Part shown: piece after piece, positions 1 through 64,000 of the stretch
Layout of the letters: every line of letters starts with the position of its first letter
Position numbering within the stretch: the first letter of the stretch is position 1
Source: an uncultured Gammaproteobacteria bacterium
Lineage (GTDB): Bacteria; Patescibacteriota; Microgenomatia; UBA8517
DNA length: 64,000 nucleotides
Direction: 5' to 3'
NCBI GenBank assembly: GCA_964430475.1
Contig: CAYSEQ010000002.1
Coordinates: 71,706-135,705, forward strand
Notes under the pieces: generated by a model
The model's input: only the letters and a program-made list of their open reading frames with translations
Told to the model about the DNA's origin: nothing
Database searches by the model: none
Translations under genes and position numbers: made by a program

Positions 1-348
1 GGCGCCAGAGTGTTTTATCCTTGCTTGATCTAAGATCTTCAAAGTTTCCAGTAATCCTTCCTTGCCAAAATCCAAAATATGATTATTGGCACAACAACAA
101 TAGCTGACATTGGCGGCCTTTAAAGCCTCCACATTTTGAGGTTCACTTCTAAAAAAGAATACTGGAGATTCTTTTATTCCTTTTACTTTCGCGCTAGTTA
201 ATGCACACTCCAGGTTTATAAAAACAAGATCAGAACTGATAAGATCAGGTAAAATGTTTCCCCATATAACACTTTTGTCTTTTAAAGTTATTAAGTAATC
301 ATTAACTGCCCTACCGAGCATGACATCGCCAGTAAAAGTAAGAATCAT
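1..348 (-). CDS. CapA/PGA_cap family metallophosphatase-like protein (poly-gamma-glutamate capsule synthesis-like), N-terminal part; gene runs off the window edge
   Basis: Reverse-strand translation from ATG at 346-348 reads MILTFTGDVMLGRAVNDYL...NLECALTS, which is the typical N-terminus of the CapA/PGA_cap family. The ORF is open to position 1. The start overlaps the stop of the downstream gene (ATGA). Confidence 0.5.
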   Translation of the reverse strand, partial: MILTFTGDVMLGRAVNDYLITLKDKSVIWGNILPDLISSDLVFINLECALTSAKVKGIKESPVFFFRSEPQNVEALKAANVSYCCCANNHILDFGKEGLLETLKILDQARIKHSGA

Positions 349-845
349 TGTCTAGGTGTTTTCATCAGAAAAAGTAATGATATTAGAAATGTGAGACTAA
401 AAAATGTTAAGGGTAAGATGACTGGCCCTAACCACCCAAATGGCACAAGGAAAAAAATATCTAAATCGAAAATATTTTTTGGCCAATCTAAGAATATTTT
501 TAAGAATAGGTAGTATCCAAGATCCCAGAGAGAAAAAATGTAAAAAAAGTGGATAAACTTTTCGAGTTTGTTTTTCCCAGAAATTAGAGAAATACTTGCG
601 ATTACGACTAAAGTAGCAATCTCTCGAAGTTTTTCTAAATTTATTATCCAGGTGTTTCCGAAAATTTTTTCAGGGTTTTTAAAAAAAACAATAAAAGGTG
701 TTTTTAGGAAAATCTCTATCCTATTCGGGTCAATTTCTTGTAGTGACTCTAAAGGAAATATTTGGCGGAGATAGACTACAACCGCTGCTTCAATTAAAGC
801 AAAGGCTAGGGAAAAGATTGTTAAATTGAGGATTTTTCCTTTCAT
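345..845 (-). CDS. hypothetical small polytopic membrane protein (~4 TM)
   Basis: 166-aa ORF with several hydrophobic segments. No recognisable catalytic motif. Confidence 0.4.
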   Translation of the reverse strand: MKGKILNLTIFSLAFALIEAAVVVYLRQIFPLESLQEIDPNRIEIFLKTPFIVFFKNPEKIFGNTWIINLEKLREIATLVVIASISLISGKNKLEKFIHFFYIFSLWDLGYYLFLKIFLDWPKNIFDLDIFFLVPFGWLGPVILPLTFFSLTFLISLLFLMKTPRQ

Positions 846-950
846 TCAAAAAATATTTTACACCAAGTTGCCAATATCGGTTTTGAATTGAGAGGATAAA
901 TTTGTAGAAAAATAGCCCAAAAATCTTGAGTAAGAATTAATTATAAACTT

Positions 951-1664
951 TTAAAGAAACTGCTTATAGTAAGTTAGGTCATTTAGAAGGGATGTTAAAT
1001 TTAAGAGTCTTCCGCGTCTTTCATTTAATTCTTCTATCAAATACTGTCTTATTCCCTCATTAGTTTTTTGGATAATTTCTTTCTCTAGCTTTTCGCACTT
1101 TTTAAGTTCTCCTGTCTCGTAATAACCAAGAACTTCCTCTAGGGGAAAACTTATTTTAAGTAATTTTCCTGCCCTTAATATATTGGCAAGCGAGAATGGG
1201 CTGTCTTTATTATCAAGATTGCCTTGTTCTGCGTATACTTTACATTTTTCTTTTATGATATTTTCAACTGGTTTGTTTAATAGTACAGATTCTGTAAGGT
1301 AAAATGCCGCCAATTCTATACTTTTCTCTTCATCTACCTCGTAAGATGAAATTTCTTTCTGAGCTCGACCTTCTAAACTTTGGATTTTTTCCTTAAGGGG
1401 TTCCGTTTTAGCTATGAAGTAAAGTTTTCTTCTTTTGTGGTGAGTCTCTTCAAAAGTAGAAAGGACTTGAGTGATTACACTTTTAACTCTTTTTGCTGTT
1501 AATATCATTCCCACCTTTGGCTTTATCAAAGCTTTTGTTTCAGGATCATAATCAAGAGGTAAGACCACAAAATTTGCCGGGAGATTAAAGGGTCTTGGAT
1601 TCTTTGATGTAATAAAGTGGGGTATATCTTCAAATATTTTTGTATAGGAAAAACTTTCTTTCAT
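951..1664 (-). CDS. hypothetical protein
   Basis: 237-aa ORF with a clean ATG start. Charged and coiled-coil-like C-terminal half. No family recognised. Confidence 0.4.
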   Translation of the reverse strand: MKESFSYTKIFEDIPHFITSKNPRPFNLPANFVVLPLDYDPETKALIKPKVGMILTAKRVKSVITQVLSTFEETHHKRRKLYFIAKTEPLKEKIQSLEGRAQKEISSYEVDEEKSIELAAFYLTESVLLNKPVENIIKEKCKVYAEQGNLDNKDSPFSLANILRAGKLLKISFPLEEVLGYYETGELKKCEKLEKEIIQKTNEGIRQYLIEELNERRGRLLNLTSLLNDLTYYKQFL

Positions 1665-1826
1665 TTGAATATTAGTGTTGATCTTGTATTATAAGATAAT
1701 TATTCTTATGTTTGTAGATAGAAAGGATCAAAACTTGAGATCTTTTTCGAGAAGGGAATTTATAGCTTTATCAAGTATTTTTAGTGTTTATTCTCTAGTA
1801 AAAGTTTCTGAATCCGGAAAAACATC

Positions 1827-2825
1827 TTGGCTTTTACCTCAAATTGGAAGAGAAGATTTTTGCTCAGAAAATTTGAGATAAAGAAGCCTCGCGATTACCC
1901 CGAGGAATTAAAGGGTATATTGATAAATTCTCCGTATCTTCATTTGTATGATGAAGAAGAGCAAGATCTTTATTTAAACAAAGCAAAATCTTTGGGTGCT
2001 TCAAGGGTGAGAGTCTTTTTGGACGATGCTTATGAGCCTAAAATAGGAGAGTATCGGGGTGAGGTGTTGGAAAGGGTTTTAAAACTTAGTCAAAAAGCTA
2101 CCACTAAAGGTTTGGCGATTGAAGTTGATCTTTTTGATTGTTTTACACTCGGGAATTCTTTGATAAATAATTTTAGTTATCCTACTCCGGTGTCTTTACC
2201 AACTTCGCCCTACAATAAGACAAGAGATAAACTTGGATATTTCAAATTTTTTGTTGATGAAGATCTCAAAGATGCCTTCAAGTTCCGCGTAAAGGATGTT
2301 GTTTCAAAGTTAAAAGGAACTTCTGTGAATATTGTTAGTTGTGCTAATGAGGCAAATCCCGCACTTTGGAGTTTACCCGAAAATGAGGCTAAAGATGTTT
2401 TAACTAAATGGTACCAAGAGGTGGTTGAAGTGATCAGGGTTGAGAATCCAGATCTTATCGTACTGACGGGTTTGGCAGAACCTTGGAGTGTAGATTCTAA
2501 AAAAATTCCTGGAATTTCTGCGAATACTCTACACGCCTATCCATTTTCAACGAATCTTAAGCGATTAGAAAGTTTCAATGAAAATATACCTCTTGTTTGC
2601 CAAGAAACAGGTTTTCCGTATCGGTTTTTGTTGAGAATTCCCAGTGAAGTAAGAAATTATCTTTCTCTATCATTTGCACGAAAGCTAATCTTAAGTTTAA
2701 TGCTTGTAGATGAAGGGAAAAAAGAAATTCATCCAAAGGTTTTATCGATAGGCATTTGGAAATTAGGGAAGCATGACGATGGTTTCAATGTAAGTAGTGA
2801 TGATCCTTTTTGGTCTTATATTTAG
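1827..2825 (+). CDS. glycoside hydrolase family 5-like (TIM-barrel endo-glycanase/mannanase-like)
   Basis: The NEANP motif resembles the GH5 acid/base NEP motif. The downstream QETGFPY resembles the GH5 nucleophile ETG motif. There is no in-frame ATG, so a TTG start at 1827 is assumed and the true start is uncertain. No signal peptide seen. Confidence 0.5.
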   Translation: MAFTSNWKRRFLLRKFEIKKPRDYPEELKGILINSPYLHLYDEEEQDLYLNKAKSLGASRVRVFLDDAYEPKIGEYRGEVLERVLKLSQKATTKGLAIEVDLFDCFTLGNSLINNFSYPTPVSLPTSPYNKTRDKLGYFKFFVDEDLKDAFKFRVKDVVSKLKGTSVNIVSCANEANPALWSLPENEAKDVLTKWYQEVVEVIRVENPDLIVLTGLAEPWSVDSKKIPGISANTLHAYPFSTNLKRLESFNENIPLVCQETGFPYRFLLRIPSEVRNYLSLSFARKLILSLMLVDEGKKEIHPKVLSIGIWKLGKHDDGFNVSSDDPFWSYI

Positions 2826-2930
2826 AGAATGGAATCTCCGATTTTTAGGACAAGAAATATCTTAAAGTAAGGCCTTTTGACCTAGATTTTTTTCAATTTG
2901 TAAAGATGAGGTTTTTATTTTTGGACCACT

Positions 2931-3374
2931 TTAAAATCCGTGTTTTGAGAGATAGTTCAATATCTCGTTTGCATGCGTTGCAGGGTTAACATGGTTAAAG
3001 ATCTTCTGAATTTTTCCTTTGGGGTTTATTAAAAACGAACATCTTTTAGTGAAGATGACACCATCAGCCCCATAAACTTTTATCACCTCTTTTTTATAAT
3101 CTGAAAGAAGTGAGAATGGAAGGCGATACCTTTCACTGAATTTTTTATGGCTCTCGATACTATTAGGGCTTATACCTAAAATTTTAAGCCTATTTTTTAG
3201 TAAAGGAAAAATATCCCTGAAAGAACATGCTTCTTTTGTGCACCCTGGGGTAAAGTCTTTGGGGTAAAAGTAAACCAGCACCCACTTTCCTTTGTAGTCT
3301 GAGAGTTTTTCGATTCTTCCGTTCTGGTTAGGTAGGTTAAAGTTAGGCGCTTTTGTATTTTCTTTTAACCTCAT
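2931..3374 (-). CDS. bcp: peroxiredoxin Bcp (thiol peroxidase, AhpC/TSA family)
   Basis: FTPGCTKEAC peroxidatic and resolving Cys motif. The length of 147 aa and overall sequence are typical of Bcp. Confidence 0.85.
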   Translation of the reverse strand: MRLKENTKAPNFNLPNQNGRIEKLSDYKGKWVLVYFYPKDFTPGCTKEACSFRDIFPLLKNRLKILGISPNSIESHKKFSERYRLPFSLLSDYKKEVIKVYGADGVIFTKRCSFLINPKGKIQKIFNHVNPATHANEILNYLSKHGF

Positions 3375-3470
3375 ATTGGCTCTAAAGAGATAATCCTAAA
3401 AATTTTTAATTTTTGTAAGTCTTTTTTATATCCAAGACAGTCTTAAGGAATTAATAGGTAAAGTAACTTC

Positions 3471-4187
3471 TTATTTAACTAAAGTTTTTATTAAACTTGG
3501 TCTTATTTTTTGGGTTCTCTTCAATGCTTGATCTTTACGCCATTTTTCTATTTTTTGATGGTCTCCTGAGAGTAAAACTTTGGGTACCTTCCAATTACGA
3601 TAGATTGCAGGCCTGGTATATTGGGGGAATTCAAGGGTTGTAATTGAAGATCCCTGAATCTTTAATTTTGAAAAGGACTCAAGTTTGGTAGCCTCTTCTT
3701 TTTCCAAGACATTAGGAATAAGACGAACAATAGCATCTACCAAAACCATTGCGGGTATTTCACCTCCTGTTAGAATGTAATCTCCTATTGATATAACCTC
3801 GTCAGCAATGTATTTATGAACCCTATAATCTACGCCTTCGTAATGTCCTGCTATTAAAATAAGATGATTTTCTTTTGAAAGTCTCTTAGCCATTGTCTGA
3901 GTAAATTTTTTACCTGCGGGATCAAGAAGAATAATTTTTGTATCCGATCTCCCAGTTTTACCTATTAGTTCTTTAAACGCTTGGTCAATTACATCGACTC
4001 TTAATATCATTCCCACTCCTCCTCCGAATGGCCGGTCATCAACGGTTTTATGTCTGTCCTTTGCCCAATCGCGGAGGTTATGAATGTTTATTTCAACCAA
4101 TCCTTTTTGCTGTGCTTTCTTGATAATTGACTCCTGGAAGGGCCCTATGAACATTTTTGGGAAAAGAGTTATTATGTCTATCCTCAT
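3471..4187 (-). CDS. trmD: tRNA (guanine37-N1)-methyltransferase
   Basis: The N-terminus MRIDIITLFPKMF and the ...RDWAKDRHKTVDDRPFGGGVGM region are a canonical TrmD signature. 238 aa. Confidence 0.9.
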   Translation of the reverse strand: MRIDIITLFPKMFIGPFQESIIKKAQQKGLVEINIHNLRDWAKDRHKTVDDRPFGGGVGMILRVDVIDQAFKELIGKTGRSDTKIILLDPAGKKFTQTMAKRLSKENHLILIAGHYEGVDYRVHKYIADEVISIGDYILTGGEIPAMVLVDAIVRLIPNVLEKEEATKLESFSKLKIQGSSITTLEFPQYTRPAIYRNWKVPKVLLSGDHQKIEKWRKDQALKRTQKIRPSLIKTLVK

Positions 4188-4214
4188 ATTGATATATTAT
4201 ATTATAATTCTTTT

Positions 4215-4968
4215 ATGTACCAAATTCCCTCACTCCTGAGAATTTCTGGATTATTTCACGCGTTTTCCTGTAAGACTGACGGAAATATGTCATACATAAT
4301 TTTGGGTGAAGAAAAAGATTTTGAAGTAGTAACCAAAAATAGAAAAATCTTTTTGCAGAAAGCAAAAATCGATATTTCAAGGACAATTACAATGTGGGTG
4401 GAACCAAGGACCGGGTAAAGGAAGTATCTGAAAAAATCTCAAAAAAAGTCTGTCGGATCCAATTTCGGTAGTAAAATGTGACGCCTTAATTACTCAAAAG
4501 AGAAGGTTGTATCTTTTTTTAACTATTGCTGATTGTCTGCCAATAATTTTGTTTGATCCTGTAAAAAAAGCGTTAGGGTTAGTTCATGCAGGAGTTAGGG
4601 GTACAGATTTAGGAATAGCCAGGAAAGCGGTATCAAGAATGAAGAAAAAATATAATTGCGACCCGAAAGATTTAATAGTTGCTTTTGGACCCGCAGCTAG
4701 AGCTGACACTTACATTAAAGACGATCCTAAATTTGAAAATCCTAGGATGTGGAAGCCTTTTTTGAAAAGGACACTTGACGGAAGATTTATGGTAGACTTT
4801 GTAGGTTGCTCAAAGTGGCAGATCTTAGAAAGCGGAGTTTTTAAGAAGAATATTATCGATTGCGGGATAAATACGATGACTGACGAGAGATTTTTTTCGC
4901 ACAGGTTAGATTCGGAAAGGGGTTTTGCTGACCAAGGAAGGTTTGCTTGTGTGGTTGGAATTAAATAA
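4215..4968 (+). pseudogene. pgeF: peptidoglycan editing factor PgeF/YfiH (DUF152 purine-nucleoside phosphorylase/laccase-domain) homolog, split by a frameshift or stop between an N-terminal ORF (4215..4418) and a C-terminal ORF (4432/4507..4968)
   Basis: The C-terminal ORF contains the family hallmark (A)DALIT...LFLTIADCLP. It continues upstream in its own frame to 4432 (KCDALITQKRR). The N-terminal ORF (MYQIPSLLRISGLFHAFSCKTDGN...) is in a different frame and ends at 4418 next to an A7/A6 homopolymer region (4431-4447). This is either a genuine pseudogene, a programmed frameshift, or an assembly indel. Confidence 0.5.
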
Positions 4969-5124
4969 TAAGAAACTTATGAGAATAGCTGAATATTAAG
5001 ATGTAGGTTGTCAATCTATTCTAAGAAAATAGTCGTTGCCATAGAGTTTTATTGTGGAGTTATTAAAATAAATGTTAAGTTACCCCAGTCGATAAATAAG
5101 CTTTTCTTCCAAAGACTCTTAATG

Positions 5125-5154
5125 CGGTGTAAAATATTAACTCGGTGTTAAATA
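5125..5154. promoter_or_regulatory. direct repeat cggtgtaaaata / cggtgttaaata upstream of the efflux operon; candidate promoter/operator
   Basis: Two 12-nt near-identical copies lie 18 nt apart, about 25-50 nt upstream of the ATG at 5177. The first copy overlaps a TAAAAT -10-like hexamer. Confidence 0.25.
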
Positions 5155-5176
5155 AAAAAGGTAAGTTTTTATAAAT

Positions 5177-6193
5177 ATGGCTAAGTTATTAAATTTGTTG
5201 CGAAGAAAAAAAAGTTTCATAATTGTAGCGGTAGGTCTAATATTAGTAGGTTTCTTAGTCTACAAAAGGTTTTCCTCTGAGAAAAATAGAGTAAAAACCG
5301 TAGAGATAAAAAGGGGAACAGTAGTCCAAGAAATAGTTCTTCCTGGGCAGATTCTGGCAGAGGAATATGCTAATTTGAGTTTTCTGTCGTCTGGAAACTT
5401 AAATTATGTGAGTGTTAGCGAAGGACAGTTTGTTAAAAAAGGTGATATCCTTGCGCGTTTGGATTCTACCAACGCATATCAGACGCTCCTCCAAGCCGAA
5501 GCAGACCTTAGACGCTACGAGGCTTCCTTAGAAAAAGTCTACGATGAGATTAAGGGGCACGAAAAAGATGAAAGTTTTGAGCAAAAGGAAATAAGAACTA
5601 TTGCAGAGACAAATAGGGATAAGGCTTATAGAGCCTATGTTATCGCGCAACACAATTTACAAAATTTGGTTCTAAAAGCTCCTTTTGAAGGAATAGTTTC
5701 AAGTATCACCCATCCATTTAATGGAGTAAATGTTAGTCTGACTGAGTCCCAAATTGAGATTTTTAATCCTAAAACTATCTACTTTTCAGTAAGTGCCGAC
5801 CAGACGGAAGTAACTGGGTTAAAAGTTGGGCAGAAGGTGAAAGTAGTTTTAGACTCTTTTCCGAATGAAGAGATCGACGGAGAGGTTTCCTATATTAGCT
5901 TTACCCCAAAAGCACAGGAGGTTGGTACAGTTTACGAAGTTAAGGTAAAACTTTTGGGTTCGGTTGATATCCAAAAAATTCGTATTGGTATGAGCGGTGA
6001 CGCTAGATTCATTATTTCTGAGAAGCCGGATGTACTATATTTGCCTCCTGAATTTTTGAAGTCGGATAGAAATGGAAAATATATTAATCTTGGGAAAAAA
6101 GATAATAAGGTTTATATCGAGGTGGGCATTGAAGGTGAAGACAGGGTAGAAATAAAGGGAGAAGTCAAGGAAGGAGATGTGGTTTTCGACTAA
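5177..6193 (+). CDS. HlyD/MacA-family efflux periplasmic adaptor (membrane fusion protein)
   Basis: N-terminal signal-anchor TM, coiled-coil middle and beta-barrel-like C-terminus. Lies directly upstream of the MacB-type ABC ATPase and FtsX permease. Confidence 0.7.
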   Translation: MAKLLNLLRRKKSFIIVAVGLILVGFLVYKRFSSEKNRVKTVEIKRGTVVQEIVLPGQILAEEYANLSFLSSGNLNYVSVSEGQFVKKGDILARLDSTNAYQTLLQAEADLRRYEASLEKVYDEIKGHEKDESFEQKEIRTIAETNRDKAYRAYVIAQHNLQNLVLKAPFEGIVSSITHPFNGVNVSLTESQIEIFNPKTIYFSVSADQTEVTGLKVGQKVKVVLDSFPNEEIDGEVSYISFTPKAQEVGTVYEVKVKLLGSVDIQKIRIGMSGDARFIISEKPDVLYLPPEFLKSDRNGKYINLGKKDNKVYIEVGIEGEDRVEIKGEVKEGDVVFD

Positions 6194-6258
6194 AGAATTT
6201 TCCTTTCACGCTTTATTATTTAACTAAATGGAGGTATATATCTTATTCTACTTTGCCT

Positions 6259-6936
6259 ATGATTAAGCTTCAGAATGTGTGCAAATCCTACTTTTTGGGC
6301 GACGAAGAGGTTAAAGCCGTTTGTGATGTAAATCTAGAAATCAAAGAAAAAGAATATGTAGGGATTTTAGGAGCTTCCGGTTCAGGTAAGTCTACTTTGA
6401 TGTATTTAATAGGTCTTCTGGAGCATCCGACTTCTGGAAAGATTTTTCTGTACGGGAAAGACACCTCGAAACTAAGCGACACTGAACTTTCGAGGATGAG
6501 AAACAGGTATATTGGTTTCGTATTCCAACAGTTTAATCTAATAAATCGCTTCACTGTATTGGAGAATGTTTTATTACCAGTAAAATATTCTAAAGAAAGG
6601 TTGGACTTCAATCCTCGAGAGCGGGCAGAGGAGCTTTTAAGAATATTTGGGATCTACGATAGGAAGGATTTTTTCCCAAATAAAATTTCAGGAGGCCAGC
6701 AGCAAAGGGTAGCAATCGCAAGGGCATTAATAATGAATCCTAAGATAATTTTGGCAGACGAGCCGACAGGGAATCTAGATAGCAGGACGGGGGACGAAAT
6801 AATAAAAATTCTAAGTTCCTTAAATAAAGAATTCGGCGTAACCGTCATATTGGTAACGCATGAAAGAGAGATTGCCAAAAGGACTAAAAGACAAATTTAT
6901 ATAAAAGACGGCAAAATTGTGCAGAAATATCTCTAG
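6259..6936 (+). CDS. ABC transporter ATP-binding protein (MacB/LolD/FtsE-type)
   Basis: Walker A GASGSGKST, ABC signature ISGGQQQRVAIARAL and Walker B ILADEPTGNLD. ATG at 6259; the ORF track begins at TTG 6253. Confidence 0.9.
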   Translation: MIKLQNVCKSYFLGDEEVKAVCDVNLEIKEKEYVGILGASGSGKSTLMYLIGLLEHPTSGKIFLYGKDTSKLSDTELSRMRNRYIGFVFQQFNLINRFTVLENVLLPVKYSKERLDFNPRERAEELLRIFGIYDRKDFFPNKISGGQQQRVAIARALIMNPKIILADEPTGNLDSRTGDEIIKILSSLNKEFGVTVILVTHEREIAKRTKRQIYIKDGKIVQKYL

Positions 6937-6992
6937 TCATTTTTAATCAAAGTTTAAATCTTTTGCTATTTCTAATTTTCTCAGATTTTGGA

Positions 6993-8210
6993 ATGGAAAT
7001 TTTTAACGGTTATATTCATCTTGTCAAAACTGCTTTTTCGGATTTCCAAAGGAATAAAGTAAGAACCGCGTTGACATCGCTTGGAATTATGATTGGTGTT
7101 TTGTCTGTTGTTTTGCTTATTGCTCTAGGCGAAGGATTAAAGAATTATTTAGAACAACAGTTTGAAAAATTGGGAGCAAATTTAATTATTATCTTTCCGG
7201 GAAATATATCCTCGGGTGAGGAGGGGGGTGGGTTGAGAAATTTTGGGGCAGGATTCGCTGGTGGAGCAAGTTTTGATGAGAAAGACTATAACAGTTTATT
7301 GAGGATAAGCGAAGCTGACTATGTTGTTCCGCAGTTTGTGAAGAGTAGCCTTATTGAGGCGAATGGGAATAAAAAATTGGGTTACATCTTGGGGACGAAC
7401 GAGCAGTCTTTTAGTGTTTTAAATTTAAAACTTTTGAGAGGAGAGTTTTTTACAAGGGGAGATGTTTCAGCAAGAGCTAAAAAAGCTGTAGTTGGTTTTA
7501 GTCTGGCAGAGAAGTTGTTTGGTGTGCCAGAAGAAGGAGTTGGTAAGGTGATTCGGGTGGGAACTCAGCGTTTTAGGGTTGTTGGCGTAACAGCAAAAAC
7601 CGGAGATAGGGAACAAGACAATGGAGTATTTGTACCTTACAGGACAACCTTTGGGACTCTAAATCCTGATGAAAAATTTTTTACCATCTTTTTGGGAACT
7701 ACGAAGAAAGAAAATGTCGGAGTTATCAAACAAAAGGCTAAAGAGATATTACTTGAAAGATACAATGAAGACGACTTTACGGTAACCGAACAAACAGAAA
7801 TCCTTTCGACGCTAAACCAGATTTTCACAATCGTAAATTCGGTCCTAGTGGCAATAGGGTCGATTTCTTTGATTGTTGGGGGAATTGGGATTATGAATAT
7901 TATGTATGCAACGGTTACCGAGAGGACTAAAGAGATTGGGATAAGAAGGGCAGTTGGTGCGACTCAAAAAGATATTCTTAGGCATTTTCTTGTTGAAAGT
8001 GTTCTTCTATCTGTCTTTGGAGGTATCGCAGGACTAATTTTTGCATCTTTAGCTGTTTTTGTTATCCGAAGATTTTTCCCCGCTTCTTTGAACCTCTTGG
8101 CTATCTTTGCCTCACTGGGTGTTTCATCAGCAATCGGGATTTTTTTTGGTGTTTTTCCTGCTATACGTGCATCCCGGCTACCCCCGATAGAGGCTATACG
8201 CTACGAGTAA
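6993..8210 (+). CDS. ABC transporter permease, FtsX/MacB family, with large periplasmic domain
   Basis: N-terminal TM, then an extracytoplasmic domain of about 250 aa, then C-terminal FtsX 3-TM module (IGIRRAVGATQKDILRHFLVESV...). A Gly-rich low-complexity insert lies at 7201-7280. Confidence 0.8.
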   Translation: MEIFNGYIHLVKTAFSDFQRNKVRTALTSLGIMIGVLSVVLLIALGEGLKNYLEQQFEKLGANLIIIFPGNISSGEEGGGLRNFGAGFAGGASFDEKDYNSLLRISEADYVVPQFVKSSLIEANGNKKLGYILGTNEQSFSVLNLKLLRGEFFTRGDVSARAKKAVVGFSLAEKLFGVPEEGVGKVIRVGTQRFRVVGVTAKTGDREQDNGVFVPYRTTFGTLNPDEKFFTIFLGTTKKENVGVIKQKAKEILLERYNEDDFTVTEQTEILSTLNQIFTIVNSVLVAIGSISLIVGGIGIMNIMYATVTERTKEIGIRRAVGATQKDILRHFLVESVLLSVFGGIAGLIFASLAVFVIRRFFPASLNLLAIFASLGVSSAIGIFFGVFPAIRASRLPPIEAIRYE

Positions 8211-8412
8211 ATTTCTAGTTAAAATTTGGAGGGTTCCAAATTTTTATAGACTCTATTTTAAAAAGTTGAAAGGCAAGAAACTTAATCTATTACTCGAAGA
8301 AAAACTAATCTTCATTAATGTATATAGTAGAATATCCTTAAAATAAATAGAAATTTTTGTGATGGGTGTTAAGGAAAGATTATCAGTGTCTAATTTAAGC
8401 TGCAAGTAATAA

Positions 8413-9429
8413 ATGATAGTGAAGTTAGACAGTAAAAATCCGGATATTTCGATAATCCAGAAAGCAGGAGAAATCATTAGAAAAGGAGGGTTGGTTGCCT
8501 TTCCTACCGAGACTGTTTATGGTCTGGGAGCCAATGCTTTGGATAGAAAAGCAGTAAGAAAGATATTTGAAGTTAAAGGAAGGCATTTTGATAATCCTCT
8601 CATTGTGCATATTTCTGATCTAGAAGATCTTTCTAAACTAGCGAAAGATATCCCTTCCGAGGCTATTGTCCTAGTTAAAAAGTTTTGGCCTGGTCCTTTG
8701 ACGCTGATTTTAAAAAAAACAAAAGTTGTTCCTAATGCGACTACTGCTAACTTGGATACTGTGGCTATTAGGATGCCTAAAGATAAAATTGCCCTTGAGC
8801 TTATAAGAGCTTCAGGTGTACCTATTGCTGCTCCATCAGCTAATTTATCTGGTAGACCTTCTCCGACAACTGCACAACATGTATTGGAGGATTTTGATGA
8901 CAAAATAGATTTAATCTTAGATGGAGGTCCTACGAAAATTGGTTTAGAATCCACAGTTTTGGATTTAACTACTACCTCTCCATTAATATTAAGACCTGGA
9001 GGTTTAAGTTTGGAGAAAATAAGAAGCGTCTTAAAAAATGTAGAACTTCACCCATCACTTTTGGGTGAAAAATTTGCAGGAGAGGTAAGATCTCCTGGGA
9101 TGAAATATAGACATTATGCTCCTAGAGCAAGACTTATTTTGGTAAGGCGGGGTATGGATCGAATGATTGAGAAGTTCAAAGGTGAGGGGAAAAGAGTGGG
9201 AATTTTGATAACTAGTGAAAATAAAGGTAAATTCAAAGATGCTGATGTGACCTTGGTTGTTGGTTCTAAGAACAATTTAGAACAAATAGCAAGAAATTTA
9301 TTTAGGGTATTAAGGCAATTTGACCTCCTGAATGTGGATGTTATCCTATCTGAAACTTTTCCAAAAAAAGGTTTGGGTCTGGCAATAATGAACAGACTCA
9401 AAAAGGCAAGTAGTAAAGAAGAAGCTTAG
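8413..9429 (+). CDS. tsaC: L-threonylcarbamoyladenylate synthase (Sua5/TsaC, YrdC domain plus Sua5 C-terminal domain)
   Basis: GGLVAFPTETVYGLGANA YrdC motif. The 338-aa length indicates the long Sua5 form. Confidence 0.9.
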   Translation: MIVKLDSKNPDISIIQKAGEIIRKGGLVAFPTETVYGLGANALDRKAVRKIFEVKGRHFDNPLIVHISDLEDLSKLAKDIPSEAIVLVKKFWPGPLTLILKKTKVVPNATTANLDTVAIRMPKDKIALELIRASGVPIAAPSANLSGRPSPTTAQHVLEDFDDKIDLILDGGPTKIGLESTVLDLTTTSPLILRPGGLSLEKIRSVLKNVELHPSLLGEKFAGEVRSPGMKYRHYAPRARLILVRRGMDRMIEKFKGEGKRVGILITSENKGKFKDADVTLVVGSKNNLEQIARNLFRVLRQFDLLNVDVILSETFPKKGLGLAIMNRLKKASSKEEA

Positions 9430-9507
9430 TAGAATTCAAATAAAGAAATTATAGACACTTTTTTCTCTTATTGTATTGATACTTCCGAGTTTGCTACCAT
9501 AAAAGTT

Positions 9508-10656
9508 ATGGAAAGAATCGTTATTATTATGCCTACTTATAACGAGGCGGAGAATATTGGACGGATGATACATGAACTTTTCGAGGTAGAATTCCCGAGA
9601 ATAAAAAATGCCGATATGCATCTTCTTGTTGTAGATGATAATTCTCCTGATGGAACCGGTAATATTGTCAAAGAGGCAATGCGAAAATATAAAAATCTTC
9701 ATCTTCTTAATGGTGAAAAAAGGGGTTTGGGTTGGGCGTACATAAGAGGGATGGAATACGCGATGAGGGAATTAAAAGCCGATGCAGTGATGGAGATGGA
9801 CGCAGATTTTCAGCACCCGCCGAGATTCGTGAGACCTATGGTTGAAGCATATCTTTCAGGAGCGGATTATATTATTGGTTCACGCTATATCAAAGGTGGA
9901 TCAGTGCCAAAGGAGTGGGAATTTAGTCGCAAAGCTGTAAGCTATTTGGGGAATCTTTTTATAAGGTTGGTTCTTCTGAAGCCTCGTCTTCATGATTTGA
10001 CGACTGGTTTTAGGTTAACTAAGGTAAAAGGCGTTCTTGATCAAATTGATCTTGACACTTTAATGGAAAAGGAAAGGTTTGCTTACAAAGTAGATCTTTT
10101 GTATCGAAGTGTTAAACTCGCCAAAAAAGTTTTGGAAGTTCCATTGGAATTTGCACCAAGAGTAAGAGAAAAATCTAAGTTTAATCCTGAGGAAATGATT
10201 TCTACTTTTAAGGTCGCCATAATTTTAGGGATAAAAGACAAAGCGAGGTTTATTAAATTTGCAGTTGTTGGGTTTGTGGGATATTTGATCAATGCTTTGA
10301 GTCTTTTTCTCTTTACGAGGTGGAAGTTTATTGGACCTCTAGCTTGGGGTTTATCCACTGAGCTAGCAATTATAAATAATTTTGTTTTTAACAACATCTG
10401 GACATTTAGACAAGAACGAATAACTGGTATAAAAAAATTAATTTATAAATTTTTTCAATTTAATTTGACCTCAATCGGCGCATTAATAATTCAGGTTGTA
10501 TTTGGAACTATTTCGGATTTAGTCTTTGGGGTAGAATATCGACAATTAGCCTTACCGTTCATTATTGTTTTTCTTGTTCTTCCCTATAATTATTTTATGT
10601 ATAATACAGTGATTTGGAGATCGTGGAAATTGCCTTGGGCAAAGAAAAACCCTTGA
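9508..10656 (+). CDS. polyprenol-phosphate mannose synthase (Ppm1/Dpm1-like GT2) fused to a C-terminal GtrA-like 4-TM domain
   Basis: N-terminus IIMPTYNEAENI...LLVVDDNSPDGT...EMDADFQHPP matches the DPM-synthase GT2 signature. The C-terminus FAVVGFVGYLINALSLFLF...ELAIINNFVFNNIWTFRQ matches the GtrA-family motif. Confidence 0.85.
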   Translation: MERIVIIMPTYNEAENIGRMIHELFEVEFPRIKNADMHLLVVDDNSPDGTGNIVKEAMRKYKNLHLLNGEKRGLGWAYIRGMEYAMRELKADAVMEMDADFQHPPRFVRPMVEAYLSGADYIIGSRYIKGGSVPKEWEFSRKAVSYLGNLFIRLVLLKPRLHDLTTGFRLTKVKGVLDQIDLDTLMEKERFAYKVDLLYRSVKLAKKVLEVPLEFAPRVREKSKFNPEEMISTFKVAIILGIKDKARFIKFAVVGFVGYLINALSLFLFTRWKFIGPLAWGLSTELAIINNFVFNNIWTFRQERITGIKKLIYKFFQFNLTSIGALIIQVVFGTISDLVFGVEYRQLALPFIIVFLVLPYNYFMYNTVIWRSWKLPWAKKNP

Positions 10657-10657
10657 G

Positions 10658-11530
10658 ATGTTTTCTAAACATTCTTCCAGTAAAAGAGAAATAAAATTTC
10701 AAAAAATGTTGGTCAGGGAATACCTAAAATACGGTTCTGTTGATGAGGTATTCCGAAAATCTGAGTTAAATTTGCCTGTATCTTATGCTCAATATCAAAG
10801 GATCTTGGATGAATGGGGAATAGTAAAAAGAGCTGGCCCGAATAATAATTTGGGAGAACTTCTGAATTTTCTTGCTAAATTTAGTCAAGAAAATATAAGG
10901 ATTGATGCACTTTATAAAAAGATGCCACATACTTTCCAGACATCGCTAGTGACTATTTATAGGGTTCTTTCCTATATAAAAGAGGGTATAACTAGAAGAA
11001 TTGCTACCGGATTAGTGATTACTCCCTATAAAGATGAAAACAAGATTTTGATAGCAAACGATATTTCAACTCCAAGGTTGGAGTTTGGTAAGCCTTTTGG
11101 TGCGCTTACGATACCTGTATGTTTTTCTAGGAAAAGGGACACAAACGAGGATGCAATTATGAGGGTTCTCCAACAGGAAGTATTTAGCCAAAAGGCTATT
11201 GAGAGAAAGATACCAAGGAGTTTAATTAAGTCTTCGCAATACTTTATGTCTTTGGATATAGCTGATGTAAGGGTTGAGATATTCCATCTTCCTCTTCCAG
11301 AAGGCTTATCTCATATTAAAAACTTTAGCAGCTTTAAATTGGAGAACTTTCGCTTTGTTGGAGTAAATGAAATTCTTTCCGGGAAAATGAGATTTCTAAG
11401 AGAAGGTCTTACAGAGGTTGCAGAAGGTTATTTAAAATTTTCAAGGTTAAGTAAACAGGAAAATTTAGTCTTTAGACCTTTCCACCTAAGATCAAGAATC
11501 AATTATCATTTATCAGAATCTTTTATCTAG
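10658..11530 (+). CDS. hypothetical protein
   Basis: 290-aa ORF starting 2 nt after the Ppm1 stop. No confident family assigned; a Nudix box was looked for and not found. Confidence 0.35.
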   Translation: MFSKHSSSKREIKFQKMLVREYLKYGSVDEVFRKSELNLPVSYAQYQRILDEWGIVKRAGPNNNLGELLNFLAKFSQENIRIDALYKKMPHTFQTSLVTIYRVLSYIKEGITRRIATGLVITPYKDENKILIANDISTPRLEFGKPFGALTIPVCFSRKRDTNEDAIMRVLQQEVFSQKAIERKIPRSLIKSSQYFMSLDIADVRVEIFHLPLPEGLSHIKNFSSFKLENFRFVGVNEILSGKMRFLREGLTEVAEGYLKFSRLSKQENLVFRPFHLRSRINYHLSESFI

Positions 11531-11534
11531 AGAC

Positions 11535-11936
11535 TTAAGGTTTTATTGGTGGTCTAAACTTGTATCCGTAGATGATTATACCTTTTTCCCCGTCTGTCTT
11601 AAGTTTTCTTGTTACCATCTCAACAGGCATTCCTATTCTTGGCTCCCCTTCCAAGTCTGTCAATTGAGCAGTAGTCATTGGTCCTTCCTCAAGTTTTATT
11701 AGGGCAAGGTAGTATGGTGTTTGTTCCTCGAATCCTTGAGGTGGATCTTCTTTCAGAAAAGTATAGGAATATACCGTACCTTTCCCACTTAACCTCACAG
11801 CCGGTGTTTTAACTTCTTCTTTACATTCAGGGCAAACATCTCTAGGGGGGAAGATTGTCTTACCGCATTGGCTACAACTTTCTCCGATAAGATTGTATCT
11901 TTTTTCTGTTAATCTCCAATGCCTGGGAATTTCCAT
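11535..11936 (-). CDS. Zn-ribbon plus OB-fold protein (DUF35 family)
   Basis: N-terminal CxxC...CxxC ribbon (CSQCGKTIFPPRDVCPECK) followed by an OB-fold region, as in DUF35 proteins. 133 aa. Confidence 0.65.
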   Translation of the reverse strand: MEIPRHWRLTEKRYNLIGESCSQCGKTIFPPRDVCPECKEEVKTPAVRLSGKGTVYSYTFLKEDPPQGFEEQTPYYLALIKLEEGPMTTAQLTDLEGEPRIGMPVEMVTRKLKTDGEKGIIIYGYKFRPPIKP

Positions 11937-11992
11937 AATCTTTAATATCTAGAATAAAAGAAAGATTTTATCAAAAACTCTCAAATTCTGCC

Positions 11993-13147
11993 TTATAAAA
12001 GTGGGGACCAATCGGGAATGGGCATGACATTCTGGGAAATAAAAGCCAAGGAAAAAAGGTAGATAGGAATTAATAGAAAAAGAATTATGATTTTGAACTC
12101 CCTTTTTACGATTATCTCTGAAAAGGCAATGTATAAAAATGGGATCATTGGCAATGAATAGCGAAGTAAGTCTCTGTGGGAGACAAAAATAGTTGAGATA
12201 AAAAATATCGCGGTAAAGAAAGCGAATGTATATTGTTTTTGTTTGATTAATCTGATTAATCCCGCAAGATTAAAAAGGTATATAAGAATTATTTCCTCAA
12301 GCCAAAAAGTTCCAACCCAGGTTTGTGAATAGTCAAAAATTTTAAAAGGTGGGAAAAAAAGGTGGATATTATCGCCTGAGTGAAAATAGGCAAAAAAATC
12401 ATTAACTCTTAATTTGTAGAAATAAAAAACTCCTAATAATGATAAGGGTATAAGAAGGATTGGAAGAAATTCTTTTATTTCAAAAACTTTTAATTTTTCG
12501 TGGGGAGAGTGAGTGATATTCTTAAACTTTGTGAAAAGATACGAAAAAAGAAAAGCAAAAAAGAGAAGAATTCCGGGAGATTTAGTGATGGTACTTAAGG
12601 CGCCAAATATGCCAGCCAGAAGGTAGTTTTTTTTATTAAAGTAGTAGATAGAGGCGATTGTAGTTGCCAAAAAAAGAGGTTCTGCACTTCCTACTGAACG
12701 GACTATGAGCCAACGAGCCGGAAATATTGCAAATACAAATGTGGCCCAGGTGAGGCTGTGTTTATCTATGTAATCACTGATTAGCTTCTGGAAAAAGTAG
12801 ATTGCCAATATTGATGAGAAGACGGTTACGGCAAGCATTGAATAAGGGTACCCAACAAGCGGGGAAAAAAGCCTTATAAGTAAAGGGAAAAGGGGAAAGT
12901 GAGCCGGATAATATTCTGCCGGCAAATTAAAGGGGAAATTTGCCATTATTAGTTCTTTATCATAGAGGGTTTTTGCAACTACCAAAAACAAGGGACCATC
13001 GTAATTTGCTACAATCGTTGCCATTCCATTTTTTGAAAGCGGAATTCCCCAGAACTTTTCTAATCGCAGGAAAAATGGAACCCATAAAAGTATCGTTGGT
13101 AAAAGCGAAACTAATATGATAAATAGAATTTTTCTAACCTTGTGCAT
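11993..13147 (-). CDS. GT-C-like polytopic membrane glycosyltransferase candidate (PIG-V/Gpi18/DUF2029-like mannosyltransferase)
   Basis: About 10 TM segments. The motif AHFPLFPLL resembles the AFFPLYP motif of PIG-V-like mannosyltransferases. Confidence 0.45.
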   Translation of the reverse strand: MHKVRKILFIILVSLLPTILLWVPFFLRLEKFWGIPLSKNGMATIVANYDGPLFLVVAKTLYDKELIMANFPFNLPAEYYPAHFPLFPLLIRLFSPLVGYPYSMLAVTVFSSILAIYFFQKLISDYIDKHSLTWATFVFAIFPARWLIVRSVGSAEPLFLATTIASIYYFNKKNYLLAGIFGALSTITKSPGILLFFAFLFSYLFTKFKNITHSPHEKLKVFEIKEFLPILLIPLSLLGVFYFYKLRVNDFFAYFHSGDNIHLFFPPFKIFDYSQTWVGTFWLEEIILIYLFNLAGLIRLIKQKQYTFAFFTAIFFISTIFVSHRDLLRYSLPMIPFLYIAFSEIIVKREFKIIILFLLIPIYLFSLAFISQNVMPIPDWSPLL

Positions 13148-13360
13148 TTTCCAAAATAATATCGTTTTTAATTTAAACTAGCAAGTAAATACTATAAAAT
13201 TTAGAGGATTTTGTCTTTAGATGAATTTATAAAGTAAGATATAGGTAATGCTAGAATTCTATCAATTTCATTTTTTGAATTGATATTCATTTTTGAAAGT
13301 ATTTTTGTTTATATCAAAATTAATTATTTTTAATTAACTTTGCTTATAGAAGTTTGAAGT
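13148..13360. promoter_or_regulatory. AT-rich divergent intergenic/promoter region between the reverse-strand GT-C gene and the forward-strand glycosyltransferase run
   Basis: 213 nt non-coding and extremely AT-rich, with multiple TATAAT-like hexamers. It sits at the start of a ~36 kb same-strand gene run. Confidence 0.35.
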
Positions 13361-14074
13361 ATGCAGAAATTGATTAAGCAAATATCTGTGTTTTTTCCCG
13401 CTTATAATGAAGAAAAAAATATAGAAGAGACTGTCCTATCTGCAAAACGAATCTTGGAGAAAATTGCGGAAAAATGGGAAATTATTGTAGTAGATGATGG
13501 TTCTAGCGACAGAACGGGTAAAATAGCAGACCAGTTAAGTAGAAAGTATAAAGAGAAAATTAGGGTAATCCATCATTTTCCGAACAGGGGTTACGGAAGT
13601 GCTTTGAAATCAGGTTTTGAGGCTGCAAGATTTAATTGGATAGCATTTACTGATTCAGATCGACAATTTGATTTTTCTGATATAAAAAAATTTATTGAGG
13701 AACAAAAGAAGAAAAATGCGGATTTGGTCTTGGGTGTTAGGGTAAAGCGTGCAGACCCTTTTATTCGTAGACTTTTTACATTTGTCTGGTCGAAAATGTT
13801 ACCTAGGATCCTTTTTGGTTTAAAGGTACGTGACTATTCTTGCGGATTTAAGATGATTAGAAAGCAGGTTTATCAAAGTGTTCTTCCTTTGATTGGCGAG
13901 GAAAAGGTGACTCAAATTGAGATGTTGGTTAAGGCTCAAAGAAAAGGTTTCAAGTTCGCTGAAGTTGAGGTGAGACACTTTCCTAGGAAATTTGGGCACC
14001 AAACGGGTGCGGATTTTAAGGTAGTCGTAAGAAGTATTAGAGATCTTTTAAAACTTTGGTGGAATCTCAAATGA
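13361..14074 (+). CDS. GT2 polyprenol-phosphate glycosyltransferase (DPM/DPG-synthase, ArnC/GtrB-like)
   Basis: SVFFPAYNEEKNI...IVVDDGSSDRT...FTDSDRQ (DxD region). 237 aa. Confidence 0.8.
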   Translation: MQKLIKQISVFFPAYNEEKNIEETVLSAKRILEKIAEKWEIIVVDDGSSDRTGKIADQLSRKYKEKIRVIHHFPNRGYGSALKSGFEAARFNWIAFTDSDRQFDFSDIKKFIEEQKKKNADLVLGVRVKRADPFIRRLFTFVWSKMLPRILFGLKVRDYSCGFKMIRKQVYQSVLPLIGEEKVTQIEMLVKAQRKGFKFAEVEVRHFPRKFGHQTGADFKVVVRSIRDLLKLWWNLK

Positions 14075-15714
14075 TATCAACTTGTATTTTTCAAATTTTT
14101 TATTACAAAAAAAAGGTTGAGGAATGGGCAAAGAATAATAGGCTAGAGGCAATCTTGTTGTCTTTAATTCTTATTTTAGGCGCATTTTTAAGGCTATACC
14201 GTATTGATGAGTATATGACCTTTCTTGGTGATGAGGGAAGGGATGCCCTAGTGGTAAGAAGACTCCTCGTAAATTTTGATCCGATTCTTATTGGACCGAG
14301 GACATCTATTGGTGATATGTATTTAGGTCCCCTTTATTATTATCTGATGGCTCCATTTTTGCTTCTGGCGAATTTTTCCCCGGTTGGCCCGGCTGTGATG
14401 GTTGCCTTGATTGGTGTGGCAACGATTTTTTTGGTTTGGTGGATTGCAAGAGAATACTTAGGAAGTATTGCCGCTTTTTCTTCAAGTTTCTTATATGCTA
14501 TTTCACCAGTTGTGATCATTTACTCGCGGTCTTCTTGGAATCCCAACATTATGCCTTTTTTTGCCCTTTTATGCATTTATGCACTCTTTAAGATTTGGGA
14601 TAAAAAGGAATATCAATGGCTAATTATCCTTGGGATTTCTTATGCTTTTGTCCTTCAATCTCATTATTTGGGCTTGCTTCTTTTTCCGACAATTTCTCTT
14701 TTTATCTTCATTGTTTTTACTCAATTAATTTATAAAAAATATTTTGGATTTTCAAAATCAAAGCAAAATTCTGCCCATGATAGAATTAGATTTTTTTTCA
14801 AAAACTTATTCTGGGGATCTTTAATTTTTATTGTTTTAATGAGCCCACTGGTGATATTTGATGCTAGACACGACTGGAGAAACTTTAGCTCGATGAAGCG
14901 TTTTTTTACTGAACGTGAGCTTACGATATCAGCGCGTCCTTGGACAGGATTTCCCGAATTACCTCAGGTTTTGTCTAAGATGTTGACTCGGGTAGTTGGC
15001 GGTATGAACGAGACTGTTGGTAAACCCTTGGGCTACCTATTTATCGTTTTATCTTTTGCGATATTTTTTCTATTAATTTACAAATTTAGGAAAAAGAGGA
15101 CTCTAGATCAAAAATTCCGAACATATTTTCTACTCCTAGTTTGGATGTGGATTGGTTTAGAAGGTCTTGCTCTTTATAAACAGGAGATTTATGACCATTA
15201 TTATGGGTTCATTTATCCTGCACCATTTTTATTTATTGGAGGGCTATTACAAACTGTTTCAGACTTTTTCGCTAAGAAATTTATTCTTTTAAGAATTTTC
15301 GTATATTTTTGGCTATTGGCTGCTTTTCTTCTTCTAACCTTTGTCAATTTCCAAAAGAATCCCCTAAAATACGCACCTAACCGGCAGTTGCAAAGGACTG
15401 AAGAGGTGGCAAAGAAAATTTTGAAAGAGTCAAATGGAGAAAGATTTAATTTTGCAGTAATTGCTGAAAGAAATTACGAAGGTGCCTATCAGTATTTTTT
15501 AGAAAAATTCAAGGCGCCAATGGTGGAGATTGATCCTCAAAGAGCCTCAGATACGATTACTGAGAACCTCTTTGTTGTTTGTGAATTACCAAAAGAAAGT
15601 TGTGATCCGGTTCATAGTTCTAAAGCAGAAATCGCAAACTTTGGTTGGAGTAGGGTAGACCAGATGTGGGAGGTTTCAGGTGTTATTCTTTATAGATTAA
15701 CTCACTTACGATAA
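14071..15714 (+). CDS. GT-C membrane glycosyltransferase, PMT_2/ArnT-like (COG1807-like), subfamily with GDEGRDAL...GPLYYYL motif
   Basis: ATG at 14071 overlaps the stop of the upstream GT2 (ATGA). 10-12 TM segments. First-loop motif FLGDEGRDALVVRRL...GPLYYYLMAPF. Confidence 0.6.
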   Translation: MISTCIFQIFYYKKKVEEWAKNNRLEAILLSLILILGAFLRLYRIDEYMTFLGDEGRDALVVRRLLVNFDPILIGPRTSIGDMYLGPLYYYLMAPFLLLANFSPVGPAVMVALIGVATIFLVWWIAREYLGSIAAFSSSFLYAISPVVIIYSRSSWNPNIMPFFALLCIYALFKIWDKKEYQWLIILGISYAFVLQSHYLGLLLFPTISLFIFIVFTQLIYKKYFGFSKSKQNSAHDRIRFFFKNLFWGSLIFIVLMSPLVIFDARHDWRNFSSMKRFFTERELTISARPWTGFPELPQVLSKMLTRVVGGMNETVGKPLGYLFIVLSFAIFFLLIYKFRKKRTLDQKFRTYFLLLVWMWIGLEGLALYKQEIYDHYYGFIYPAPFLFIGGLLQTVSDFFAKKFILLRIFVYFWLLAAFLLLTFVNFQKNPLKYAPNRQLQRTEEVAKKILKESNGERFNFAVIAERNYEGAYQYFLEKFKAPMVEIDPQRASDTITENLFVVCELPKESCDPVHSSKAEIANFGWSRVDQMWEVSGVILYRLTHLR

Positions 15715-15802
15715 GATTGCTTATTTAAGATATTTTTGTTGTAGTAAAAGTGTCAGTTGATCCTTTTATAAATTTTAAGTAGTGAGCTTATTTTTACTGC
15801 TT

Positions 15803-16798
15803 ATGAATTACTTACTTTCACAGGAAGTACTTGAGAGGATAAAGAAATCTCAAAAGATTTTATTAAACTGTCATCGCAACCCTGATCCTGACTCAATTGG
15901 TTGTGCATTGTCTATGTATGATGTTTTGGAAGGGATGGGTAAGGATGTTTCGATTTTATGTCCAAGTAAAAATTTACCTAAAGTATTGAATTTTTTAAAA
16001 AATTTCGAAAAGATTCAAGATGGTGTGGATTTCTCGTCATTTAATTTTTCAGAATTCGACCTTTTTATTGTCATGGATTCATCAAGTTGGGATATTGTTT
16101 CTGGCCTGAAAGATTTCAAAAAACCGGATATAGAAACGATAGTCATAGATCATCATGATACCAATGAAAGTTTTGGAGATTTAAATATTGTCGATCCTAA
16201 GTTAACCTCAAACGCAGAACTTCTTTATTTAATTTTTGAAGATTGGGGTGTGGAATTAAACAAATTTATAGCAGATTGTTTATTGTGCGGAATCCTGGGT
16301 GATACCGGTGTTTTTAGGTATCCCGGTGCAAATCAAAAAGCCTTAAGAATAGCAGCTAATCTTATTGACATAGGTGCAGATAAAGATTTGATAGTTTTTC
16401 GTCTTTTCCGTTCCGAGCCTTTTAATTTATTTAAGTTTTATTCTGTGGTTTTGAAGAATATGAAGATAGAAAAGCCTGAAAGGTTTGTTTGGTCTGCTAT
16501 CCCTCATAAAATATATAAAAGGTTAAATCCTCCTGTAAATGCGCGAGAGTCTTCTGCGAGTCTTTTTTTTCAGGAGGTTGAGGGCACGGATTTTGGAATT
16601 GTTATAGTGGAAGAGGAACAAAGAAAAGTTTGGATTTCATTTCGTTCAAGAACAGGATTTGATACTTCTTTATTGGCAAAGAAGTTAGGTGGAGGAGGAC
16701 ATATATATGCATCAGGAGCAAAGCTTGAGGGTTTACCTTTCAATAAGGCGTTGAGAAAAATTCTTCATATCGTGAAAAAACATGTCAGAAGTCTTTAA
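15803..16798 (+). CDS. nrnA: DHH/DHHA1 phosphoesterase, NrnA-type oligoribonuclease/pAp phosphatase
   Basis: HRNPDPDSIGC, DHH motif IDHHD and DHHA1 motif GGGGH. ATG at 15803; the ORF track begins at GTG 15782. Confidence 0.85.
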   Translation: MNYLLSQEVLERIKKSQKILLNCHRNPDPDSIGCALSMYDVLEGMGKDVSILCPSKNLPKVLNFLKNFEKIQDGVDFSSFNFSEFDLFIVMDSSSWDIVSGLKDFKKPDIETIVIDHHDTNESFGDLNIVDPKLTSNAELLYLIFEDWGVELNKFIADCLLCGILGDTGVFRYPGANQKALRIAANLIDIGADKDLIVFRLFRSEPFNLFKFYSVVLKNMKIEKPERFVWSAIPHKIYKRLNPPVNARESSASLFFQEVEGTDFGIVIVEEEQRKVWISFRSRTGFDTSLLAKKLGGGGHIYASGAKLEGLPFNKALRKILHIVKKHVRSL

Positions 16799-16872
16799 AT
16801 TTTACTCCTTTTTAGGCAGCTCATGTTAAAATTTAATAATCCTAAATGTAGGATACCTAGTTAAACTTTTTT

Positions 16873-18423
16873 ATGCTAAAAGGTTTGTCAAAAATTTCTA
16901 TTAAAGATTGGAAAGTATTACTCGCCCTTTTTTTGGTTGGATTTGTACTCTTTCTTAGCCTTTTTATAAGAGTGTATAGGGTAGGCGATCTTTTGGGTTT
17001 TTATTATGATCAGGGAAGAGACGCCCTTGTAATTTGGAAATTCCTTTATGAAGGAAAACCGTTTTTAGTCGGTCCAGTCACCGGTTTAGAAGGGATTTTT
17101 TTAGGACCGCTTTATTATTTTCTGATAATGCCATTTTATCTAATTGGGCGCGGTGACCCCACCTACCCATCTTATTTTCTTGCACTTATTTCAGTTTTGG
17201 CGAATGCAGTCCTTTTTTACCTAGGCTGGAAAATGCAGAGCTTTTTGACTGGTTTTATAGCACTGCTTATTTCAAGTTTTTCGTATTACATGGTATTAGC
17301 TGGAAGATGGCTAGCAAATCCCACACCAATTCTTTTAACTAGCGTCGCTATCTTACTTTTGATGTGGAAGATGGTTAATTTTAAGAAAGAAAAAGTACAA
17401 ACTAAATATTTAAATTTGTTATGGATCGCGATAGCCCTTCTTATTGGTATGTCACTACAGTTTGAGGCCGCGAGTGCAATTTTTTATATTCCGATGATTT
17501 TTGTCTTCTTTTTTTATTTATTGATAATAAGAAGGTTGAGAGTCTTACCGAAACCTAAAATTCTGGCTGCCACTTTCTTGGTTTTTTTTGCAACCCTTAT
17601 ACCCCAGATTCTATTTAATTTTCGTCACGAAAATATCCTGTTTAAAAGTTTCAAAAGGGTAATAAGTGAAGAAAAAAGTTTTCGCAATCCCTTTTCCACG
17701 TCGAATTTAGAAAAAAAGAGAGATTACTTTTGGTCTGTATTTAGTCCAAAGATTTTTCCCGGTCATGTTAAATATTCGGATCTTTTTTATCTGTCATCTT
17801 TAGTTGGACTTATTCTCGCTTTTAGGAAAAAGAAAGATGAAATCATGCTTTTACTTATATTTATTGGCGTTGCAATAGTCGGATTCACCTTTTTTCAGGG
17901 GAATTATGGCAATATTTACGATTATTATATGACGGGTTATTATTTGCCAATGATTTTATTGTTCTCTATGGGTTTGGGATTTTTAGGTAAAAGTTGGGTT
18001 GGAAAGATTATCATCTTTATCTTTTTCATATTTTTTTTTGATCTTCATTTAGGCCTTATTAGAAACTATCTTTCAGCTGGGGTTGATGGTCCTACCCATA
18101 TAACCTTAGGTAATGAACTGCAGGCTGTAGACTGGGTTTTAAACGATGCCAAAGGCAAAGAATTCAATCTTGAGGTTTATGTTCCTCCAGTTATCCCTTA
18201 TGCTTATGATTACCTTTTTTTATGGCGTATGCAAAAATTTTGCAAGAACAAAGAGTGTATTTTAGTTAAAGAAGAGGTGCCAATTCTTTATACCCTTTAT
18301 GAGGCAGATCCCCCGCACCCTGAAAGATTAAAAAATTGGCTTTCTAGATTTGAGGGTAAGACTTTTATTGTTGAACAAAAGAAATTTGGAGGTATAACCT
18401 TAGAAAAAAGGCAAAGGATATAA
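16873..18423 (+). CDS. GT-C membrane glycosyltransferase, PMT_2/ArnT-like (paralog of 14071)
   Basis: YYDQGRDALVIWKFL...GPLYYFLIMPFY is the same motif architecture as 14071. Polytopic. Confidence 0.6.
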   Translation: MLKGLSKISIKDWKVLLALFLVGFVLFLSLFIRVYRVGDLLGFYYDQGRDALVIWKFLYEGKPFLVGPVTGLEGIFLGPLYYFLIMPFYLIGRGDPTYPSYFLALISVLANAVLFYLGWKMQSFLTGFIALLISSFSYYMVLAGRWLANPTPILLTSVAILLLMWKMVNFKKEKVQTKYLNLLWIAIALLIGMSLQFEAASAIFYIPMIFVFFFYLLIIRRLRVLPKPKILAATFLVFFATLIPQILFNFRHENILFKSFKRVISEEKSFRNPFSTSNLEKKRDYFWSVFSPKIFPGHVKYSDLFYLSSLVGLILAFRKKKDEIMLLLIFIGVAIVGFTFFQGNYGNIYDYYMTGYYLPMILLFSMGLGFLGKSWVGKIIIFIFFIFFFDLHLGLIRNYLSAGVDGPTHITLGNELQAVDWVLNDAKGKEFNLEVYVPPVIPYAYDYLFLWRMQKFCKNKECILVKEEVPILYTLYEADPPHPERLKNWLSRFEGKTFIVEQKKFGGITLEKRQRI

Positions 18424-19899
18424 ATGTTTTCATTTTTTAGAAAAAATTATCTTTTTCTAATTATTATTGCACTGGGAGTTTTTTTGAGATCTTACTCTTT
18501 GGTTGAAAGATTGGATTATGCCCATGATCAAGATTTGCAGGGATGGATCATTAAGGATATCGTCGTAAATAAGCACTTGCGTTTGGTTGGACAAGAAACC
18601 TCAACACAGGGAATTTTTATAGGTCCTCTGTACTATTATCTATTAATCCCTTTCTACTTAGTTTTGAATATGGATCCAATTGCAGGATCTTATCTCGCAC
18701 TTTTATTAGGGATTCTAACTATTGGAAGTTTTTATTTTGTTTTTAAAGAAGTTTTTAATAAGACAGTTGGTTTGGTGGCGTCTTTTGTTTATTCAGTATC
18801 CTTTCCTCTTGTTTTCAATGATAGATCTGTTGTACCTACTTCTCCAATGCTACTCTGGTCGGTTTGGTTTTTTTATGCGACCTTTTTACTTCTGCGTGGA
18901 AACCAAAAGGGGTTTTTGCTAGTTGGAATACTTGCGGGACTTATTTGGAACATCAATGCTTCTTTAGTTCTTTTGCTCCCGATTGCATTGATTGCCTTTT
19001 TGCTTTCTGAAAAAAGAAAAATAAATTGGAGATATCTAATTTTTGCCTTGGTTATCTTTCTTATTATCCTTGCGCCATTAGTTGTCTTTGAGATTAGACA
19101 TGGATTTATTCAATCAAAATCCTTGATTAAGGCTTTCACATTAAATCAAGGAACAACTCTTACAAGAATAGGTCAGTTTGAAAAGGTGGTTTTTATCATA
19201 TCTTCCGGAGCTGTCTCTATTTTTTTTCAGCCGGATAGACGTTATGTTTTTTGGATCTTTTTGGTATATTTAATTTCTTTTATCTATCTTACTTATAAAG
19301 GCACTCTAAATTCTAGACTCTCAGTATTAATGTTTTTCTGGGTTCTGTTTCCCCTGATCTTTTTTTCTTTATATTCAAAGATTGTTTCGGAGTATTATCT
19401 TAATGAGGTTCTAATTGTTTGGATTGCAATTTTATCTCTTACTATTTTTGATCTTATTAAAGAAGATAGGTTTAAGATTTTTGCTTTTGTAATCCTTTTA
19501 TTTTTTGGTATTGTCAATTTAAATAGATCTCTTTCTTACCAGGGTGCATTAAACGGTTACAAATATCGGAAAGCTTTGGTGAGTGAGATTAAAAAAGATG
19601 CGTTGGAGAAAAAATATCCCTGTATTGCGATATCTTATATCACGGATCCGGGATATAATTTAGGTTATAGGTATCTTTTTTGGCTTGAAAATTTGCATGT
19701 AAACCAACCTAAATCTGGAAGTCCCGTTTACACTATAGTATACCCCTTAAACGATAAACTTTTTCCAGTTCATAGGACTTTTGGTGCTCTTGGGCTTATT
19801 TATCCAGATTATAGGAAGTATACTCAAGAGCAGGTTGAAAAAAGTTGTTTGGGTGAAAATGCAAACTTAACCGATCCCATGTTTGGATTTACAGATTAG
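18424..19899 (+). CDS. GT-C membrane glycosyltransferase, PMT_2/ArnT-like (paralog of 14071 and 16873)
   Basis: Start abuts the upstream stop (TAAATG). AHDQDLQGW...GPLYYYLLIPFYL. Polytopic. Confidence 0.55.
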   Translation: MFSFFRKNYLFLIIIALGVFLRSYSLVERLDYAHDQDLQGWIIKDIVVNKHLRLVGQETSTQGIFIGPLYYYLLIPFYLVLNMDPIAGSYLALLLGILTIGSFYFVFKEVFNKTVGLVASFVYSVSFPLVFNDRSVVPTSPMLLWSVWFFYATFLLLRGNQKGFLLVGILAGLIWNINASLVLLLPIALIAFLLSEKRKINWRYLIFALVIFLIILAPLVVFEIRHGFIQSKSLIKAFTLNQGTTLTRIGQFEKVVFIISSGAVSIFFQPDRRYVFWIFLVYLISFIYLTYKGTLNSRLSVLMFFWVLFPLIFFSLYSKIVSEYYLNEVLIVWIAILSLTIFDLIKEDRFKIFAFVILLFFGIVNLNRSLSYQGALNGYKYRKALVSEIKKDALEKKYPCIAISYITDPGYNLGYRYLFWLENLHVNQPKSGSPVYTIVYPLNDKLFPVHRTFGALGLIYPDYRKYTQEQVEKSCLGENANLTDPMFGFTD

Positions 19900-19901
19900 A
19901 A

Positions 19902-20681
19902 ATGAAAGATATATTTTTATCCGTGATAATTCCTTGCTATAACGAGAGTGAAAATCTTGAAAGAGGGGTTCTTGAAGATGTGTATAAGTTTTTGAAAACA
20001 AAAGATTTTGGTTGGGAGGTAATAATTTCTGATGATGGGTCAAACGATAAAAGCCGAGAGATTATTAAGAGTAAAATTAAAAATTTGAATAACTTTAGGC
20101 TTTTAGAAAATCCTCATGGAGGAAAACCTTGGGCACTTTTTTATGGTATAAATGAAGCAAAGGGAAGATTTATTTTATTTAGTGATATGGACCAATCTAC
20201 CCCCATCAATGAGCTAGACAAACTCCTTCCTTTCATAGGAAATAATGTTGGAGCAGTCATCGGTTCAAGGGGATTGGTCAGAAAAAATTATCCATTTTAT
20301 AGGAAATTAGGCTCTATAGTTTTTACAACATTTCGTCGACTCATTTTGCTTCCTGAAATCTATGATACACAGTGTGGATTTAAACTCTTTAGAAAGGAAG
20401 TAGTGAAGAAAGGATTTTCTAGACTTGAATTTTTCAGAAGAAAAGAGGAAGCGAAGGGTTGGAAGGTTACTTCCTATGATGTTGAACTTTTGCATATTAT
20501 AAAAAAAATGGGTTATGAGATTGAGGAAGTGCCTGTTAAATGGGAGGATGTTGATATAAGTAAAACTAAAGGTGCTTCTTTTAAAAGATATTTAAGGGAG
20601 TCCTTAGATATGCTGAACCAAATTGTAAGAGTTAAGTTGAATGAAATTAAGGGCGTTTATGACAATGTTCTTAAGGGTTGA
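19902..20681 (+). CDS. GT2 polyprenol-phosphate glycosyltransferase (DPM-synthase-like)
   Basis: SVIIPCYNESENL...VIISDDGSNDKS...FSDMDQS. Confidence 0.8.
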   Translation: MKDIFLSVIIPCYNESENLERGVLEDVYKFLKTKDFGWEVIISDDGSNDKSREIIKSKIKNLNNFRLLENPHGGKPWALFYGINEAKGRFILFSDMDQSTPINELDKLLPFIGNNVGAVIGSRGLVRKNYPFYRKLGSIVFTTFRRLILLPEIYDTQCGFKLFRKEVVKKGFSRLEFFRRKEEAKGWKVTSYDVELLHIIKKMGYEIEEVPVKWEDVDISKTKGASFKRYLRESLDMLNQIVRVKLNEIKGVYDNVLKG

Positions 20682-20730
20682 TTTTAGGCTACATATAAAA
20701 ATTTTTTGGTAATTGAAACAAAGCCAGGTC

Positions 20731-22305
20731 ATGTTTAATGAATTTTGGAAAAGGCATCTAAAAACTTTTATTCTGGGATTTGGAATTTTGGTTTTGGCTT
20801 TCTTTTTAAGGGTCAAAAATCTGACAATTTTGCCTGTTTTTAATGACGAGGCTATTTATATTCGTTGGGCACAAATAATGAAAAATGAGCCAACTCTCCG
20901 TTTCTTGCCTCTTTCGGATGGTAAACAGCCCCTTTTTATGTGGTCAATGATTCCTCTTTTCAAGGTTTTTTCCGATCCTCTTGTGGCTGGAAGAACTCTT
21001 TCTGTCTTAACTGGTTTAGTATCCTTGGCTTCAGTATTTATATTAACCTTTATTCTTTTTAGATCCACGAATAAAGCACTGATTGCAAGTAGTATGTATG
21101 CTTTATCTCCATTTGCTTTATTTTTTGACCGTTTAGCGTTGGTAGACTCTATGCTGACTATGTTTGGGATTCTTAGTGTTATTTTTGCGATTCTAGCGGT
21201 TAAAAAGGTAAGGCTTGATTGTGCAATGTTATCAGGATTTTTTTTAGGAGGTGCCTTGCTAACTAAATCCCCTGGAATTTTTTTTGCTTTACTTTTGCCT
21301 TCGACATTAATTCTTAGCGATTGGCCAAAAAATGTAAAGAAAAGTTTTAACAAGCTAAGCGTTTTTGTTTTTCTATTTACCTTTACATATTTAATAGCGT
21401 TTGGTCTTTACAATATTTTAAGGCTAGGTCCTAATTTCCACATGATTGCAATAAGGAATAAAGATTATGTGTTCCCTTTAAGTCACATCTGGGAGAACCC
21501 GAAAGATCCTTTTATTTTTCATATTAACGAGATTGTTCAGTGGTTGTGGTTTTTGGGTCCTTCTTTCTTGATTTTTATGCTTATTATTGGAGTAATTAGA
21601 GGATTTAATAGTTTTAAGAAAGAGACTTTAGTAATGTTTATCTTTGCTTTTTTCCCACTTTTTGTTAATGCCATGTATGCGAAAGTTTTTACTGCAAGGT
21701 ATATTCTCTATACTCTTCCTTTTATTTTTATACTCGCATCGTTATTTTTCAGTGAGACTAAAGAAAAAAAAGCACCCACTTTCTACCTCGAAATCTTTCT
21801 TTTTGTAGCGTTCATTGCTCATGCTTTCTGGATGGATTTTCTTTTACTAAGTAATGTCCAAAAAGCCCCACTCCCAAGAAGTGAACGTAGTGGCTACTTG
21901 GAGGAATGGAGTTCAGGTTATGGTATCAAGGAAGTAGCAGATTTTTTGCGTGAAATCCAAGAAGAAAACCCAAATCAAAAAATAGTAGTTGGTACTGAAG
22001 GATATTTTGGCGTCTTGCCCGACGGACTTAAGATGTATTTGGAAGATTTGCCTGAAATCACTGTCGTTGGTGTGGGGCTGGATCTGAAAGAAATACCATT
22101 AAGTCTCGTGGAGTCAGAAAAATCCGGAAATAGAACATTTTTGGTCATTAACAAGTCTCGCTTAAAAGCCGATTTTAGGGATTTAAATCTTAACCTTATC
22201 TCGTCTTATCCAAAAGCTCTCAGGAGCGAGGGAACCCGAGAGTATAATTTGCTTGGTCCACAAGAGGTTCTTTATTTGTTTGAATTGAAAGATATTAAAA
22301 AATAA
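20731..22305 (+). CDS. GT-C membrane glycosyltransferase, ArnT-like
   Basis: VFNDEAIYIRWAQIM...GKQPLFMWS parallels the ArnT DExRYaE...EKPPLxYW motif. About 12 TM segments. ATG at 20731; the ORF track begins at TTG 20713. Confidence 0.65.
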   Translation: MFNEFWKRHLKTFILGFGILVLAFFLRVKNLTILPVFNDEAIYIRWAQIMKNEPTLRFLPLSDGKQPLFMWSMIPLFKVFSDPLVAGRTLSVLTGLVSLASVFILTFILFRSTNKALIASSMYALSPFALFFDRLALVDSMLTMFGILSVIFAILAVKKVRLDCAMLSGFFLGGALLTKSPGIFFALLLPSTLILSDWPKNVKKSFNKLSVFVFLFTFTYLIAFGLYNILRLGPNFHMIAIRNKDYVFPLSHIWENPKDPFIFHINEIVQWLWFLGPSFLIFMLIIGVIRGFNSFKKETLVMFIFAFFPLFVNAMYAKVFTARYILYTLPFIFILASLFFSETKEKKAPTFYLEIFLFVAFIAHAFWMDFLLLSNVQKAPLPRSERSGYLEEWSSGYGIKEVADFLREIQEENPNQKIVVGTEGYFGVLPDGLKMYLEDLPEITVVGVGLDLKEIPLSLVESEKSGNRTFLVINKSRLKADFRDLNLNLISSYPKALRSEGTREYNLLGPQEVLYLFELKDIKK

Positions 22306-22316
22306 AATAATCCTTG

Positions 22317-23045
22317 ATGAACAAGAAAATTCTTCTTTCCTTAATAATCCCAGCATACAATGAGGAAAAAATTATTAAAGATACCTTATCTAAGGTTATA
22401 AAATTTCTTGCTAAGAAAAATTATTCTTGGGAAGTTTTAGTAGTTGATGATGGAAGTACTGACAATACGGCCAAAATAGCTAAGGGTTTTTCTAAAAAAA
22501 AGGTAAGAGTTTTATCTTTTGTTAAAAATAAGGGTAAAGGAGCGGCGATAAGAGAAGGTGTTTTAGTCTCAAAAGGAGAATTTATAATTTTTATGGATGC
22601 TGATTTGTCAGTTCCCTTAACAAATATTGATAAATTTTTGGATGAATTCAAGAAAGAAGAAATAGTAATAGCTTCCCGCCGTGCTGAGGGTGCGAAAATA
22701 GTAGTCCATCAGCCTTGGTTACGAGAGAATTTGGGCAGGATACATACCTTTCTTTCGAGAGTTGTGACCGGAGTGAATATCTCAGATTTTACATGTGGTT
22801 TTAAGGGATTTACCAGGAATGCAGCACTCAAAATATTTACAAAAGCCATCATCGACCGCTGGGCTTATGATGACGAGATAATGTTTTTGGCAAAGAAATT
22901 TGGGTTTAGGATCAAGGAAGTTCCGGTAGAGTGGGAGAATAGGAAAGATACGCGTGTAAAATTTAAGGATGTCGTTTTTGGGACACCCAAGGATTTATTG
23001 ATGATAAAGTTAAATGATCTTTTGGGAATATATGCGAATAATTGA
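22317..23045 (+). CDS. GT2 polyprenol-phosphate glycosyltransferase (CsbB/GtrB-like)
   Basis: SLIIPAYNEEKII...VLVVDDGSTDNT...FMDADLS. Confidence 0.8.
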   Translation: MNKKILLSLIIPAYNEEKIIKDTLSKVIKFLAKKNYSWEVLVVDDGSTDNTAKIAKGFSKKKVRVLSFVKNKGKGAAIREGVLVSKGEFIIFMDADLSVPLTNIDKFLDEFKKEEIVIASRRAEGAKIVVHQPWLRENLGRIHTFLSRVVTGVNISDFTCGFKGFTRNAALKIFTKAIIDRWAYDDEIMFLAKKFGFRIKEVPVEWENRKDTRVKFKDVVFGTPKDLLMIKLNDLLGIYANN

Positions 23046-24723
23046 GAATAAAGAAAAAATTGGCTTTCTTGTGATACTACTTTTCTTGGTTTTTATTTCC
23101 TTAAAACCCCTAACAAAACCAGGATTTTTTCCAATACATGACGATGTGCAGGTAATGCGACTTTTAGGAATTGATAAATGTCTGAAAGATGGACAGTTTC
23201 CTTGTAGATGGGTTCCCGATATGGGATACGGATACGGTTATCCTCAGTTTAATTATTATTCACCATTACCTTATTACATCATGGAAATTTTTCATCTAAT
23301 AGGTTTTGGATTTTTGGATAGCATCAAAATCGGATTTGCCTTAGGCTCCCTCATTGGTATTTTGGGTATGTATTTGTTAGCTAACTCTTTGTGGGGAGGT
23401 TATTCCGGAATTTTAGCCTCTCTTCTTTATGCTTATTTACCATATAAGGCTGTCAATATCTATGTTCGAGGTTCCTTGGCTGAGCTTTGGGGTTTAGCTT
23501 TTTTCCCCCTCGTACTTTGGAGTGCTAAAAAGTTAATTGAATCAAGACAAAAGATATATATCTTATCATTTGCAATTTTCCTCTTTTTTCTTTTTACTTC
23601 TCACAATATTAGCGCATTTATTTTTCTCCCGGTAGTTTTTTTATGGATTTTTTTTCTTTTTTTTCGTTTAAGAGGTAGCAAGATTGAGAATTTAAAAATT
23701 ATTGGAATTAGGTTATTATTGGGATTCTTGTGGGCAGTGGGTTTGTCAGCCTTCTTTATCTTTCCATCATGGTTTGAGAAAGACCTTGTGCATTTAGAGA
23801 CAATACGAAGTGGGTACTTTAGTTTTTTCAACCACTTTGTTGGGATAAAACAACTCCTGTTTTCGAATTATTGGGGCTATGGTGTTTCAGAACCTGGCCA
23901 ATATGATGAAATATTGCTTTCAGTCGGATTTTGGTACTGGTTTCTGCCTTTAATTCCTTTATTTTTTTTCCTTATTAAAAAAAGAGCGGGGTTTATTGAG
24001 ATTGTTTTTTTTATCCTTTTAGGCTGGGCTTTTCTTTTTATGGTTCATCCACGCTCAGCAATTTTATGGGAAAAGATATCTTATCTTTCTTTTGTCCAAT
24101 TTCCCTGGAGATTTTTAGGACCCGCAGGATTTTGCTTTTCATTATCAGCCGCAGCATGTGGTAGTTGGTTTAAGGAGGGGAAGAAATTTTTTATGGTAAT
24201 GTTTTTACCAATTTCAATATTAATTTTAATCTTCTATTCAAGCTTTTTTAGACCGAGGGAAATTCTTAATATTTCCGACAAGGAGAAGTTTTCTGGTGAT
24301 GAGTGGTTAAAACAACAAACAATAAGCATATACGACTATCTACCAATTTATGTTGAAAAAGTTCCAGACACTCCGGCAAGTAGTGAACCTTTGGTGTTAA
24401 AGGGAAGTGTTGAAATTCTTAAAGTGGATAAGGGAAGCAATTGGATAAGGTGGAACCTTATGGTAAGAAGTGATAGCTCAAAAGTGCTATTGCCTATGTA
24501 TTATTTTCCAGATTTTACGGTAAAGTTGGATTCTGACGAATGGAACTTTAGTAGACCGAATGAGAATGGACTTGTAAGTGTTGAGATTCCTTTTGGTAAG
24601 CATGAGCTTATGGTTAAAATAGACGATACAAAAATTCGGAGATTTTCAAATCTTTTAAGCTTTGGAGCCGTGATGATGATTCCCATTTTTTTAAGGAAGT
24701 TGAAAAAAACCTATGAAACTTAA
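23014..24723 (+). CDS. YfhO-like GT-C membrane glycosyltransferase candidate (1 of 3 tandem paralogs)
   Basis: The N-loop HDDVQVMRL...DGQFPCRWVPDMGYGYGYPQFNYYSPLPYY is conserved in the next two genes. The C-terminal YYFPDFTVKLD...GKHELMVK resembles the YfhO-family C-terminal signature (about YYPGWKAYVDGK, recalled). Overlaps the upstream GT2 by about 30 nt. Confidence 0.55.
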   Translation: MIFWEYMRIIENKEKIGFLVILLFLVFISLKPLTKPGFFPIHDDVQVMRLLGIDKCLKDGQFPCRWVPDMGYGYGYPQFNYYSPLPYYIMEIFHLIGFGFLDSIKIGFALGSLIGILGMYLLANSLWGGYSGILASLLYAYLPYKAVNIYVRGSLAELWGLAFFPLVLWSAKKLIESRQKIYILSFAIFLFFLFTSHNISAFIFLPVVFLWIFFLFFRLRGSKIENLKIIGIRLLLGFLWAVGLSAFFIFPSWFEKDLVHLETIRSGYFSFFNHFVGIKQLLFSNYWGYGVSEPGQYDEILLSVGFWYWFLPLIPLFFFLIKKRAGFIEIVFFILLGWAFLFMVHPRSAILWEKISYLSFVQFPWRFLGPAGFCFSLSAAACGSWFKEGKKFFMVMFLPISILILIFYSSFFRPREILNISDKEKFSGDEWLKQQTISIYDYLPIYVEKVPDTPASSEPLVLKGSVEILKVDKGSNWIRWNLMVRSDSSKVLLPMYYFPDFTVKLDSDEWNFSRPNENGLVSVEIPFGKHELMVKIDDTKIRRFSNLLSFGAVMMIPIFLRKLKKTYET

Positions 24724-26389
24724 GGAATTTTTATTGATCTTAATCGCAAGTATACCGGCTGGATGGTATTTATTCGGACCGGGTTATTACAACATGCATG
24801 ATGACCTTCAGGTTATGAGGATATTTGAAATGGAGAAGTGTTTGAGAGATGGGCAGATCCCTTGCAGATGGTCGCCTGATATGGCTTATGGATATGGGCA
24901 GGCGATGTTTAATTTTTATAGCGCTTTTCCTTATTATTTTGGCGTTTTAATTAGGATATTAACTTTTCTTTCTATCATCGCTACGGTCAAATTTACCTTT
25001 TTCCTTTCAATTCTATTTTCCGGCCTTGGGATGTATCTTCTTGCAAGGGAGTTTTGGGGTCGTCTGGGTGGTTTTGTTTCCTCGGTTTTGTATATTTATG
25101 CGCCATATCATGCTTTAGATGTCTTTGTCAGGGGTGCGCTAGCTGAGAGTTGGGCGATAGCAATTCTGCCGTGGTTGTGGCTTTCTATATACAAACTAGT
25201 TAGAAACCCGAACTTTTTGAATGGGTGTTTTTTGGCATTGAATTTATTTCTTCTTCTTACGACACATAATGTTTCTACCTTAATTTACTTTCTTCCTTCA
25301 TTAGGATGGGGCCTTTTTTGGTTATTGCGAGAAAGAAAATTAAAAAGTTTTCTTTATGTTGGATTTTATGGAATTTTAGGTTTGGGCTTATCCGCGTTTT
25401 TTATTATACCTGCAATTTATGAGACAAGGTTTGTGCAAATTGATAACCTTAAAAAGGATTATTCTGATTATCACGCCCATTTTGTCTCACTTAATCAGCT
25501 CTTTTTTGAAAGAAAGTGGGGTGACGGCCCATCAATTTGGGGACCTGAAGACGACATTTCTTTTCAAATTGGCTGGCCACACTGGTGGATTGTAGCACCC
25601 GCCTTTATTTTTTCCATATGGTTTTTTTTAAGAAAAAAAAGATTTTTAGAACCCCTTTTGATTTTTTCGCTTATTTTTCTTTTCCTTTTGACTAGTTTTC
25701 TTACACACCCAAGATCTGTGTTTATTTGGGAGAAAGTCCCTTTAATGGCATTTGTTCAATTCCCTTGGCGTTTTTTGGCTCTTGTCATTTTTTCACTTTC
25801 TTTTTTGGGAGGCTTTCTTGTTTGGATTAAGTATAGAGGAAGAACTCTAGTTGCGCTTATATTGGTAATTCTTACCTTTCTTTTGAATATTTCTTATTTT
25901 AAACCCATACATTTCTCGCGCTTGGTGAAAGATGAGGATAAACTGACAGGTCTTGCTTTTGAACTCCAGCAAAAAGCCGCGATTGTTGATTATCTTCCGA
26001 AAACTGCGGAAGTAGTACCACCTGCACCCGCACCGGAAAGTCCCAATATCATTGAAGGCGATGGTCATGTTTGGGGTTTTTCAAAAGGTTCTAATCGTTT
26101 CAGTTTTGAGATAGAAATGTATAACGAAGGTGAGGTGGTTGTTCCAGTTATGTACTTTCCTGGTTGGATTGTAATTCTAGATTCAAATGAAGTTCCTTTA
26201 GAAATTCACGGTGCACATGGAGTAATCAAAGTCAAGGTTCCTCTGGGGAAGCATAGCGTTAGAGGTCGTTTTACCAACACGCCAATAAGAAGTTATGCCA
26301 ATGGAATTTCTCTTTTTTCTGCCGTGTTTCTATTTTCTCTAAGCCTTTTGAAATTAAGGGAAAGGAGTAAACTTTATAAAGATGATTGA
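24713..26389 (+). CDS. YfhO-like GT-C membrane glycosyltransferase candidate (2 of 3)
   Basis: HDDLQVMRIFEMEKCLRDGQIPCRWSPDMAYGYGQAMFNFYSAFPYY. C-terminus YFPGWIVILDSNEVPLE...GKHSV. Confidence 0.55.
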   Translation: MKLKEFLLILIASIPAGWYLFGPGYYNMHDDLQVMRIFEMEKCLRDGQIPCRWSPDMAYGYGQAMFNFYSAFPYYFGVLIRILTFLSIIATVKFTFFLSILFSGLGMYLLAREFWGRLGGFVSSVLYIYAPYHALDVFVRGALAESWAIAILPWLWLSIYKLVRNPNFLNGCFLALNLFLLLTTHNVSTLIYFLPSLGWGLFWLLRERKLKSFLYVGFYGILGLGLSAFFIIPAIYETRFVQIDNLKKDYSDYHAHFVSLNQLFFERKWGDGPSIWGPEDDISFQIGWPHWWIVAPAFIFSIWFFLRKKRFLEPLLIFSLIFLFLLTSFLTHPRSVFIWEKVPLMAFVQFPWRFLALVIFSLSFLGGFLVWIKYRGRTLVALILVILTFLLNISYFKPIHFSRLVKDEDKLTGLAFELQQKAAIVDYLPKTAEVVPPAPAPESPNIIEGDGHVWGFSKGSNRFSFEIEMYNEGEVVVPVMYFPGWIVILDSNEVPLEIHGAHGVIKVKVPLGKHSVRGRFTNTPIRSYANGISLFSAVFLFSLSLLKLRERSKLYKDD

Positions 26390-28076
26390 CCTTAAAAGAC
26401 ATAAGTTCTTTATTTCTATTTTCCTTCTTTCAATTCCGGCAATCTACTTTTTAATCCTTCCGGGCTTCTACGAGTCTTCTGACCTTCACCACTTAGCAGA
26501 TATTTATGAGATGTTCCGAGCAACTTCATCTGGTCAAATACCGCCTCGCTGGGGTCCTGACTTTAGCTTTGGATATGGATATCCTCTTTTTAATTTTTAT
26601 TATGTTTTACCTTTTTATTTAGGAGCTTTGTTTTTTGCCGTTTTAAAAAGTTTACAATTTAGTTTCGAGTTAATTTTTATAGTCAGTGTTCTTCTTTCGG
26701 TTTTCGGCATGTATCTTTTTTTAAGGGAATTTTTTAATACATGGGCAGCGATGGCAGGATCAATACTTTTCCTTTATACCCCATATAGGGCTGTCCAGAT
26801 TTATGTAAGGGGGGCGATGGGGGAAGCGTTAGCTTTGTCTTTTCTCCCCTTTGTTTTCTGGGCCACTTTTAGACTATTAAAAAAATTTCATTGGAATTTT
26901 GTAGTTATATTAGCCTGTATTTTGGCACTTTTAATTCTTTCCCACAATTATTTTTGGGCCCTAACCCTTCCTTTTTTGATCTTTTTTGTATTTATTTTTA
27001 TGAATAAAAAAGATGTCAAAGTTAGCCTTATTTCTTTTGCTATAAGCCTATTTTTGGGCCTTGGTTTGACTTCATATTGGTGGTTACCTGCTATAATTGA
27101 ACAAAGACTTCTTTCTTCTAAAACACCATTTCCCTTGTATGATCATTTTCCTTTTCTTAGGCAATTAATTTTGCCTTCTTGGGGATATGGTGCCTCAGTT
27201 TGGGGTCCTCAAGATGGCCTTTCTTTTCAGGTTGGTGTTATGAATTGGTTGGTATTTTTGCTTTTTTGTGTTTTATTCCTAGTGAAAATGTCAAAAAAAG
27301 AAAACAAACACATAGCATTATTTATCTTTTCTTTATCGGGATTTATTTTAAGTATCTTTTTTATGAACATTCGCTCTTATCCAATCTGGAGGCTAATTCC
27401 CTTTCATGATTTTGTCCAATTTCCTTGGAGACTTCTTTCTTTCACTACATTTTTTACGAGTGTTATGGCGGCAATCTTGGTTGAGAGTTTTAAAAGCGCC
27501 TGGAAATTAGCTTGCGTGATTATTATTTTCGGGAGTATATCTTTGACCTTGAATTATTTCAGGCCCAGTCAAATTTTTTATAAAGGAGACGATGAGTATT
27601 TAGCAAGACTTTTCGCAAACAGGAGTCTGGGTGGAGAAAAAAAGGAGGTTTCGCAGGAATACTTGAACTGGAGTGAAGATTATCTTTTATTGCCTCATTG
27701 GGTTGGTGAAAGGCCGAAAGGTTTACCCTCTGCAAAGATTGAATCTAAAAAAGCAAGTATTGAAAGTATTCAGGAGATTTCAGCGGTAAAGTATAAGGTA
27801 GAAATTTTTTCCCAGGAAGACACAATTTTGACTTTTAACAATTATTACTTTCCTGGTTGGTTTGCGATGTTAGATGGTAAAAACAAAGAGATAAAGATCG
27901 GGAGACCCTATGGTCAAATTGAAGTGAATGTTCCTCCGGGGAGACATTCAATAGTATTTTATTGGGCTGAAACTAATTTAAGGAGATTTGCAGATTTGGT
28001 AAGTTTTCTTTCCTTTTTCTTCCTTTTGATGGTTTTAAAAACAAAAGGCAAGTGTTTGAAGCTTTTGATTAAATGA
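26382..28076 (+). CDS. YfhO-like GT-C membrane glycosyltransferase candidate (3 of 3)
   Basis: GQIPPRWGPDFSFGYGYPLFNFYYVLPFY. C-terminus YFPGWFAMLDGKNKEIK...GRHSI. Confidence 0.55.
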   Translation: MIDLKRHKFFISIFLLSIPAIYFLILPGFYESSDLHHLADIYEMFRATSSGQIPPRWGPDFSFGYGYPLFNFYYVLPFYLGALFFAVLKSLQFSFELIFIVSVLLSVFGMYLFLREFFNTWAAMAGSILFLYTPYRAVQIYVRGAMGEALALSFLPFVFWATFRLLKKFHWNFVVILACILALLILSHNYFWALTLPFLIFFVFIFMNKKDVKVSLISFAISLFLGLGLTSYWWLPAIIEQRLLSSKTPFPLYDHFPFLRQLILPSWGYGASVWGPQDGLSFQVGVMNWLVFLLFCVLFLVKMSKKENKHIALFIFSLSGFILSIFFMNIRSYPIWRLIPFHDFVQFPWRLLSFTTFFTSVMAAILVESFKSAWKLACVIIIFGSISLTLNYFRPSQIFYKGDDEYLARLFANRSLGGEKKEVSQEYLNWSEDYLLLPHWVGERPKGLPSAKIESKKASIESIQEISAVKYKVEIFSQEDTILTFNNYYFPGWFAMLDGKNKEIKIGRPYGQIEVNVPPGRHSIVFYWAETNLRRFADLVSFLSFFFLLMVLKTKGKCLKLLIK

Positions 28077-29428
28077 ATCTGGTAAAAATTTACAAAAAGC
28101 GATTTTTATTTTTTTTAGTCATTCTAATTGGTTTTTTGTTAAGGATATATCTAACCCGATTCGGTAATTTTGGAGATGTAAATGCTTTTGCAGAATGGGG
28201 AAAAAGATTTTGGGAATTAAATCCAAAAGATTTTTATTTTGACAAAAATTGGTATTATACATTTCCAACTTACCCACCCATTTCAATGTTTATGCTCGGG
28301 TTTCTATATTGGGTTTATGACAAGCGTTATATTTTGGCGGAAATACACAATGCGACAAAACTTGTTCCCTCAGCCTTTATTTTGTATTTCAATACACCTG
28401 TACCCAAAGACCCATTTTTAAATACCTTTGGTTATTATCTTCTTCTGAAACTGCCCGCAATAATTGCTGATATTTTTTTATCTATCCTTATTTACAATAT
28501 AGTTTTAACTTTAACAAGAAATAAAAAAAAGGCAATCTTCTCTTTTTTATTTTATATTCTTAGCCCAGTGAGTCTTTTTATATCTGGCGTTTGGGGACAA
28601 ACAGAAAGTTTAGTCTCTCTTTTTGGTTTGGTATCCTTTTTATTATTACTTAATAGGAGGTTTTCAATTTCACTTCTATCGATGTTTTTAAGCTTGTATT
28701 TGAAACCGACCTGGGTAGTATTTTTGCCTCTTTACCTTGCAATAATTTTTTACAACCGGCGAGAACTAACAAAGATTTTTATTGGAATTTTAATTTGCCT
28801 TGGGATGTTTTTTATTTCTACCTTTCCTTTTTCAGGGAAGGACATTTGGGGTTTTTCAAAAAAGGTGGTTTACGAAAACTTTAGTCCAGAAGCAAAGGGT
28901 GATACCAAGACTTCAACCTCACTTTTTAATTTCTATTCAATTTTTCTTCCCATAGATAAAGTGCTTTCTTCAGATAAAATCTTTAAGACGATATCGTTTA
29001 ACGATCTGAGTCTTATTTTTTATGTTCTTATCAACCTGATTGCTCTTAATATTCTTAGGAAAGAAAAAGAAATTTCACTAGCTACCCTTGTAAAACTTAT
29101 CTTCATCGTGGGTTTTGGGACTCCGTTGTTTTTAGTTGGTATGCTTGAAAGGTATCTTTTTATTGGATTTCTACCGATGATTATTCTTGGATTTATGACC
29201 CCAAAGACATTAAAATATGTGGCAGTAATAAACACCATTTTCTTCTTGAACTTAATTTGGTCTTATTTTCGAAGAAGTTCCTCAGAAGTTGATTTATTGT
29301 TTACAGGTAATAATTTTTTGTTAATTAGACTTTTTTCTTTGATAAATACGCTCTTTTATCTTTTTTGGCTTAAAAAGATATTTCTAGAAAAGAAGTCTTG
29401 GCGACTAACTTTTAAAACACTAATTTGA
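28073..29428 (+). CDS. PIG-V/DUF2029-like GT-C membrane glycosyltransferase candidate
   Basis: ATGA overlap with the upstream gene. YYTFPTYPPISMF and ISGVWGQTESL motifs are shared with 44871 and 46191. About 10 TM segments. Confidence 0.45.
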   Translation: MNLVKIYKKRFLFFLVILIGFLLRIYLTRFGNFGDVNAFAEWGKRFWELNPKDFYFDKNWYYTFPTYPPISMFMLGFLYWVYDKRYILAEIHNATKLVPSAFILYFNTPVPKDPFLNTFGYYLLLKLPAIIADIFLSILIYNIVLTLTRNKKKAIFSFLFYILSPVSLFISGVWGQTESLVSLFGLVSFLLLLNRRFSISLLSMFLSLYLKPTWVVFLPLYLAIIFYNRRELTKIFIGILICLGMFFISTFPFSGKDIWGFSKKVVYENFSPEAKGDTKTSTSLFNFYSIFLPIDKVLSSDKIFKTISFNDLSLIFYVLINLIALNILRKEKEISLATLVKLIFIVGFGTPLFLVGMLERYLFIGFLPMIILGFMTPKTLKYVAVINTIFFLNLIWSYFRRSSSEVDLLFTGNNFLLIRLFSLINTLFYLFWLKKIFLEKKSWRLTFKTLI

Positions 29429-29437
29429 TTAACGACT

Positions 29438-30931
29438 ATGGCGAATATAAATTTTAATGACCACTTGGATTCTACTAACGAGATGACTTTAGAAATGGTA
29501 AAAATGCGTGCTCTAAAAGGTGTTTTAGTCTTAACAGGACGAACTTTCTTTTTAAATGCACTTTCATTTTTCGCAACACTATTGCTGACTATATTTCTTG
29601 AACCGAAAGACTTTGGGATTTTCTGGATAGTCTCAGCGGTTGTAAATTTTTTGGCTTATTTTTCAGATATAGGTCTTGCAGCTGCCTTGATTCAAAAAAG
29701 GAAAAGGGTTACTTATGAGGAGTTAAAGACTACTTTTACAATACAAGAAGGGTTGGTTCTTTCCCTTTCTTTAGGAGTTCTTGTTATAACCCCCTTTTTG
29801 CAGGAGCATTATCATTTGTCTAAAGAAGGAACGATGCTTCTTTGGGCACTTCTTTTTTCGTTTGTCTTATCATCGCTAAAGACCATTCCATCCGTACTTT
29901 TAGAAAGAGAGCTTAAATTTACGACGCTTGTAATTCCTCAAATTTTGGAAAATTTAAGCTACAATATCACCTCGGTTATTTTAGCTTGGAAGGGCTTCGG
30001 TATTAGTAGTTTTACATATGCGGTAGTTATACGCGGTGTAGTGGGATTAGCCTCAATGTATATCCTTAAGCCCTGGAGACCTGGGATTTCTTTGAATAGA
30101 AGTGCTTTAAAAAGACTTTTAAGTTTTGGCTTGCCTTATCAAGCCAACACCTTACTTGCGGTTATAAAAGATGATGGTATGACATTGGTGCTGGGTTCGA
30201 TTCTAGGTGCCAATGGCGTAGGTCTTTTGGGATGGGCCCAAAAATGGGCCTATATGCCCTTAAGGCTTTTTATGGATCATGTCTTAAAAGTCACCTTTCC
30301 AGCTTTTAGTAGAATTCAAGCTAAGAAAAAAGAATTAAGTTCAGCAGTTTCCCTATCCATCTTTTTTATTTGCTTTCTTGTATTTCCGACAACAGCAGGT
30401 CTTTTAGTGGTTGCACCTACTCTTATTGAGATTGTACCGCGTTATGAGAAGTGGAGGCCGGCTTTACTAGTCCTTAGTCTGGTGAGTGTCAACACATTTT
30501 TTGCTGCCTTTACCACACAACTTACCAATTTACTCAACGCTATCGGCAAAATTAGATTGACATTTAAGTTAATGTTGATGTGGACAATTTTAACCTGGAT
30601 CCTGGTTCCAACATTAGGAAAATTTTATAACCTCAACGGAGCAGCACTTGGCTATGCAATTGTTGGATTAAGTTCAGTGGTTGCGTTTTATGTATCTTAC
30701 AGAATCCTAAAATTTGATTTCTTGAAAAGTGTGGGTATTCCAGGAGTTGCAACCTTCATAATGGTGTTGGTTTTAATAGGAATTAAAACTTTTCTCAAAC
30801 CTAACTTTTTATCGGTAGTGATTATTTCAATTTCAGGCTTAATTATTTATCTTGGGGTTATGTATATTTTAGCTGGAAGTTTTTTTGTCAAAAACCTTAA
30901 GAAAGGATTGGATACCATTTTTCGTAAATGA
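29438..30931 (+). CDS. Wzx-like oligosaccharide/polysaccharide flippase (MOP superfamily, Polysacc_synt)
   Basis: 497 aa with about 12-14 TM segments. The N-terminal cytoplasmic helix, IFWIVSAVVNFLAYFSDIGLAAALIQ and the central loop are consistent with the Polysacc_synt family. Confidence 0.7.
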   Translation: MANINFNDHLDSTNEMTLEMVKMRALKGVLVLTGRTFFLNALSFFATLLLTIFLEPKDFGIFWIVSAVVNFLAYFSDIGLAAALIQKRKRVTYEELKTTFTIQEGLVLSLSLGVLVITPFLQEHYHLSKEGTMLLWALLFSFVLSSLKTIPSVLLERELKFTTLVIPQILENLSYNITSVILAWKGFGISSFTYAVVIRGVVGLASMYILKPWRPGISLNRSALKRLLSFGLPYQANTLLAVIKDDGMTLVLGSILGANGVGLLGWAQKWAYMPLRLFMDHVLKVTFPAFSRIQAKKKELSSAVSLSIFFICFLVFPTTAGLLVVAPTLIEIVPRYEKWRPALLVLSLVSVNTFFAAFTTQLTNLLNAIGKIRLTFKLMLMWTILTWILVPTLGKFYNLNGAALGYAIVGLSSVVAFYVSYRILKFDFLKSVGIPGVATFIMVLVLIGIKTFLKPNFLSVVIISISGLIIYLGVMYILAGSFFVKNLKKGLDTIFRK

Positions 30932-30937
30932 TTCAGA

Positions 30938-32704
30938 ATGAAAGTTATTTTTAGAATACCTCATAACCTAAACATAAAAAACTTATACCTTATTTTGGTC
31001 TTCTTTCTCGCACTACTTCCCCGAGTATATAAACTGAATAAATTTCCTCCAAGTATGATACATGATGAATTAAATTATGTTATGAATGCTAAGTCGCTTT
31101 GGACAACCGGCAAAAACATTCCACTTACCGCGTCAGCGCTTTTTTCCTGGGGAGAGTCGGAATTTGATGTTGTAATTTCAGAATTGCCATCTTTGATAAT
31201 TGCACCTTGGGTAGGAATAAACGACCTAAGTCAGTTAAATGTAAGAATTTTCTATGCATTTTTATCCTCTTTATCAGTCGTTCTAATTTATTTGATAGTT
31301 GAGACTCTTTTAAACAAAGAAGTGGCTTTCTTCACGGGTTTTGTTGCTGCTTTTAATCCCTGGAGCATTCATATCGGACGAACCGCACTTGAAGTGAATT
31401 TTGCCATCTTTTTCTTTCTTTTGGGTACTCTACTTTTTTTGAGAAGTAAAACCTTAAAGACTTTGTTTGCGTTTCCATTTTTCTTGGCAGGATTTTTATC
31501 TTACTTAGGTGCAAAGCTACATTTTTTTCCATGGATAATGATCTTACTGATTTATAAATGGTTGGAATTAAAGGAAGAAAATAAAAAGAAAGGATACCTT
31601 TTGATCTTTGGCATTTTAAGTTTTGCGGTACTTGTTTTTTATACTCTAACTTTGTCTTTCCAACCCGCAGGTTCAAGAAAGGGTGAACTTACATTTTTTA
31701 ACGAAAGTTGGGCTTCGAAAATTGTGGACACGGAAAGGCGTTTAGCGATTCCAAACCAAGGATTAAGAATTTTTTCAAATAAATTAACAGTCACGCTAAA
31801 AAGAGCAGGCGATGTTTATCTGAAAGCTTTCTCAACCGTAGGTTTGTTCTCACGGGGTGAAACGGTTTCGGTATATTCTCTTTGGGAATACGGACAATTC
31901 CATTTTCTGGATTTTATTTTAATCTTGGTTGGATTTGTGGGCCTTTATTTTTTTAATCGTCGGATTTTTTGGTTGATATCGTTTCTGGTGCTTCTTGGAC
32001 CTTGGGTTTCGGCTATTGATCTGGTTGAGGAAACTTACGCGATTAGAGCCTTCCCTACTTATATTTTTTTGTGGGTATTTGCGGGTTTCGGATTTTGGTA
32101 CCTTTCAAAATCAAAAAGACAAAAATTAATTTTTAGTCTTATATTGATTTTGTATTTTTTCAGCATTGCCTATTTTATAAACCTTTATTTATATCGCTAT
32201 CCTATTTATTCTGCAGAACGCTGGTTTTTTAGCGAAAGAATTTTATCAAGTTATATCAAAAGGGTCTTGGCAAAATACCCCGGAACCAAGATTTATGTTT
32301 CTTCGGTTGAATCTCCAAAGATTGTCTTTGAGAATTTCCTATTTTATACAGGACTTTACAACACAAAAGATCAGGTAATTTATGCTAATTCTAGATTAAA
32401 AGATAAGGTATTTGGAATCGGGAATGTAACTTTTATGCATGGCTGTCCATTTGGGAGTGAAAAGGATATTAGCCCTGATTATGTGCTAATTTCACATCAA
32501 AGGTTTAAATGCCTTGAAGAAAGTCAAGAAAGAAGAGGAATCGTTGATCTTAAGGATGCAGGAACGGTGTTTGTAATAAGTGATGATAAGCTTTGTAGGG
32601 GCTTTGAGTTGCCAAGGTACTATAGACCAATGAATGATAAAATCTTTGATATAGAAAGTCTAAGTGATGAAGATTTTTGTAGGAATTGGATTGTAGCATT
32701 TTAG
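30938..32704 (+). CDS. ArnT/PMT_2-like GT-C glycosyltransferase, outlying member of the downstream 11-copy array family
   Basis: HDELNYVMNAKSLW.TGKN and NPWSIHIGRTALEVN match the family motifs DEAxxGYxAYS and SPWHIHFSRGAWEAN. Polytopic, with a C-terminal soluble domain. Confidence 0.6.
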   Translation: MKVIFRIPHNLNIKNLYLILVFFLALLPRVYKLNKFPPSMIHDELNYVMNAKSLWTTGKNIPLTASALFSWGESEFDVVISELPSLIIAPWVGINDLSQLNVRIFYAFLSSLSVVLIYLIVETLLNKEVAFFTGFVAAFNPWSIHIGRTALEVNFAIFFFLLGTLLFLRSKTLKTLFAFPFFLAGFLSYLGAKLHFFPWIMILLIYKWLELKEENKKKGYLLIFGILSFAVLVFYTLTLSFQPAGSRKGELTFFNESWASKIVDTERRLAIPNQGLRIFSNKLTVTLKRAGDVYLKAFSTVGLFSRGETVSVYSLWEYGQFHFLDFILILVGFVGLYFFNRRIFWLISFLVLLGPWVSAIDLVEETYAIRAFPTYIFLWVFAGFGFWYLSKSKRQKLIFSLILILYFFSIAYFINLYLYRYPIYSAERWFFSERILSSYIKRVLAKYPGTKIYVSSVESPKIVFENFLFYTGLYNTKDQVIYANSRLKDKVFGIGNVTFMHGCPFGSEKDISPDYVLISHQRFKCLEESQERRGIVDLKDAGTVFVISDDKLCRGFELPRYYRPMNDKIFDIESLSDEDFCRNWIVAF

Positions 32705-32712
32705 TAGAGCAT

Positions 32713-34437
32713 ATGTTAAAAAAAATTAAAGCTTTTCTACACATCAAAGAGAATTTTTGGCTTTTTCTTCTTATAATTTCCGGTTCTTTGACTTGGTCTT
32801 TAGTAATGTTTAAAAGCGGTCTTGTCTTTTCTTACGGTATGGGATTTTGGGGTCCTAATGCTCATGATGGTGTTTGGCATATTGCTTTGGCAAAAAGTTT
32901 AGCTAAGGGTTCATGGGAGATGCCGATTTTTGCTGGTGAAAAAATAAAAAATTATCACATCGGATTTGATCTTATTCTTGCAGTGATCCATAAAATAACA
33001 TTTATTCCAATACACAACCTTTATTTCCAAATTCTGCCCCCGATATTTAGCGTTTTAGTTGGTGTTCTCGTTTATCTTTTCGTCTATAGGTGGCAACGAT
33101 CTAAAATCAAGGCTTTTTGGTCTTTGTTTTTTGTTTATTTTGGAGGGAGTTGGGGTTGGGTTATAAGTTTGATAAGGAACGGGAGATTGGATGGTGAATC
33201 GATGTTTTGGTCTCAACAATCAATCTCTACCCTTCTTAATCCCCCCTTCGCCCTTTCTTTGATTCTAATTTTCTTAGGATTTCTGTGTTTAAAGATTGGC
33301 CTAGATAAGAGTGATGTTAAATTTTTGACTGTTGCAGGCTTCCTTTTCGGAATTCTTTCCCAGATTAAGGTGTATGCTGGAATACTCATCCTTCTTAGTC
33401 TTTTTTTGGGAGGAATTTATGACTTACTGAAGAAAAGGAGTACAAATCTTATCAAGGTGTTTACAAGTAGTTTGGTCGTTTCTATTTTGCTTTTCCCTTC
33501 GGTAGATTTGGAAGCTGAACAATTAGTAGTATTTAAACCGTTTTGGTTTTTGGAAACTATGATGCTTTTTCCTGACAGGTTGGGATGGACCAAGTTTGGC
33601 GAAGCAATGATTAACTATAAGCTTGGAGCGATTTGGAGTAAGGCAATTTTAGCTTATGTTTTAGCCCTTCTTATATTTTTAGTGGGAAACATGGGTACCA
33701 GGATAGTTTCTTTCTTCGGATTATTAAAATGGATATCGAGAGGAAAGCCTACCCCTTCCAACTACAAATACATCGATGTATTGGTAATTACGATGTTGGT
33801 TCTGGGGATTTTCTTTCCATTGATGTTTGTTCAGTCAGGAACGCCTTGGAATACTATCCAATTTTTTTATTATGCCTTAGTCTTTTCAGGGATTCTGGCG
33901 GGGATTGTGATGGGCGAGTCTATCCAACACTTACGGTCAAACCTAATGAAGTATTTTTTGGGTATTAGCATAATTTTTTTCACAATACCTACTACGGTTG
34001 GCACTTTATGGTTTCATTATTTACCCTCAAGACCACCCGCAAAGATTTCAAACGAGGAACTTGAGGCTCTAGAATTTCTTTCGAAAGAACCTGACGGAGT
34101 GGTTTTGACTTTGCCGTTTGATAAAAAATATTCTGATGCATGGGTAGTTCCGCCATTACCCATTTACCTTTACGAATCAACCGCGTATGTATCTGCATTT
34201 ACAGGGAAGGCAGTGTATTTTGAAGATGAAGTCAATTTGAGAATAATTGGTTATAATTTTGGGGAGAGGAGGAAAGGGGTCGAAGAATTTTTCTTAAATC
34301 CCAACGCTGATTTTCTGCGTGAGAACAAAATCACCTACATTTACATACCCAAAAATTTAATAAAAAACAGTTTAGAAAATATCGGATTAGAAAAAATTTT
34401 TGAGAATAAAGAAGTGGTCATCTATACTAACTTATAA
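32713..34437 (+). CDS. unknown polytopic membrane protein (candidate novel GT-C or polymerase/ligase-like)
   Basis: About 575 aa with at least 12 TM segments. Distinctive loop FWGPNAHDGVWHIALAKSL. No match to the other three families. ATG at 32713; the ORF track begins at TTG 32686. Confidence 0.4.
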   Translation: MLKKIKAFLHIKENFWLFLLIISGSLTWSLVMFKSGLVFSYGMGFWGPNAHDGVWHIALAKSLAKGSWEMPIFAGEKIKNYHIGFDLILAVIHKITFIPIHNLYFQILPPIFSVLVGVLVYLFVYRWQRSKIKAFWSLFFVYFGGSWGWVISLIRNGRLDGESMFWSQQSISTLLNPPFALSLILIFLGFLCLKIGLDKSDVKFLTVAGFLFGILSQIKVYAGILILLSLFLGGIYDLLKKRSTNLIKVFTSSLVVSILLFPSVDLEAEQLVVFKPFWFLETMMLFPDRLGWTKFGEAMINYKLGAIWSKAILAYVLALLIFLVGNMGTRIVSFFGLLKWISRGKPTPSNYKYIDVLVITMLVLGIFFPLMFVQSGTPWNTIQFFYYALVFSGILAGIVMGESIQHLRSNLMKYFLGISIIFFTIPTTVGTLWFHYLPSRPPAKISNEELEALEFLSKEPDGVVLTLPFDKKYSDAWVVPPLPIYLYESTAYVSAFTGKAVYFEDEVNLRIIGYNFGERRKGVEEFFLNPNADFLRENKITYIYIPKNLIKNSLENIGLEKIFENKEVVIYTNL

Positions 34438-34611
34438 AGGAAGTAAGAACTTCTCTAACTTAATTAATATTTGAATTTAATACTTTTTGATTTCGGCAGT
34501 TTCTCAATAAAGTAATTTCAAAAATCCAAATTTAAAAAATAATAAAATTCTAGTAAGCTTATAAGATTAAAAAAATAAAAATAACAGGAAATTCGTGGTA
34601 AAATTTGAATT
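34438..34611. promoter_or_regulatory. AT-rich intergenic region, probable internal promoter ahead of the cytoplasmic GT block
   Basis: 174 nt non-coding with over 80 percent A+T. It is the only sizeable gap in the forward-strand run 13361..49663. Confidence 0.3.
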
Positions 34612-35511
34612 GTGGGGAAGATTTCAGTTGTCGTAAATACTTTAAACGAGGAAAAAAATTTAGGACGGGCTCTTTCTTCCGTAAAGAATATCGCCGATGA
34701 GATTGTGGTGGTAGACATGAACTCAACCGATAGGACTCTTGAGGTTGCCAAGGAATTTGGTGCGAGAATTTTCAAACATGAAAGAACAGGATATGTTGAA
34801 CCAGCAAGAAATTATGCGATAAGTAAGGCAAATAACGAATGGATTTTAATTCTTGATGCCGATGAAGAAGTTCCTGATAGCCTATCCCAAAAGATTAAGA
34901 GTATTGTTGAGAACCCTCAAGCTGACTATTTTAGAATTCCGCGTAAAAATATTATCTTTGGAAAGTGGATAAAGCACTCACGCTGGTGGCCGGATTACAA
35001 TATAAGACTTTTTAGAAAAGGGTATGTTTCTTGGAGCGAGATTATCCATTCTGTTCCAACAACTAAAGGTGTTGGATTAGATTTGGAACCTGAGGAAAAT
35101 AACGCCATAATACATTACAACTATCAGAAAGTTGAGCAATATATAGAGCGGTTAAATCGCTATACCACAGTTCAAGCCAAAAATAAACTTAACGAAGGCT
35201 ACAAATTTCAACTTAGTGATTTGATAAGGAAACCCTTTAATGAATTTTTGGGAAGATTTTTTGAAGGTGAAGGTTATAAAGATGGGTTGCATGGTTTCGC
35301 TCTAGCGGTATTACAATCTTTTTCGGAGTTTATCGTTTACCTTAAATTGTGGGAAATGCAGGGGTTTAAGGAAGAGCCCTTTGAACTTGAAGGGGTGATA
35401 GCGGAGTTTAAAGAGGCTGAATCCGATCTCCACTATTGGGAATCTGACGCTCTTCTTAAGAAAGTAGGAAGTTTGAAAGAGAGAATTAAGAGAAAATTTA
35501 AACTTTACTAA
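34612..35511 (+). CDS. GT2 glycosyltransferase, WaaE/KdtX-like
   Basis: GTG start. ISVVVNTLNEEKNL...VVVDMNSTDRT...ILDADEE. C-terminal tail ...YLKLWEMQG is shared with 36553 and 63029. Confidence 0.75.
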   Translation: MGKISVVVNTLNEEKNLGRALSSVKNIADEIVVVDMNSTDRTLEVAKEFGARIFKHERTGYVEPARNYAISKANNEWILILDADEEVPDSLSQKIKSIVENPQADYFRIPRKNIIFGKWIKHSRWWPDYNIRLFRKGYVSWSEIIHSVPTTKGVGLDLEPEENNAIIHYNYQKVEQYIERLNRYTTVQAKNKLNEGYKFQLSDLIRKPFNEFLGRFFEGEGYKDGLHGFALAVLQSFSEFIVYLKLWEMQGFKEEPFELEGVIAEFKEAESDLHYWESDALLKKVGSLKERIKRKFKLY

Positions 35512-35567
35512 CTTTAATTTAGATAACATCGTATAAGCATATTCCCGAAGAGTTACACAAGTAGAAG

Positions 35568-36512
35568 ATGAGAGTATCTATCGTAATTCTGAATTGGAAT
35601 AGACCAAAAGATACCATTGATTGTTTGGAAAGCATTTGTGAGATGTCTTTTTTGGGTCTTTATCCAACAGTAGTGTTGGTGGATAACGCTTCGACAGATG
35701 ATTCCTTGGATAAAATAAGAAATTGGGCTTCAAAAAGGTTTTCGACACAAGAAAGTCTAGGTAAAAGGTTAGAGTTTAAAATACTAAAAAATAAAGAAAA
35801 TCTGGGTTTTGCACAAGGTAATAATGTCGGAATTTTGTACTCTTTGGAGAGAAAAAGTGATTTTATTTTGTTGATAAATAATGACACCTATACAGATAAA
35901 AATATGCTTAAGTATCTTCTTGATACAGCAAAGGTTAATTCAAGAGTAGGAGCTATTTCCCCGAAAATCTATTTTGCCAAAGGTTATGAGTTTCATAAAG
36001 GAAGATATAGAAAGTCGGAGCTAGGACGGGTTATTTGGTATGCAGGGGGAAATTTAGACTGGGACAATGTCTTGGGTTTAAATCGTGGAGTCGATGAAGT
36101 TGATCATGGCCAGTATGATGAAATTTCGGAGACTGATTTTGCAACAGGGGCTTGTATGCTTTTAAGATCTACTGCCTTGAGAGAGGTTGGACTTTTCGAT
36201 CAAAGATACTTTATGTATTTTGAAGATGTTGATCTTTCTCAGAGGTTAAAAGCGGTTGGCTGGAAAGTGATGTATGATTTCAGAGCAAAGTTGTGGCACA
36301 AAGTTGCCCAAAGCTCAAAAATAGGTGGTGATCTTAATGACTACTTTATTACAAGAAATCGACTTTTGTTTGGGTTTAAGTATGCCAGACCTAGGACAAA
36401 ATTAGCAATACTTAAAGAAAGTTTTCGAATTTTGTTTTCAGGTAGAAGGTGGCAAAAAAGGGGAGTCATCGACTTTTATCTTAGGAGATTGGGCAAAGGA
36501 AGGTGGAGTTAG
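35568..36512 (+). CDS. GT2 glycosyltransferase (DxD type, rhamnosyl/hexosyltransferase-like)
   Basis: VSIVILNWNR...VLVDNASTDDS...GFAQGNN...INNDT...YFEDVDLSQR. Confidence 0.8.
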   Translation: MRVSIVILNWNRPKDTIDCLESICEMSFLGLYPTVVLVDNASTDDSLDKIRNWASKRFSTQESLGKRLEFKILKNKENLGFAQGNNVGILYSLERKSDFILLINNDTYTDKNMLKYLLDTAKVNSRVGAISPKIYFAKGYEFHKGRYRKSELGRVIWYAGGNLDWDNVLGLNRGVDEVDHGQYDEISETDFATGACMLLRSTALREVGLFDQRYFMYFEDVDLSQRLKAVGWKVMYDFRAKLWHKVAQSSKIGGDLNDYFITRNRLLFGFKYARPRTKLAILKESFRILFSGRRWQKRGVIDFYLRRLGKGRWS

Positions 36513-36552
36513 AAGTTAGTCTTATTACTTTTTAAAGGAGAGTTTTATTAAA

Positions 36553-37320
36553 ATGCTAATTTCGGCTATCATTATTGCCAAAAACGAGGAGAAGAAAATA
36601 AAGGACTGTCTTTCTTCTATTAAGAAACTTTGTGATGAAGTAATTTTAGTGGATTCGGGTTCAGAAGATAAGACTTTAGAGATTGCAAAGAAATTTGAAG
36701 CTCATGTTTATAAGTCAGAAACGAACAATTTCAGTAGGTTGAGAAATGAAGGTTTAAAACATGCGAAGGGGGTTTGGGTTTTATACATAGATGCCGACGA
36801 GAGAATAACGCCGGAACTTGCTGAAGAAATATTGGAAAAGATTAAGGATGAGGGATCAGGTGGCAGTAATATTTTTGCCTATGCTATTCCAAGGAGAAAC
36901 TTTATTTTAGGAAAAGAATTAAAATATGGTGGATGGTGGCCTGATTATGTTAAAAGGCTATTTAAAAAAGAAAAACTTAAAAAATGGGTTGGGGAATTAC
37001 ATGAAGAGCCAATTTTTGATGGAAATTTGGGACTTCTAAAAAATCCCCTTCTGCATATTAAGCACGATAACCTTGAGGATATGGTTGTCAAAACCAATGC
37101 TTGGTCGGAAATAGAGGCAAAATTGATGTATAAGGCAAGGCATCCGAAAATGAACATCTTCCGTTTTTGTTCTGCTGTCTTTCGGGAATTTTGGCTTAGA
37201 TTTATTAAAGAAAAAGCCTTTCTCGATGGCAAAGTGGGTATAATCTATGCGGTGTATCAGGTTTATAGTAAATTTTTCTCTTATGCCAAACTTTGGGAGA
37301 TGCAACTTAAGCAAAAGTGA
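36553..37320 (+). CDS. GT2 glycosyltransferase, WaaE/KdtX-like (paralog of 34612)
   Basis: ISAIIIAKNEEKKI...ILVDSGSEDKT...IDADER...AKLWEMQ. Confidence 0.75.
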   Translation: MLISAIIIAKNEEKKIKDCLSSIKKLCDEVILVDSGSEDKTLEIAKKFEAHVYKSETNNFSRLRNEGLKHAKGVWVLYIDADERITPELAEEILEKIKDEGSGGSNIFAYAIPRRNFILGKELKYGGWWPDYVKRLFKKEKLKKWVGELHEEPIFDGNLGLLKNPLLHIKHDNLEDMVVKTNAWSEIEAKLMYKARHPKMNIFRFCSAVFREFWLRFIKEKAFLDGKVGIIYAVYQVYSKFFSYAKLWEMQLKQK

Positions 37321-37351
37321 ATGAGATGATATTTTTAGAAAAGTAAAAAAA

Positions 37352-38377
37352 ATGAAAGCTGGAATTTTTAATCCGTATCTAGATACTTTAGGTGGTGGTG
37401 AAAGATATACGCTATCTTTAGCGCGTGTTTTGTTGGAGAATGGATTTGATGTTGATATTCAATGGGAAAACCCTTCAATTAAAATTAAGCTAAAAGAAAG
37501 GTTTGGCATTGATGTGAGTGGAATACGCTTTGTTAAAGATATAAAAAGGGGCGATGGTTACGATGTATGTTTTTGGGTTTCAGATGGAAGTATTCCTCTT
37601 TTGAAGGCAAGGAAAAACTTTCTACATTTTCAGGTTCCTTTTAAGGATGTGGGGGGCAAAACTCTTCTCAATAGGATGAAGTTATTTAGGATTGATAAAG
37701 TAATAGTTAATTCAAAATTTACTAAGAAGTTTATTGATAAAGAATATGGGGTAGACAGTGTTGTGGTATATCCTCCTGTCCCTGTAGATAAAATAAAGGC
37801 TAAGAGAAAGGAGAAGTTGATCATTTATGTGGGGCGTTTTTCTTCTTTGGCTCAGTCGAAAAGACAGGATGTTTTGATTAAAGCTTTCAAAAAACTTTAC
37901 AACATTGGTTTTAAGGATTGGAGAATGATTTTAGCTGGTGGGGTGGAAGTGGGAGTAAAAGATGAACTGAGGAGTTTGAAAACAAAATCTGAAGGGTATC
38001 CAATTGAAATTTTAGAAAGCCCCTCCTTCGAGACGCTAAAAGAGCTTTACGGAAAAGCAAAGATTTTTTGGTCAGCAGCGGGATTTGGCATAGATGAGGA
38101 TAAGTGCCCTCAGAAAGTAGAACATTTTGGAATTACAGTCGTTGAGGCTATGGCTGCTGGGGTTGTCCCTATAGTCTACGAAGCGGGTGGGCCAAAGGAA
38201 GTTATTAAAAATGGGGAAAATGGTTTCCTGTGGAGGAAAGAATCTCAGTTGATAAGGATTACTAGCGATTTAATTAAAAATCCTTCTACCTTGTTTTCTA
38301 TATCTAAGAAAGCAAGAGAGGAAAGCGGAAACTATAGTTATGAGAAATTTAAAGAAAGTTTTACAAAACTTCTTTAA
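37352..38377 (+). CDS. GT4 (GT-B fold) glycosyltransferase
   Basis: C-terminal domain EHFGITVVEAMAAGVVPIV...G.ENG matches the GT4 EX7E-type motif. 341 aa. Confidence 0.85.
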   Translation: MKAGIFNPYLDTLGGGERYTLSLARVLLENGFDVDIQWENPSIKIKLKERFGIDVSGIRFVKDIKRGDGYDVCFWVSDGSIPLLKARKNFLHFQVPFKDVGGKTLLNRMKLFRIDKVIVNSKFTKKFIDKEYGVDSVVVYPPVPVDKIKAKRKEKLIIYVGRFSSLAQSKRQDVLIKAFKKLYNIGFKDWRMILAGGVEVGVKDELRSLKTKSEGYPIEILESPSFETLKELYGKAKIFWSAAGFGIDEDKCPQKVEHFGITVVEAMAAGVVPIVYEAGGPKEVIKNGENGFLWRKESQLIRITSDLIKNPSTLFSISKKAREESGNYSYEKFKESFTKLL

Positions 38378-40772
38378 GAAGGTTTTTCCTCTTTTTTTAA
38401 TTTCAATCTCAATAGCTCTCTTTTTTTGGAAATTTTTCATCAAAGGCTATATTCCTATACCAGCTGATTTTGTTGTTGGGACCTATTACCCTTGGCTTGA
38501 CTATAAATGGGGTTACGAGGTTCAAGTTCCTGTAAAAAACCCAATAACAGCCGATGTTGTTTCCTTTTCATTTCCAGTCCAAAACTTAGCTATAGATCTT
38601 CTTAAGAAAAAAGAAATGCCTTTATGGAATCCTTATATTTTATCTGGTACTCCTCTTCTTGCGAATTTTCAATCTGCTCCTTTTGCCATCAACAATATTT
38701 TTTATGTTTTTTTTAAAACAGAGACAGCCTGGAGTTTAAAGATTATATCTCAACATTTTTTAGTAGCCCTTTTTACCTACCTTCTTTTAAGGTATTGGAA
38801 AGTTAGTAAATTTTCTTCTTTTTTGGGTGGCGTTCTTTTTGCTTTTTCGGGGTTTAATACAATTTGGTCTCAGTGGGGTGTTCACACACTTTCTTCTTCT
38901 TTTATTCCCCTTATTATTCTATTTTTGGATAAATATCTAAAGAGGAAGAAATTAAATGATTTGTTGTTCTTTTCCCTTTCTATTTTTTTACAAATTCTTT
39001 CTGGTTATCCCCAGTTGGTTTTGTATTCGTTTATTGCCATTCTTACACTTTTATTAGTAAGGTTTAGAAAAGAAAGAGAATTTTTGATAGGTGTTTTTGG
39101 AGTAATAACCTTTTTTATTTTTGGAATTTTACTTTCTTCTTTTCAACTTCTTCCAGCGTGGGAGCTTCTTGCTCTTTCTCAAAGAAAGGTTGAGTTTCTT
39201 GAATTTTCATCTGCATTTTTACCTTGGGCTAAGGTGATAACTTTTATAGCACCAGATTTTTTTGGTAATCCGTCAACTAGGAATTACTGGGGACCAACAG
39301 ATTACACAACTACTACTGGATTTGTGGGAGTTACCTCCTTTATATTAGCTTTTGCCGGTTTGTCTTCACTTAAGCAAAAAAGAGAAGTTCTTTTTTCAGG
39401 TTTGGTTGCTTTATTTTCATTGATTATCTCTTTTCCTACACCTTTGGCGATTCTTATTAGAAATTCACACCTTTTAGGTTTGCAAGCAGCTTCAGCTCAT
39501 AGAGCTTTAGTCCTTTTTAATTTCGCTATCTCTTGCTTAATGGCTTTTGGAATAGATTATCTTTCAAGGAAAAAGGTGAAGATTCTAAGAGTAATTTTTT
39601 TGACGGGTGTTTTGCTTCTTGCTTTTGGTGTTTATGCTCTTTTGGGCTATTTTAGCAGCAATCTGGATATCTTTCAGGGTTTAGTAGTATTTCCCAAGAA
39701 AGAAATGCTTTTTGTTTCTCTTAGGAATCTTGCTATACCAAACTTTTGTTTTTTTCTAACTCTTATTTTCTTGCTTATTTCCAACAAGAATTTATTGGGT
39801 TTTAGAAAGATTGCCCCCTTTTTGTTGTCTCTGCTTATTTTTTTGGAAGTTTTTAGATTTTTTGATAAGTTTACCCCCTTTTCTAAAAAAGAAATTTTTT
39901 ATCCCAGAACTCCTGTCTTAGACTTTCTTATTGACAAGATGGAAAAGGAAGGACCTTTCAGGGTTACAACAGAAGGAGTTATTCCAATTAACATCAAGAT
40001 GGTCTATAAAATAGAATCCCTAGAGGGCTATGATGCAGTTTATCCATTAGACATTGCAAAGTTTATAGCTGTAGTAAATAGTTTAAATCCAGAAGTAACG
40101 CCTCAAGGAAGGTATGCTTCTGTTTCTAATGTTAACTCGCATCTTCTAGACCTTGCTAATACGAGGTATTTTTTGGGATTGAAAGTTGGCCAAAAAGGAA
40201 ACTCTGAAAAAGAAGGAAATGTGGAATCAAGATTTAATTCAAAAAAGTTCTTAAAGGTATATGAAGATAAAACAACTGTTGTTCTTGAAAATAAGGATTT
40301 TTTACCAAGAGCTTTTGTTGTCTATGATTGGGAAGTGGTACCAAAAAGAGGTGAGATCTTAGAAAGGCTTGTTGATAAAAGTTTTCCTTTCAGAGAAAAA
40401 ATTCTCTTAGAGGAAGAGCCTAGAATTTTTTTGTCAAAAGAAAAATATCTTTCCCCAAGTGTTGATTACGAATTTTATTCAGCCCAAAAAAGTGTAATAA
40501 AAGTTAATTCTTCAAAAGAGGGTTTGCTTTTTGTTTCAGATCTTTTTTATCCCGGTTGGAAAGCCTTTGTTAATGAAAAGCCGGTAAGGATATTAAAAGC
40601 AAATTATGCTTTTAGAGCTGTTCCTATTCCTAAAGGAGAATCAAAAGTGATGTTTATTTATATTCCAGATTCCTTTAAAATAGGATTGTTTTTGTCAGGG
40701 TTCACTTTTATTTTTTTGTTAAGTTTATTGTTTTATGAATCAGTATTTCAAAAAGGCAGAAGAGCTTCATAA
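38340..40772 (+). CDS. YfhO-like GT-C membrane glycosyltransferase candidate (large, 810 aa)
   Basis: More than 14 TM segments. The C-terminal SDLFYPGWKAFVNEKPVRILKANYAFRAV resembles the YfhO-family C-terminal signature. Confidence 0.6.
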   Translation: MRNLKKVLQNFFKKVFPLFLISISIALFFWKFFIKGYIPIPADFVVGTYYPWLDYKWGYEVQVPVKNPITADVVSFSFPVQNLAIDLLKKKEMPLWNPYILSGTPLLANFQSAPFAINNIFYVFFKTETAWSLKIISQHFLVALFTYLLLRYWKVSKFSSFLGGVLFAFSGFNTIWSQWGVHTLSSSFIPLIILFLDKYLKRKKLNDLLFFSLSIFLQILSGYPQLVLYSFIAILTLLLVRFRKEREFLIGVFGVITFFIFGILLSSFQLLPAWELLALSQRKVEFLEFSSAFLPWAKVITFIAPDFFGNPSTRNYWGPTDYTTTTGFVGVTSFILAFAGLSSLKQKREVLFSGLVALFSLIISFPTPLAILIRNSHLLGLQAASAHRALVLFNFAISCLMAFGIDYLSRKKVKILRVIFLTGVLLLAFGVYALLGYFSSNLDIFQGLVVFPKKEMLFVSLRNLAIPNFCFFLTLIFLLISNKNLLGFRKIAPFLLSLLIFLEVFRFFDKFTPFSKKEIFYPRTPVLDFLIDKMEKEGPFRVTTEGVIPINIKMVYKIESLEGYDAVYPLDIAKFIAVVNSLNPEVTPQGRYASVSNVNSHLLDLANTRYFLGLKVGQKGNSEKEGNVESRFNSKKFLKVYEDKTTVVLENKDFLPRAFVVYDWEVVPKRGEILERLVDKSFPFREKILLEEEPRIFLSKEKYLSPSVDYEFYSAQKSVIKVNSSKEGLLFVSDLFYPGWKAFVNEKPVRILKANYAFRAVPIPKGESKVMFIYIPDSFKIGLFLSGFTFIFLLSLLFYESVFQKGRRAS

Positions 40773-41388
40773 AAAGGTTCCTCCCAATTGGTATTTTCAA
40801 TCTCTTAAGATAGATCTGCTACAAAGGTTTTGGCATAAGACAAGATTTAATGAAGTTGAAAAAGTGTTAGAAATTACAAAGGGAGTAATTCTTGATGTGG
40901 GGAGTGCTGATGGAGTTTTTACACATTTTATTCTTGAAAAAACAAAAGCAAGAAAGATAGTAGGTATAGATGTCCTAAGACCTTCGGTGGAATGGGCTAG
41001 GAAACACTGGAAAGATAAAAGAATGGAATTTAAAGTCGGTGATGCTCATGAGTTGAATTTTAAAAACGAGAGTTTTGATGCTGTATTTTGTTTAGAAGTC
41101 TTGGAACATGTCCACAATCCTAAAAGGGTTTTAAAAGAATTTAGAAGGGTTTTGAAAAGGGGAGGTTATGGGGTGTTTTTAGTACCTAGTGACAGTCTTC
41201 TTTTTAGAGTAATCTGGTGGCTGTGGCTTCATTTTTATCCTAGAGGTTGGGTATGGAGAGATACACACATTCAAACTTATAGAAATAATTATTTAACAAA
41301 GATTTGCAAGGAAGCCGGTTTTAAAATAGAGATAGACAAGAAATTTAATTTAGGCATGCTTCATTTGATAAAAGTTAGGAAGGACTAA
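40735..41388 (+). CDS. class I SAM-dependent methyltransferase
   Basis: Motif I ILDVGSADGVF, post-I acidic GIDV and motif II/III region FDAVFCLEVLEHV...LKRGG. Confidence 0.8.
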   Translation: MNQYFKKAEELHKKVPPNWYFQSLKIDLLQRFWHKTRFNEVEKVLEITKGVILDVGSADGVFTHFILEKTKARKIVGIDVLRPSVEWARKHWKDKRMEFKVGDAHELNFKNESFDAVFCLEVLEHVHNPKRVLKEFRRVLKRGGYGVFLVPSDSLLFRVIWWLWLHFYPRGWVWRDTHIQTYRNNYLTKICKEAGFKIEIDKKFNLGMLHLIKVRKD

Positions 41389-41397
41389 GGGGTTATT

Positions 41398-42309
41398 ATG
41401 AGAGAAACAATAAAAGATAAAAAAGTATCTATTATCATTCCAAATTTTAATGGTCGGGAGCTTTTGGAAAAGAATTTACCCAGTGTTATAAAAGCTAAAA
41501 AATATGTGCCAAATAGGATACTCGAGGTTATTGTTGTAGATGACGCATCAAGGGATGACAGTTGGGAGTTTGTTAAAAAGAACTTTTCTGAAGTAAAGTT
41601 AATAAGACATAGGGAAAATAGGGGGTTTTCTGCATCTGTTAACACAGGAGCAAGAGCGGCGAAGGGTGAAATTTTAGTCCTTTTAAATTCAGATGTCTCT
41701 CCCACAAGAGATTTTTTGGTTGAGGCAATTAGACACTTTAATAATGAGAATGTCTTTGGAGTTTCATTCCATGAGAAAGGTTTCAGTTGGGCAAGAGGGA
41801 AATTTAGCGATGGGTTTATCGTACACGAAAGTGGGAAAAATGATGGCAAAGTGCATGAAACATTTTGGATTAGTGGTGGAAGTGGAGCTTTTAGGAGACG
41901 CTATTGGATGGAGCTTGGGGGGATGGATGAGAAACTTTTCTCGCCATTTTATTGGGAGGATGTCGATATTTGCTATAGAGCTCAAAAAAGAGGTTGGATC
42001 TGCCTTTGGGAACCAAATTCTTTAGTTTATCACATGCATGAGGCAACCATAGGAAAATTAAATTTAAATTTTAGAAAAAGAATTCAAGAAAAAAATCAAC
42101 TTATTTTTATTTGGAAGAATCTTACCTCACCTGTACTTTTTCGTAAGCACTTGTTGGGTCTTTTGAAAAGGATTTACAAAAATCCCGGTTATATTAGGAT
42201 TCTTATTTTGGCAATTTCAAAAGTTAGGCTCATATTAAAAGCAAGAAAAAAAGAAAAAAAACAGGCTAAGATTTCAGATGAGTCAATTTTTGCTAGGTTT
42301 GCAAGTTAA
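41398..42309 (+). CDS. GT2 glycosyltransferase (DxD type)
   Basis: VSIIIPNFNG...VVDDASRDDS...LNSDVSP...YWEDVDICYR. Confidence 0.8.
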   Translation: MRETIKDKKVSIIIPNFNGRELLEKNLPSVIKAKKYVPNRILEVIVVDDASRDDSWEFVKKNFSEVKLIRHRENRGFSASVNTGARAAKGEILVLLNSDVSPTRDFLVEAIRHFNNENVFGVSFHEKGFSWARGKFSDGFIVHESGKNDGKVHETFWISGGSGAFRRRYWMELGGMDEKLFSPFYWEDVDICYRAQKRGWICLWEPNSLVYHMHEATIGKLNLNFRKRIQEKNQLIFIWKNLTSPVLFRKHLLGLLKRIYKNPGYIRILILAISKVRLILKARKKEKKQAKISDESIFARFAS

Positions 42310-42322
42310 GTATAACCTTTTT

Positions 42323-43156
42323 ATGTTGGATGTTTCTGTCATCATAGTTAGTTTTAATACCAAGGAATTAACTATCAAGTCTGTTAGATCAGTTTTGGGT
42401 GAGGGTTCAGATCTTAGTAAAGAGATAATAGTAGTGGACAATGCTTCAGATGATGGTTCACTAGAGGCATTATCTAGGATGAAGGATGAATATAAAAAAT
42501 CAAAGATAGGGATTAAGATTATAAAAAATCGTAAGAATTTAGGTTTTGCGAAGGCCAATAATCAGGGAATAAAGGTCGCAAAAGGGGAATATATTTTTCT
42601 TTTGAATTCGGACGCTTTACTTAAGAAGGGTTCACTTAGTAAACTCGTCAGTTTTGCAAAAGAAAGACCAGATGCGGGTGCTGTGGGACCAAGGCTTTTG
42701 AATCCTGACGGAACAACCCAAGCTTCAGCCTTTCGTTTTCCAGGCATCTTTCGTGCTATAAGGCAATACTGGTTAGGGGAAAAGGGACTTTTGGATAAGT
42801 ATATTCCGGAGACTAAAAATCAAGAGGCTACCAAAGTTGAATCATTAGTAATGGCAGCATTTTTAATTACCCCAAAAGCGTTGAAGGAAGTCGGGTTATT
42901 GAACGAGAGATATTTTATGTATTTTGAGGATTTAGACTATTGCAAAAGAATTCGGAAAAAGGGATTGAGTGTTTATTATCTGCCTACGGCAGAAGTTATA
43001 CATTACCACGGTGCAAGTGGAAAGAGATTATCAAATCAAGATAATCAGTGGAGACGCCTTATTCCATCAAGTAAAATTTACCATGGTATGTTTAAACATT
43101 ATCTTATAAATTTCATTATATGGTCAGGACAGAAATGTCAAAGAGTTTTTCATTAA
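42323..43156 (+). CDS. GT2 glycosyltransferase (DxD type, paralog of 35568 and 41398)
   Basis: VSVIIVSFNTKE...IVVDNASDDGS...GFAKANNQG...LNSDALL...YFEDLDYCKR. ATG at 42323 is preferred over the ORF-track start 42278. Confidence 0.8.
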   Translation: MLDVSVIIVSFNTKELTIKSVRSVLGEGSDLSKEIIVVDNASDDGSLEALSRMKDEYKKSKIGIKIIKNRKNLGFAKANNQGIKVAKGEYIFLLNSDALLKKGSLSKLVSFAKERPDAGAVGPRLLNPDGTTQASAFRFPGIFRAIRQYWLGEKGLLDKYIPETKNQEATKVESLVMAAFLITPKALKEVGLLNERYFMYFEDLDYCKRIRKKGLSVYYLPTAEVIHYHGASGKRLSNQDNQWRRLIPSSKIYHGMFKHYLINFIIWSGQKCQRVFH

Positions 43157-44874
43157 TCTCAAAAGTTCCGCTTATTTTTTTGATTTTAATATTGGCATTT
43201 TTGCTAAGGTTCATAAAAATTGAATCTGTCCCTGTATCTCTTTTTTCCGATGAGTTAGATGTTGGGTACCATGCGTATTCTTTAATCAAAACAGGTAAAG
43301 ATTACATGGGTCATAAACTTCCCTTGTACTTCGAGTCCTATTCTGATTTTAGAACTCCATTTTTAATTTATTCTGCGGTTCCAAGCGTATTTTTGTTTGG
43401 TATTTCACCTTTAGGTGTACGCTTGCCTGCCATTTTATTTGGCACTTTTGGTGTTTTAGTATTTTATTTACTTGTCGCCGAAATTTTTAGAGGTGAAGAT
43501 AGGAGAAAAACCAACTTAATGGCATTAGTAGCCGCTTTTGTATTAGCGGTTAGTCCCTGGCACATCCAATATTCTAGGGCAGGATTTGAAGCTACGGCAT
43601 TGGTTTTTTTTCTTTTACTTGGATTATATTTTTTTTTCAAGGGTGTAGATGATGAAAGATATCTCTTACTCTCGGCTTTATCCTTTGGAATCACTGTTTG
43701 GATATATAGCACGGCAAAACTTTTTACACCGATTTTAACTATTTTCCTTTTTTGGATTTATAAAAGAAATATCCTTCAGGTTTCTAAAAAGACTTTAATC
43801 TATAGCTTTCTAATTCTTGGTCCTTTTTTTGTTCCAATGGTTTACTTAACTTTTAGGGGTGGGGGAAATCAAAGATTTAACTATATAAGCGTTTTCACCG
43901 ATCCAGCTATAGAGGGAGAGATGTCTTTTCAAAGGCTTATCGATGCCCAGTTTGAAGGACCTCAAAGAAATCTACTTCAAAAAATAACCTCAAGACTTAT
44001 ACACAATAAATATTCATATTGGATTTCTAAAATTGTTCAAAATTACTTTGAGACATTTTCAATGCAGTTTTTATTTATGAAAGGGGATTTAAATTTAAGA
44101 CATTCGCCTGAGGGGATTGGACAATTTTATAAGATAGAAGTGATACCGTTACTTCTTGGATCTGCCTTATTTTTTCTAAATTTTAGCGATAGAAAATTTA
44201 AAAAGCTCTTGGCCCTTTGGATTTTTGTAGGAGCTTTACCTTCCGCGATTACTCGTGATGGTGGTCATCATGCAACGAGGCTGATTTTAATTCTTCCGCC
44301 ATTAATCATTCTTATTTCTTATGGAATTGTACAAACTTCCTTTCTTTTTAAAAACTTGAAATTAAGGATTATTTTTTGGGGGACTTATTTTTCTATATTT
44401 AGTATTTTATTTTTTCTTTATCTTCACACATTGTTTGTTCATAATCCTTGGTACTCTGAACGCTATTGGCATGCAGGATACAAGGAAATGATTGAGTCAT
44501 TAAAGGTTTTGGAAGAGAGGTATCAAAAGATCATTATCACAAACGCCTTAGACCAGCCTTATATTTTCCTTGCAGCTTATTACCCTATTCCTCCTGAAAT
44601 TTGGCAAAGAGGTTTTGAGGAGGAATATGTAGAGGGTTTTGGGGAACTTAGGAGAATAGACAAATTTTATTTTGGTCAGGTGGGTGAAGAGGGCATAAGT
44701 GTACTGGCAAATTTTTTGGATGAGAAAACGCTGTATGTCGCAGCTGAAAGAGAGGTTGGTGCCAATTTGATATTGGAACCCCAAAAAACTCCTAAAGGTC
44801 TTAAACTTGTTAAGGCAATTTCTTATCCTTCGGGAGAGCCGGCATTTTATCTTTTTGAAAAGGAAAGATCATGA
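43135..44874 (+). CDS. ArnT/PMT_2-like GT-C glycosyltransferase (array copy 1)
   Basis: FSDELDVGYHAYSLIKTGKDYMGH...DFRTPFLIY and SPWHIQYSRAGFEAT. C-terminal domain ITNALDQPYIFLAAYYPIPPE...SYPSGEPAFYLFE. Confidence 0.65.
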   Translation: MSKSFSLISKVPLIFLILILAFLLRFIKIESVPVSLFSDELDVGYHAYSLIKTGKDYMGHKLPLYFESYSDFRTPFLIYSAVPSVFLFGISPLGVRLPAILFGTFGVLVFYLLVAEIFRGEDRRKTNLMALVAAFVLAVSPWHIQYSRAGFEATALVFFLLLGLYFFFKGVDDERYLLLSALSFGITVWIYSTAKLFTPILTIFLFWIYKRNILQVSKKTLIYSFLILGPFFVPMVYLTFRGGGNQRFNYISVFTDPAIEGEMSFQRLIDAQFEGPQRNLLQKITSRLIHNKYSYWISKIVQNYFETFSMQFLFMKGDLNLRHSPEGIGQFYKIEVIPLLLGSALFFLNFSDRKFKKLLALWIFVGALPSAITRDGGHHATRLILILPPLIILISYGIVQTSFLFKNLKLRIIFWGTYFSIFSILFFLYLHTLFVHNPWYSERYWHAGYKEMIESLKVLEERYQKIIITNALDQPYIFLAAYYPIPPEIWQRGFEEEYVEGFGELRRIDKFYFGQVGEEGISVLANFLDEKTLYVAAEREVGANLILEPQKTPKGLKLVKAISYPSGEPAFYLFEKERS

Positions 44875-46166
44875 GAAATCTTTTTGTTTTTCTTTTCGCT
44901 TTCACTTTTTTATTTAGAATTATACTTTCATTTTTTGTTTGGCATCCGGATGTTAGGAATAATATGGATTGGGGAAAACGTTTTTACGAATACGGAGCTT
45001 CAAAATTTTATAGCCCTGAATCAAATGTCTGGAGTTTTCTTTGGCCTAATCAGCCACCAGGTTCTATTTACCTTTTTGCTTTCATATACAAAATCTATGA
45101 ATTTTTATTTTCCATTTTTTGGTTTTTAAATATTAAAATTAGGCTTTTTCCTTCAATAATAATTTCACTTTTATTTCCTCCGGAAATTCTTTTAGTAAAC
45201 AGTCTCTATTCAGCTCTTATGCATTTCCCAGGGATTATCTCCGATTTGCTTTTGGCATTCCTTATATATAAATCTTTGTTGGCTTTGGATAAAAAGAATG
45301 TTGCAAAATTGGCGGCATTGATTTTTTTACTAAACCCTGTTGTTTGGTACAATTCTTCAGTGTGGGGACAGTATGATTCTTTTGTTTTTCTTCTTGCGTT
45401 ATCAGGTTTTTATTTTTTAATTAATAAAAAACCCGTTCTTGCAAGCATTTCGTATTCTTTGTCTTTATATACAAAAGCAACACCCTTAATATTTTTACCC
45501 GTCTTTTTAGTTTACTGGTTTAAGAGTAAGTTTAGTTTGAAGGATCGTTTTCTTTCATTAACATTACCAATTTTATTAATTGGTTTTTTAACATTACCTT
45601 TTTCGCGTGGTGAACCTTTTTCTTGGTTATTTAATTTATATAAAGACAAGATATTTATTGAGCAAAGACAGGTTGTTACATCAAATGCCTTCAATATTTG
45701 GGCGGGATTAACAGGAATCTATCAAGTTTCACATTATGATTTCTTAGGACCTTTTACTTATAAGACATGGGGATTGATATTCTATTCAATCTCTTATCTT
45801 TTCCCACTTATTTTAATTTTCAAAAAAAGGGATATAAAAAGTCTTGTTTGGACACTAGCAATGGTTTCCATTTCTTCATTCTCTTTACTTACTAATATGC
45901 ATGAAAGGTATCTTTTTCCGTTTTTTCCGCTTTTCACTATAGTCACTTTTATGGATAAAAGATTATTTGGGATTTATGTCTTAATTAGCATATTAAATTT
46001 TTTAAACCTTTATAATTTTTGGTGGTTTCCAGATATAGGTTTTCTTAAAAGTTTTTTGTCGTATAATGAAGGAATAAACGCTAGAATCCTTGGATATTTG
46101 GAATTTTTTATATTTGTATTACTTTATCGAATATTTCTTAAAAAGTTTCTAAAGTATATTTTATAA
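44871..46166 (+). CDS. PIG-V/DUF2029-like GT-C membrane glycosyltransferase candidate
   Basis: ATGA overlap with the upstream gene. FLWPNQPPGSIYLF and NSSVWGQYDSF are shared with 28073 and 46191. Confidence 0.45.
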   Translation: MRNLFVFLFAFTFLFRIILSFFVWHPDVRNNMDWGKRFYEYGASKFYSPESNVWSFLWPNQPPGSIYLFAFIYKIYEFLFSIFWFLNIKIRLFPSIIISLLFPPEILLVNSLYSALMHFPGIISDLLLAFLIYKSLLALDKKNVAKLAALIFLLNPVVWYNSSVWGQYDSFVFLLALSGFYFLINKKPVLASISYSLSLYTKATPLIFLPVFLVYWFKSKFSLKDRFLSLTLPILLIGFLTLPFSRGEPFSWLFNLYKDKIFIEQRQVVTSNAFNIWAGLTGIYQVSHYDFLGPFTYKTWGLIFYSISYLFPLILIFKKRDIKSLVWTLAMVSISSFSLLTNMHERYLFPFFPLFTIVTFMDKRLFGIYVLISILNFLNLYNFWWFPDIGFLKSFLSYNEGINARILGYLEFFIFVLLYRIFLKKFLKYIL

Positions 46167-46190
46167 GCAAGAAACCAAGCCGTGAATTTT

Positions 46191-47420
46191 ATGAGTAAAA
46201 AAGGGATATTTGTTTTAGCTATCTTTGTTTATTTTCTGATTTCCCCTTTAACCTATCATCCAGATATAAAAACAATCTTTTATCTTTCCCAATTTCTTTC
46301 CAAGGGAATTTTAAATATTTATTCTTATTTGGAAACGACTCCAAGTGTTGCACAACTGGGGCAATTCGTATATCCTCCGCTTGCTTATATTTTTTACGGT
46401 ATTTTATTTGTTCCAGTTAAATTTATTGCGGGAGAAGGTTTTTCTACCTGGCTGGCTATGGGGAATGATGAGATCAACCACGCGCATATTTTCCGATACC
46501 TTTTTTTGATGAAACTTCCGGGAATATTGTTTCTTTTACTTACAGGTTATCTTTTATCTAGTTTTATTAAGGATGAAAAACAAGGAAGACTTGCTTTAAT
46601 TTTATGGTTTTTTAACCCTGTAAGTCTTTATGTAGTGGGTTTAATGGGTCAAATTGACATCGTACCTACTTTCATAACATTTCTTTCCCTTTTTTATCTA
46701 AATAAAAATCCTTATTTTTCGGCTTTCTTTTTGGGTTTAGGGGCTAGCTTTAAAACATATCCTTTAATCCTTATTCCTTATACTTCACTTCTTGTGCGAA
46801 AGACTTGGAAACATAGATTGTTAATTAGTATTTGCGGTTTTTTAACATTTATTTTTCTTATATTTCCTTTTGTCAAAACCCCGGCATTTTATCATGCAAG
46901 CTTGGTTTCAGGACTAACTAAAAGAATTTTTGAGCTGAAAATGTCGGTCGGATTTGAGGAGTATATCTTGATTTTACCGACAATACTTTTTCTGCTTCTT
47001 ATTTTAAGTTCATCGAAAAAATTTGGAGAAACTAAGAAATCCTTTGTTTATTTTTTCGGTGTCACCTTTTACTTGTTTTCGGGTTTGCATTTTCATCCCC
47101 AGTGGGCAATGTGGAGTATTCCATTTTTGATTTTAAGTGTTTTGGATTTTGTTCTTAGAAAAGAGGGTGATATCGTGTTATCAACAATCCTTTTTTTCTT
47201 GGGGTGGATTGGTGTTTTAGTACTTTATGATGATAAATTTTTGACATGGGGAATTTTGTCTCCTTTAGATCCAGGGGTTCTTTTTTTGCCCACCTTAAGT
47301 AGCTTTCTTAAGCCGTTTGTTGAACCGAATTTACTAAAAAGTGTTTTTCATAGTCTTATTCTTACCTCAGGTTCTTGGGTTTTTTTAAGAAGTTTGATTA
47401 ATAATGCAAAGATTAAATAA
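46191..47420 (+). CDS. PIG-V/DUF2029-like GT-C membrane glycosyltransferase candidate
   Basis: FVYPPLAYIFYG and VVGLMGQIDIV. Polytopic. An alternative GTG start lies at 46182. Confidence 0.45.
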   Translation: MSKKGIFVLAIFVYFLISPLTYHPDIKTIFYLSQFLSKGILNIYSYLETTPSVAQLGQFVYPPLAYIFYGILFVPVKFIAGEGFSTWLAMGNDEINHAHIFRYLFLMKLPGILFLLLTGYLLSSFIKDEKQGRLALILWFFNPVSLYVVGLMGQIDIVPTFITFLSLFYLNKNPYFSAFFLGLGASFKTYPLILIPYTSLLVRKTWKHRLLISICGFLTFIFLIFPFVKTPAFYHASLVSGLTKRIFELKMSVGFEEYILILPTILFLLLILSSSKKFGETKKSFVYFFGVTFYLFSGLHFHPQWAMWSIPFLILSVLDFVLRKEGDIVLSTILFFLGWIGVLVLYDDKFLTWGILSPLDPGVLFLPTLSSFLKPFVEPNLLKSVFHSLILTSGSWVFLRSLINNAKIK

Positions 47421-47997
47421 TTTTTTTCTACTGACATTATTTATTACATTCGTGTTTTTGGGCATAAACTTATTTGTTAGTTTATTTATGGTTCAAAATA
47501 GACTTGGTTTTCAACATTCTGGAGAAAAATTTGTTGAAATAAAAGAACCACTTTCTTTCGCTTATAAACCAACCTACGATAATTTTAATATATTAATTTT
47601 TACTTTTAAAAATCCTGTTTCCGCAAATCAGGAAAATTTTAGTCTTAAGATTCTTTCCGAAGAGAAAGTCATTAGGGAGATAACTTTTAGCGGCTTTAAC
47701 TTAGGAGATACACAGGATTTAAAATTTCAATTTGATCCCATATTGGATTCAAAGGGAAAAGAATTTAAAATTGAAATATCTGCCCAAAATTACCGTAACC
47801 CAATATTTATTAATGTGGACGATAAAGGTATACCATCTTTTAAGGCGTACTATAGAACCACTAAAAAATTTTTTGTCTTAAGAAACATCCTAAGTTCTTG
47901 GGTTAATTTTGTAAAAAGTGATTTAGTATTTTTCTCCATATGGTTTTTAATTCTTATCCTTACATCCATACTTGGATCTAGATATGCTAAAAAATAG
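47404..47997 (+). CDS. hypothetical bitopic protein: N-terminal TM anchor, soluble domain of about 130 aa, C-terminal TM
   Basis: The hydrophobic N-terminus LLTLFITFVFLGINLFVSLFMV and the C-terminus VFFSIWFLILILTSILG flank a beta-rich-looking central domain. Overlaps both neighbours. Confidence 0.4.
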   Translation: MQRLNNFFLLTLFITFVFLGINLFVSLFMVQNRLGFQHSGEKFVEIKEPLSFAYKPTYDNFNILIFTFKNPVSANQENFSLKILSEEKVIREITFSGFNLGDTQDLKFQFDPILDSKGKEFKIEISAQNYRNPIFINVDDKGIPSFKAYYRTTKKFFVLRNILSSWVNFVKSDLVFFSIWFLILILTSILGSRYAKK

Positions 47998-49663
47998 GCT
48001 TTTAATTTTTGCTATTTTCTTTGTGGCATTTATCTTACGTGTTTGGGGTCTTAATAAAGTTCCACCAGAACTTTTTGGTGATGAGCTAGATGTAGGTTAT
48101 CATGCCTATTCTTTACTCAAGACTTTTCGTGATTATTATGGTCAGTTTTTGCCAACTTATATTCACTCCTTTTCCGAGTGGAGAGCTCCTCTTTTGATGT
48201 ATGTGACAGCTCCTTTTGTCGCTATTTTTGGACTAAACGAGTGGGGGGTAAGACTTCCGAGTGTGGTATTCGGCATTATTTCCATCTGGTTTTTTTATTT
48301 GATTGTTAAGAGGTTAAGAAAGCAAAATCGGATCTCTTTAGAGTTGGAAATTTTTGCAGGTTTATTTTTTGCAACTGTCCCTTGGCATATCCAGTACTCA
48401 AGATCGGCTTTTGAAGTCTCTCTTTTATTATTCTTAATTCTTTCCGCAACTTACTTCTTTTTAAAAAGTCTTGAGAAAGGTATATTTCTGATTATTTCCG
48501 CTTTCCTTTTCTCCCTAACTTTTTATACTTATAGTACCGCGAACCTTTTTATTCCACTTTATCTAATTCTTGTAGTCTTAGTTTTTAGGAGACAGGTTTT
48601 ATCTATTGATAAAAAGGTTTTAGTTTCTTCATTTTTAATATTTTTACTTTTATCTCTGCCTATGGCTTTCAATATCCTTTTTGGACACGCGGCGGATCGT
48701 TTTAAACAATTTAGTGTTTTTACCGATGAACAAGTTGAGAAAGAAATCATAAGAAAAAGACTTCTAGTAGATAGTCCTAGCGAAAGACTATTCCATAACA
48801 AATATACTTTTTGGTTTAAAGAAATAGTTGCAAATTATGCCTCTTCTTTTTCCCCACAATTTTTATTTATAACAGGCGATATAGTCTTTCGTCACTCCAT
48901 TCATACGGGTGAGCTTTTTTGGGTGATGCTTCCTCTTTTGATCATTGGGTTCTATCGAATTTTTAAGCTGAACAATAAATCTAGGTATTTTTGGATTGGT
49001 TGGTTATTTCTTGCTCCAATTCCTTCCTCTTTAACGAGAGATGGCGCTTTTCATGCCACTCGTCTTATCTTGATGCTTCCCCCTCTTATTTTTTTAGCGA
49101 GTTTAGGTATTGATGGTGTATTAAATTACAAACTACCGCGAATGTTAAAGAAAGCTACACTACTCTCTTTAGGTTTAGTGTTTGTTTTGCAATTTGGGTT
49201 TTATATTCATGAATATTGGATACATTATCCAAAAGAATCATGGCGTTGGTGGCAGGTAGGTTACAAAGAAGCTTTAGAGTTTATGAAAAATGAGGAAAAA
49301 AATTACGATATTTTAGCCTTTAACAATACTTATGAACCCTCCCTAATTAGATTTTTATTCTGGTGGAAATATCCACCTGAAAGATTTTTGAAAGAATTCA
49401 AGGAAGATAAGGAAAAAAAGGATATTCTTCCCGGTTTTAATGGCTTTTCTTTAGAAGACAAATATTTTTTTGGAAGTGCCAAAGATTCACCAGGAGGAGT
49501 TTCGAGTTTTGTAAAACCAAACATGCTTTATCTTGTTTCCCATCAGGATGAAGTTGGAGGTGATTGGGATTGGGAAGATAACCCACCTGAGGGTATAAAA
49601 GTTTTGAAAACAATAAGAAATCCATATGGAGAGCCTATCTTTTATGTTGTAACTGGAAATTGA
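47984..49663 (+). CDS. ArnT/PMT_2-like GT-C glycosyltransferase (array copy 2)
   Basis: FGDELDVGYHAYSLLKTFRDYYGQ...EWRAPLLMY and VPWHIQYSRSAFEVS. C-terminus NNTYEPSLIRFLFWWKYPPE...KTIRNPYGEPIFYVV. Confidence 0.65.
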   Translation: MLKNRLLIFAIFFVAFILRVWGLNKVPPELFGDELDVGYHAYSLLKTFRDYYGQFLPTYIHSFSEWRAPLLMYVTAPFVAIFGLNEWGVRLPSVVFGIISIWFFYLIVKRLRKQNRISLELEIFAGLFFATVPWHIQYSRSAFEVSLLLFLILSATYFFLKSLEKGIFLIISAFLFSLTFYTYSTANLFIPLYLILVVLVFRRQVLSIDKKVLVSSFLIFLLLSLPMAFNILFGHAADRFKQFSVFTDEQVEKEIIRKRLLVDSPSERLFHNKYTFWFKEIVANYASSFSPQFLFITGDIVFRHSIHTGELFWVMLPLLIIGFYRIFKLNNKSRYFWIGWLFLAPIPSSLTRDGAFHATRLILMLPPLIFLASLGIDGVLNYKLPRMLKKATLLSLGLVFVLQFGFYIHEYWIHYPKESWRWWQVGYKEALEFMKNEEKNYDILAFNNTYEPSLIRFLFWWKYPPERFLKEFKEDKEKKDILPGFNGFSLEDKYFFGSAKDSPGGVSSFVKPNMLYLVSHQDEVGGDWDWEDNPPEGIKVLKTIRNPYGEPIFYVVTGN

Positions 49664-51439
49664 TTACCAAAGTGATGGGTAATCTTCAGGAATTATTCCG
49701 TCGGGATATTTTGTTTCTTTTTCAACCATGTATTTAAGCATCGGAGGAAGTTCTTGCGGGATTGGCGGAGCTTTTGAAAAAGGATAAAACTCTATTAGTG
49801 AATAAGCCGGTATTCCGTCAAGGAAATAGATTGTTTTGAGGACTTTTGCATTTTGAGGAATTTCAGAGCCTTTACAGACATACAGCACATTTAATTTTCC
49901 CCCCTTAGGACAGTCAAAAGGCATGCCGAAATAAATGTTTGACCAGCGTTTTACTCTTTCCCATTGTTTCTCTTTCGATTCAGGTAATATTTCAGAGTCA
50001 GTAAGAAATTCACTAGGAGAAACCTTACCATAAAATAGGAAAAATATGTAATGTGTTTCCTTCATTGCGACCGCATTAAAATTGTTTTTTCTTGCCAAGA
50101 TTTCGGTTACGAGCTCTTTTTTACCCTGGTCGCTATACCAAGGTTGACGGACTGGCTTATGAACAAAAATTTGATGCCAAACGAATGAAAAATTAAGAAG
50201 TATTAGTAAGATAATTAACACAAAGGTTGTCTTTCTTATCCTTTTATTTTTAATAAAAGTAAGTAAGTTGAATACTCCATATCCAGAAAAAATGGCAATC
50301 GGAGGGTACATTATTCCTGCCCGGACAAGATGAGGCCCTTCTTGGGTTAGTGCTGCAGCACAAGGTCCGGCTAAAAACCAGACTAGAAGGATAAAGGCTG
50401 AAATATTATTTTTACTTTTCAATAAGTAAAAAAGACCTAAAAGTACGAAAATAAGTTCAATGTGAAGAACTATGCCAACATCAGGAGTGGTTTCCGGACT
50501 TCGGTCGCCTTTAAAAAAGATAAACTCGGGATTGAAATAGCTTATGTAACGACCAAACCCTTCTATCACGCTGGTGGTGATTTTGTTATGATAGACGCGG
50601 GTGAGAAATAAGGGAATTCGAATTGGACTTATGCCATCATAGAAAATATCTTTTTCAATCTTTTCTTGAGGAATTTTTGCAACGACTCCAGAGGCTCTCC
50701 CGCGTGCTTGCCAAGGCAGAAGTGCTATAGCGCAAATGAGAGTAAGTATTATGAAGATTGTAAAAATACTGTTTTTGAGTTTTGTATCGGTCTTTTTAGA
50801 AAAAAGAAGAATCAGGAAAACTCCGAATAAGAAGGAAGGTATAAACACTCTTTGTGCGGCATAACAAAATGAGGCAAGAAAAAAAAGAATAAAAGCAATC
50901 AACAGTGATTTTCTCGATGATATCTTTAAAAACACACATCTGTTATTGGGGTGTTTAATACCACAGATTAAAAAAAGGATAGCGAGAGACGATAGGAAAA
51001 TTGAGAGATTAGACTCATAACCGACTCTCGAGAGGGTTATGCTCCATGGAGCAAGAGCTATAAAAAGCGATGAAAAAAGTGATACGAAAACCGATGAAAA
51101 AGTAAGGTAGGAGATGGTAAAAATTAGGGGAATAAGGGCGATACCGCTAACTACTGACCAGAAACGTATAACATTTTCAGAAAGTCCAAACATTGCTGCC
51201 GGAAGCATGTTAAAGTAGGCTAGAAGAGGATATTTGTAATCACCAACTGAAGCAAAATATATTGGGAATTTGTTTCCGTATTCATCACTTCCAAAATTGA
51301 AAAGACTCCAACCATAATAGGCGAAAGCAAGCTCGTCTCCATTTGGAGGAAGGGGAAGAGAATTTAGACGCCAAAGTCTAACGCTTGCTCCAAAAATGGT
51401 AATTATACTAAGGAGTAGTAAAAAGTATCTTTTCCTCAT
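49664..51439 (-). CDS. ArnT/PMT_2-like GT-C glycosyltransferase (array copy 3, inverted)
   Basis: NGDELAFAYYGWSLFNFGSDEYGN...DYKYPLLAY and APWSITLSRVGYESN. C-terminus MKETHYIFFLFYGKVSPSE...KTIYFLDGIPAYSLIE. Confidence 0.65.
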   Translation of the reverse strand: MRKRYFLLLLSIITIFGASVRLWRLNSLPLPPNGDELAFAYYGWSLFNFGSDEYGNKFPIYFASVGDYKYPLLAYFNMLPAAMFGLSENVIRFWSVVSGIALIPLIFTISYLTFSSVFVSLFSSLFIALAPWSITLSRVGYESNLSIFLSSLAILFLICGIKHPNNRCVFLKISSRKSLLIAFILFFLASFCYAAQRVFIPSFLFGVFLILLFSKKTDTKLKNSIFTIFIILTLICAIALLPWQARGRASGVVAKIPQEKIEKDIFYDGISPIRIPLFLTRVYHNKITTSVIEGFGRYISYFNPEFIFFKGDRSPETTPDVGIVLHIELIFVLLGLFYLLKSKNNISAFILLVWFLAGPCAAALTQEGPHLVRAGIMYPPIAIFSGYGVFNLLTFIKNKRIRKTTFVLIILLILLNFSFVWHQIFVHKPVRQPWYSDQGKKELVTEILARKNNFNAVAMKETHYIFFLFYGKVSPSEFLTDSEILPESKEKQWERVKRWSNIYFGMPFDCPKGGKLNVLYVCKGSEIPQNAKVLKTIYFLDGIPAYSLIEFYPFSKAPPIPQELPPMLKYMVEKETKYPDGIIPEDYPSLW

Positions 51440-51456
51440 TATTTTTTAAGTTTATA

Positions 51457-53055
51457 TTACTTGATTTCGACGATTCTTGCCACGAAATCTTCTCTAGCAT
51501 CAACCACATCAACCAAAATTTTGGCATTAGGAGTTGTAGTAATATCTTGGGTTGGTAAGCTATATTCCGAACCGATAAACAGAGTGTTTCTCAAATTCCT
51601 ATCTTCAGGCCAGTATATTTTTCTAAATTCGTATTTTCCAAAGTTAAAATTTTTCCTTGGTTTTTCAACGCAATCAGGGCATTTTATTTCCTGATGATAC
51701 CTTTCAGGGTCATATTTTGAATAAAAAAGGACGAAGATATGAGGTTGCGCGTGCCCGGTTTCAAAAATGATCTTTTCGTAATTATCCTGAATTGGAGAAA
51801 CAACCTGCATTATTTCTCTGAAACCATATTGCCAGTTACCCTTTTGTGTAAAAGGAAGATAAAAAAAGAGGCTGGTTGCGAGATTTGCAACTGCGTTTGT
51901 ATAAAAGATGACGAAAGTTGAAAAGACCAAAATTTTTATTGAAGGTGGAGAAGCCTTTATCTTTGAATATAGAAAATCAACACCTAAGGCAAGAACAGGG
52001 GTAAGTAAAGCATACAAAAGAAGAGTCCTTACAGGAACAAACCAGTTCCAAGTTAAAATTGCCGGTATCGGACTTAAAAGTATCAAAATTAGAAGTATCC
52101 TCGGGCGAAATAAATTTTTGGCTAAAGAAAAAATTCCTAGGATATAAAAAATAATGTCCAAGTTGTAAAAAAGTCCAAAACCGGGAATTTGTTGATTAGG
52201 TTCGGGTGTTCCTCTTAGAAAAATGTTTGCTAAAGAAAAGTAGGAAAAATATCTTCCCAAGATTTCTTTTCCTAAATTATAGAAAGGATTTTCTATTATT
52301 GAGAATAAAGAAACTTTTTCTTTGTTCCAAAGTTTAAAGATACTTGTTGATTCGAACCTTTGGATACCTTCGCCATTTATTATAAGATAGACCAGAGGCA
52401 AAGTTATAATTGTAAGAAAAATTACCAAGAAAGATATTTTTTTCTTGTTGGTAATTACTTCTCTATTTTTCCATATAGAAATAGTCGTAAAGAAAGGAAA
52501 AAGAATTTTGTAAGAGTGGTACGAGTATGCGGCTAATGCAAATAGGCCTAATGAGAAGATTAAGTCCTTTATCTGATGATTATTTTTAGTCAATAAATAT
52601 ATACCCCCAAGGGTTAACATCAGTCCTAGGTTTGCCTCGAAAGCAACGCGTGAAAAAAAGATAGCCCAAGGTTCAATATAAAAGAAAGCCAAGGTTAGTA
52701 GCGCAACCCTGGTATTGAAAATATTTTTAGCGATAAGGAATAGGAAAAATCCTGAAAGAATACCTGATATTGAAGAAAGAAGCCTTACGGAAAATTCATT
52801 GAGTCCAAAAAGTAGGATAAAGGGAATACTTAAATAAGAGTATAAAGCAGGTTTGTAGTCATCAAATGACCTCAAAACCAGAGGGAATGGATAACCATAT
52901 TCATCTTTACCTGTTTTGAGTAAAGAGTAAGCGTTGTATCCCAAAGCAGCCTCGTCCCAATTAAGAGACGGCGGAGATTTGGAGAGCCAGAAGGTTCTTA
53001 AAAAGATGCCAATACATAAAATGCAAAATGAAATCAGAAACTCTTTTTTATTCAT
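51457..53055 (-). CDS. ArnT/PMT_2-like GT-C glycosyltransferase (array copy 4, inverted)
   Basis: NWDEAALGYNAYSLLKTGKDEYGY...DYKPALYSY and EPWAIFFSRVAFEAN. C-terminus ETGHAQPHIFVLFYSKYDPE. Confidence 0.65.
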   Translation of the reverse strand: MNKKEFLISFCILCIGIFLRTFWLSKSPPSLNWDEAALGYNAYSLLKTGKDEYGYPFPLVLRSFDDYKPALYSYLSIPFILLFGLNEFSVRLLSSISGILSGFFLFLIAKNIFNTRVALLTLAFFYIEPWAIFFSRVAFEANLGLMLTLGGIYLLTKNNHQIKDLIFSLGLFALAAYSYHSYKILFPFFTTISIWKNREVITNKKKISFLVIFLTIITLPLVYLIINGEGIQRFESTSIFKLWNKEKVSLFSIIENPFYNLGKEILGRYFSYFSLANIFLRGTPEPNQQIPGFGLFYNLDIIFYILGIFSLAKNLFRPRILLILILLSPIPAILTWNWFVPVRTLLLYALLTPVLALGVDFLYSKIKASPPSIKILVFSTFVIFYTNAVANLATSLFFYLPFTQKGNWQYGFREIMQVVSPIQDNYEKIIFETGHAQPHIFVLFYSKYDPERYHQEIKCPDCVEKPRKNFNFGKYEFRKIYWPEDRNLRNTLFIGSEYSLPTQDITTTPNAKILVDVVDAREDFVARIVEIK

Positions 53056-54749
53056 AAAATCTTAATGAACCAAAGTCTATTTCCCATCAAATATACTAAT
53101 TCTTCGTTGAGTAAAATTTCTTTTAAAAGAAGAAAATTTTTTGGTAAGTTTAAATGATTAAAGTTCTCTTTTGGACCTAGAAATTCTCCAGGAAAACCTA
53201 TAAAAACTGCATCTTTGGAGTTTTCAATTAGATCAGGCGAAATTGATGTAAATTCGAGGTTTTCTATTTTGAAACCTAGATCTGTTTTGTTTTTTGCGAA
53301 TAAGGTTTGTTGTTCTATTTTTGAAGGAACAATGTCAAGGTAGAATGCAGTAGATATGTGTGTTGGACCAAAACTATTAGTTATAAAGATTTTTTTGTAA
53401 TTTTCTTGATTTTCCTTAATCCAGTTTGAGATTTCTAAATAAGCGAGAGCATCAGATCTTTTGTAATCTTCTTGTTTTGTGAAAAAAAGGTTATAAAAGT
53501 TAAGAAGACTCATCGAGTAAAGGGGAATAATTAAAACGAGCGTAAAAAACTTTAAAGACCCCTTTTTTAACTTATTATAAATAAAGTTAAATCCCAGTAT
53601 TTCGATCGTTAATAAAATTGGTATAAAGAAGATGCCAGAAAAAACAAGATCTTTCTTCTCAAAAACTAGATATGGAAAAAGCGATGCAAGTATGAAACTT
53701 TTCGGAAAAACTAGTTTTCTTCTTGATTGTAATATTAGATAAATACCAAGAACTACTAATGGTATCTCAATAAAAGAAAGAAGGGGAAGTTTGGATTTTG
53801 GCAAGACACCACTTAATCTTAATTCATCGTAGGACTCTTCTGGAAAACTCAAATGTTCAAAATCCAACAAGCCTATAAGATGATTGTTAATCTTATTGAT
53901 AGCAAGTAAAGGTTTATTATAAATTGATTTTCGGACAACTAAAGGAAGGATAAATTTTTTGTTAGTTGACAGGTAGTCTATTTTTTGGCGCTCGTTTATT
54001 TCGTCGGAAAGAACCGAGGGTCTTAACTTTTCAATAAATGTATTTTGAATCAGAAGATTGTGAATATAGTTTTTGTTTGAGAGTATTGCTAGAAGGAAAA
54101 TTCCCAAACTAAAAATTGAGAGAAAGACTACAAATCTATTTTGTCTTTCTTGAAAAAGGATAAAGATTAGTAAGAAAATGGAAAAGATGAATCCACTCGG
54201 GCTAGTAAAGGCACAAGCTATTAAGGAAAGAAATAAAAATAGGGCACTTATCTTGTGATTCATTTTTTTGTTTAGGGTTATATTTAGAGCAAGAAAAGCA
54301 AACAATAAAGATAGTGTTTCGGGAATAAAGTTGAAAGAAACCTGTGAAAGCCAAAAAGAAGACGATATGATAACTGCGAGCACGATTAAAGAAATTCCAT
54401 TTAAATTTGCAACTTTGGCTAGTGTTTTAAATGCTAGAAAAGAAAGAAATATTAATAAAATTATGCTTGGCACTTTGTAAAGGTATAAAAGATGGTTAAA
54501 GTTTCTGGAAAAAAGATAAAGAAAATCTGTTGTGACAAAGAATAATTTTTGTTCACCCTCCAAGGTTGTTTGGTCTTCTTTTAAAAATACCTCCGCAGTT
54601 AAGGGTTTATTACCCGCAAAATAGTACATTTGTATTTCGTTAGTGTTTGGAACTAAAGGGTATAAAACGCTGAGTATTGCCTTTATTAAAATACCAACGA
54701 GGATTATTAGGTATCCTAGAAAGTGGAATGGAAAGGTTTTTCTTCGCAT
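53052..54749 (-). CDS. divergent GT-C-like polytopic membrane protein related to the array family (array copy 5, inverted)
   Basis: The DEA loop motif is absent, but the C-terminal domain ITNSFGPTHISTAFYLDIVPSKIE aligns with the family motif QPYIFFLFY.KYDP. Its stop overlaps the start of 51457..53055 (ATGA on the reverse strand). Confidence 0.45.
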   Translation of the reverse strand: MRRKTFPFHFLGYLIILVGILIKAILSVLYPLVPNTNEIQMYYFAGNKPLTAEVFLKEDQTTLEGEQKLFFVTTDFLYLFSRNFNHLLYLYKVPSIILLIFLSFLAFKTLAKVANLNGISLIVLAVIISSSFWLSQVSFNFIPETLSLLFAFLALNITLNKKMNHKISALFLFLSLIACAFTSPSGFIFSIFLLIFILFQERQNRFVVFLSIFSLGIFLLAILSNKNYIHNLLIQNTFIEKLRPSVLSDEINERQKIDYLSTNKKFILPLVVRKSIYNKPLLAINKINNHLIGLLDFEHLSFPEESYDELRLSGVLPKSKLPLLSFIEIPLVVLGIYLILQSRRKLVFPKSFILASLFPYLVFEKKDLVFSGIFFIPILLTIEILGFNFIYNKLKKGSLKFFTLVLIIPLYSMSLLNFYNLFFTKQEDYKRSDALAYLEISNWIKENQENYKKIFITNSFGPTHISTAFYLDIVPSKIEQQTLFAKNKTDLGFKIENLEFTSISPDLIENSKDAVFIGFPGEFLGPKENFNHLNLPKNFLLLKEILLNEELVYLMGNRLWFIKIL

Positions 54750-54847
54750 TTTTTATTATACAACCCCTCAAAGGGTATTTATTGATCTTCCCATTTTAAG
54801 GATTTATTTTTTCGACAATTAATTTGGATAAAAGTATAATTAAAGGT

Positions 54848-56551
54848 ATGGAGAAATTTTTTTTGGCTATAGTTTTAGTCATTGGTTTTCTTCTTCGAAT
54901 TTTGTTTTTAAATAGTTACCCTTCTGGATTTACCCCTGACGAAGCCTCTTTTGGATATGATGCTTATTCAATATTAAAAACAGGCAGGGATCAGTGGGGA
55001 CACACCTTTCCCTTAGTTTTGGAATCGTTTGGTGATTTTAAACCGCCTCTATATTCGTACCTAGCTATTCCCAGTGTCTTAATCTTTGGTTTGAATAAAT
55101 TTGCAGTGAGACTTCCTAATGCCTTATTGGGAAGTTTATCGATTTTTATTGTTTATTTATTAGTTAAAAATTTAAGAGAAAATCTTAAGTTAAAGATTGC
55201 CAACAAAAATCTAACTTATGAACTTCTAGCTTCTTTGCTTTTGGCAATATCACCTTGGCATGTGATGTTGAGTAGAGGTGCCTTCGAGGCAAATTTAACT
55301 ACCTTTTTTCTTCCTTTAGGAATACTTTTGTTTGTTAAAGGGCTAAAAAAGAAAAACCTTTTTTTATGGTCTGCGGTTGTTTTTGGTTTGAATTTGTTTA
55401 CCTATCACTCTGCTAAATTCGTGACTATTGGTGTCTTGTTTTTTTTAATATTTATTTATCGTAAAGAATTTTTAGGTTTAGGATTTAAAAGATTATTTAT
55501 TTTTTCTGTTTTATTTTTGGTATTTTTTTTACCATTTCTATACACCTTTTTTGTTGGTGCTACGGCAAGAATCTCAGATCTTACAATTACTAAGGGAGCT
55601 TTGGAATCCGCATCTCAGGAAAGATTTATAGGTGAGTATGAGGGACTCCCAGGCTTTATTTCGCGTTTATTACACAATAAATTTCAGGTTTTCTTAAGGC
55701 GTTTCGTTTCAAATTACTTTCAATATTTCTCTCCACAGTTTCTATTTACAAACGGGCCTGCTGAATCTACTTATGGAATGCTTCGCGAGCGAGGGGTTCT
55801 TTATTGGTTCGAACTTCCTTTTTTGGTTGGATTTTTTATGTTTTTATTCACGAAAAGTTTAAAAGATATTAAACATTTATTGCCAATTATTTTTTGGTTA
55901 GCGATTGCGCCCATTCCCGCCAGCTTAGCGGCGGGCCCGGGTTATGCTGCGAATCGGGCGGAGGTTTCGTTACCAGCATATCAAATAATTTTTTCTTTTG
56001 GGGCTTTTGAGATATTTTATAGACTTAAGTCTTTACTAAAATCATATATTTTTAGATACATTAGGATTTTTTACATTCTTTTCTCTCTAATAATCTTCTT
56101 GGCATTTTTGGAGGATTATTTTATCCAATCTCCTTACAAAATTTCTAAAGCCATGCTTTATGGGAGTTACGAGGCAGCGTTGTGGCTTAAGGAGAATACC
56201 ACTGATAACCAGATTATTCTAGTGAGTAAAAGTTTATCTGAACCCCACATATTTATAGCATTTGCGAGTAATTTAGACCCTAGGATATATCAGGAAGAAG
56301 CAAAGACATGGAATTACAAGGAGAAAGGACTGATATGGGTTGACCAACTTCCCGCATACAGACTTGGGAATTATTTGTTTAAAAATATTGATTATGAAGT
56401 AGATTTTAAACAAAATGCGCTTCTTGTGGGTAAGCCTGAGGAGTTTCCGAAGAGTGCTAAAAGGCTTGCGACACTTTACTATCCAAGTGGTGAGGAAGCA
56501 ATTTTAATTGTTGAAGGAACTTGGGAATCTTATGCTCAAAAGCTTAACTAA
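54848..56551 (+). CDS. ArnT/PMT_2-like GT-C glycosyltransferase (array copy 6)
   Basis: TPDEASFGYDAYSILKTGRDQWGH...DFKPPLYSY and SPWHVMLSRGAFEAN. C-terminus SKSLSEPHIFIAFASNLDPR...TLYYPSGEEAILIVE. ATG at 54848; the ORF track begins at TTG 54824. Confidence 0.65.
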   Translation: MEKFFLAIVLVIGFLLRILFLNSYPSGFTPDEASFGYDAYSILKTGRDQWGHTFPLVLESFGDFKPPLYSYLAIPSVLIFGLNKFAVRLPNALLGSLSIFIVYLLVKNLRENLKLKIANKNLTYELLASLLLAISPWHVMLSRGAFEANLTTFFLPLGILLFVKGLKKKNLFLWSAVVFGLNLFTYHSAKFVTIGVLFFLIFIYRKEFLGLGFKRLFIFSVLFLVFFLPFLYTFFVGATARISDLTITKGALESASQERFIGEYEGLPGFISRLLHNKFQVFLRRFVSNYFQYFSPQFLFTNGPAESTYGMLRERGVLYWFELPFLVGFFMFLFTKSLKDIKHLLPIIFWLAIAPIPASLAAGPGYAANRAEVSLPAYQIIFSFGAFEIFYRLKSLLKSYIFRYIRIFYILFSLIIFLAFLEDYFIQSPYKISKAMLYGSYEAALWLKENTTDNQIILVSKSLSEPHIFIAFASNLDPRIYQEEAKTWNYKEKGLIWVDQLPAYRLGNYLFKNIDYEVDFKQNALLVGKPEEFPKSAKRLATLYYPSGEEAILIVEGTWESYAQKLN

Positions 56552-58280
56552 TATTTCCTTTTCTTTCTACTTAATTTTTTTCGGCACAATTTTTGCCCTT
56601 TTTTTACGCGTCATTGATATTGATAAAGTGCCTTCTTCTTTAAATTGGGATGAAATATCTCATGGATATAACGCTTACTCAATTCTTAAAACAGGCAAGG
56701 ACGAATGGGGTAAATCCTTTCCTGTCATTTTCAGGGCGTATGGTGATTATAAATTGCCGGTTTATATTTATATTACAACCGTCTCAGTATTTTTCTTTGG
56801 GTTAACACCCCTTGCAGTTCGTCTGCCATCAGTTCTTGCAGGTGTCGGTGTCTGTCTTTTTACTTATTTTTTAGTTAAAGAGCTTTTTAAAAATTCAAGG
56901 TTTAAAAAGTGGAAATTAGAATATCTTTCTTTCTTACTGGTTATTTTCGAACCCTGGACATTATTTATTTCTAGAGCTTCCTTTGAAGCCAATATCGGAC
57001 TTTTTTTATTTCTCGGAGGATTCTTGTTTTTTATAAAGAGCCTTAAGAATAGAAAGTTCTTGTTATTGTCTTCTTGTTTTTTTGGATTGAGTGTATGGGC
57101 GTACAATTCCTATAGGGTTTTTACTCCTATATTTCTTTCGCTATTAATACTTTTATTTAAAAAAAAGCTTTCTTTTTCATACTCCAAAGACAAAAAATAT
57201 ATTTTAATTTCAGTATTACTCATTTTATTTTTCTTTATTCCAATGTTTTGGCAACTTTTACACCCAGTTGGCCAGGCTCGGTTTGGGAAGGTTTCGATAA
57301 TTGACGAAGGTGCTATCGCCAAGATCATCGAAGAAAGACAAAGGTCAAATCTAAATGTTTTTGTTGAGCGTATTCTTTACAACCGACCAGTGTATTTTAT
57401 AAAGCGGTTTATTGCGAACTGGTTTTCGCATTTTACACCAAGGTTCTTATTTTTTTTGGGCGGCAATAACCATCAATTTAGTGTCCCTTCGCATGGTATT
57501 TTGTATTTGATAGATATGCCATTTTTTTTGGTGGGTCTTGCTTTACTTTTTTACAATGCGCTTAAGAAAGAGAAAACATTTATACTTATATTGCTCTGGT
57601 TATTGCTTGGACCTATCGCTTCAAGTCTTACTCGCGAGGCACCTCATGTTTTAAGAAGTGTTACGATGTTGCCAATACCGATGATTATTACTTCTTTGGG
57701 TCTAAGCGCCTTAGGTAATTTTGTCAAAAAATTTCTTCCTTATAAAATGTTCTTGATTTTTTGGATGTTGGTATTTTTTGTCTTTAGTGAGAGGTTTTTA
57801 ACAAAATATTTTACAGAGTACAAAGTATCTTATTCATGGGCTTGGCAGTATGGTTACAAAGAGGTGGTTGAATATGTAAGATCGCGTTATGATTTTTATG
57901 ACAAGATTATAGTAACCAAAAAATATGGAGAACCTCACGAATTCTTCCTTTTCTATTGGCCTTGGGATCCTAAAAATTATTTAGCTGATCCAAATCTAAT
58001 TCGCTTTTATCAATCAGGGTGGTATTGGGTGGATAGCTTTGACAAGTTTTATTTTGTTAATAATTGGGAGATTTCTGAAAAAAGCGGTGAAAATATACCC
58101 CGGTCTATTAAAAGTGAAGATGCTTTTAAACTTGAAAGTGGTAAAAAAGTAGAGTGTCAATTTGGAAGCACAAAATGTCTTTTAATAACAAGCCCTGGAA
58201 ATGTTCCAGGAAATTGGAGAAAATTGAAAACGATAAATTTTTTGGATGGAAGTCCTGCATTCGAGATATACGAAAATTAG
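56532..58280 (+). CDS. ArnT/PMT_2-like GT-C glycosyltransferase (array copy 7)
   Basis: NWDEISHGYNAYSILKTGKDEWGK...DYKLPVYIY and EPWTLFISRASFEAN. C-terminus TKKYGEPHEFFLFYWPWDPK...KTINFLDGSPAFEIYE. Confidence 0.65.
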   Translation: MLKSLTNISFSFYLIFFGTIFALFLRVIDIDKVPSSLNWDEISHGYNAYSILKTGKDEWGKSFPVIFRAYGDYKLPVYIYITTVSVFFFGLTPLAVRLPSVLAGVGVCLFTYFLVKELFKNSRFKKWKLEYLSFLLVIFEPWTLFISRASFEANIGLFLFLGGFLFFIKSLKNRKFLLLSSCFFGLSVWAYNSYRVFTPIFLSLLILLFKKKLSFSYSKDKKYILISVLLILFFFIPMFWQLLHPVGQARFGKVSIIDEGAIAKIIEERQRSNLNVFVERILYNRPVYFIKRFIANWFSHFTPRFLFFLGGNNHQFSVPSHGILYLIDMPFFLVGLALLFYNALKKEKTFILILLWLLLGPIASSLTREAPHVLRSVTMLPIPMIITSLGLSALGNFVKKFLPYKMFLIFWMLVFFVFSERFLTKYFTEYKVSYSWAWQYGYKEVVEYVRSRYDFYDKIIVTKKYGEPHEFFLFYWPWDPKNYLADPNLIRFYQSGWYWVDSFDKFYFVNNWEISEKSGENIPRSIKSEDAFKLESGKKVECQFGSTKCLLITSPGNVPGNWRKLKTINFLDGSPAFEIYEN

Positions 58281-58309
58281 TTAAAATTTTATATTATCCT
58301 TAATCAAGA

Positions 58310-60043
58310 ATGAAGACATTTGAGAAGTATTTTATTTTCTCTATTATTTTTTTATCCTCTATCCTAAGATTATGGAGATTGGGAGAAATTCCTCCTCACC
58401 TTACCCCTGATGAAGCGGCATTGGGTTACAATGCTTACTCAATTCTAAGAACAGGAAAAGATGAATACGGTCAGTTTTTCCCAATTGTCTTTAAATCGTT
58501 TGGAGATTATAAACCTGGCCTTTATATTTATTTAACGCTTCCATTTATTGCTTTCTTTGGTCTTAATGAGTTTGCGGTCCGTCTTCCCTCTGCCATTGCC
58601 GGTATATTCGCAGTATATTTGGTTTACCTAATAACCCTTAACGCATGGTGGTTTAAAAACGCAAAAGATATAATAAATGAAAACGAATTTCGTAGTAAAA
58701 GGTTTTTGGGTTTTTTTGCAAGTTTTCTTTTGGCGGTCTCTCCTTGGCACATTCATTTTTCCAGAGGTGCGTGGGAAGCTAATGTCTCACTTACCCTTAC
58801 ACTTGCAGGAATCTATTTTTTCTTAAAAGCCCTTGAAAATTCCAAAATGTTTTTTCCTTCTTTAATATTTTTTTCTTTAACACTTCTTACCTATCAAGGG
58901 GCAAAACTATCCACATTAATAGTGATCGTAATTTTATTTATCGTTTTTGCGAGAAATTTTTGGAAAAATTGTAAAGATAAGGTTTTGCCATTAACTTTAA
59001 GTGTGGTTGTAGCATCCATAATAGCTTTGCCAATCGTCTTTAGTGTAGCTAAGGGAGAGGCTGGTAGACTAAAAATTTTTAGTATATTTTCGTATCCAAG
59101 AAAGGAAGAAGAGATATCGGAACTTCTTTTACAGGCAAACGAAACCCCAGGGAGTTTAACTTATTATCTTTTCCATTCAGAAACATTGAATTATGCCAGG
59201 ATGATTATCGGACGGTGGTTTAATCATTTTAGTGGCCGGTTTTTGTTTTTTGAGGGAGATTACCAAAATCCTAGGCATTCGGCACCAAATCATGGGATGC
59301 TTCTTTTGGCGGATTTGATATTGATTCCATTTGGTTTGTTGGCTCTAATTAAGTCCAGATCAAAATTTTCTAGCTTTTCGTTGCTTTGGCTTGTATTGTC
59401 TTGTCTGCCCTCTTCCTTAACTCGAGATCAAGTAAATGCAGTAAGAGCGCTGAATATGGTGGTTCCACTAATTTTTGTCTCAGCATCAGGGATTAATTAC
59501 TTACTGCAAATAGAGTTGCTAGAGAAATCCTACCTTAAAAAAAAGTTACCCGGTTTTCGGCTTAGACTTACCCCATTATTTCTATTCGGTATTTTATTTC
59601 TGAGTTTAATTTATTATTTAGATTCCTACTTTGTTCATTTAACAAAGCATAATTCCAAATATTGGGAGTATGGATATAAACAGATTGTTGAAGCAGTTTC
59701 TCCGATCCAAAAAAATTATAAGGAGATTAAGGTTCAGCAATCTTTTTCCCAACCCTATATCTATTTTCTTTTCTATCAAAAGTATGACCCCTTAAAATAT
59801 CAAAGTCAGGCAAAATTGGTGGAAAGTGAATACAAGGGTGATGTGGGTTATGTAGAAAGACTTGATAACATTTGTTTTTGTGCCATAGATTGGCCTCGTG
59901 ATAAAAAAGAGCATGGCACCTTAGTTATTGCTGATAGCATTAGGATTCCGGATAGTGAACTTGTAAGTGATTCTCTAAGTTTATCTAAAGAAATAAAGTA
60001 TTTAGATGGCTCTGTTGCTTTTAGAATTGTTGAGGTGAAATGA
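58310..60043 (+). CDS. ArnT/PMT_2-like GT-C glycosyltransferase (array copy 8)
   Basis: TPDEAALGYNAYSILRTGKDEYGQ...DYKPGLYIY and SPWHIHFSRGAWEAN. C-terminus QQSFSQPYIYFLFYQKYDPL...KEIKYLDGSVAFRIVE. Confidence 0.7.
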   Translation: MKTFEKYFIFSIIFLSSILRLWRLGEIPPHLTPDEAALGYNAYSILRTGKDEYGQFFPIVFKSFGDYKPGLYIYLTLPFIAFFGLNEFAVRLPSAIAGIFAVYLVYLITLNAWWFKNAKDIINENEFRSKRFLGFFASFLLAVSPWHIHFSRGAWEANVSLTLTLAGIYFFLKALENSKMFFPSLIFFSLTLLTYQGAKLSTLIVIVILFIVFARNFWKNCKDKVLPLTLSVVVASIIALPIVFSVAKGEAGRLKIFSIFSYPRKEEEISELLLQANETPGSLTYYLFHSETLNYARMIIGRWFNHFSGRFLFFEGDYQNPRHSAPNHGMLLLADLILIPFGLLALIKSRSKFSSFSLLWLVLSCLPSSLTRDQVNAVRALNMVVPLIFVSASGINYLLQIELLEKSYLKKKLPGFRLRLTPLFLFGILFLSLIYYLDSYFVHLTKHNSKYWEYGYKQIVEAVSPIQKNYKEIKVQQSFSQPYIYFLFYQKYDPLKYQSQAKLVESEYKGDVGYVERLDNICFCAIDWPRDKKEHGTLVIADSIRIPDSELVSDSLSLSKEIKYLDGSVAFRIVEVK

Positions 60044-60052
60044 TTCTTTTTT

Positions 60053-61723
60053 ATGTCAAAGACTAAAATAACTTTAATATTCATTTTATTACTGGCTTTT
60101 TTACTTCGGTTTTACCGATTGGGGACTTATCCAGCTCTTAATGCTGATGAGGCTGCGATAGGATATAATGCTTACTCTCTTATTCAAACCGGCCGAGACG
60201 AGCATGGAAACCCTTGGCCTCTCCATTTCCAATCTTTTAACGACTATAAACCCGGTTTTTACTTTTATTTAGTTTTACCTTTTATAGCGGCATTTGGACT
60301 TAACGCTTGGAGTGTTAGGATTCCTAACGCTTTTTTAGGTGTTGCCACCGTCTATTTTGTCTATTTGGTAACAGCCAAACTCTACGAGATGAGCTTTGAG
60401 AAAGAAAAGAAGTTGAGAAAACTGATTGATTATCCGGCCATATTTGCAAGTTTTCTTTTGGCGGTCTCTCCCTGGCATATTCATTTTTCAAGAGGTGCAT
60501 GGGAGGTAAACACCTCTAGTTTTTTGATGGTTTTGGGTTTATGGTTTTTTATTAAAGCTTTGAAAGGCAAAAGAACCTTTCTAATTTTAAGTTCTTTAGC
60601 TTTTGTTTTGAGTCTTTATACTTATCATGCAACAAGGGTTGTGGTTCCCTTGTTGATTTTGGGGCTTATTGTTATTTATAAAGAAAACCTTAAGAGAAAT
60701 CTTAAAAATTATTTGCTTGCCTTTTTTGTTGGATTGTTACTCCTTTTACCGCTAATAAAAGACTTCGCTAAGGGTGAGGCTTTTTCGAGAGCAGCAGGTG
60801 TCGGTCTTTTTGCAGACCCCGGACCACTTGCGAGAATCAACGAGCAAAGAGGAGAGCATGGAGATTTCACCGGGAAAGTTGCAAAACTTTTTCACAATAA
60901 ACCGGTGAACTATGGATTGGCTTTCTTAAATAACTACTTTAAACATTTTGACGGAAATTTTCTTTTTATCTCAGGTGATTCAATTCAAAGAAACAAGGTA
61001 CCTGAGACAGGACAAATGTATTTTTTTGATTTTATCTGGATATCTTTAGGAATGATTTTCCTATTTAAAAATTTTAAAGAGAAAGAATCCAAGTTAATAC
61101 TTTTGTGGTTATTAGTTTCTCCTGTGGCATCTTCCTTAACATTTCAATCGCCAAATGCGCTCCGATCCGAAAACATGGTCATCCCTCTTGTAGTGATTGG
61201 CGCATTAGGTTTATTCAGGGCTATCATGTGGGGCAAAAGAATCATTGTTTACAGGCATCTACTCACTAGCTACTATCTACTAATTTTTAGTTTGATAACC
61301 TGGCAGTTTGTTAGATACCAACATATGTATTGGTTGCATATGGCAAAAGAATACCCTTTTTCCTCGCAGTATGGTGTCAAGGAGTTAGTTGACTTCGTAA
61401 GAACTGAAGGAGAGAATTTCAAAAAGATTGTCGTTACAGATAGATATGACCAGCCCTACATTTTATTCTTGTTTTATTTAAATTATCCTCCTGAAAAGTT
61501 TCAAAAAGAACATGTATTAACCTCACGAGATAAATTTGGTTTTTCAACAGTTAGGGATTTTGATAAATATGAGTTTAAGAGTATAAGTTGGGATACTGAT
61601 CGGGTAAAATACCCTGGCGCTTTAATTGTAGGCACAAGTCAGGAGATTCCTAAAGAGGCAAATATTGTCAAAAAAATTTACGGACAAAATGCTTATGAAT
61701 ATTTTGTTGTTGTTGCAAACTAA
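60053..61723 (+). CDS. ArnT/PMT_2-like GT-C glycosyltransferase (array copy 9)
   Basis: NADEAAIGYNAYSLIQTGRDEHGN...DYKPGFYFY and SPWHIHFSRGAWEVN. C-terminus TDRYDQPYILFLFYLNYPPE. Confidence 0.7.
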   Translation: MSKTKITLIFILLLAFLLRFYRLGTYPALNADEAAIGYNAYSLIQTGRDEHGNPWPLHFQSFNDYKPGFYFYLVLPFIAAFGLNAWSVRIPNAFLGVATVYFVYLVTAKLYEMSFEKEKKLRKLIDYPAIFASFLLAVSPWHIHFSRGAWEVNTSSFLMVLGLWFFIKALKGKRTFLILSSLAFVLSLYTYHATRVVVPLLILGLIVIYKENLKRNLKNYLLAFFVGLLLLLPLIKDFAKGEAFSRAAGVGLFADPGPLARINEQRGEHGDFTGKVAKLFHNKPVNYGLAFLNNYFKHFDGNFLFISGDSIQRNKVPETGQMYFFDFIWISLGMIFLFKNFKEKESKLILLWLLVSPVASSLTFQSPNALRSENMVIPLVVIGALGLFRAIMWGKRIIVYRHLLTSYYLLIFSLITWQFVRYQHMYWLHMAKEYPFSSQYGVKELVDFVRTEGENFKKIVVTDRYDQPYILFLFYLNYPPEKFQKEHVLTSRDKFGFSTVRDFDKYEFKSISWDTDRVKYPGALIVGTSQEIPKEANIVKKIYGQNAYEYFVVVAN

Positions 61724-61739
61724 GTTTTAAAGATAAAAA

Positions 61740-63032
61740 ATGCGTGTTGGAATAATTGGAGCAGGTTTCGGAGGACTTGCAGCATCCTATTACCTTTCTA
61801 AGAAGGGGTGTGAGGTTTTAGTTTTTGAGGCAGGCGATCAACCCGGAGGTCTTGCTGTGGGGTTTAAAAAAAAGGAGTGGAAGTGGAGCATTGAAAAGCA
61901 TTATCATCACTTATTTACTAACGACTATTCAATATTAAATTTAGCCCAAGAGATTGGCTATCCGGTTGTTAGGATAAGACCAAAGACATGCTCATTTGTT
62001 GATGGTAAAATTATTCAGTTGGATTCTGTGGAATCTCTCTTGCGGTTTCCTAAACTTTCATTTTTGGAAAAATTAAGAATGGGAGCAGTTTTAGCGTTTT
62101 TAAAGGCTACACCTTTCTGGAAGCCGCTAGAGAGGATAACAGCCGAGGAGTTCATTAAAAGGTATATGGGGGAAAAAGCCTGGAAAATTTTATGGGGACC
62201 ATTGTTTGTTGGAAAATTTCATGAGTTTTCAGGTAAGATTCCTGCATCTTGGTTTTGGGCGAGAATAAAAAAAAGGACAGAATTCCTTGTTTACCCTTAT
62301 GGTGGATTTTTAGCTTTTGCTAAAGCTATTGAAAAGTCGGTGAAAGATTATAAAGGAAAATTTTTTTACAATACAGAAGTTTTTTCAATAAGCCTTGTTA
62401 GATCTTCGGGAAAACTAGTAATTAAAACACCAAGAGGCAATTTTGAATTTGAAAAAGTGATCTGCACTCTCCCCACACCCTTATTCTTAAAAATTACTAA
62501 AGGTCTAAGTAAAGAATATGTTAAAAGTATAGTCGGCCTTAAGGGGTTAGGATCTGTTAATTTATTGCTTTCCCTTTCTAAAAAGTTTCTTGAAGATGGC
62601 ACTTATTGGTTGAATATTACTGATAGTCATTTTCCTTTTATTGCAGTTATTGAACATACAAATTTTATTGATAAAAGATATTATAATACTGAACATCTCG
62701 TATATGTTGGTAATTATTTGCCCCATCATCACATTTTTTTTAGGAAAGAAGCGAATGAACTTTTGTCCGACTTCTATCCTTATCTAAAGAAGATAAATCC
62801 AAAATTTGAAAAATCTTGGGTCGGCTCCGCTTTCGTTTTTAAGGCATTTTTTACCCAACCTATTATTCCTTTAAATTATTCTAAAAAGATTCCTAGGTTT
62901 GAGACACCAATTAAAGGCTTGTATCTTTGCAATATTCAACAGGTTTATCCTTGGGATAGGGGAACGAATTACGCGGTAGAAAATGCAAAAAAAGTATCCG
63001 AGTTAGTACTTCAAGGAAAAATAAGAGAATGA
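61740..63032 (+). CDS. FAD/NAD(P)-binding oxidoreductase, amine-oxidase/PPOX/phytoene-desaturase superfamily
   Basis: N-terminal Rossmann motif MRVGIIGAGFGGLAASYYLSKKGCEVLVFEAGDQPGGLA. 430 aa. Substrate not inferable from the sequence. Confidence 0.7.
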   Translation: MRVGIIGAGFGGLAASYYLSKKGCEVLVFEAGDQPGGLAVGFKKKEWKWSIEKHYHHLFTNDYSILNLAQEIGYPVVRIRPKTCSFVDGKIIQLDSVESLLRFPKLSFLEKLRMGAVLAFLKATPFWKPLERITAEEFIKRYMGEKAWKILWGPLFVGKFHEFSGKIPASWFWARIKKRTEFLVYPYGGFLAFAKAIEKSVKDYKGKFFYNTEVFSISLVRSSGKLVIKTPRGNFEFEKVICTLPTPLFLKITKGLSKEYVKSIVGLKGLGSVNLLLSLSKKFLEDGTYWLNITDSHFPFIAVIEHTNFIDKRYYNTEHLVYVGNYLPHHHIFFRKEANELLSDFYPYLKKINPKFEKSWVGSAFVFKAFFTQPIIPLNYSKKIPRFETPIKGLYLCNIQQVYPWDRGTNYAVENAKKVSELVLQGKIRE

Positions 63033-63934
63033 AAGTTAAACTATCGGTGGTCTTGGCGACTCGTAACGAAGAGAAAAATATAAGTTCTTGTCTTAATTCG
63101 GTTAAAGAAATTGCAGACGAAATCATCGTCTTTGACGAGTTTTCAGAAGACAAAACCCGAGAGATTGCCAAAAGTTTCGGAGCAAAAGTTTTCAAATATC
63201 AACACAAAACAAATTTCCACGAGACAAAACAGAAAGCTATTGAAAAAGCAACAGGCGATTGGATTTTACAACTTGACGCTGATGAGCGTGTTACCCCTGA
63301 ACTTTCAGAGGAAATAAAAACGGTAATAAATCTTCCAACTCAGAAGTTAAAAGAGCGAGTCCTGGATGCGAGATCCATTGGAAAATTTAATAATCCTAAA
63401 AAAATCTCTCTTTTTATAAGACATCAGAAACTACTGGGGTTAGCAAAAGAAAAATCTAGCGGTTCAACTAAAGAGGTAGTGGCTTTTTTTGTGCCGCGTA
63501 AGAATTACTTTTTAGGTAAACCTTTAATTCATGCTGGGGTCTACCCCGACGCCTCCATACGACTAATTAGAAAGGGAAAAGCAAGGCTTCCTGCAAAAAG
63601 CGTTCATGAAATGATGAAGGTTGATGGAGAAATTGGTTGGTTATTTAATGACCTTGAGCACCATGAATCCCCTACATTTTTTAGATATTTGGAACGCGCC
63701 AACCGTTATACGGATTTGACTGCCCAAGAATTTAAGAAAAATTATGGGAGTAAAAAAAGTCTTATTCTACTTTTTTATTTCTCTTTTATTAAACCACTTA
63801 TCGTTTTTTTAAATCTCTACATTTTGCACAAAGGTTTTCTTGACGGAGTGAGAGGATTTATTTGGTCTTTATTTTCAGGTCTTCATTACCCAATTGCCTA
63901 TTTCAAATTTTGGCAGATGGCCAATAGAGATTAA
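63029..63934 (+). CDS. GT2 glycosyltransferase, WaaE/KdtX-like (third paralog)
   Basis: ATGA overlap with the upstream gene. LSVVLATRNEEKNI...IIVFDEFSEDKT...LDADER...YFKFWQMANRD tail, like 34612 and 36553. Confidence 0.75.
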   Translation: MKVKLSVVLATRNEEKNISSCLNSVKEIADEIIVFDEFSEDKTREIAKSFGAKVFKYQHKTNFHETKQKAIEKATGDWILQLDADERVTPELSEEIKTVINLPTQKLKERVLDARSIGKFNNPKKISLFIRHQKLLGLAKEKSSGSTKEVVAFFVPRKNYFLGKPLIHAGVYPDASIRLIRKGKARLPAKSVHEMMKVDGEIGWLFNDLEHHESPTFFRYLERANRYTDLTAQEFKKNYGSKKSLILLFYFSFIKPLIVFLNLYILHKGFLDGVRGFIWSLFSGLHYPIAYFKFWQMANRD

Positions 63935-64000
63935 ATGTTTTTTATTAACTAATTTTAGAATTAAAAGATATGCATAATTTTTGATTAACTTTTGGCAGTC

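Follow-up and report, generated by a model that had tools for sequence, protein, structure and literature searches.

A conserved Microgenomates locus of predicted polyprenyl-phosphate sugar synthases and GT-C-type membrane proteins

We analyzed a 64,000 nucleotide stretch of DNA (the window) and conclude, with a probability of roughly 0.7, that its positions 13361 to 22305 form the core of an envelope-glycosylation locus that is conserved class-wide in the Microgenomates (Woesebacteria and relatives) and uses lipid-linked monosaccharide donors. Three short GT2 enzymes, GT2a, GT2b and GT2c, would sit peripherally at the cytoplasmic face of the membrane and load the sugar of a nucleotide-sugar onto polyprenyl (undecaprenyl) phosphate, and a GT2-GtrA fusion encoded upstream may be a fourth enzyme making lipid-sugar. 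The lipid-sugar would then cross the membrane, and four GT-C-type proteins (GTCa, GTCb, GTCc and GTCd) together with the YfhO-like proteins encoded downstream would pass the sugar to an extracytoplasmic acceptor, using a conserved aspartate motif in the loop after the first transmembrane (TM) segment. The observations reported here concern domain identities, folds, motifs, paralogy, synteny and gene fusions, while we infer the use of a lipid carrier and the direction of flow; the acceptor could be a glycopolymer of the wall or membrane, or surface proteins. GT2a and GTCa form a pair. For the remaining enzymes a few lipid-sugar donors shared in one multi-step pathway are more likely than independent one-to-one modules. 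Such a mechanism would be ordinary and of a known kind, but the class-wide conservation of the architecture is unusual.

Gene content of the locus

The host of the window belongs to the Woesebacteria (Microgenomates, candidate phyla radiation) and its cell is probably monoderm; the membrane face called periplasmic in the preliminary description is correctly termed extracytoplasmic. An ORF check of the window bore out the gene order and coordinates given there for all eight genes, which lie on the plus strand. Three short, TM-less GT2 genes alternate with four genes for GT-C-type membrane proteins. GT2a (13361-14074; 237 aa, PF00535 E 4e-34, no hydrophobic segment) is followed by GTCa (14071-15714; 547 aa, PMT_2 E 7e-13), a DHH/DHHA1 phosphoesterase gene (15782-16798; PF01368 E 5e-19, PF02272 E 1e-8), and two GTCa paralogues, GTCb (16873-18423; 516 aa) and GTCc (18424-19899; 491 aa, PMT_2 E 3e-10), the second of which starts at the base right after the stop of the first. 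Then come GT2b (19902-20681; 259 aa, PF00535 E 8e-28), GTCd (20713/20731-22305; 524 aa, PMT_2 E 6e-13, PMT E 7e-12) and GT2c (22314/22317-23045; 242 aa, PF00535 E 5e-34), which shares 32 nt with the gene after it. About 20 GT-C-like genes were counted in the window against four predicted polyprenyl-phosphate sugar synthases. Elsewhere the window encodes a Wzx-type flippase (29438-30931), six more conventional GT2s, one GT4 and GT87-like proteins.

The GT2 enzymes

GT2a, GT2b and GT2c form one clade, separate from the six other GT2s of the window, and are 30-33% identical along their entire length (BLASTP). The NE..N, DDGS.D and DxD motifs reported earlier are present, in the forms PAYNEE or PCYNES, DDGS.D, and DSD, DMD or DAD (in GT2a NEE at residues 16-18, DDGS at 45-48 and DSD at 98-100), and the acceptor-side motifs R..R.D, DY.C and H..R.FG are common to these enzymes and ArnC. 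The only models that aligned over their whole length were those of polyprenyl-phosphate glycosyltransferases (ArnC, PgfS, PpgS, AglJ and the haloarchaeal Dol-P-hexose transferase), whereas those of PgaC, TuaG, EpsE and chondroitin synthase covered just the N-terminal ~115 residues, the nucleotide-binding half. On these sequence grounds all three are predicted to be polyprenyl-phosphate sugar synthases, in agreement with the earlier view that they are of this type and not processive.

The GT2a profile matched ArnC over residues 5-221 (E 1e-22). GT2b aligned in full to the Dol-P-hexose transferase and PpgS models, its best PDB matches being the Pyrococcus furiosus DPMS (PfDPMS; E 3.7e-13) and ArnC. 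GT2c groups with GT2b as a GT2b-like paralogue, and its top NCBIfam matches, all full length, were PgfS (84.6 bits, far below the cutoff of 500), ArnC (70 bits), PpgS and AglJ. The PpgS model, of 226 positions, aligned end to end with all three proteins at 54-68 bits, far below its equivalog cutoff of 370 bits. The closest solved structures are ArnC, PfDPMS and GtrB: in a Foldseek search of the PDB with the AF2 model of GT2a (pLDDT 88.9), the first 21 matches all belonged to ArnC, DPMS or GtrB (E 5e-17 to 5e-12; TMq 0.65-0.81, and 0.74-0.81 among the top sixteen), and soluble GT-A enzymes such as glucosyl-3-phosphoglycerate synthase (E 6e-12) ranked next. GT2a, GT2b and GT2c lack the TM helices that GtrB, ArnC and PfDPMS have at their C termini. 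Polyprenyl-phosphate synthases that lack TM helices include human DPM1 and mycobacterial Ppm1.

The GT-C membrane proteins

The proteins encoded from 14071, 16873 and 18424 matched one another by BLASTP at E values of 1e-16 to 1e-22 and stood apart from a nine-member "array" family and from the protein encoded from 20713. Profile-profile comparison (hhalign) found the three homologous end to end at 100% probability over their full length (for GTCb and GTCa, BLASTP E 3.6e-22 and hhalign 100%, E 3e-56, residues 12-542), so that their description as a subfamily of their own stands; GTCd matched them at 97-99%. We assign these proteins to GT-C from Pfam PMT_2 and a Foldseek TM-score of ~0.5; a PDB search gave no sequence-level match to solved GT-C structures for any of them. 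GTCb matched no Pfam family directly, and its GT-C status, given in the preliminary description, follows from its paralogy. GTCd exceeds the Pfam PMT cutoff (45.9 against 22.7 bits), and the label "ArnT-like" given to it holds at the level of Pfam PMT/PMT_2 but does not extend to a sequence match with any solved structure.

The AF2 model of GTCa (pLDDT 83, pTM 0.85) has a GT-C fold with a C-terminal alpha/beta domain, and ArnT (5f15) ranked first in Foldseek (E 1.8e-6, TM 0.54), followed by AglB, STT3, PglB, Pmt4, ALG12 and Emb. The acidic loop residues that had been expected of these proteins are conserved, and the aspartate motif after TM1 is invariant in all four (35-80 orthologues each). 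GTCa has D54 E55 R57 D58, together with invariant YLGPLYYY, SWNPN, HYLG and C504/C511; the conserved residues are D46 Q47 G48 R49 D50 in GTCb and H34 D35 x D37 in GTCc, with Gln replacing the second acidic residue in both; and GTCd keeps the classical DE motif as F-x-D39-E40-A-I-Y. The previously noted GDEGRDAL, YDQGRDAL and GPLYYY were all found in the window sequences.

Coupling of GT2a and GTCa and conservation of the cluster

The ATG of GTCa overlaps the stop of GT2a as ATGA at 14071-14074, as had been noted. Of 75 genomes, 74 had a GT2 gene as the immediate upstream neighbor of GTCa, and in 73 of 76 pairs the two genes were no more than 150 nt apart. In three loci (L012, L063 and L066) the two are joined in a single in-frame ORF of 727-732 aa, and of the seven representatives with an N-terminal extension in the top 150 clusters of the family, six carried both PF00535 and PF13231. 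In the fused proteins the cytoplasmic GT2 forms the N-terminal part, in keeping with the N-in topology of GT-Cs, and the recurrence of such fusions makes no sense unless the GT-C consumes what the GT2 makes. GT2a and GTCa would form an obligate synthase-transferase pair, and we infer that they are probably physically associated. The conserved gene order of the whole cluster, the placing of a GT2 directly before GTCa and the recurrent in-frame fusions are new here, and GT2a-GTCa is the one pairing demonstrated among the GT2/GT-C pairs.

Across 80 species-level genomes of Microgenomates the cluster keeps the order GT2a-GTCa-(DHH)-GTCb-(GTCc)-GT2b-GTCd-YfhO-like. These 80 were the best among 519 relatives selected by pattern, so that the frequencies below describe close relatives and not all Patescibacteria. 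Since this order is kept at just 41-59% identity to the window proteins, it is far beyond chance. GT2b was found in 61 of 62 loci, GTCd in 59, GTCb in 57 and GTCc in 30, and a YfhO-like gene followed GTCd in 46. GT2c is lineage-specific (~6/62 related loci).

Comparison with known systems

GtrA/GtrB/GtrC and ArnC/ArnE-F/ArnT are three-component periplasmic glycosylation systems (PMC11127046). The locus resembles them in that a GtrB/ArnC-related GT-A (GT2) enzyme adjoins an enzyme of GT-C fold whose first outer loop carries an acidic motif, and the donor would likewise be a lipid-linked monosaccharide. However, the three-component comparison drawn in the preliminary description does not hold within 13361-22305, because the window has no separate small flippase gene of the GtrA, ArnE/F or GtcA type; its sole GtrA-type (candidate flippase) module is part of the fusion at 9508-10656. 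The locus further differs in its TM-less synthases, in having several GT-Cs per synthase, in its first pair being one polypeptide in some relatives, and in being a class-wide core rather than an accessory or phage-borne seroconversion or resistance module.

Mycobacteria have PpgS (Rv3631)/Rv3779 and the Ppm1-dependent GT-C pathways (PimE, Mpt, and the Emb/Aft-type assembly of lipoglycans and arabinogalactan). PpgS is likewise short and TM-less, and the window, which also has GT87-like genes, may share the arrangement in which one lipid-sugar donor serves several GT-Cs that assemble or modify a glycopolymer of the wall on the outer side of the membrane. However, none of the window GT-Cs is an orthologue of a mycobacterial enzyme, and the PpgS scores are the low ones given above. 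In Firmicutes, CsbB/YfhO/GtcA glycosylate LTA and WTA, while GtrB/PgtC2 and PgfS/PgfM1 act in protein O-glycosylation (PMC7389260, PMC12041528). GT2c, with PgfS as its best curated match, followed by YfhO/PTPS_related-type GT-Cs and in a probably monoderm host, resembles these systems, but PgfS, CsbB and GtrB have TM helices, which GT2c lacks, and the window has no GtcA. PfDPMS (PDB 5mlz), the best solved relative of GT2b, shares its architecture with the upstream fusion, and GTCd recalls eukaryotic DPM1 plus PMT in passing the PMT threshold, although it has neither a MIR domain nor a sequence match to solved PMTs. These similarities do not imply the use of mannose or dolichol.

Alternative explanations

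The repeated synthase-to-GT-C logic that had been proposed, with a dedicated GT-C for each GT2, would make the locus three independent modules (GT2a to GTCa, GT2b to GTCd, and GT2c to the YfhO-like proteins), each attaching a distinct side-chain sugar to an existing glycan, as in Gtr/Arn seroconversion. Every one of these pairs is a GT2 followed by an adjoining GT-C in the window, the second and third pairs are within 150 nt in 44 of 61 and 4 of 4 loci, respectively, and GT2 plus YfhO pairs are experimentally established in Firmicutes (PMC7389260, PMC12041528). We nevertheless regard this as doubtful, since neither GTCb nor GTCc has its own GT2, and GT2b is tied universally and more tightly to the GT-C upstream, being within 150 nt of GTCb or GTCc in all 63 loci with a median gap of 9 nt. 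About 90% of related loci lack GT2c yet keep the YfhO-like gene, no GtrA-type gene accompanies each module, and the class as a whole keeps gene content and order at ~50% protein identity, unlike variable seroconversion modules. The proposed logic is partly supported: the pairing is borne out for GT2a-GTCa, and for the other enzymes a shared-donor pathway is more likely.

That the GT2s are ordinary cytoplasmic enzymes acting on Und-PP-linked oligosaccharides or a soluble acceptor (GpgS-like), and lie near GT-Cs merely as part of a large glycan-biosynthesis island, appears very unlikely. Their want of TM helices, the significant structural matches to GpgS and WrtF (E ~1e-11), and the Wzx-type flippase, six conventional GT2s and GT4 of the window would suit it, but full-length similarity, including the acceptor-side motifs, is confined to polyprenyl-phosphate GT2s, which also outrank all others structurally; the recurrent in-frame GT-C fusion argues against it as well, and TM-less polyprenyl-phosphate synthases exist, with the PpgS model aligning end to end. 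We find it similarly improbable that the large membrane proteins are not glycosyltransferases but lipid-carrier handlers, such as Agl23-like flippase-associated proteins, polymerases or ligases. The best NCBIfam match of GTCa and GTCd is indeed TIGR03663, "flippase activity-associated protein Agl23" (45 and 35 bits, under the 126-bit cutoff), and a small flippase gene is not otherwise identifiable in the window; against this stand the GT-C fold with ArnT as best match, the invariant DE..D or D..D motif where the GT-C catalytic loop sits, and scores above the Pfam PMT_2/PMT gathering thresholds.

Flanking and embedded genes

The upstream fusion (9508-10656, plus strand) joins a GT2 catalytic domain (PF00535, E 1.3e-27) to a GtrA/DPMS-type four-TM domain (PF04138 GtrA_DPMS_TM, E 5.8e-13). 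It aligned with GT2a, GT2b and GT2c over ~220 aa at 25-28% identity, has a counterpart upstream in 59 of the 64 related loci, and is predicted from its sequence to be the fourth polyprenyl-phosphate sugar synthase. Downstream of GT2c, three tandem plus-strand genes (23014-24723, 24713-26389 and 26382-28076) encode YfhO/PTPS_related-type, GT-C-like membrane proteins that are 30-37% identical to one another. PTPS_related was matched at E 2e-4, 1e-10 and 5e-11, but just one of the three passed the Pfam threshold for YfhO; the third matched YfhO at E 6e-8 and PMT_2 at E 9e-6. These proteins are likely users of the product of GT2c and/or GT2b.

The gene at 15782-16798 had been labeled nrnA, but at 83 bits against an equivalog cutoff of 350 it is better termed an NrnA-like DHH/DHHA1 phosphoesterase. 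It sits inside the cluster and occupied the same position in 42 of 62 loci; the Ames- and Shapirobacteria loci that were mapped (e.g., L062, L065, L067, L070 and L077) showed no such gene. On the minus strand, divergent from GT2a, the gene at 11993-13147 encodes a small polytopic membrane protein of 384 aa, which probably represents one more small GT-C of the PMT_2-like type. In the window this protein matched nothing in Pfam or the PDB, and hhalign gave no significant match to the other GT-Cs, but 12 of 22 orthologues match PMT_2 (best E 1.2e-7) and some have been named "Gpi18-like mannosyltransferase" by JGI. It has a conserved N48-x-D50-G-P after TM1 and is present upstream in 61 of 64 loci.

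Organization of the glycosyltransferase genes

All of the genes listed in the preliminary description were recovered on the + strand at the positions it reported, and the motifs it quoted were all present. Three genes encode GT2 glycosyltransferases that match PF00535: GT2a (13361-14074, E 4e-34), GT2b (19902-20681, E 8e-28) and GT2c (22317-23045, or from an alternative start at 22314, E 5e-34). Four others encode predicted GT-C membrane proteins: GTCa (14071-15714; PMT_2, E 7e-13), GTCb (16873-18423), which has no Pfam match, GTCc (18424-19899; PMT_2, E 3e-10) and GTCd (20731-22305, or from 20713; PMT_2 and PMT). A gene with the Pfam domains DHH and DHHA1 (15782-16798) lies between GTCa and GTCb, and three PTPS_related/YfhO-like genes spanning 23014-28076 follow GT2c. 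The GT2a stop overlaps the GTCa start in the ATGA at 14071-14074, GTCc starts at the base immediately after the GTCb stop, GT2b begins 2 nt after GTCc, and GT2c overlaps the following gene by 32 nt. No terminator-like sites were found between these genes; since the promoter and terminator scans did no better than on shuffled sequences, and hence had no power here, the operon structure is drawn from gene spacing alone.

The GT2 proteins

The three GT2 proteins, of 237-259 aa, had been assigned to the polyprenol-phosphate-sugar synthase type, as opposed to processive or ordinary acceptor-directed GT2s, and this assignment is borne out by full-length NCBIfam, profile and structure matches, all of which are of the polyprenyl-phosphate type. 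The only NCBIfam models to span the whole proteins are ArnC, PgfS, PpgS, AglJ and the haloarchaeal Dol-P-hexose transferase, while PgaC, TuaG, EpsE, NodC and others cover only the N-terminal nucleotide-binding half (the first ~115 residues). Among solved structures, the best full-length matches were ArnC, PfDPMS and GtrB. A profile of 25 GT2a homologues aligned with ArnC over residues 5-221 on 7-218 (E 1e-22), with the acceptor-side motifs R..R.D, DY.C and H..R.FG common to both. The AF2 model of GT2a has a GT-A fold (pLDDT 88.9), and its best 21 PDB matches by Foldseek were ArnC, DPMS and GtrB (TMq up to 0.81), with the soluble GpgS next. The whole-domain likeness to polyprenyl-phosphate GT2s is thus seen by sequence for GT2b and GT2c, and by both sequence and structure model for GT2a. 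All three have a DxD motif (DSD, DMD and DAD), and D98 and D100 of GT2a are invariant among the 25 homologues. By BLASTP the three are mutual best matches, with 30-33% identity over their full length, and stand apart from the window's other six GT2s.

GtrB and ArnC have a C-terminal anchor of two transmembrane (TM) segments, and PfDPMS has one of four. In a search for such an anchor, no segment of GT2a, GT2b or GT2c in the window reached 1.6 in 19-residue hydropathy, and the orthologue medians were 1.14-1.26, versus 2.20 for the GT2-GtrA fusion described below. A TM anchor is not universal among polyprenyl-phosphate GT2s, since PpgS, human DPM1 and mycobacterial Ppm1 also lack one. The best-supported assignment for GT2a, GT2b and GT2c is as predicted polyprenyl-phosphate glycosyltransferases of the GtrB/ArnC/DPMS/PpgS type. 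A fourth predicted synthase lies just upstream (9508-10656, +), where a GT2 domain that aligns with GT2a, GT2b and GT2c across the entire catalytic domain is fused to a GtrA/DPMS-type domain with four TM segments, as in PfDPMS.

The GT-C membrane proteins

GTCa, the one GT-C protein that was modeled, gave an AF2 model (pLDDT 83, pTM 0.85) whose best Foldseek match was ArnT (5f15, E 1.8e-6, TM 0.54), followed by AglB, STT3, PglB, Pmt4, ALG12 and EmbA/B, all at probability 1.00. GTCb, GTCc and GTCd are tied to this fold through hhalign to GTCa (97-100%). GTCd exceeded the Pfam cutoff for PMT (45.9 versus 22.7 bits) as well as that for PMT_2; GTCa and GTCc passed PMT_2 only and GTCb passed neither. 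No match at E <= 0.01 to the sequences of solved PMT/ArnT proteins was found for GTCd or the GTCa profile, and a search of all PDB chains with these two and with the small membrane protein encoded at 11993-13147 gave no sequence match; the GT-C family assignment is therefore founded on Pfam and fold.

Conserved acidic residues in the loop after TM1, whose absence would have argued against a GT-C identity, are present in each of the four proteins. The motif (D54 E55 R57 D58 in GTCa, D46 Q47 G48 R49 D50 in GTCb, H34 D35 x D37 in GTCc and D39 E40 in GTCd) is at least 90% conserved across the 35-80 orthologues of each, and the loop that carries it would face outward.

All-against-all BLASTP placed the approximately 20 GT-C-like proteins of the window in five groups. 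GTCa, GTCb and GTCc (genes at 14071, 16873 and 18424) form one, GTCd (20713) is the sole member of another, and the three YfhO/PTPS-like proteins (23014, 24713 and 26382) form a third. The remaining two are a GT87-like pair (28073 and 44871) and a paralogous array of nine (30938, 43120, 47972, 49664, 51457, 54824, 56508, 58310 and 60053). In hhalign comparisons of profiles built from 35-80 orthologues, GTCa, GTCb and GTCc aligned as homologues over their entire length at 100% probability, C-terminal domain included, with GTCd related to them at 97-99% and the YfhO-like group at 88-98%. As the preliminary description had proposed, these three proteins are a subfamily apart from the array. They are a distinct GT-C lineage, marked by a conserved alpha/beta domain at the C terminus and by two invariant cysteines (C504/C511), and neither they nor GTCd have relatives among solved structures at the level of sequence. 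Among the YfhO-like genes, that at 26382-28076 scored 31.9 bits against Pfam YfhO (PF09586; cutoff 28.5), while those at 23014-24723 and 24713-26389 matched PTPS_related only (20.3 bits, under the cutoff of 26.4, and 40.7 bits).

Conservation across the Microgenomates

Homologues of GTCa, GT2a and the 11993-13147 protein were 50-74% identical, and the few that are named come from Candidatus Woesebacteria, the Microgenomates group and the Patescibacteria group. Among GTDB species representatives, 519 relatives of GTCa were found, and the best 80 of these 519 loci, which include Woese-, Blackburn-, Ames- and Shapirobacteria, were mapped with the window proteins. Gene content and order are kept across these four groups at ~50% protein identity, the recurrent order being the GT2-GtrA fusion, then the small membrane protein on the opposite strand, then GT2a-GTCa-(DHH)-GTCb-(GTCc)-GT2b-GTCd-(GT2c)-YfhO-like. 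Upstream, the small membrane protein was present in 61 and the GT2-GtrA fusion in 59 of 64 loci. In the 62 loci whose downstream sequence extends for 8 kb or more, GT2b was present in 61, GTCd in 59, GTCb in 57, a YfhO-like gene in 46, the DHH gene in 42, GTCc in 30 and GT2c, a rare GT2b-like paralogue, in 6. The envelopes of the uncultured candidate-phyla-radiation bacteria have hardly been characterized; conservation at the level of the class suggests a core glycoconjugate of the surface, not a variable decoration.

The expectation that GT2/GT-C pairs would be conserved in related genomes holds for GT2a and GTCa: in 74 of 75 loci the gene immediately 5' of GTCa is a GT2. The further proposal of a dedicated GT-C for each GT2 is overstated: GT2b has a closer linkage to the upstream GT-C gene (within 150 nt in 63 of 63 loci, median 9 nt) than to GTCd (44 of 61), and GT2c is mostly absent. 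In 11 of 76 genomes (loci L004, L016, L029, L037, L043, L045, L056, L057, L060, L071 and L073) the gene before GTCa encodes a GT2 of another clade, with under 42% identity to GT2a, while their GTCa is ~45-56% identical to that of the window; the synthase could have been replaced and the donor sugar changed. Many GTDB MAG records with a typical Microgenomates locus (L002, L008-L012 and others) are titled 'uncultured Gammaproteobacteria bacterium', apparently a placeholder mislabel in the public records.

Natural fusions

In three genomes (L012, L063 and L066) GT2a and GTCa form a single in-frame ORF of 727-732 aa, confirmed by translation for L012. When 1.84 billion cluster representatives were searched exhaustively, the GTCa family comprised 467 clusters at E <= 1e-30; seven of the 150 top matches carry ~230-250 additional N-terminal residues, and PF00535 and PF13231 occur together in six of the seven. 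In the fusion, the amphipathic helix at the GT2 C terminus runs directly into TM1 of the GT-C, a geometry that agrees with a cytoplasmic GT2 and a GT-C with its N terminus inside. These recurrent fusions are natural evidence that a lipid-sugar synthase with no TM segments can act docked on its GT-C, and they offer compact constructs for studying the handover, and perhaps the flipping, of lipid-linked sugars. A literature search on Woesebacteria or Patescibacteria GT-C systems and on GT2-GT-C fusions found nothing specific.

Other joined genes were also seen. A 703-aa ORF (L065, from 13813) combines a GT2c-like domain with a different, unassigned polytopic domain of GT-C-like character, and ORFs of 1044 aa (L026, from 11672) and 1057 aa (L048, from 15068) each unite a YfhO-like GT-C with one that resembles GTCb and has a WDQERD motif. 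The latter two suggest that both GT-C types belong to one pathway.

Proposed pathway

The best-supported reading of the locus follows the established scheme of glycosylation from lipid-linked monosaccharides, in which a GT2 would make a polyprenyl-phosphate sugar at the inner face of the membrane, the lipid-sugar would be flipped, and a GT-C would pass the sugar to an extracytoplasmic acceptor. The enzyme types and overall logic of the preliminary description thus stand, while 'three-component' and 'dedicated' overstate the case. A search for a dedicated small flippase of the GtrA, ArnE/F, GtcA or GtrA/SMR type found none: the window has no unannotated ORF of at least 50 aa with a TM segment, and its sole GtrA domain is that of the GT2 fusion; a Wzx-type gene is present at 29438-30931. 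Compared with textbook three-component systems (PMC11127046, PMC7389260, PMC12041528), the synthases here have no TM segments, there is no stand-alone flippase gene, the one GtrA domain being part of the fourth synthase, the locus is a core conserved throughout the class and not an accessory module, and the ratio of synthase to GT-C is not one to one.

Over three independent GT2/GT-C modules we favor a pathway of several steps that the enzymes share and in which GT2a and GTCa are an obligate pair, because of the upstream linkage of GT2b, the rarity of GT2c and the different GT2 clade found before GTCa in some genomes. In such a shared pathway a few lipid-sugar donors would supply several GT-Cs, a logic comparable to that of mycobacterial Ppm1-dependent or PpgS-dependent GT-C pathways. 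It is tempting to speculate, though we consider it unlikely, that GT2a and GTCa form a physical synthase-transferase machine, in some lineages one polypeptide, that makes, translocates and uses its own lipid-sugar without a separate flippase and that, with GTCb, GTCc, GT2b, GTCd and the YfhO-like enzymes, builds an essential envelope glycoconjugate, defining an undescribed surface feature of the Microgenomatia. As the mechanism of a lipid-sugar synthase acting with a GT-C is already well known, the gain is in scope and architecture, not principle; what is worth recording is that the locus is conserved throughout a class of uncultured bacteria, that its GT-C subfamily is new and that fusions of synthase and GT-C recur.

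Neighboring genes

The gene at 11993-13147 (-) encodes a 384-aa polytopic membrane protein, is transcribed in the direction away from GT2a, and has the conserved motifs NxDGP, SGDNxHL and HRD..RY. The window copy has no Pfam match and hhalign found no link to the other GT-Cs; some orthologues are named 'Gpi18-like mannosyltransferase'. Since 12 of 22 orthologues match PMT_2, it is probably one more GT-C. Between it and the GT2-GtrA gene lie a gene for a soluble 290-aa protein with no family match (10658-11530, +; 17 of 64 loci) and one for a DUF35-type protein (11535-11936, -; zf-ChsH2 and OB_ChsH2_C) with no adjoining thiolase. We considered whether the 11993-13147 and DUF35 (OB_ChsH2) genes form a mevalonate module of the thiolase/HMG-CoA-synthase type and rejected this, because the 384-aa protein is polytopic with PMT_2-like orthologues and the DUF35 gene is found in only 6 of 64 loci.

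The DHH gene encodes an NrnA-like DHH/DHHA1 phosphoesterase that scored 83 bits against the NrnA model NF053633 (cutoff 350). It occupies this position, between GTCa and GTCb, in 42 of 62 loci, and none was detected among the mapped loci of Ames- and Shapirobacteria; a functional tie to glycosylation was not evident.

The region 23014-61723 contains ~20 GT-C-like genes within 64 kb, including the nine-member array, the two GT87-like genes and a YfhO of 810 aa (38340-40772), with the Wzx-type flippase gene, six conventional GT2s, a GT4 and a methyltransferase interspersed. Between the array and a GT2 lies a gene (61740-63032, +) for a flavin amine-oxidase-like protein with NAD_binding_8, which might be a sugar-nucleotide-modifying flavoenzyme. 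At the other end of the window a PgeF/YfiH-like gene (PF02578) appears split into two ORFs in different frames, a 67-aa N-terminal ORF (4215-4418, +) and a 153-aa ORF (4507-4968, +) spanning profile positions 90-237 of 238. The same split recurs in the gene calls of the Logan contig, from run SRR11582147, that matches the window, and may represent a frameshift or a pseudogene.

Follow-up and report, generated by a model that had tools for sequence, protein, structure and literature searches.

We suggest that the genes at positions 22317–28076 of the analysed window, which is the whole stretch of 64,000 nucleotides, form a glycosylation module in which a GT2 enzyme would load a sugar onto polyprenyl phosphate and three tandem GT-C membrane glycosyltransferases, here called A, B, and C, would add sugars to a surface glycan or glycoprotein and not to a teichoic acid. 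To this reading we assign a probability of roughly 60%.

The host is a candidate-phylum (Woesebacteria-like) bacterium, and all genes and motifs discussed here lie on the plus strand. The GT2 gene (GT2c, 22317–23045, open reading frame 22314/22317–23045) encodes a protein of 242 aa which matches PF00535 with 118 bits (E 5e-34) and is followed by A (23014–24723, 569 aa), B (24713–26389, 558 aa), and C (26382–28076, 564 aa). The successive overlaps between GT2c and A, A and B, B and C, and C and the next open reading frame amount to 32, 11, 8, and 4 nt. Hence a GT2 at 22317 followed by three overlapping genes of about 560 aa, as described in the original prediction, is a real arrangement of open reading frames. 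By BLASTP A and B share 37% identity (E 4e-103), B and C 31% (E 9e-73), and A and C 30% (E 9e-58), a paralogy which on these alignments is far beyond chance. Among the three copies C is the most divergent.

Common to A, B, and C are the motifs G-Q-[FI]-P-x-R-W-x-P-D, GYG..FN.Y, QFPWR, YFP[GD][WF], and G[KR]H. The N-terminal loop that had been proposed for all three copies is shared with respect to GQ(F/I)P.RW.PD and GYG..FN.Y, whereas HDD(V/L)QVMR is confined to A and B. In these two proteins HDD follows directly after the first membrane helix (A, aa 42–44, nt 23137–23145; B, aa 29–31, nt 24797–24805), and hhalign comparisons place it opposite the Asp that is invariant in the YfhO family. At the same site C reads SDLHHLAD, SDLHH (nt 26478–26492) replacing HDD, and the first Asp alone is invariant there; it is likewise invariant across 108 orthologs belonging to three orthogroups. 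The first extracytoplasmic loop thus carries an acidic motif as expected for GT-C enzymes (DXD, DDX, or similar), which is HDD in the first two copies and SD in C. A Cys pair of A and B is absent from C. The C-terminal signature YFP(G/D)W...G(K/R)H had also been claimed for every copy. In fact G[KR]H is present in all of them and YFPGW in B (nt 26153–26167) and C (nt 27846–27860), but A has YFPDF (nt 24502–24516). All three orthogroups keep the first Asp as well as the motifs PY.A.D.YVRGA..E, HN, QFPWRFL, and FPGW..G.H.

The best Pfam family for these proteins is PF10131 (PTPS_related), a multi-pass membrane family of unknown function in the GT-C clan CL0111 (PMC7801869). Its name, 6-pyruvoyl-tetrahydropterin synthase-related membrane protein, is historical, and there is no tie to pterin synthesis here. 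All 67 tested family members match PF10131 at E≤0.01, compared with 7 of 67 for YfhO (PF09586) and 2 of 67 for PMT_2. B (40.7 bits) and C (42.2 bits) exceed the gathering cutoff of 26.4 bits; A alone remains below it (20.3 bits), which has to be counted against our reading, as has the confinement of the matches to profile positions 1–313 of 621. The C-terminal half of A, B, and C resembles YfhO and not PF10131. Scoring with the Pfam YfhO profile, the check proposed in the original prediction, yielded no match at E≤0.01 for A and B and a marginal one for C (31.9 bits, cutoff 28.5), which is lower than the score of C on PF10131. Nevertheless, the proposed kinship to YfhO stands at the profile level. 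When the family is compared by hhalign with the YfhO family of the window itself, the membrane core aligns with a probability of 98.9% (E 1e-17) and the C-terminal 159 aa with 97.9% (E 4.7e-13, 102 columns), the latter match comprising a beta-sandwich with the YFPGW…G[KR]H motif and the last helix. The refuting outcome named in the original prediction, an alignment with PMT_2 instead, is not borne out, as hhalign matches the proteins less well to the window's own families of the PMT_2 type (85–95%). PMT_2 (PF13231) is not matched by A and B and is only the third-ranked family for C (26.4 bits, cutoff 26.1). On these sequence profiles A, B, and C are members of PF10131, a compact sister of YfhO which retains the membrane core, the beta-sandwich, and the terminal helix and is missing the large ectodomain.

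The predicted structure agrees with this assignment. The AlphaFold2 model of B (pLDDT 93.1, pTM 0.93) was compared with the PDB by Foldseek, and the first 33 matches are all GT-C enzymes (probability 0.98–1.0, E from 2e-4), the best of them being AglB, STT3, AftD, ArnT, Emb, PglB, and Pmt4 with a probability of 1.0. The structural comparison with GT-C folds that had been proposed thus favours a GT-C fold, although the TMq values against the solved structures are moderate (0.34–0.44) and count against our reading. The ectodomain lies between the penultimate and the last helix, the same topology as in YfhO, and spans ∼125 aa (B residues ∼400–523) compared with ∼275 aa in the YfhO protein of the window. 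[quoted passage not shown]

The GT2c protein resembles, by sequence, a soluble GT-A enzyme of the polyprenyl-phosphate sugar synthase type. Among proteins of known structure it aligns with ArnC over residues 7–210, with PfDPMS over 6–162, and with GtrB over 2–132, so that the entire catalytic domain is matched, and its best NCBIfam matches (PgfS, ArnC, and PpgS) are partial and all far below the equivalog cutoffs. It ends at residue 242, compared with 322–374 aa for GtrB, ArnC, and DPMS, and no hydrophobic or transmembrane segment is predicted in it. [quoted passage not shown] In length as well as in architecture GT2c thus differs from GtrB and CsbB, and the designation as GtrB/CsbB-like can be kept for the GT-A domain but not for the missing helices. 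That a GT2 of the polyprenyl-phosphate sugar synthase type adjoins GT-C membrane transferases was nevertheless recognised correctly. Neither a small membrane protein that could pair with the soluble GT2 nor an initiating phosphoglycosyltransferase was found in the window, which also counts against our reading. GT2c is located immediately upstream of A solely in the five closest relatives (5 loci), and a role as dedicated donor synthase would thus be specific to that lineage. Elsewhere the paralogs come after a GT2–PMT_2 pair and not in a GT2–ABC arrangement. One database protein (P0380) is a fusion of a domain similar to GT2b and GT2c (39–40% identity) to a B-like GT-C.

In 54 Microgenomates loci compared for synteny, the core order is GT2, PMT_2, one to three PF10131 genes, flippase, oligosaccharyltransferase (OST)-like protein, and GT2/GT4 enzymes. 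A single copy is present in 27 loci, loci of the Shapirobacteria type have one copy, and 19 loci from Woese- and Daviesbacteria have three copies. In all 19 triple loci both the order A, B, C and the orthology at each position are kept, and the orthogroup of the first position (A) is monophyletic. Judged by this positional orthology, the triplication is ancient and conserved and not a local expansion.

The four genes are part of a conserved island of ∼50 kb with at least 20 GT-C genes. Upstream of GT2c is a conserved pair consisting of a soluble GT2 similar to polyprenyl-phosphate sugar synthases (GT2b, 19902–20681) and a PMT_2-type GT-C (20713–22305), both assigned by Pfam and synteny; in most relatives the pair lies immediately before the PF10131 genes. 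Downstream of C follows a multi-pass membrane protein of 451 aa (28073–29428), which has no Pfam match of its own and is a paralog of the GT87-like open reading frame 44871–46166 (BLASTP E 4e-33); it is probably another GT-C. The next gene encodes a MOP/Wzx-type flippase (29438–30931; PF13440 172 bits, NCBIfam MOP flippase 139.7 bits), also found downstream of the PF10131 gene or genes in about 40 related loci, and as a guess we name it as a candidate for exporting a lipid-linked sugar or oligosaccharide. By synteny its conserved partner is an OST-like membrane protein (32686–34437, open reading frame of 583 aa, called gene product of 574 aa) which matches no Pfam or NCBIfam family and does not contain the WWDYG motif. 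Its AlphaFold2 model (pLDDT 87) matches STT3, AglB, and PglB in Foldseek at E 6e-10 to 3e-6 and TMq 0.47–0.54. Further downstream lies a clear YfhO-family GT-C of 810 aa (38340–40772; PF09586 93.8 bits, FYPGW at nt 40545–40559), the fourth and larger member already noticed, which indeed carries FYPGWKAFVNEKPV. Its C-terminus matches that of PgfM2 (NCBIfam); to A, B, and C it shows no BLASTP match but clear profile-level homology. A rhamnosyltransferase-like GT2 (42278–43156) is linked to the family by the gene order in relatives and by fusions: orthologs are found upstream of A in some Woesebacteria (loci L016, L024, and L025), and a domain similar to it (33–57% identity) is fused to an A-like GT-C in the database proteins P0371, P0374, P0395, and P0430. 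The conserved neighbours thus comprise the Wzx-type flippase, the OST-like GT-C, and five cytoplasmic GT2/GT4 enzymes, which argues for a pathway of a lipid-linked oligosaccharide or envelope polysaccharide and not of a teichoic acid.

From the family resemblances we propose that the soluble GT2 would move a sugar from a nucleotide sugar onto polyprenyl phosphate at the cytoplasmic face of the membrane, that the lipid-linked sugar would be flipped, possibly by the Wzx-type protein two genes downstream, and that A, B, and C would each transfer a sugar to an acceptor at the outer face by means of the acidic motif of loop 1. The three proteins represent old orthogroups with order and catalytic motifs kept, and most likely they are not redundant but serve distinct positions, linkages, or steps, three in all, in the same surface glycan or glycoprotein.

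Following the comparison with CsbB/YfhO in the original prediction, one could take the genes for a CsbB/YfhO system that uses C55-P-GlcNAc to decorate a polymer of the (lipo)teichoic-acid type; the prediction itself saw a puzzle in the teichoic acid. The puzzle is not real, since Ser/Thr-rich regions of proteins are further substrates of YfhO-family enzymes; moreover, GT-A/GT-C pairs act on rhamnose polysaccharides, for which PMT_2-type GT-C enzymes are used (PMC8035078; bioRxiv 10.1101/2024.05.05.592596). The profile-level homology to YfhO in core and C-terminal domain, the partial matches of the GT2 to PgfS-, ArnC-, and CsbB-type synthases, and the genuine YfhO gene in the same island speak for a system of this kind. 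But A and B do not match the YfhO profile and C does so marginally and less well than PF10131, the two membrane helices of CsbB are missing from the GT2, YfhO-family enzymes are not specific for teichoic acids, and neither LtaS, TagF, nor any other teichoic-acid gene is present among the open reading frames of at least 120 aa in the window, minus four short or overlapping ones. We consider a teichoic-acid acceptor very improbable. It is also rather unlikely, if somewhat less so, that A, B, and C use polyprenyl-diphosphate-linked oligosaccharides and move preassembled blocks as ligases, polymerases, or O-oligosaccharyltransferases. AglB, STT3, and PglB are among the top fold matches, the genes have as neighbours a Wzx-type flippase and, as is typical of block assembly, several GT2/GT4 enzymes of the cytoplasm, and the fused rhamnosyltransferase-like GT2 would act on a diphosphate-linked intermediate. 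Yet by sequence the family is nearest to YfhO, and the known YfhO members take single sugars linked to a monophosphate; a DPM1/ArnC-type GT2 next to or fused with the GT-C also speaks for donors of the monophosphate kind, and the OST-like protein at 32686–34437 is the better candidate for such a transfer.

More plausible than these two, though still unlikely, is that A, B, and C assemble into one hetero-oligomeric GT-C complex which serves a single polymer, like EmbA–EmbB or Pmt1–Pmt2. Tandem paralogous GT-C genes whose products form heterodimers are known, and EmbA–EmbB structures are among the fold matches; the order A, B, C is strictly kept, overlaps between stop and start codons favour co-expression in fixed stoichiometry, and some database proteins contain at least two family repeats per chain, for example, P0361 (1093 aa) and P0362 (1116 aa). 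However, all three copies have the full set of catalytic-core motifs, so that none looks like a non-catalytic partner, and the many lineages with a single copy manage without the others. Returning to separate transferases for a surface glycan or glycoprotein, we would tentatively go one step further, to an idea that on the present sequence data is unlikely to be right: the conserved Microgenomates island might encode a bacterial equivalent of the lipid-linked-oligosaccharide pathway of eukaryotes and archaea, with A, B, and C as lumenal elongases of the ALG3/9/12 type. If so, a lipid-linked glycan would be assembled by the GT2/GT4 enzymes of the cytoplasm and exported by the Wzx-type flippase, a series of GT-C enzymes with A, B, and C among them would lengthen it on the outer side of the membrane with polyprenyl-phosphate sugars from the DPM1-like soluble GT2s, and the STT3/PglB-like enzyme (32686–34437) would transfer the finished glycan en bloc to surface proteins.

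Compared with the YfhO family (YfhO of B. subtilis and S. aureus, PgtC2 of S. pyogenes, PgfM1 and PgfM2 of S. mutans), A, B, and C have the same GT-C core, the Asp opening extracytoplasmic loop 1, the G-x-x-P-x-W-x-P motif, an ectodomain before the last helix, a beta-sandwich end with the signature [FY][FY]PGW…G.H, and a GT2 sugar-lipid synthase as genomic partner. On the contrary, BLASTP similarity is lacking, A and B show no PF09586 match, their ectodomain of ∼125 aa contrasts with about 275–390 aa, an additional insertion of ∼33 aa in loop 1 of YfhO is absent, and the partner GT2 is devoid of membrane helices. The embCAB operon consists of tandem paralogous GT-C genes, and the present locus is similar to mycobacterial embCAB and the Aft/Mpt line in having three such genes; there, an envelope glycan is assembled on the outer side of the membrane by numerous GT-C enzymes, which draw on polyprenyl-phosphate sugars. 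The Emb proteins differ in their size of ∼1,100 aa, in their large carbohydrate-binding domains, and in the GT-C family to which they are assigned (GT53); the relationship is not detectable by sequence but at the level of the fold, Emb, AftA, AftB, and AftD being among the Foldseek matches. In the GacI/GacJ/GacK/GacL system of S. pyogenes, which glycosylates side chains, GacI is a GT-A without membrane helices, GacK the Wzx-type flippase, and GacL the GT-C (PMC8035078). GacI depends on GacJ, a small membrane protein of which no counterpart is seen here, and GacL is a single GT-C of the PMT_2 type in place of three. Nevertheless, both systems combine a helix-less GT-A, a Wzx-type flippase, and GT-C enzymes, and the target of the Gac system is a non-teichoic surface polysaccharide (PMC8035078).

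The GT2 gene and the three paralogs named in the original prediction form a real co-directional run of overlapping genes, as can be seen from the ORF list, and the mutual identity of the paralogs is 30–37%. On the forward strand the run comprises the glycosyltransferase gene GT2c (22314/22317–23045) and the GT-C paralogs A (23014–24723, 569 aa), B (24713–26389, 558 aa), and C (26382–28076, 564 aa), and the overlaps from GT2c through to the gene following C amount to 32, 11, 8, and 4 nt, the last being an ATGA junction. A and B are 37% identical (E 4e-103), B and C 31% (E 9e-73), and A and C 30% (E 9e-58). All three share G-Q-[FI]-P-x-R-W-x-P-D, GYG..FN.Y, QFPWR, and the C-terminal YFP[GD][WF]…G[KR]H. 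The observation was thus largely correct: most of the predicted N-terminal motifs are found in all three proteins, but HDD.QVMR is not present in C, which has SDLHHLAD, and the C-terminal motif YFP(G/D)W…G(K/R)H holds overall with the exception of A, which reads YFPDF. A Cys pair in loop 1 (KC…PCRW) occurs in A and B and is absent from C. The 810-aa ORF at 38340–40772, which had been regarded as a fourth member, does contain FYPGWKAFVNEKPV.

The three paralogs had been taken for YfhO proteins. On Pfam, A matches PF10131 (PTPS_related) alone, with 20.3 bits and thus under the cutoff of 26.4, B also matches PF10131 alone (40.7 bits), and C matches PF10131 (42.2 bits), YfhO (31.9 bits, cutoff 28.5), and PMT_2 (26.4 bits, cutoff 26.1), so that on the refutation test set in the original prediction the assignment to YfhO does not hold for A and B and is borderline for C. 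With 93.8 bits, the 810-aa protein matches YfhO solidly. Among 67 family members, that is the three window proteins and 64 B-type homologs from a search of 5.8 billion proteins, PF10131 is found in 67/67, YfhO in 7/67, and PMT_2 in 2/67. Membership in PMT_2, the alternative considered in the original prediction, is ruled out by these scans together with the profile comparison, as the A/B/C profile aligns with the window's PMT_2-type families with a probability of just 85–95% (E 5e-8 to 5e-6), weaker than with YfhO. A function as pterin synthase is likewise ruled out, since PTPS is a historical label and A, B, and C are GT-C proteins that cross the membrane several times. A, B, and C belong to the uncharacterised family PF10131, not to YfhO proper.

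PF10131 is assigned to the GT-C clan as a family of unknown function (PMC7801869). None of the three paralogs is covered by an NCBIfam model, sequence searches of the PDB with C alone, with the A/B/C family profile, and with the profile of the family of the 32686–34437 protein (see below) returned no relative, and no functional study turned up in our literature search, which covered PF10131/PTPS_related and GT-C enzymes of Patescibacteria or CPR. When searched against 1.84 billion cluster representatives (clusters at 50% identity), the A/B/C profile retrieved 18,670 at E<=1e-3, 13,411 at E<=1e-10, and 5,968 at E<=1e-30, none of these family clusters having an assigned function.

Nevertheless, kinship to YfhO as such is upheld. 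When the A/B/C profile is compared with that of the window's YfhO family (39 sequences), the membrane cores align with a probability of 98.9% (E 1e-17, 311 columns); HDD is placed on the invariant P-x-D of YfhO and DGQIPCRWSPD on K..PLWNP, with an extra insertion of ∼33 residues in loop 1 on the YfhO side. The last ∼100 residues alone, a stretch with the YFPGW…G.H motif as well as the terminal helix, align with 97.9% (E 4.7e-13). Given these core and C-terminal alignments, the most apt description of A, B, and C is that of a compact sister family to YfhO. For B, an AlphaFold2 model based on the alignment of 67 sequences (pLDDT 93.1, pTM 0.93) has a helical membrane core (3–396), short helices up to residue 421, a beta-sandwich (445–520), and a terminal helix (524–557). 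HDD follows TM1 directly and opens the first extracytoplasmic loop, the canonical place for catalysis in GT-C enzymes.

A scan with one genome per species yielded 54 loci; all whose record names are informative belong to the Microgenomates (Woese-, Davies-, and Shapirobacteria), and the titles of many others are generic or misleading. A close relative, GCA_900175145.1, has full synteny with the window. By annotating all 54 loci against the window proteins we obtained the conserved core order GT2a – PMT_2 … GT2b – PMT_2 – [PF10131 ×1–3] – MOP flippase – (32686-type protein) – GT2 – GT2 – GT2 – GT4 – GT2. Exactly three consecutive PF10131 copies are found in 19 loci and one copy in 27. The nearest neighbour of a copy among the other triple loci always occupies the same position (19/19 at each of the three), a neighbour-joining tree shows every positional group as monophyletic, and identity is 29–36% between the groups versus 43–47% within them. 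These data show that the triplication is ancient and order-preserving. A recent local gene amplification, by which the tandem would be explained as a young duplication, is ruled out by the monophyly of the orthogroups and by their low identity to each other. Single-copy forms lie at an equal distance from A (36%) and B (35%); C is more remote from them (28%). The loop-1 Asp, PY.A.D.YVRGA..E, HN, QFPWRFL, and FPGW..G.H are kept in all three groups, and therefore all three copies look catalytically competent. In the complete Woesebacteria chromosome CP066686.1 (L016), a YfhO gene separates the A ortholog from the B ortholog, and the set is preceded by two other GT2 types of the window, GT2_41398 and GT2_42278, rather than by GT2c. 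Thus, YfhO and PF10131 genes travel together and are rearranged between lineages.

GT2c is an unambiguous PF00535 protein on Pfam. Its longest sequence matches among solved structures are to ArnC (residues 7–210), the DPMS of P. furiosus (6–162), and GtrB (2–132), all polyprenyl-phosphate glycosyltransferases of 322–374 aa, and its best partial NCBIfam matches are PgfS, ArnC, and PpgS. As GT2c stops at residue 242 without any hydrophobic segment, it is a DPM1- or GacI-like soluble catalytic domain and not of the CsbB/GtrB type in architecture. Two more soluble GT2s of this kind, at 13361 (GT2a) and 19902 (GT2b, 19902–20681), each precede a PMT_2-type GT-C. A fourth GT2 (9508–10656, forward strand) carries a GtrA/DPMS transmembrane domain (PF04138) in the same chain; it is the window's only element of the GtrA type and a second candidate for lipid-sugar synthesis or flipping. 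GT2c is found directly upstream of A in the five closest loci only; elsewhere A is preceded by the GT2b–PMT_2 pair or, in some Woesebacteria (L016, L025), by a rhamnosyltransferase-like GT2.

Five of the best 150 proteins of the profile search have an N-terminal extension of ∼270 aa. In P0380 a GT2b/c-like domain (39–40% identity) is joined to a B-like GT-C, and in P0371, P0374, P0395, and P0430 a GT2_42278-like domain (33–57% identity) is joined to an A-like GT-C. The topology is compatible, with a cytoplasmic GT2 followed by TM1 going from inside to outside. These fusions give independent support for a functional coupling of cytoplasmic GT2s to the PF10131 GT-C family. The fused GT2s are either DPM1/GT2b-like or rhamnosyltransferase/GT2_42278-like, and an A-like ORF of 811 aa in locus L024 is among the fusions. 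Some other chains contain the family repeat two to six times (P0361, P0362, P0392, P0389). The GT2 fusions as well as these chains may be real or may be artefacts of gene calling.

The triplication is an old and conserved part of a much larger glycan-assembly island of ∼50 kb (13361–61723), which has at least 20 GT-C-type genes: 11 PMT/PMT_2 matches (seven at or above the Pfam gathering score and four below), three PMT/PMT_2 paralogs linked by BLAST, A, B, and C, one YfhO, and two GT87-like genes. In addition, it harbors two unassigned multi-pass proteins, ten GT2s, one GT4, one methyltransferase, and one MOP flippase. Nine PMT_2-type genes (30938, 43120, 47972, 49664 and 51457, both on the reverse strand, 54824, 56508, 58310, and 60053) form a paralog family with 23–38% identity. 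A DHH/DHHA1 phosphoesterase (15782–16798, forward) lies between GT-C genes, a position conserved in L002 and L006, and at the end of the GT-C array an FAD-dependent amine-oxidase/phytoene-desaturase-like oxidoreductase (61740–63032, forward; NCBIfam PRK07233, 383.7 bits, cutoff 252) overlaps the next GT2 gene (63029–63934). For the membrane ORFs left unannotated, no useful match came out of relaxed Pfam scans. As no initiating phosphoglycosyltransferase was found in the island, a 384-aa protein with ∼6 membrane segments and no Pfam match (11993–13147), which is encoded on the opposite strand upstream of GT2a and kept in at least eight related loci, is a putative candidate for a missing membrane step.

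The membrane protein at 32686–34437 (forward; ORF of 583 aa, called gene product of 574 aa) is a conserved partner of the MOP/Wzx flippase, which it adjoins in ∼40 related loci. It has no Pfam or NCBIfam match, and its 1,357 homologs in Patescibacteria are all labelled hypothetical. With its AlphaFold2 model (pLDDT 87) the best Foldseek matches are STT3, AglB, and PglB (E 6e-10 to 3e-6, TMq 0.47–0.54), followed by ArnT and AftA. The WWDYG motif is absent from the protein, and its loop 1 carries an invariant GPNGHDG.WH.

The GT-C-rich island and the flippase with its OST-like partner suggest a lipid-linked glycan pathway with extracytoplasmic steps run by many GT-C enzymes. A more unusual reading, in which an oligosaccharide pathway like that of the ER would end in an OST-like enzyme, we consider unlikely. 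GT2c–A–B–C itself combines a GT-A with GT-C enzymes into a unit for extracytoplasmic glycosylation. Fold, motifs, fusions, and synteny lead us to infer that a polyprenyl-phosphate sugar would be synthesized, then flipped, and finally transferred by the three specialised GT-C enzymes.

Bacteria of the candidate phyla radiation are mostly uncultured and their envelope chemistry is, to our knowledge, essentially unknown. Here, a Woesebacteria-like genome devotes ∼50 kb to extracytoplasmic, lipid-carrier-dependent glycosylation. The sister status to YfhO, the three ancient orthogroups, and the GT2 fusions of some organisms offer concrete targets for studies of CPR envelopes and for the biochemistry of PF10131, a very large family without assigned function.

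Compared with the CsbB/YfhO systems, the GT-A/GT-C unit and the relationship to YfhO stand, whereas the assignment to YfhO proper and the CsbB/GtrB architecture do not. GT2c lacks the two C-terminal membrane helices of CsbB and GtrB (PMC5836110). A, B, and C have the same membrane core, C-terminal sandwich, and anchor helix as YfhO but not its big ectodomain, the loop being ∼125 aa long versus ∼275 aa for the YfhO of the window and 389 aa for that of B. subtilis (PMC5836110). None of the window ORFs scanned encodes LtaS, TagF, or another teichoic-acid protein. LTA and WTA serve as acceptors for YfhO-family enzymes, as do Ser/Thr-rich protein regions, and rhamnose polysaccharides are decorated by related GT-A/GT-C systems (PMC8035078; bioRxiv 10.1101/2024.05.05.592596). 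Thus, the absence of teichoic acid in such bacteria is no contradiction, and the seeming paradox that an organism lacking teichoic acids should have a 'teichoic-acid enzyme' disappears.

Follow-up and report, generated by a model that had tools for sequence, protein, structure and literature searches.

A 64-kb stretch of DNA (hereafter the window, i.e. the whole stretch analysed) carries a run of soluble glycosyltransferases (GTs) and a Wzx flippase, and a preliminary description found in it no priming transferase, Wzy polymerase, Wzz or nucleotide-sugar gene. The locus raises the question of what kind of lipid-linked glycan such a set of genes could build, on which primer, and how this glycan could reach its final acceptor.

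Gene content and layout of the block

The interval 34612-43156 codes for (i) five soluble GT2s; (ii) one GT4; and (iii) one SAM-dependent methyltransferase (Pfam assignments), and also for an 810-aa YfhO-family membrane glycosyltransferase, which the title of the preliminary description does not list. These genes, a downstream neighbor and a distant paralog are as follows:

34612-35511, + strand: WaaE/LgtF-family GT2, 299 aa (Pfam GT2 1.8e-24)
35568-36512, + strand: soluble GT2 of a WbbL/rhamnosyltransferase-like and MftF-like clade, 314 aa (Pfam GT2 1.6e-12)
36553-37320, + strand: WaaE/LgtF-family GT2 of canonical length, 255 aa (Pfam GT2 7.2e-26)
37352-38377, + strand: GT4 with GT-B fold, retaining type, 341 aa (Glycos_transf_1 1.4e-23; Glyco_transf_4 2.6e-8)
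38340-40772, + strand: YfhO-family GT-C, 810 aa, ~10 TM segments (PF09586 1.2e-26; 93.8 bits, cutoff 28.5)
40735-41388, + strand: class I SAM-dependent methyltransferase, 217 aa (Methyltransf_11 3.5e-23)
41398-42309, + strand: soluble GT2, MftF-like, 303 aa (Pfam GT2 2e-25)
42278-43156, + strand: soluble GT2, WbbL/rhamnosyltransferase-like, 292 aa (Pfam GT2 4e-26)
43120-44874, + strand: PMT_2/ArnT-like GT-C, 584 aa (PMT_2 3.4e-10)
63029-63934, + strand: third WaaE/LgtF-family GT2 paralog, outside the block, 301 aa (Pfam GT2 1.4e-18)

The preliminary description had read the interval as a cytoplasmic block with a GT4, a methyltransferase, three WaaE-like GT2s and three DxD GT2s. The GT4 and the methyltransferase are confirmed by Pfam (1.4e-23 and 3.5e-23), and none of the seven soluble proteins (five GT2s, the GT4 and the methyltransferase) has a predicted TM segment, but the YfhO-family GT-C, with its ~10 TM segments, is embedded among them. 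The three WaaE-like proteins do belong to one family and are paralogous (~33% identity, E ~1e-42), but only two of them lie inside the interval. As for the DxD enzymes, there are indeed three GT2s, but their first motif is NND or NSD and the motif they have in common is (Y/F)xxEDxDxxxR, which reads MYFEDVDLSQR in 35568-36512 (TIGR01556 3.7e-14), FYWEDVDICYR in 41398-42309 (TIGR03965 1.2e-29) and MYFEDLDYCKR in 42278-43156 (TIGR01556 4.4e-21), all three family matches being below cutoff. Nor does the operon end at 43156, the last position of the interval, since closely spaced or overlapping genes follow as far as 49663. All genes from 13361 to 49663 lie on the + strand and are spaced by -38 to +74 nt, except for one 174-nt gap before 34612; the YfhO-family gene overlaps both adjoining genes by 38 nt, and the start of 43120-44874 overlaps the 42278 gene by 37 nt.

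A cassette conserved across Microgenomatia

The interval is part of a syntenic cassette conserved across Microgenomatia, a class of the ultra-small, uncultivated CPR/Patescibacteria, and not a variable O-antigen locus. The recurring order is Wzx, 32686-like, GT2, GT2, GT2, GT4, YfhO, methyltransferase, GT2, GT2, PMT_2, where "32686-like" is named after the mechanical ORF start of the gene called at 32713-34437. It was seen in about 22 loci in all, at 35-62% amino-acid identity, in Woesebacteria (L002, L003, L004, L084), Daviesbacteria (L007), Collierbacteria (L016), Levybacteria (L005, L008, L009) and other Microgenomates loci (L015, L018). Since this gene order is kept across several candidate lineages instead of being hypervariable, a conventional O-antigen-like line also fits poorly. 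The Wzx is present in ~22 cassette-bearing loci and the GT4 in all of them, the YfhO-family gene occurs in one to three copies at the same position in 11, and the synteny of 35568-36512 is likewise conserved. Orthologs of 36553-37320 (57-69% identical) are found in Woesebacteria and Microgenomates. In L002-L004, the methyltransferase (53-55% identity) and the conserved downstream neighbor 43120-44874 (47-51%) have orthologs at the same position; in some other loci, the methyltransferases of the cassette are different ones. From its context, the methyltransferase may be responsible for O-methylation of a sugar. In Chloroflexi loci, a 42278-like GT2 is found alongside a WaaE-like GT2.

WaaE (Klebsiella, Proteus) and LgtF (Neisseria) are LPS inner-core beta-1,4-glucosyltransferases that act at the inner leaflet on a lipid-anchored oligosaccharide. 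The 34612-35511 protein aligns over its full length with a Klebsiella GT2 encoded between waaA and coaD (the waaE position) and a Neisseria GT2 encoded upstream of a GT4 (the lgtF position), while Klebsiella, Proteus, Neisseria and Aeromonas genes match 91-93% of the length of 36553-37320 (30-34% identity). With WaaE/LgtF, the latter shares 31-32% full-length identity, a size of ~255 aa, the D(A/T)DE and GFLDG..G motifs (here DADE and GFLDG) and a C-terminal Y-x-(K/E)-L-(W/Y) helix (here in the tail SYAKLWEMQ). The C-terminal tail, which the preliminary description had considered unusual, is thus real but characterizes the WaaE/LgtF family, being common to the Klebsiella and Neisseria genes and at least 584 relatives from many phyla. 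This full-length kinship fits a lipid-linked acceptor here as well. In contrast to WaaE/LgtF, the window codes for three paralogs, of which 34612-35511 has an extra C-terminal extension of ~45 aa and 63029-63934 (32-33% identical to 34612 and 36553, tail YFKFWQMA) a 45-aa insertion; the latter gene shares 4 nt with a FAD oxidoreductase gene (61740-63032). The window also differs in having no heptose/Kdo lipid A core genes and the host group is generally regarded as lacking LPS; hence, the acceptor must differ from that of WaaE/LgtF. The AF2 model of 36553-37320 (pLDDT 93) predicts a GT-A core plus three C-terminal helices, with SunS/ThuS (1e-14) and then TarS/TarP as Foldseek matches; the best PDB sequence match of 34612-35511 is GmaR (3.6e-16, GT-A core only). 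Among solved structures, the WaaE-like GT2s are thus closest to peptide or protein glycosyltransferases (SunS, ThuS and GmaR), which counts against the assembly scheme set out below.

Flippase, candidate transferase and the priming question

The genes that could prime, flip and transfer the product lie upstream of the block:

29438-30931, + strand: Wzx/MOP-family flippase, 497 aa, ~11 TM segments (Polysacc_synt_3 1.6e-50)
32713-34437, + strand: unannotated membrane protein with predicted GT-C fold, 574 aa (gene call P0121)
22314-23045, + strand: Dpm1/ArnC/PgfS-like GT2, 243 aa, no TM segment (Pfam GT2 5e-34)
13361-14074, 19902-20681 and 9508-10656: paralogs of the 22314-23045 GT2, the last one fused to a GtrA/DPMS TM domain

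The Wzx of the preliminary description is supported by Polysacc_synt_3 and by two NCBIfam matches below cutoff (PRK10459 MOP flippase, 1.4e-40; O-glycosylation flippase, 8.7e-30). Its neighbor, 32713-34437, has no paralog in the window, no match in Pfam (including STT3), NCBIfam or PDB sequences, no sequence-level match to any oligosaccharyltransferase (OST) and no WWDYG motif. With its AF2 model (pLDDT 81.3, pTM 0.86), the top eight Foldseek matches in the PDB are all OST catalytic subunits (E 2e-8 to 2e-6), including STT3 (6ezn_F, 1.9e-8), PglB (5ogl, 3.8e-7) and AglB (7e9s, 4.3e-7), an assignment that comes from one model and one Foldseek run, with TM-scores of ~0.5. Beyond OSTs, the matches include ArnT (9.4e-5), DPY19 and AftA, and hhalign links the protein to the PMT_2-like paralogs of the window (probability 89.9%, E 1.7e-6); these matches and this profile link count against the OST-like reading. 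The family comprises 1558 cluster representatives at E<=1e-3, with an invariant Asp52 in the first external loop, H82, K219 and a near-invariant R330. A 32686-like gene is usually the next one after Wzx, as in L002, L004, L015 and L084 (4-nt overlap in L084), and one singleton protein is a Wzx fused to a GT-C of this type. Levybacteria keep the cassette and no recognizable 32686-like gene was found in it, so the enzyme is not universally required. By its predicted fold, 32713-34437 is a candidate for en bloc oligosaccharide transfer.

At the level of profile and motif tools, the window has no primer, Wzy, Wzz or nucleotide-sugar gene, as previously described. Profile searches of its 51 ORFs of at least 100 aa gave no match to PF00953, PF02397, Wzz or nucleotide-sugar enzymes at E<=0.01, neither MraY/WecA nor WbaP signatures turned up in six-frame motif scans, and the sole Wzy_C signal, in 53052-54749 (- strand), is sub-threshold (E 0.016; 15.5 bits, cutoff 31.7). 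A WbaP/WecA homolog or Wzy just outside the window, which for the preliminary description would have spoken against its reading, is absent from the 9-kb true upstream flank; in this flank and within 10 kb of the cassette in 14 related genomes, there were no matches to primers of the WecA/MraY or WbaP type, to Wzy_C, to Wzz or to nucleotide-sugar enzymes. In any case, the absence of primer, Wzz and sugar-nucleotide genes, formerly treated as noteworthy, is ordinary for glycan loci: E. coli wecA, for instance, is not linked to O-antigen clusters.

The two alternatives first put forward are still the right pair: (i) a WecA/WbaP-type, diphosphate-linked primer encoded elsewhere; or (ii) a monophosphate-linked primer made by a Dpm1-like GT2 (e.g. 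22314), followed by GT-C transfer. Given the overall scheme, the balance tips very slightly toward the former. The latter has gained support from (i) the OST-like predicted fold of the conserved Wzx neighbor; (ii) the Dpm1/ArnC-like GT2s in the same co-directional string, directly upstream of Wzx in Levybacteria (13361- or 22314-like; L005, L008, L009); and (iii) the empty searches in the upstream flank and the related genomes. The 22314-23045 gene heads the co-directional string that contains Wzx. Its product matches PgfS (7e-24), ArnC (1.3e-19), PpgS (1e-18) and AglJ (2.8e-17) in NCBIfam, all below equivalog cutoffs, and DPMS (5mlz, 1.2e-15), GtrB (5ekp, 2.9e-14) and ArnC (9bhc, 5.6e-14) among PDB sequences (residues 8-211), which makes it a candidate donor synthase or monophosphate primer enzyme. 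As in the three-component glycosylation systems CsbB/YfhO, GtrB/GtrC and PgfS/PgfM, Dpm1-like GT2 genes overlap or abut a downstream GT-C gene (13361/14056, 19902/20713, 22314/23014), a YfhO-family member is present (38340) and there are weak PgfS and PgfM2 matches. The locus departs from those systems in that it lacks a separate GtrA-type flippase (GtrA occurs only as the domain fused in 9508), has far more copies, and embeds the pairs in a cassette of six soluble GTs and Wzx.

Proposed assembly scheme, rival explanations and precedents

The interval is, by a modest lean, the cytoplasmic-assembly half of an envelope-glycan operon conserved in the class Microgenomatia, here in a genome of Woesebacteria-like type. 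Six soluble nucleotide-sugar-dependent glycosyltransferases (two WaaE/LgtF-family GT2s, three EDxD-type GT2s and the GT4) would extend a lipid-linked primer at the inner membrane face into a short oligosaccharide, which the methyltransferase would methylate and Wzx (29438) would flip outward. The 32713-34437 GT-C could then move the chain en bloc to an envelope protein or wall polymer, and the YfhO-family enzyme and ~20 other GT-Cs of the window would attach further single sugars outside the cell, using polyprenyl-phosphate monosaccharides from the four Dpm1/ArnC-like GT2s. Wzy and Wzz would be unnecessary, as no repeat unit would be polymerized and the product would be a decorated glycan or an oligosaccharide of defined size.

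An ordinary Wzx/Wzy repeat-unit polysaccharide (O-antigen, capsule or teichuronic-acid-like) is unlikely. It would require a WecA/TagO- or WbaP-type primer encoded elsewhere, an attachment enzyme outside the window and a divergent Wzy, for which 53052-54749, 46182-47420 and 11993-13147 could be proposed. In its favor, primer genes commonly lie apart from glycan clusters and profiles often miss Wzy proteins, three membrane proteins of the window are still unclassified, the Wzx resembles colanic-acid and teichuronic-acid flippases, and 53052-54749 does show the weak Wzy_C match. Nevertheless, this last protein has two homologs among 5.8 billion proteins and is consequently not a conserved partner; what accompanies Wzx in a conserved manner is a GT-C and no Wzy-like protein. 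The window also lacks an LCP-type ligase, and both the empty searches and the preserved cassette content and order argue against a locus of the hypervariable O-antigen or capsule type. Direct glycosylation of proteins or peptides in the cytoplasm by the soluble GT2s, independent of the adjacent Wzx and GT-Cs, is very improbable. GmaR glycosylates flagellin and SunS/ThuS glycosylate peptides, and it is these solved structures that the WaaE-like GT2s resemble most, but the likeness spans only the GT-A core (residues 5-188), whereas the GT2s at the Klebsiella waaE and Neisseria lgtF positions are homologous over the full length, with the three C-terminal helices and the tail; the PDB ranking is biased, since no WaaE or LgtF structure is among the matches. 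Translational coupling and conserved synteny with the Wzx, YfhO and PMT_2 genes argue for a single pathway.

Between these two in probability, and itself improbable, is a lipoglycan pathway resembling that of mycobacterial PIM/LM/LAM (PimA/PimB', Ppm1, PimE, Mpt, Emb). Here, the GT4 and GT2s would glycosylate a membrane glycerolipid at the inner face, and the flipped glycolipid would be lengthened outside by the GT-C array with polyprenyl-P-sugars from the Dpm1-like GT2s; as the product stays lipid-anchored, polyprenol primer, Wzy and ligase would be unnecessary. The inventory suits it (soluble GT4/GT2s, four Dpm1-like GT2s, ~23 GT-C-type proteins, among them the GT87-like 44871 and 28073), the structural matches of 32713-34437 include AftA, AftB and Emb, and the GT4 weakly matches monoglucosyl-diacylglycerol synthase (2.9e-8). 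That match, however, reaches 33.5 bits against a family cutoff of 400, and the EpsE or BshA matches are at least as good; a MOP/Wzx flippase and OST-like best matches better suit a polyprenol-linked oligosaccharide, and the window has no phosphatidylinositol-related or acyltransferase genes.

The monosaccharide-P-lipid route, formerly called non-canonical, is already experimentally established in Lactococcus Wps (PMC10821137) and Haloferax Agl (PMC3871713). With the Lactococcus lactis/cremoris PSP (Wps) and streptococcal GacI/J/K/L systems (PMC10821137), the locus shares a Dpm1-like GT2 within the locus, a Wzx-type flippase, several soluble GTs and GT-C-fold enzymes; by the scheme, it would also share cytoplasmic lengthening of a lipid-linked sugar by the soluble GTs, extracytoplasmic transfer by the GT-Cs with no PGT needed for this branch, and side-chain monosaccharides from separate GT2 plus GT-C systems. 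It differs in that no WpsB/GacJ-like small membrane activator adjoins the Dpm1-like GT2s (gene spacing leaves no room), neither TagO nor genes for a rhamnan backbone are in view, the partner GT-C belongs to an unrelated, unannotated family with a predicted OST-like fold, there is no sign of polymerization, the monophosphate linkage is putative, and the host is a CPR bacterium whose GT-C genes number ~23 in 50 kb. Since monosaccharide-P-lipids can likewise be flipped by Wzx-type flippases (GacK, cited in PMC10821137), the Wzx of the window does not necessarily work for the GT block, a point against the scheme. Haloferax volcanii N-glycosylation (PMC3871713) is similar in its clustered genes, AglJ/Dpm1-type GT2 plus further GTs (with a monophosphate-polyprenol oligosaccharide in Agl), sugar-modifying SAM methyltransferase (AglP), Wzx-like proteins (AglR/Agl15), en bloc transfer by an OST (AglB; 32713-34437 would be the candidate here) and PMT-like GT-C that adds the final sugar from a separate polyprenyl-P-sugar (AglS). 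By contrast, the host here is a bacterium and not an archaeon, the candidate transferase has neither WWDYG nor a sequence match to AglB/STT3, the cluster has no sugar-nucleotide genes, and the GT2s are WaaE/LgtF-like and WbbL/MftF-like, with NCBIfam scores far below the Agl cutoffs.

The glycosyltransferase block and its conserved cassette

The block of glycosyltransferases (GTs) at 34612-43156 belongs to a gene string in which the + strand carries all the genes from 13361 to 49663, in a window with a G+C content of approximately 34% (bare numbers are window positions and name the genes that start there). The gaps between these genes range from -38 to +74 nt, with one exception of 174 nt, which is AT-rich and lies directly before 34612. 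Promoter and terminator scans gave counts not above those of shuffled sequence, and the window gave no hits in Rfam and tRNA scans. By Pfam scans covering all 51 window ORFs of at least 100 aa, the block is composed of the following genes:

Genes of the block (assigned by Pfam)
34612-35511, +, GT2
35568-36512, +, GT2
36553-37320, +, GT2
37352-38377, +, GT4
38340-40772, +, YfhO-family membrane glycosyltransferase (GT-C) of 810 aa (PF09586, 93.8 bits versus a cutoff of 28.5)
40735-41388, +, class I SAM methyltransferase
41398-42309, +, GT2
42278-43156, +, GT2

The genes that the preliminary description had listed for a cytoplasmic block were correct, but the block is interrupted by the GT-C gene 38340-40772, which overlaps each of its neighbours by 38 nt, and no break separates it from a PMT_2-type GT-C at 43120. 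In the YfhO-family protein the PF09586 match above the gathering score spans residues 114-661, and about 10 transmembrane (TM) segments are predicted, compared with 0 in the seven GT and methyltransferase proteins. The proposed Wzx flippase was likewise borne out (29438-30931; Polysacc_synt_3, 1.6e-50; MOP flippase, 1.4e-40). Apart from the WaaE-like GT2s discussed below, a second GT2 paralog group is formed by 35568, 41398 and 42278, which have in common the motif (Y/F)xxEDxDxxxR and show weak similarity to WbbL/rhamnosyltransferase and MftF.

Around the block, approximately 23 GT-C-type membrane proteins are encoded within 50 kb (window 11993-61723) of a genome of roughly the 1-Mb class. Three paralog groups can be differentiated:

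GT-C paralog groups of the array
PMT_2-like, nine mutually alignable: 30938, 43120, 47972, 49664(-), 51457(-), 54824, 56508, 58310, 60053
PMT_2-like, further members: 14056, 16873, 18424, 20713
PTPS_related/YfhO-like: 23014, 24713, 26382, 38340
GT87-like: 28073, 44871, 46182

A DHH/DHHA1 phosphoesterase (NrnA/RecJ-like; 15782-16798) is embedded between the GT-C genes of this array.

The window derives from a Microgenomates genome of Woesebacteria-like type. Synteny was assessed by tblastn, with the window proteins as queries against 80 loci that had been collected around relatives of 36553. A gene order of Wzx, 32686-like GT-C (so called after the mechanical ORF start of the unannotated gene 32713-34437), GT2, GT2, GT2, GT4, YfhO, methyltransferase, GT2, GT2 and PMT_2 is kept at 35-62% identity in about 22 loci in all, CP055307.1 being a complete relative. 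Examples of loci with this cassette are:

Loci carrying the cassette
Woesebacteria: L002, L003, L084 and L004 (the last from a complete 0.9-Mb genome)
Daviesbacteria: L007; Collierbacteria: L016
Levybacteria: L005, L008, L009
Other Microgenomates: L015, L018

Six further loci (L013, L014, L017, L019-L021) carry the cassette under a GTDB label of Gammaproteobacteria or Pseudomonadales and are probably mislabelled bins. The Levybacteria locus L008 has no recognisable 32686-like gene; between its 35568-like and 36553-like GT2s lies an unannotated ORF of 542 aa without a Pfam match (8361-9989), a possible functional replacement. Since the gene order is conserved across Microgenomatia, the cassette is unlike O-antigen and capsule loci and points to a core envelope glycoconjugate of the class, not to a strain-variable antigen. 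These bacteria form part of the Patescibacteria (CPR), which are almost entirely uncultivated and whose envelope chemistry is, to our knowledge, essentially unknown. For CPR, Patescibacteria, Woesebacteria or Microgenomates, a literature search on GT-C arrays, oligosaccharyltransferases (OSTs) and mannosyltransferases turned up no pertinent work.

The initial observation of a Wzx-containing GT block was largely correct. What deserves to be kept differs from its original point, namely a class-wide CPR glycan cassette built around Wzx and an OST-like GT-C family that lacks annotation, while two of the features singled out at the time (the C-terminal tail of the WaaE-like GT2s and the lack of primer, Wzz and sugar-nucleotide genes) are ordinary.

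The WaaE/LgtF-type GT2 proteins

The paralogs 34612, 36553 and 63029 (approximately 33% identical, E ~1e-42) have full-length relatives in Klebsiella, Proteus, Neisseria and Aeromonas, with 30-34% identity over 91-93% of the query and E values of 1e-19 to 4e-30 in a tblastn search of a 'plasmids' collection that includes some mislabelled chromosomes. Whole chromosomes, for example those of K. pneumoniae (CP125156.1, 5.37 Mb), Proteus mirabilis (4.08 Mb) and N. gonorrhoeae (2.17 Mb) are filed there as plasmids, which is a caveat for plasmid statistics. The Klebsiella relative sits between waaA and coaD, and the Neisseria relative directly upstream of a GT4; from these locus positions we take them to be waaE and lgtF, respectively. 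Database records call them only 'glycosyltransferase family 2 protein' or leave them unannotated.

In a five-sequence alignment, in which the Klebsiella and Neisseria genes show 31-32% identity to 36553, all the sequences contain a D-x-D-E nucleotide-sugar/metal motif, GFLDG..G and a terminal Y-x-(K/E)-L-(W/Y) helix; D80, D82, E83, D225, G226, G229 and Y244 are invariant in 5/5. The C-terminal ends read KYTELWALS in Klebsiella and KYVKLYYLY in Neisseria, and the 36553 orthologs of Woesebacteria and Microgenomates (57-69% identical) all end in SYAKLWE(M/L/I)Q. When GTDB genomes were scanned for the tail YAKLWE[ML]Q together with the DADE pattern, at least 584 relatives were recovered, from Nitrospirota, Chloroflexota, Verrucomicrobiota, Bacteroidota and other phyla. 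These results support the label 'WaaE-like' and make the tail formerly regarded as unusual a family signature. The activity that defines WaaE/LgtF is the transfer of glucose to heptose I in the inner core of LPS, the GT2s of the window being assigned to this type by sequence; Pfam scans detected no LPS core genes in the window.

Outside CPR, the WaaE-like GT2 is present without the cassette. In loci of Chloroflexota/Anaerolineae and others (L030-L081), a 42278-like (WbbL-type) GT2 is often found at most 10 kb from the WaaE-like GT2, Wzx and the remaining cassette being absent nearby; this pair may be a conserved two-GT module. A contig scan of genomes with 63029 as the query found no relatives. 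The gene 61740 encodes an FAD/NAD-binding protein of amine-oxidase fold (NCBIfam PRK07233, 1.1e-114, above cutoff, named just 'hypothetical protein') and overlaps 63029 by 4 nt, so that the two look like a coupled oxidoreductase-GT pair (61740-63934); a 61740-like gene was found in 0 of the 80 fetched loci.

Candidate priming enzymes

The reported absence of a primer, Wzy, Wzz and nucleotide-sugar genes held for the window. Among the 51 ORFs, no match at E<=0.01 was obtained for PF00953 (WecA/MraY), PF02397 (WbaP), Wzz or sugar-nucleotide enzymes, and six-frame motif scans for MraY/WecA and WbaP signatures were empty. Wzy_C was equally absent at E<=0.01, in a profile scan that could miss a divergent Wzy. 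Its sole, sub-threshold signal (E 0.016, 15.5 bits versus a cutoff of 31.7) came from 53052-54749(-), a near-orphan of 565 aa and about 11 TM segments with only two homologs among 5.8 billion proteins. Considered as a possible Wzy or WaaL, this protein had no PDB match; over the last 190 residues it is similar to the C-terminal domains found in the PMT_2-like paralogs, and its N-terminal TM part gives only weak DUF6057 (0.003) and Wzy_C (0.016) signals. Two candidates were discarded: (i) 28073-29428 as Wzy, being a paralog of the GT87-like 44871 (30% identity, E 5e-33); and (ii) 11993-13147(-) as a priming transferase, having neither motif nor profile match. The latter is an unannotated multi-TM protein of 384 aa without a family match at E<=10, whose N-terminal loop, ANYDGPLFLVVAKTLY ('NYDGPLF..Y'), looks GT-C-like. 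It adjoins 11535-11936, a DUF35/ChsH2-type zinc-ribbon plus OB protein, and the pair (window 11535-13147, -) is divergent from the start of the GT array.

The preliminary description had held that a primer and a Wzy immediately outside the window would make this an ordinary O-antigen-like locus. The Logan contig L001 is 100% identical to window 1-11664 and extends approximately 9 kb upstream; this extension is therefore the true upstream flank, and it contains neither. It corresponds to a second glycan-related cluster:

Upstream flank (L001 11665-20714)
PGA_cap protein
Three unannotated proteins of 435-542 aa
FemAB-like Acetyltransf_6 protein
GT4+PIG-L (deacetylase) fusion of 634 aa
GT2+GT4 fusion of 1178 aa

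No PF00953/PF02397-type primer was found within 10 kb of the cassette in 14 related loci. The locus ORFs without a window homolog (extra methyltransferases, PMT_2, DUF2079 and housekeeping genes) include neither primer nor Wzy, and motif scans of 1,855 ORFs across the loci were negative.

Four Dpm1/ArnC-like GT2s are encoded in the window (9508, 13361, 19902 and 22314), matching DPMS, GtrB and ArnC over about 200 residues. Three of them (22314, 19902 and 13361) share one + strand string with the flippase and the soluble GTs, the arrangement expected of a Wps/Agl-type pathway, and in the Levybacteria loci L005, L008 and L009 a Dpm1-like GT2 lies directly upstream of Wzx. Each of the three abuts or overlaps a downstream GT-C gene (13361/14056, 19-nt overlap; 19902/20713, 31-nt gap; 22314/23014, 32-nt overlap), with upstream gaps of 213, 2 and 8 nt for 13361, 19902 and 22314, respectively.

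Priming by Dpm1-like GT2s has experimental precedent (PMC10821137; PMC3871713). The Wps pathway of Lactococcus, for which lipid extracts were analysed by LC-MS, is started by WpsA/WpsB and followed by elongation by cytoplasmic GTs, Wzx-type flipping and GT-C handling (PMC10821137). In Haloferax, AglJ, AglG, AglI and AglE act on dolichol phosphate; a methyltransferase (AglP) and an OST (AglB) also take part, and a final mannose is supplied by AglD, AglR and AglS (PMC3871713). As both prime via Dpm1-like GT2s, the route that had been called non-canonical is plausible but not without precedent. Pathways of the Wps/Agl type are defined by oligosaccharide intermediates that are linked via one phosphate, not two. 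A small WpsB/GacJ-like membrane activator was not found beside 13361, 19902 or 22314, as the gene spacing leaves no room for one, which speaks against strict analogy with Lactococcus. A role of the WaaE-like GT2s as self-priming polyprenyl-phosphate GTs is not supported, since GtrB, DPMS and ArnC do not figure among their top 50 structural matches.

The GT-C family of 32713-34437 and the proposed pathway

The GT-C protein 32713-34437 has no paralog in the window, no Pfam or NCBIfam match even at E<=10 and, with two broader family profiles, no PDB sequence match, OSTs included. Clustered at 90%, its family numbers at least 1,357 proteins, and a search at E<=1e-3 gives 1,558 cluster representatives; the named members are all labelled 'hypothetical'. 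The gene is normally located directly 3' of Wzx (with a 4-nt overlap in L084). Profile-profile comparison links the family to the PMT_2-like paralogs of the window (probability 89.9%, E 1.7e-6). An AF2 model built from 36 sequences (pLDDT 81.3, pTM 0.86) has a GT-C fold whose nearest structural neighbours are OST subunits: in a Foldseek search of the PDB, ranks 1-8 were catalytic subunits (yeast and human STT3, PglB and AglB; E 1.9e-8 to 2.1e-6, TM ~0.5).

Across 72 diverse members, Asp52 (in the first external loop), H82, K219, N326, N380 and Q383 are invariant, and R330, W55, H56 and N80 are nearly so; the invariance of D86 is confined to close homologs. The segment with D52 and H82 follows the predicted TM1, and D52 may be a counterpart of PglB D56. 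WWDYG is missing, and a scan of all window frames for W[WY]D[YWF]G found none. Lacking this motif, a Pfam match and an OST sequence match, 32713-34437 is best kept out of the STT3/PglB/AglB family.

From these families, this synteny and this fold we infer a lipid acceptor, an order of steps, sugar methylation and en bloc transfer. In the most likely scheme, the six soluble GTs and the methyltransferase would start from a lipid-linked primer at the inner membrane face and assemble a short, methylated oligosaccharide; Wzx would flip it; 32713 would hand it to an acceptor; and the YfhO enzyme and other GT-Cs would attach single sugars, drawing on polyprenyl-P-sugars supplied by the Dpm1-like GT2s. 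The primer itself may come from an unlinked WecA/WbaP-type gene, a frequent arrangement, or, with nearly equal likelihood, from a Dpm1-like GT2. A more far-reaching reading, put forward with low confidence, is en bloc glycosylation of archaeal/eukaryote style in Microgenomatia: a Dpm1-like GT2 would prime polyprenyl monophosphate, soluble GTs (including the WaaE-like ones) and the methyltransferase would complete the glycan, Wzx would flip it, and the new GT-C family (>1,500 cluster representatives, no Pfam/NCBIfam model, OST-like fold without WWDYG) would transfer it to envelope proteins.

A conventional Wzx/Wzy pathway whose partners are unlinked or divergent is a rather unlikely alternative. 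It agrees with the Wzx and with the fact that an unlinked WecA/WbaP-type primer gene is a common arrangement; no primer, Wzy or Wzz/PCP was found in window, flank or 14 loci, and neither Wzy nor WaaL appears among the Foldseek PDB matches of 32713-34437. A PIM/LM/LAM-like lipoglycan built on a glycerolipid is distinctly improbable, although AftA, which follows the OSTs in the Foldseek ranks together with ArnT and DPY19, would agree with it. It is least probable, and very much so, that SunS/GmaR-like GT2s glycosylate proteins directly in the cytoplasm: the closest solved structures to 36553 are indeed SunS/ThuS (GmaR by sequence), but its AF2 model (pLDDT 93) consists of a GT-A core and then three helices at the C-terminus, and the likeness is limited to that core. 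These matches included no structure of WaaE or LgtF.

If en bloc glycosylation holds, 32713-34437 would represent a third type of bacterial oligosaccharyltransferase, beside PglB and PglL, and, if single-phosphate priming is true, the scheme of Lactococcus and haloarchaea would reach a third, deep-branching lineage. In any case, about 50 kb of a roughly 1-Mb genome is given over to glycan machinery with a conserved cassette at its centre, a large protein family so far 'hypothetical' everywhere is now defined, and the six soluble GTs, the methyltransferase, Wzx and the OST-like GT-C form a concrete, testable set for heterologous reconstitution.

Many members of the family (for instance, P0241, P0245, P0251, P0260 and P0261; loci L006, L007 and L016) are 1000-1160 aa long, with an N-terminal signal or TM segment and an extracytoplasmic domain of about 450 aa bearing the motifs VNPVRG..FW, GAWHIDA and DQYSTD.Y..WG. 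The sole match of this domain is weak (DUF3863, E 0.0015); it is absent from 32713-34437 and encoded by no window gene. In P0280 (1639 aa, from an 8.8 kb Logan contig), a single-member cluster, a Wzx (Polysacc_synt_3, 9.5e-55), the extracytoplasmic domain and a 32713-like GT-C are fused, which is either a Rosetta-stone link between flippase and GT-C or an assembly or frameshift artefact.
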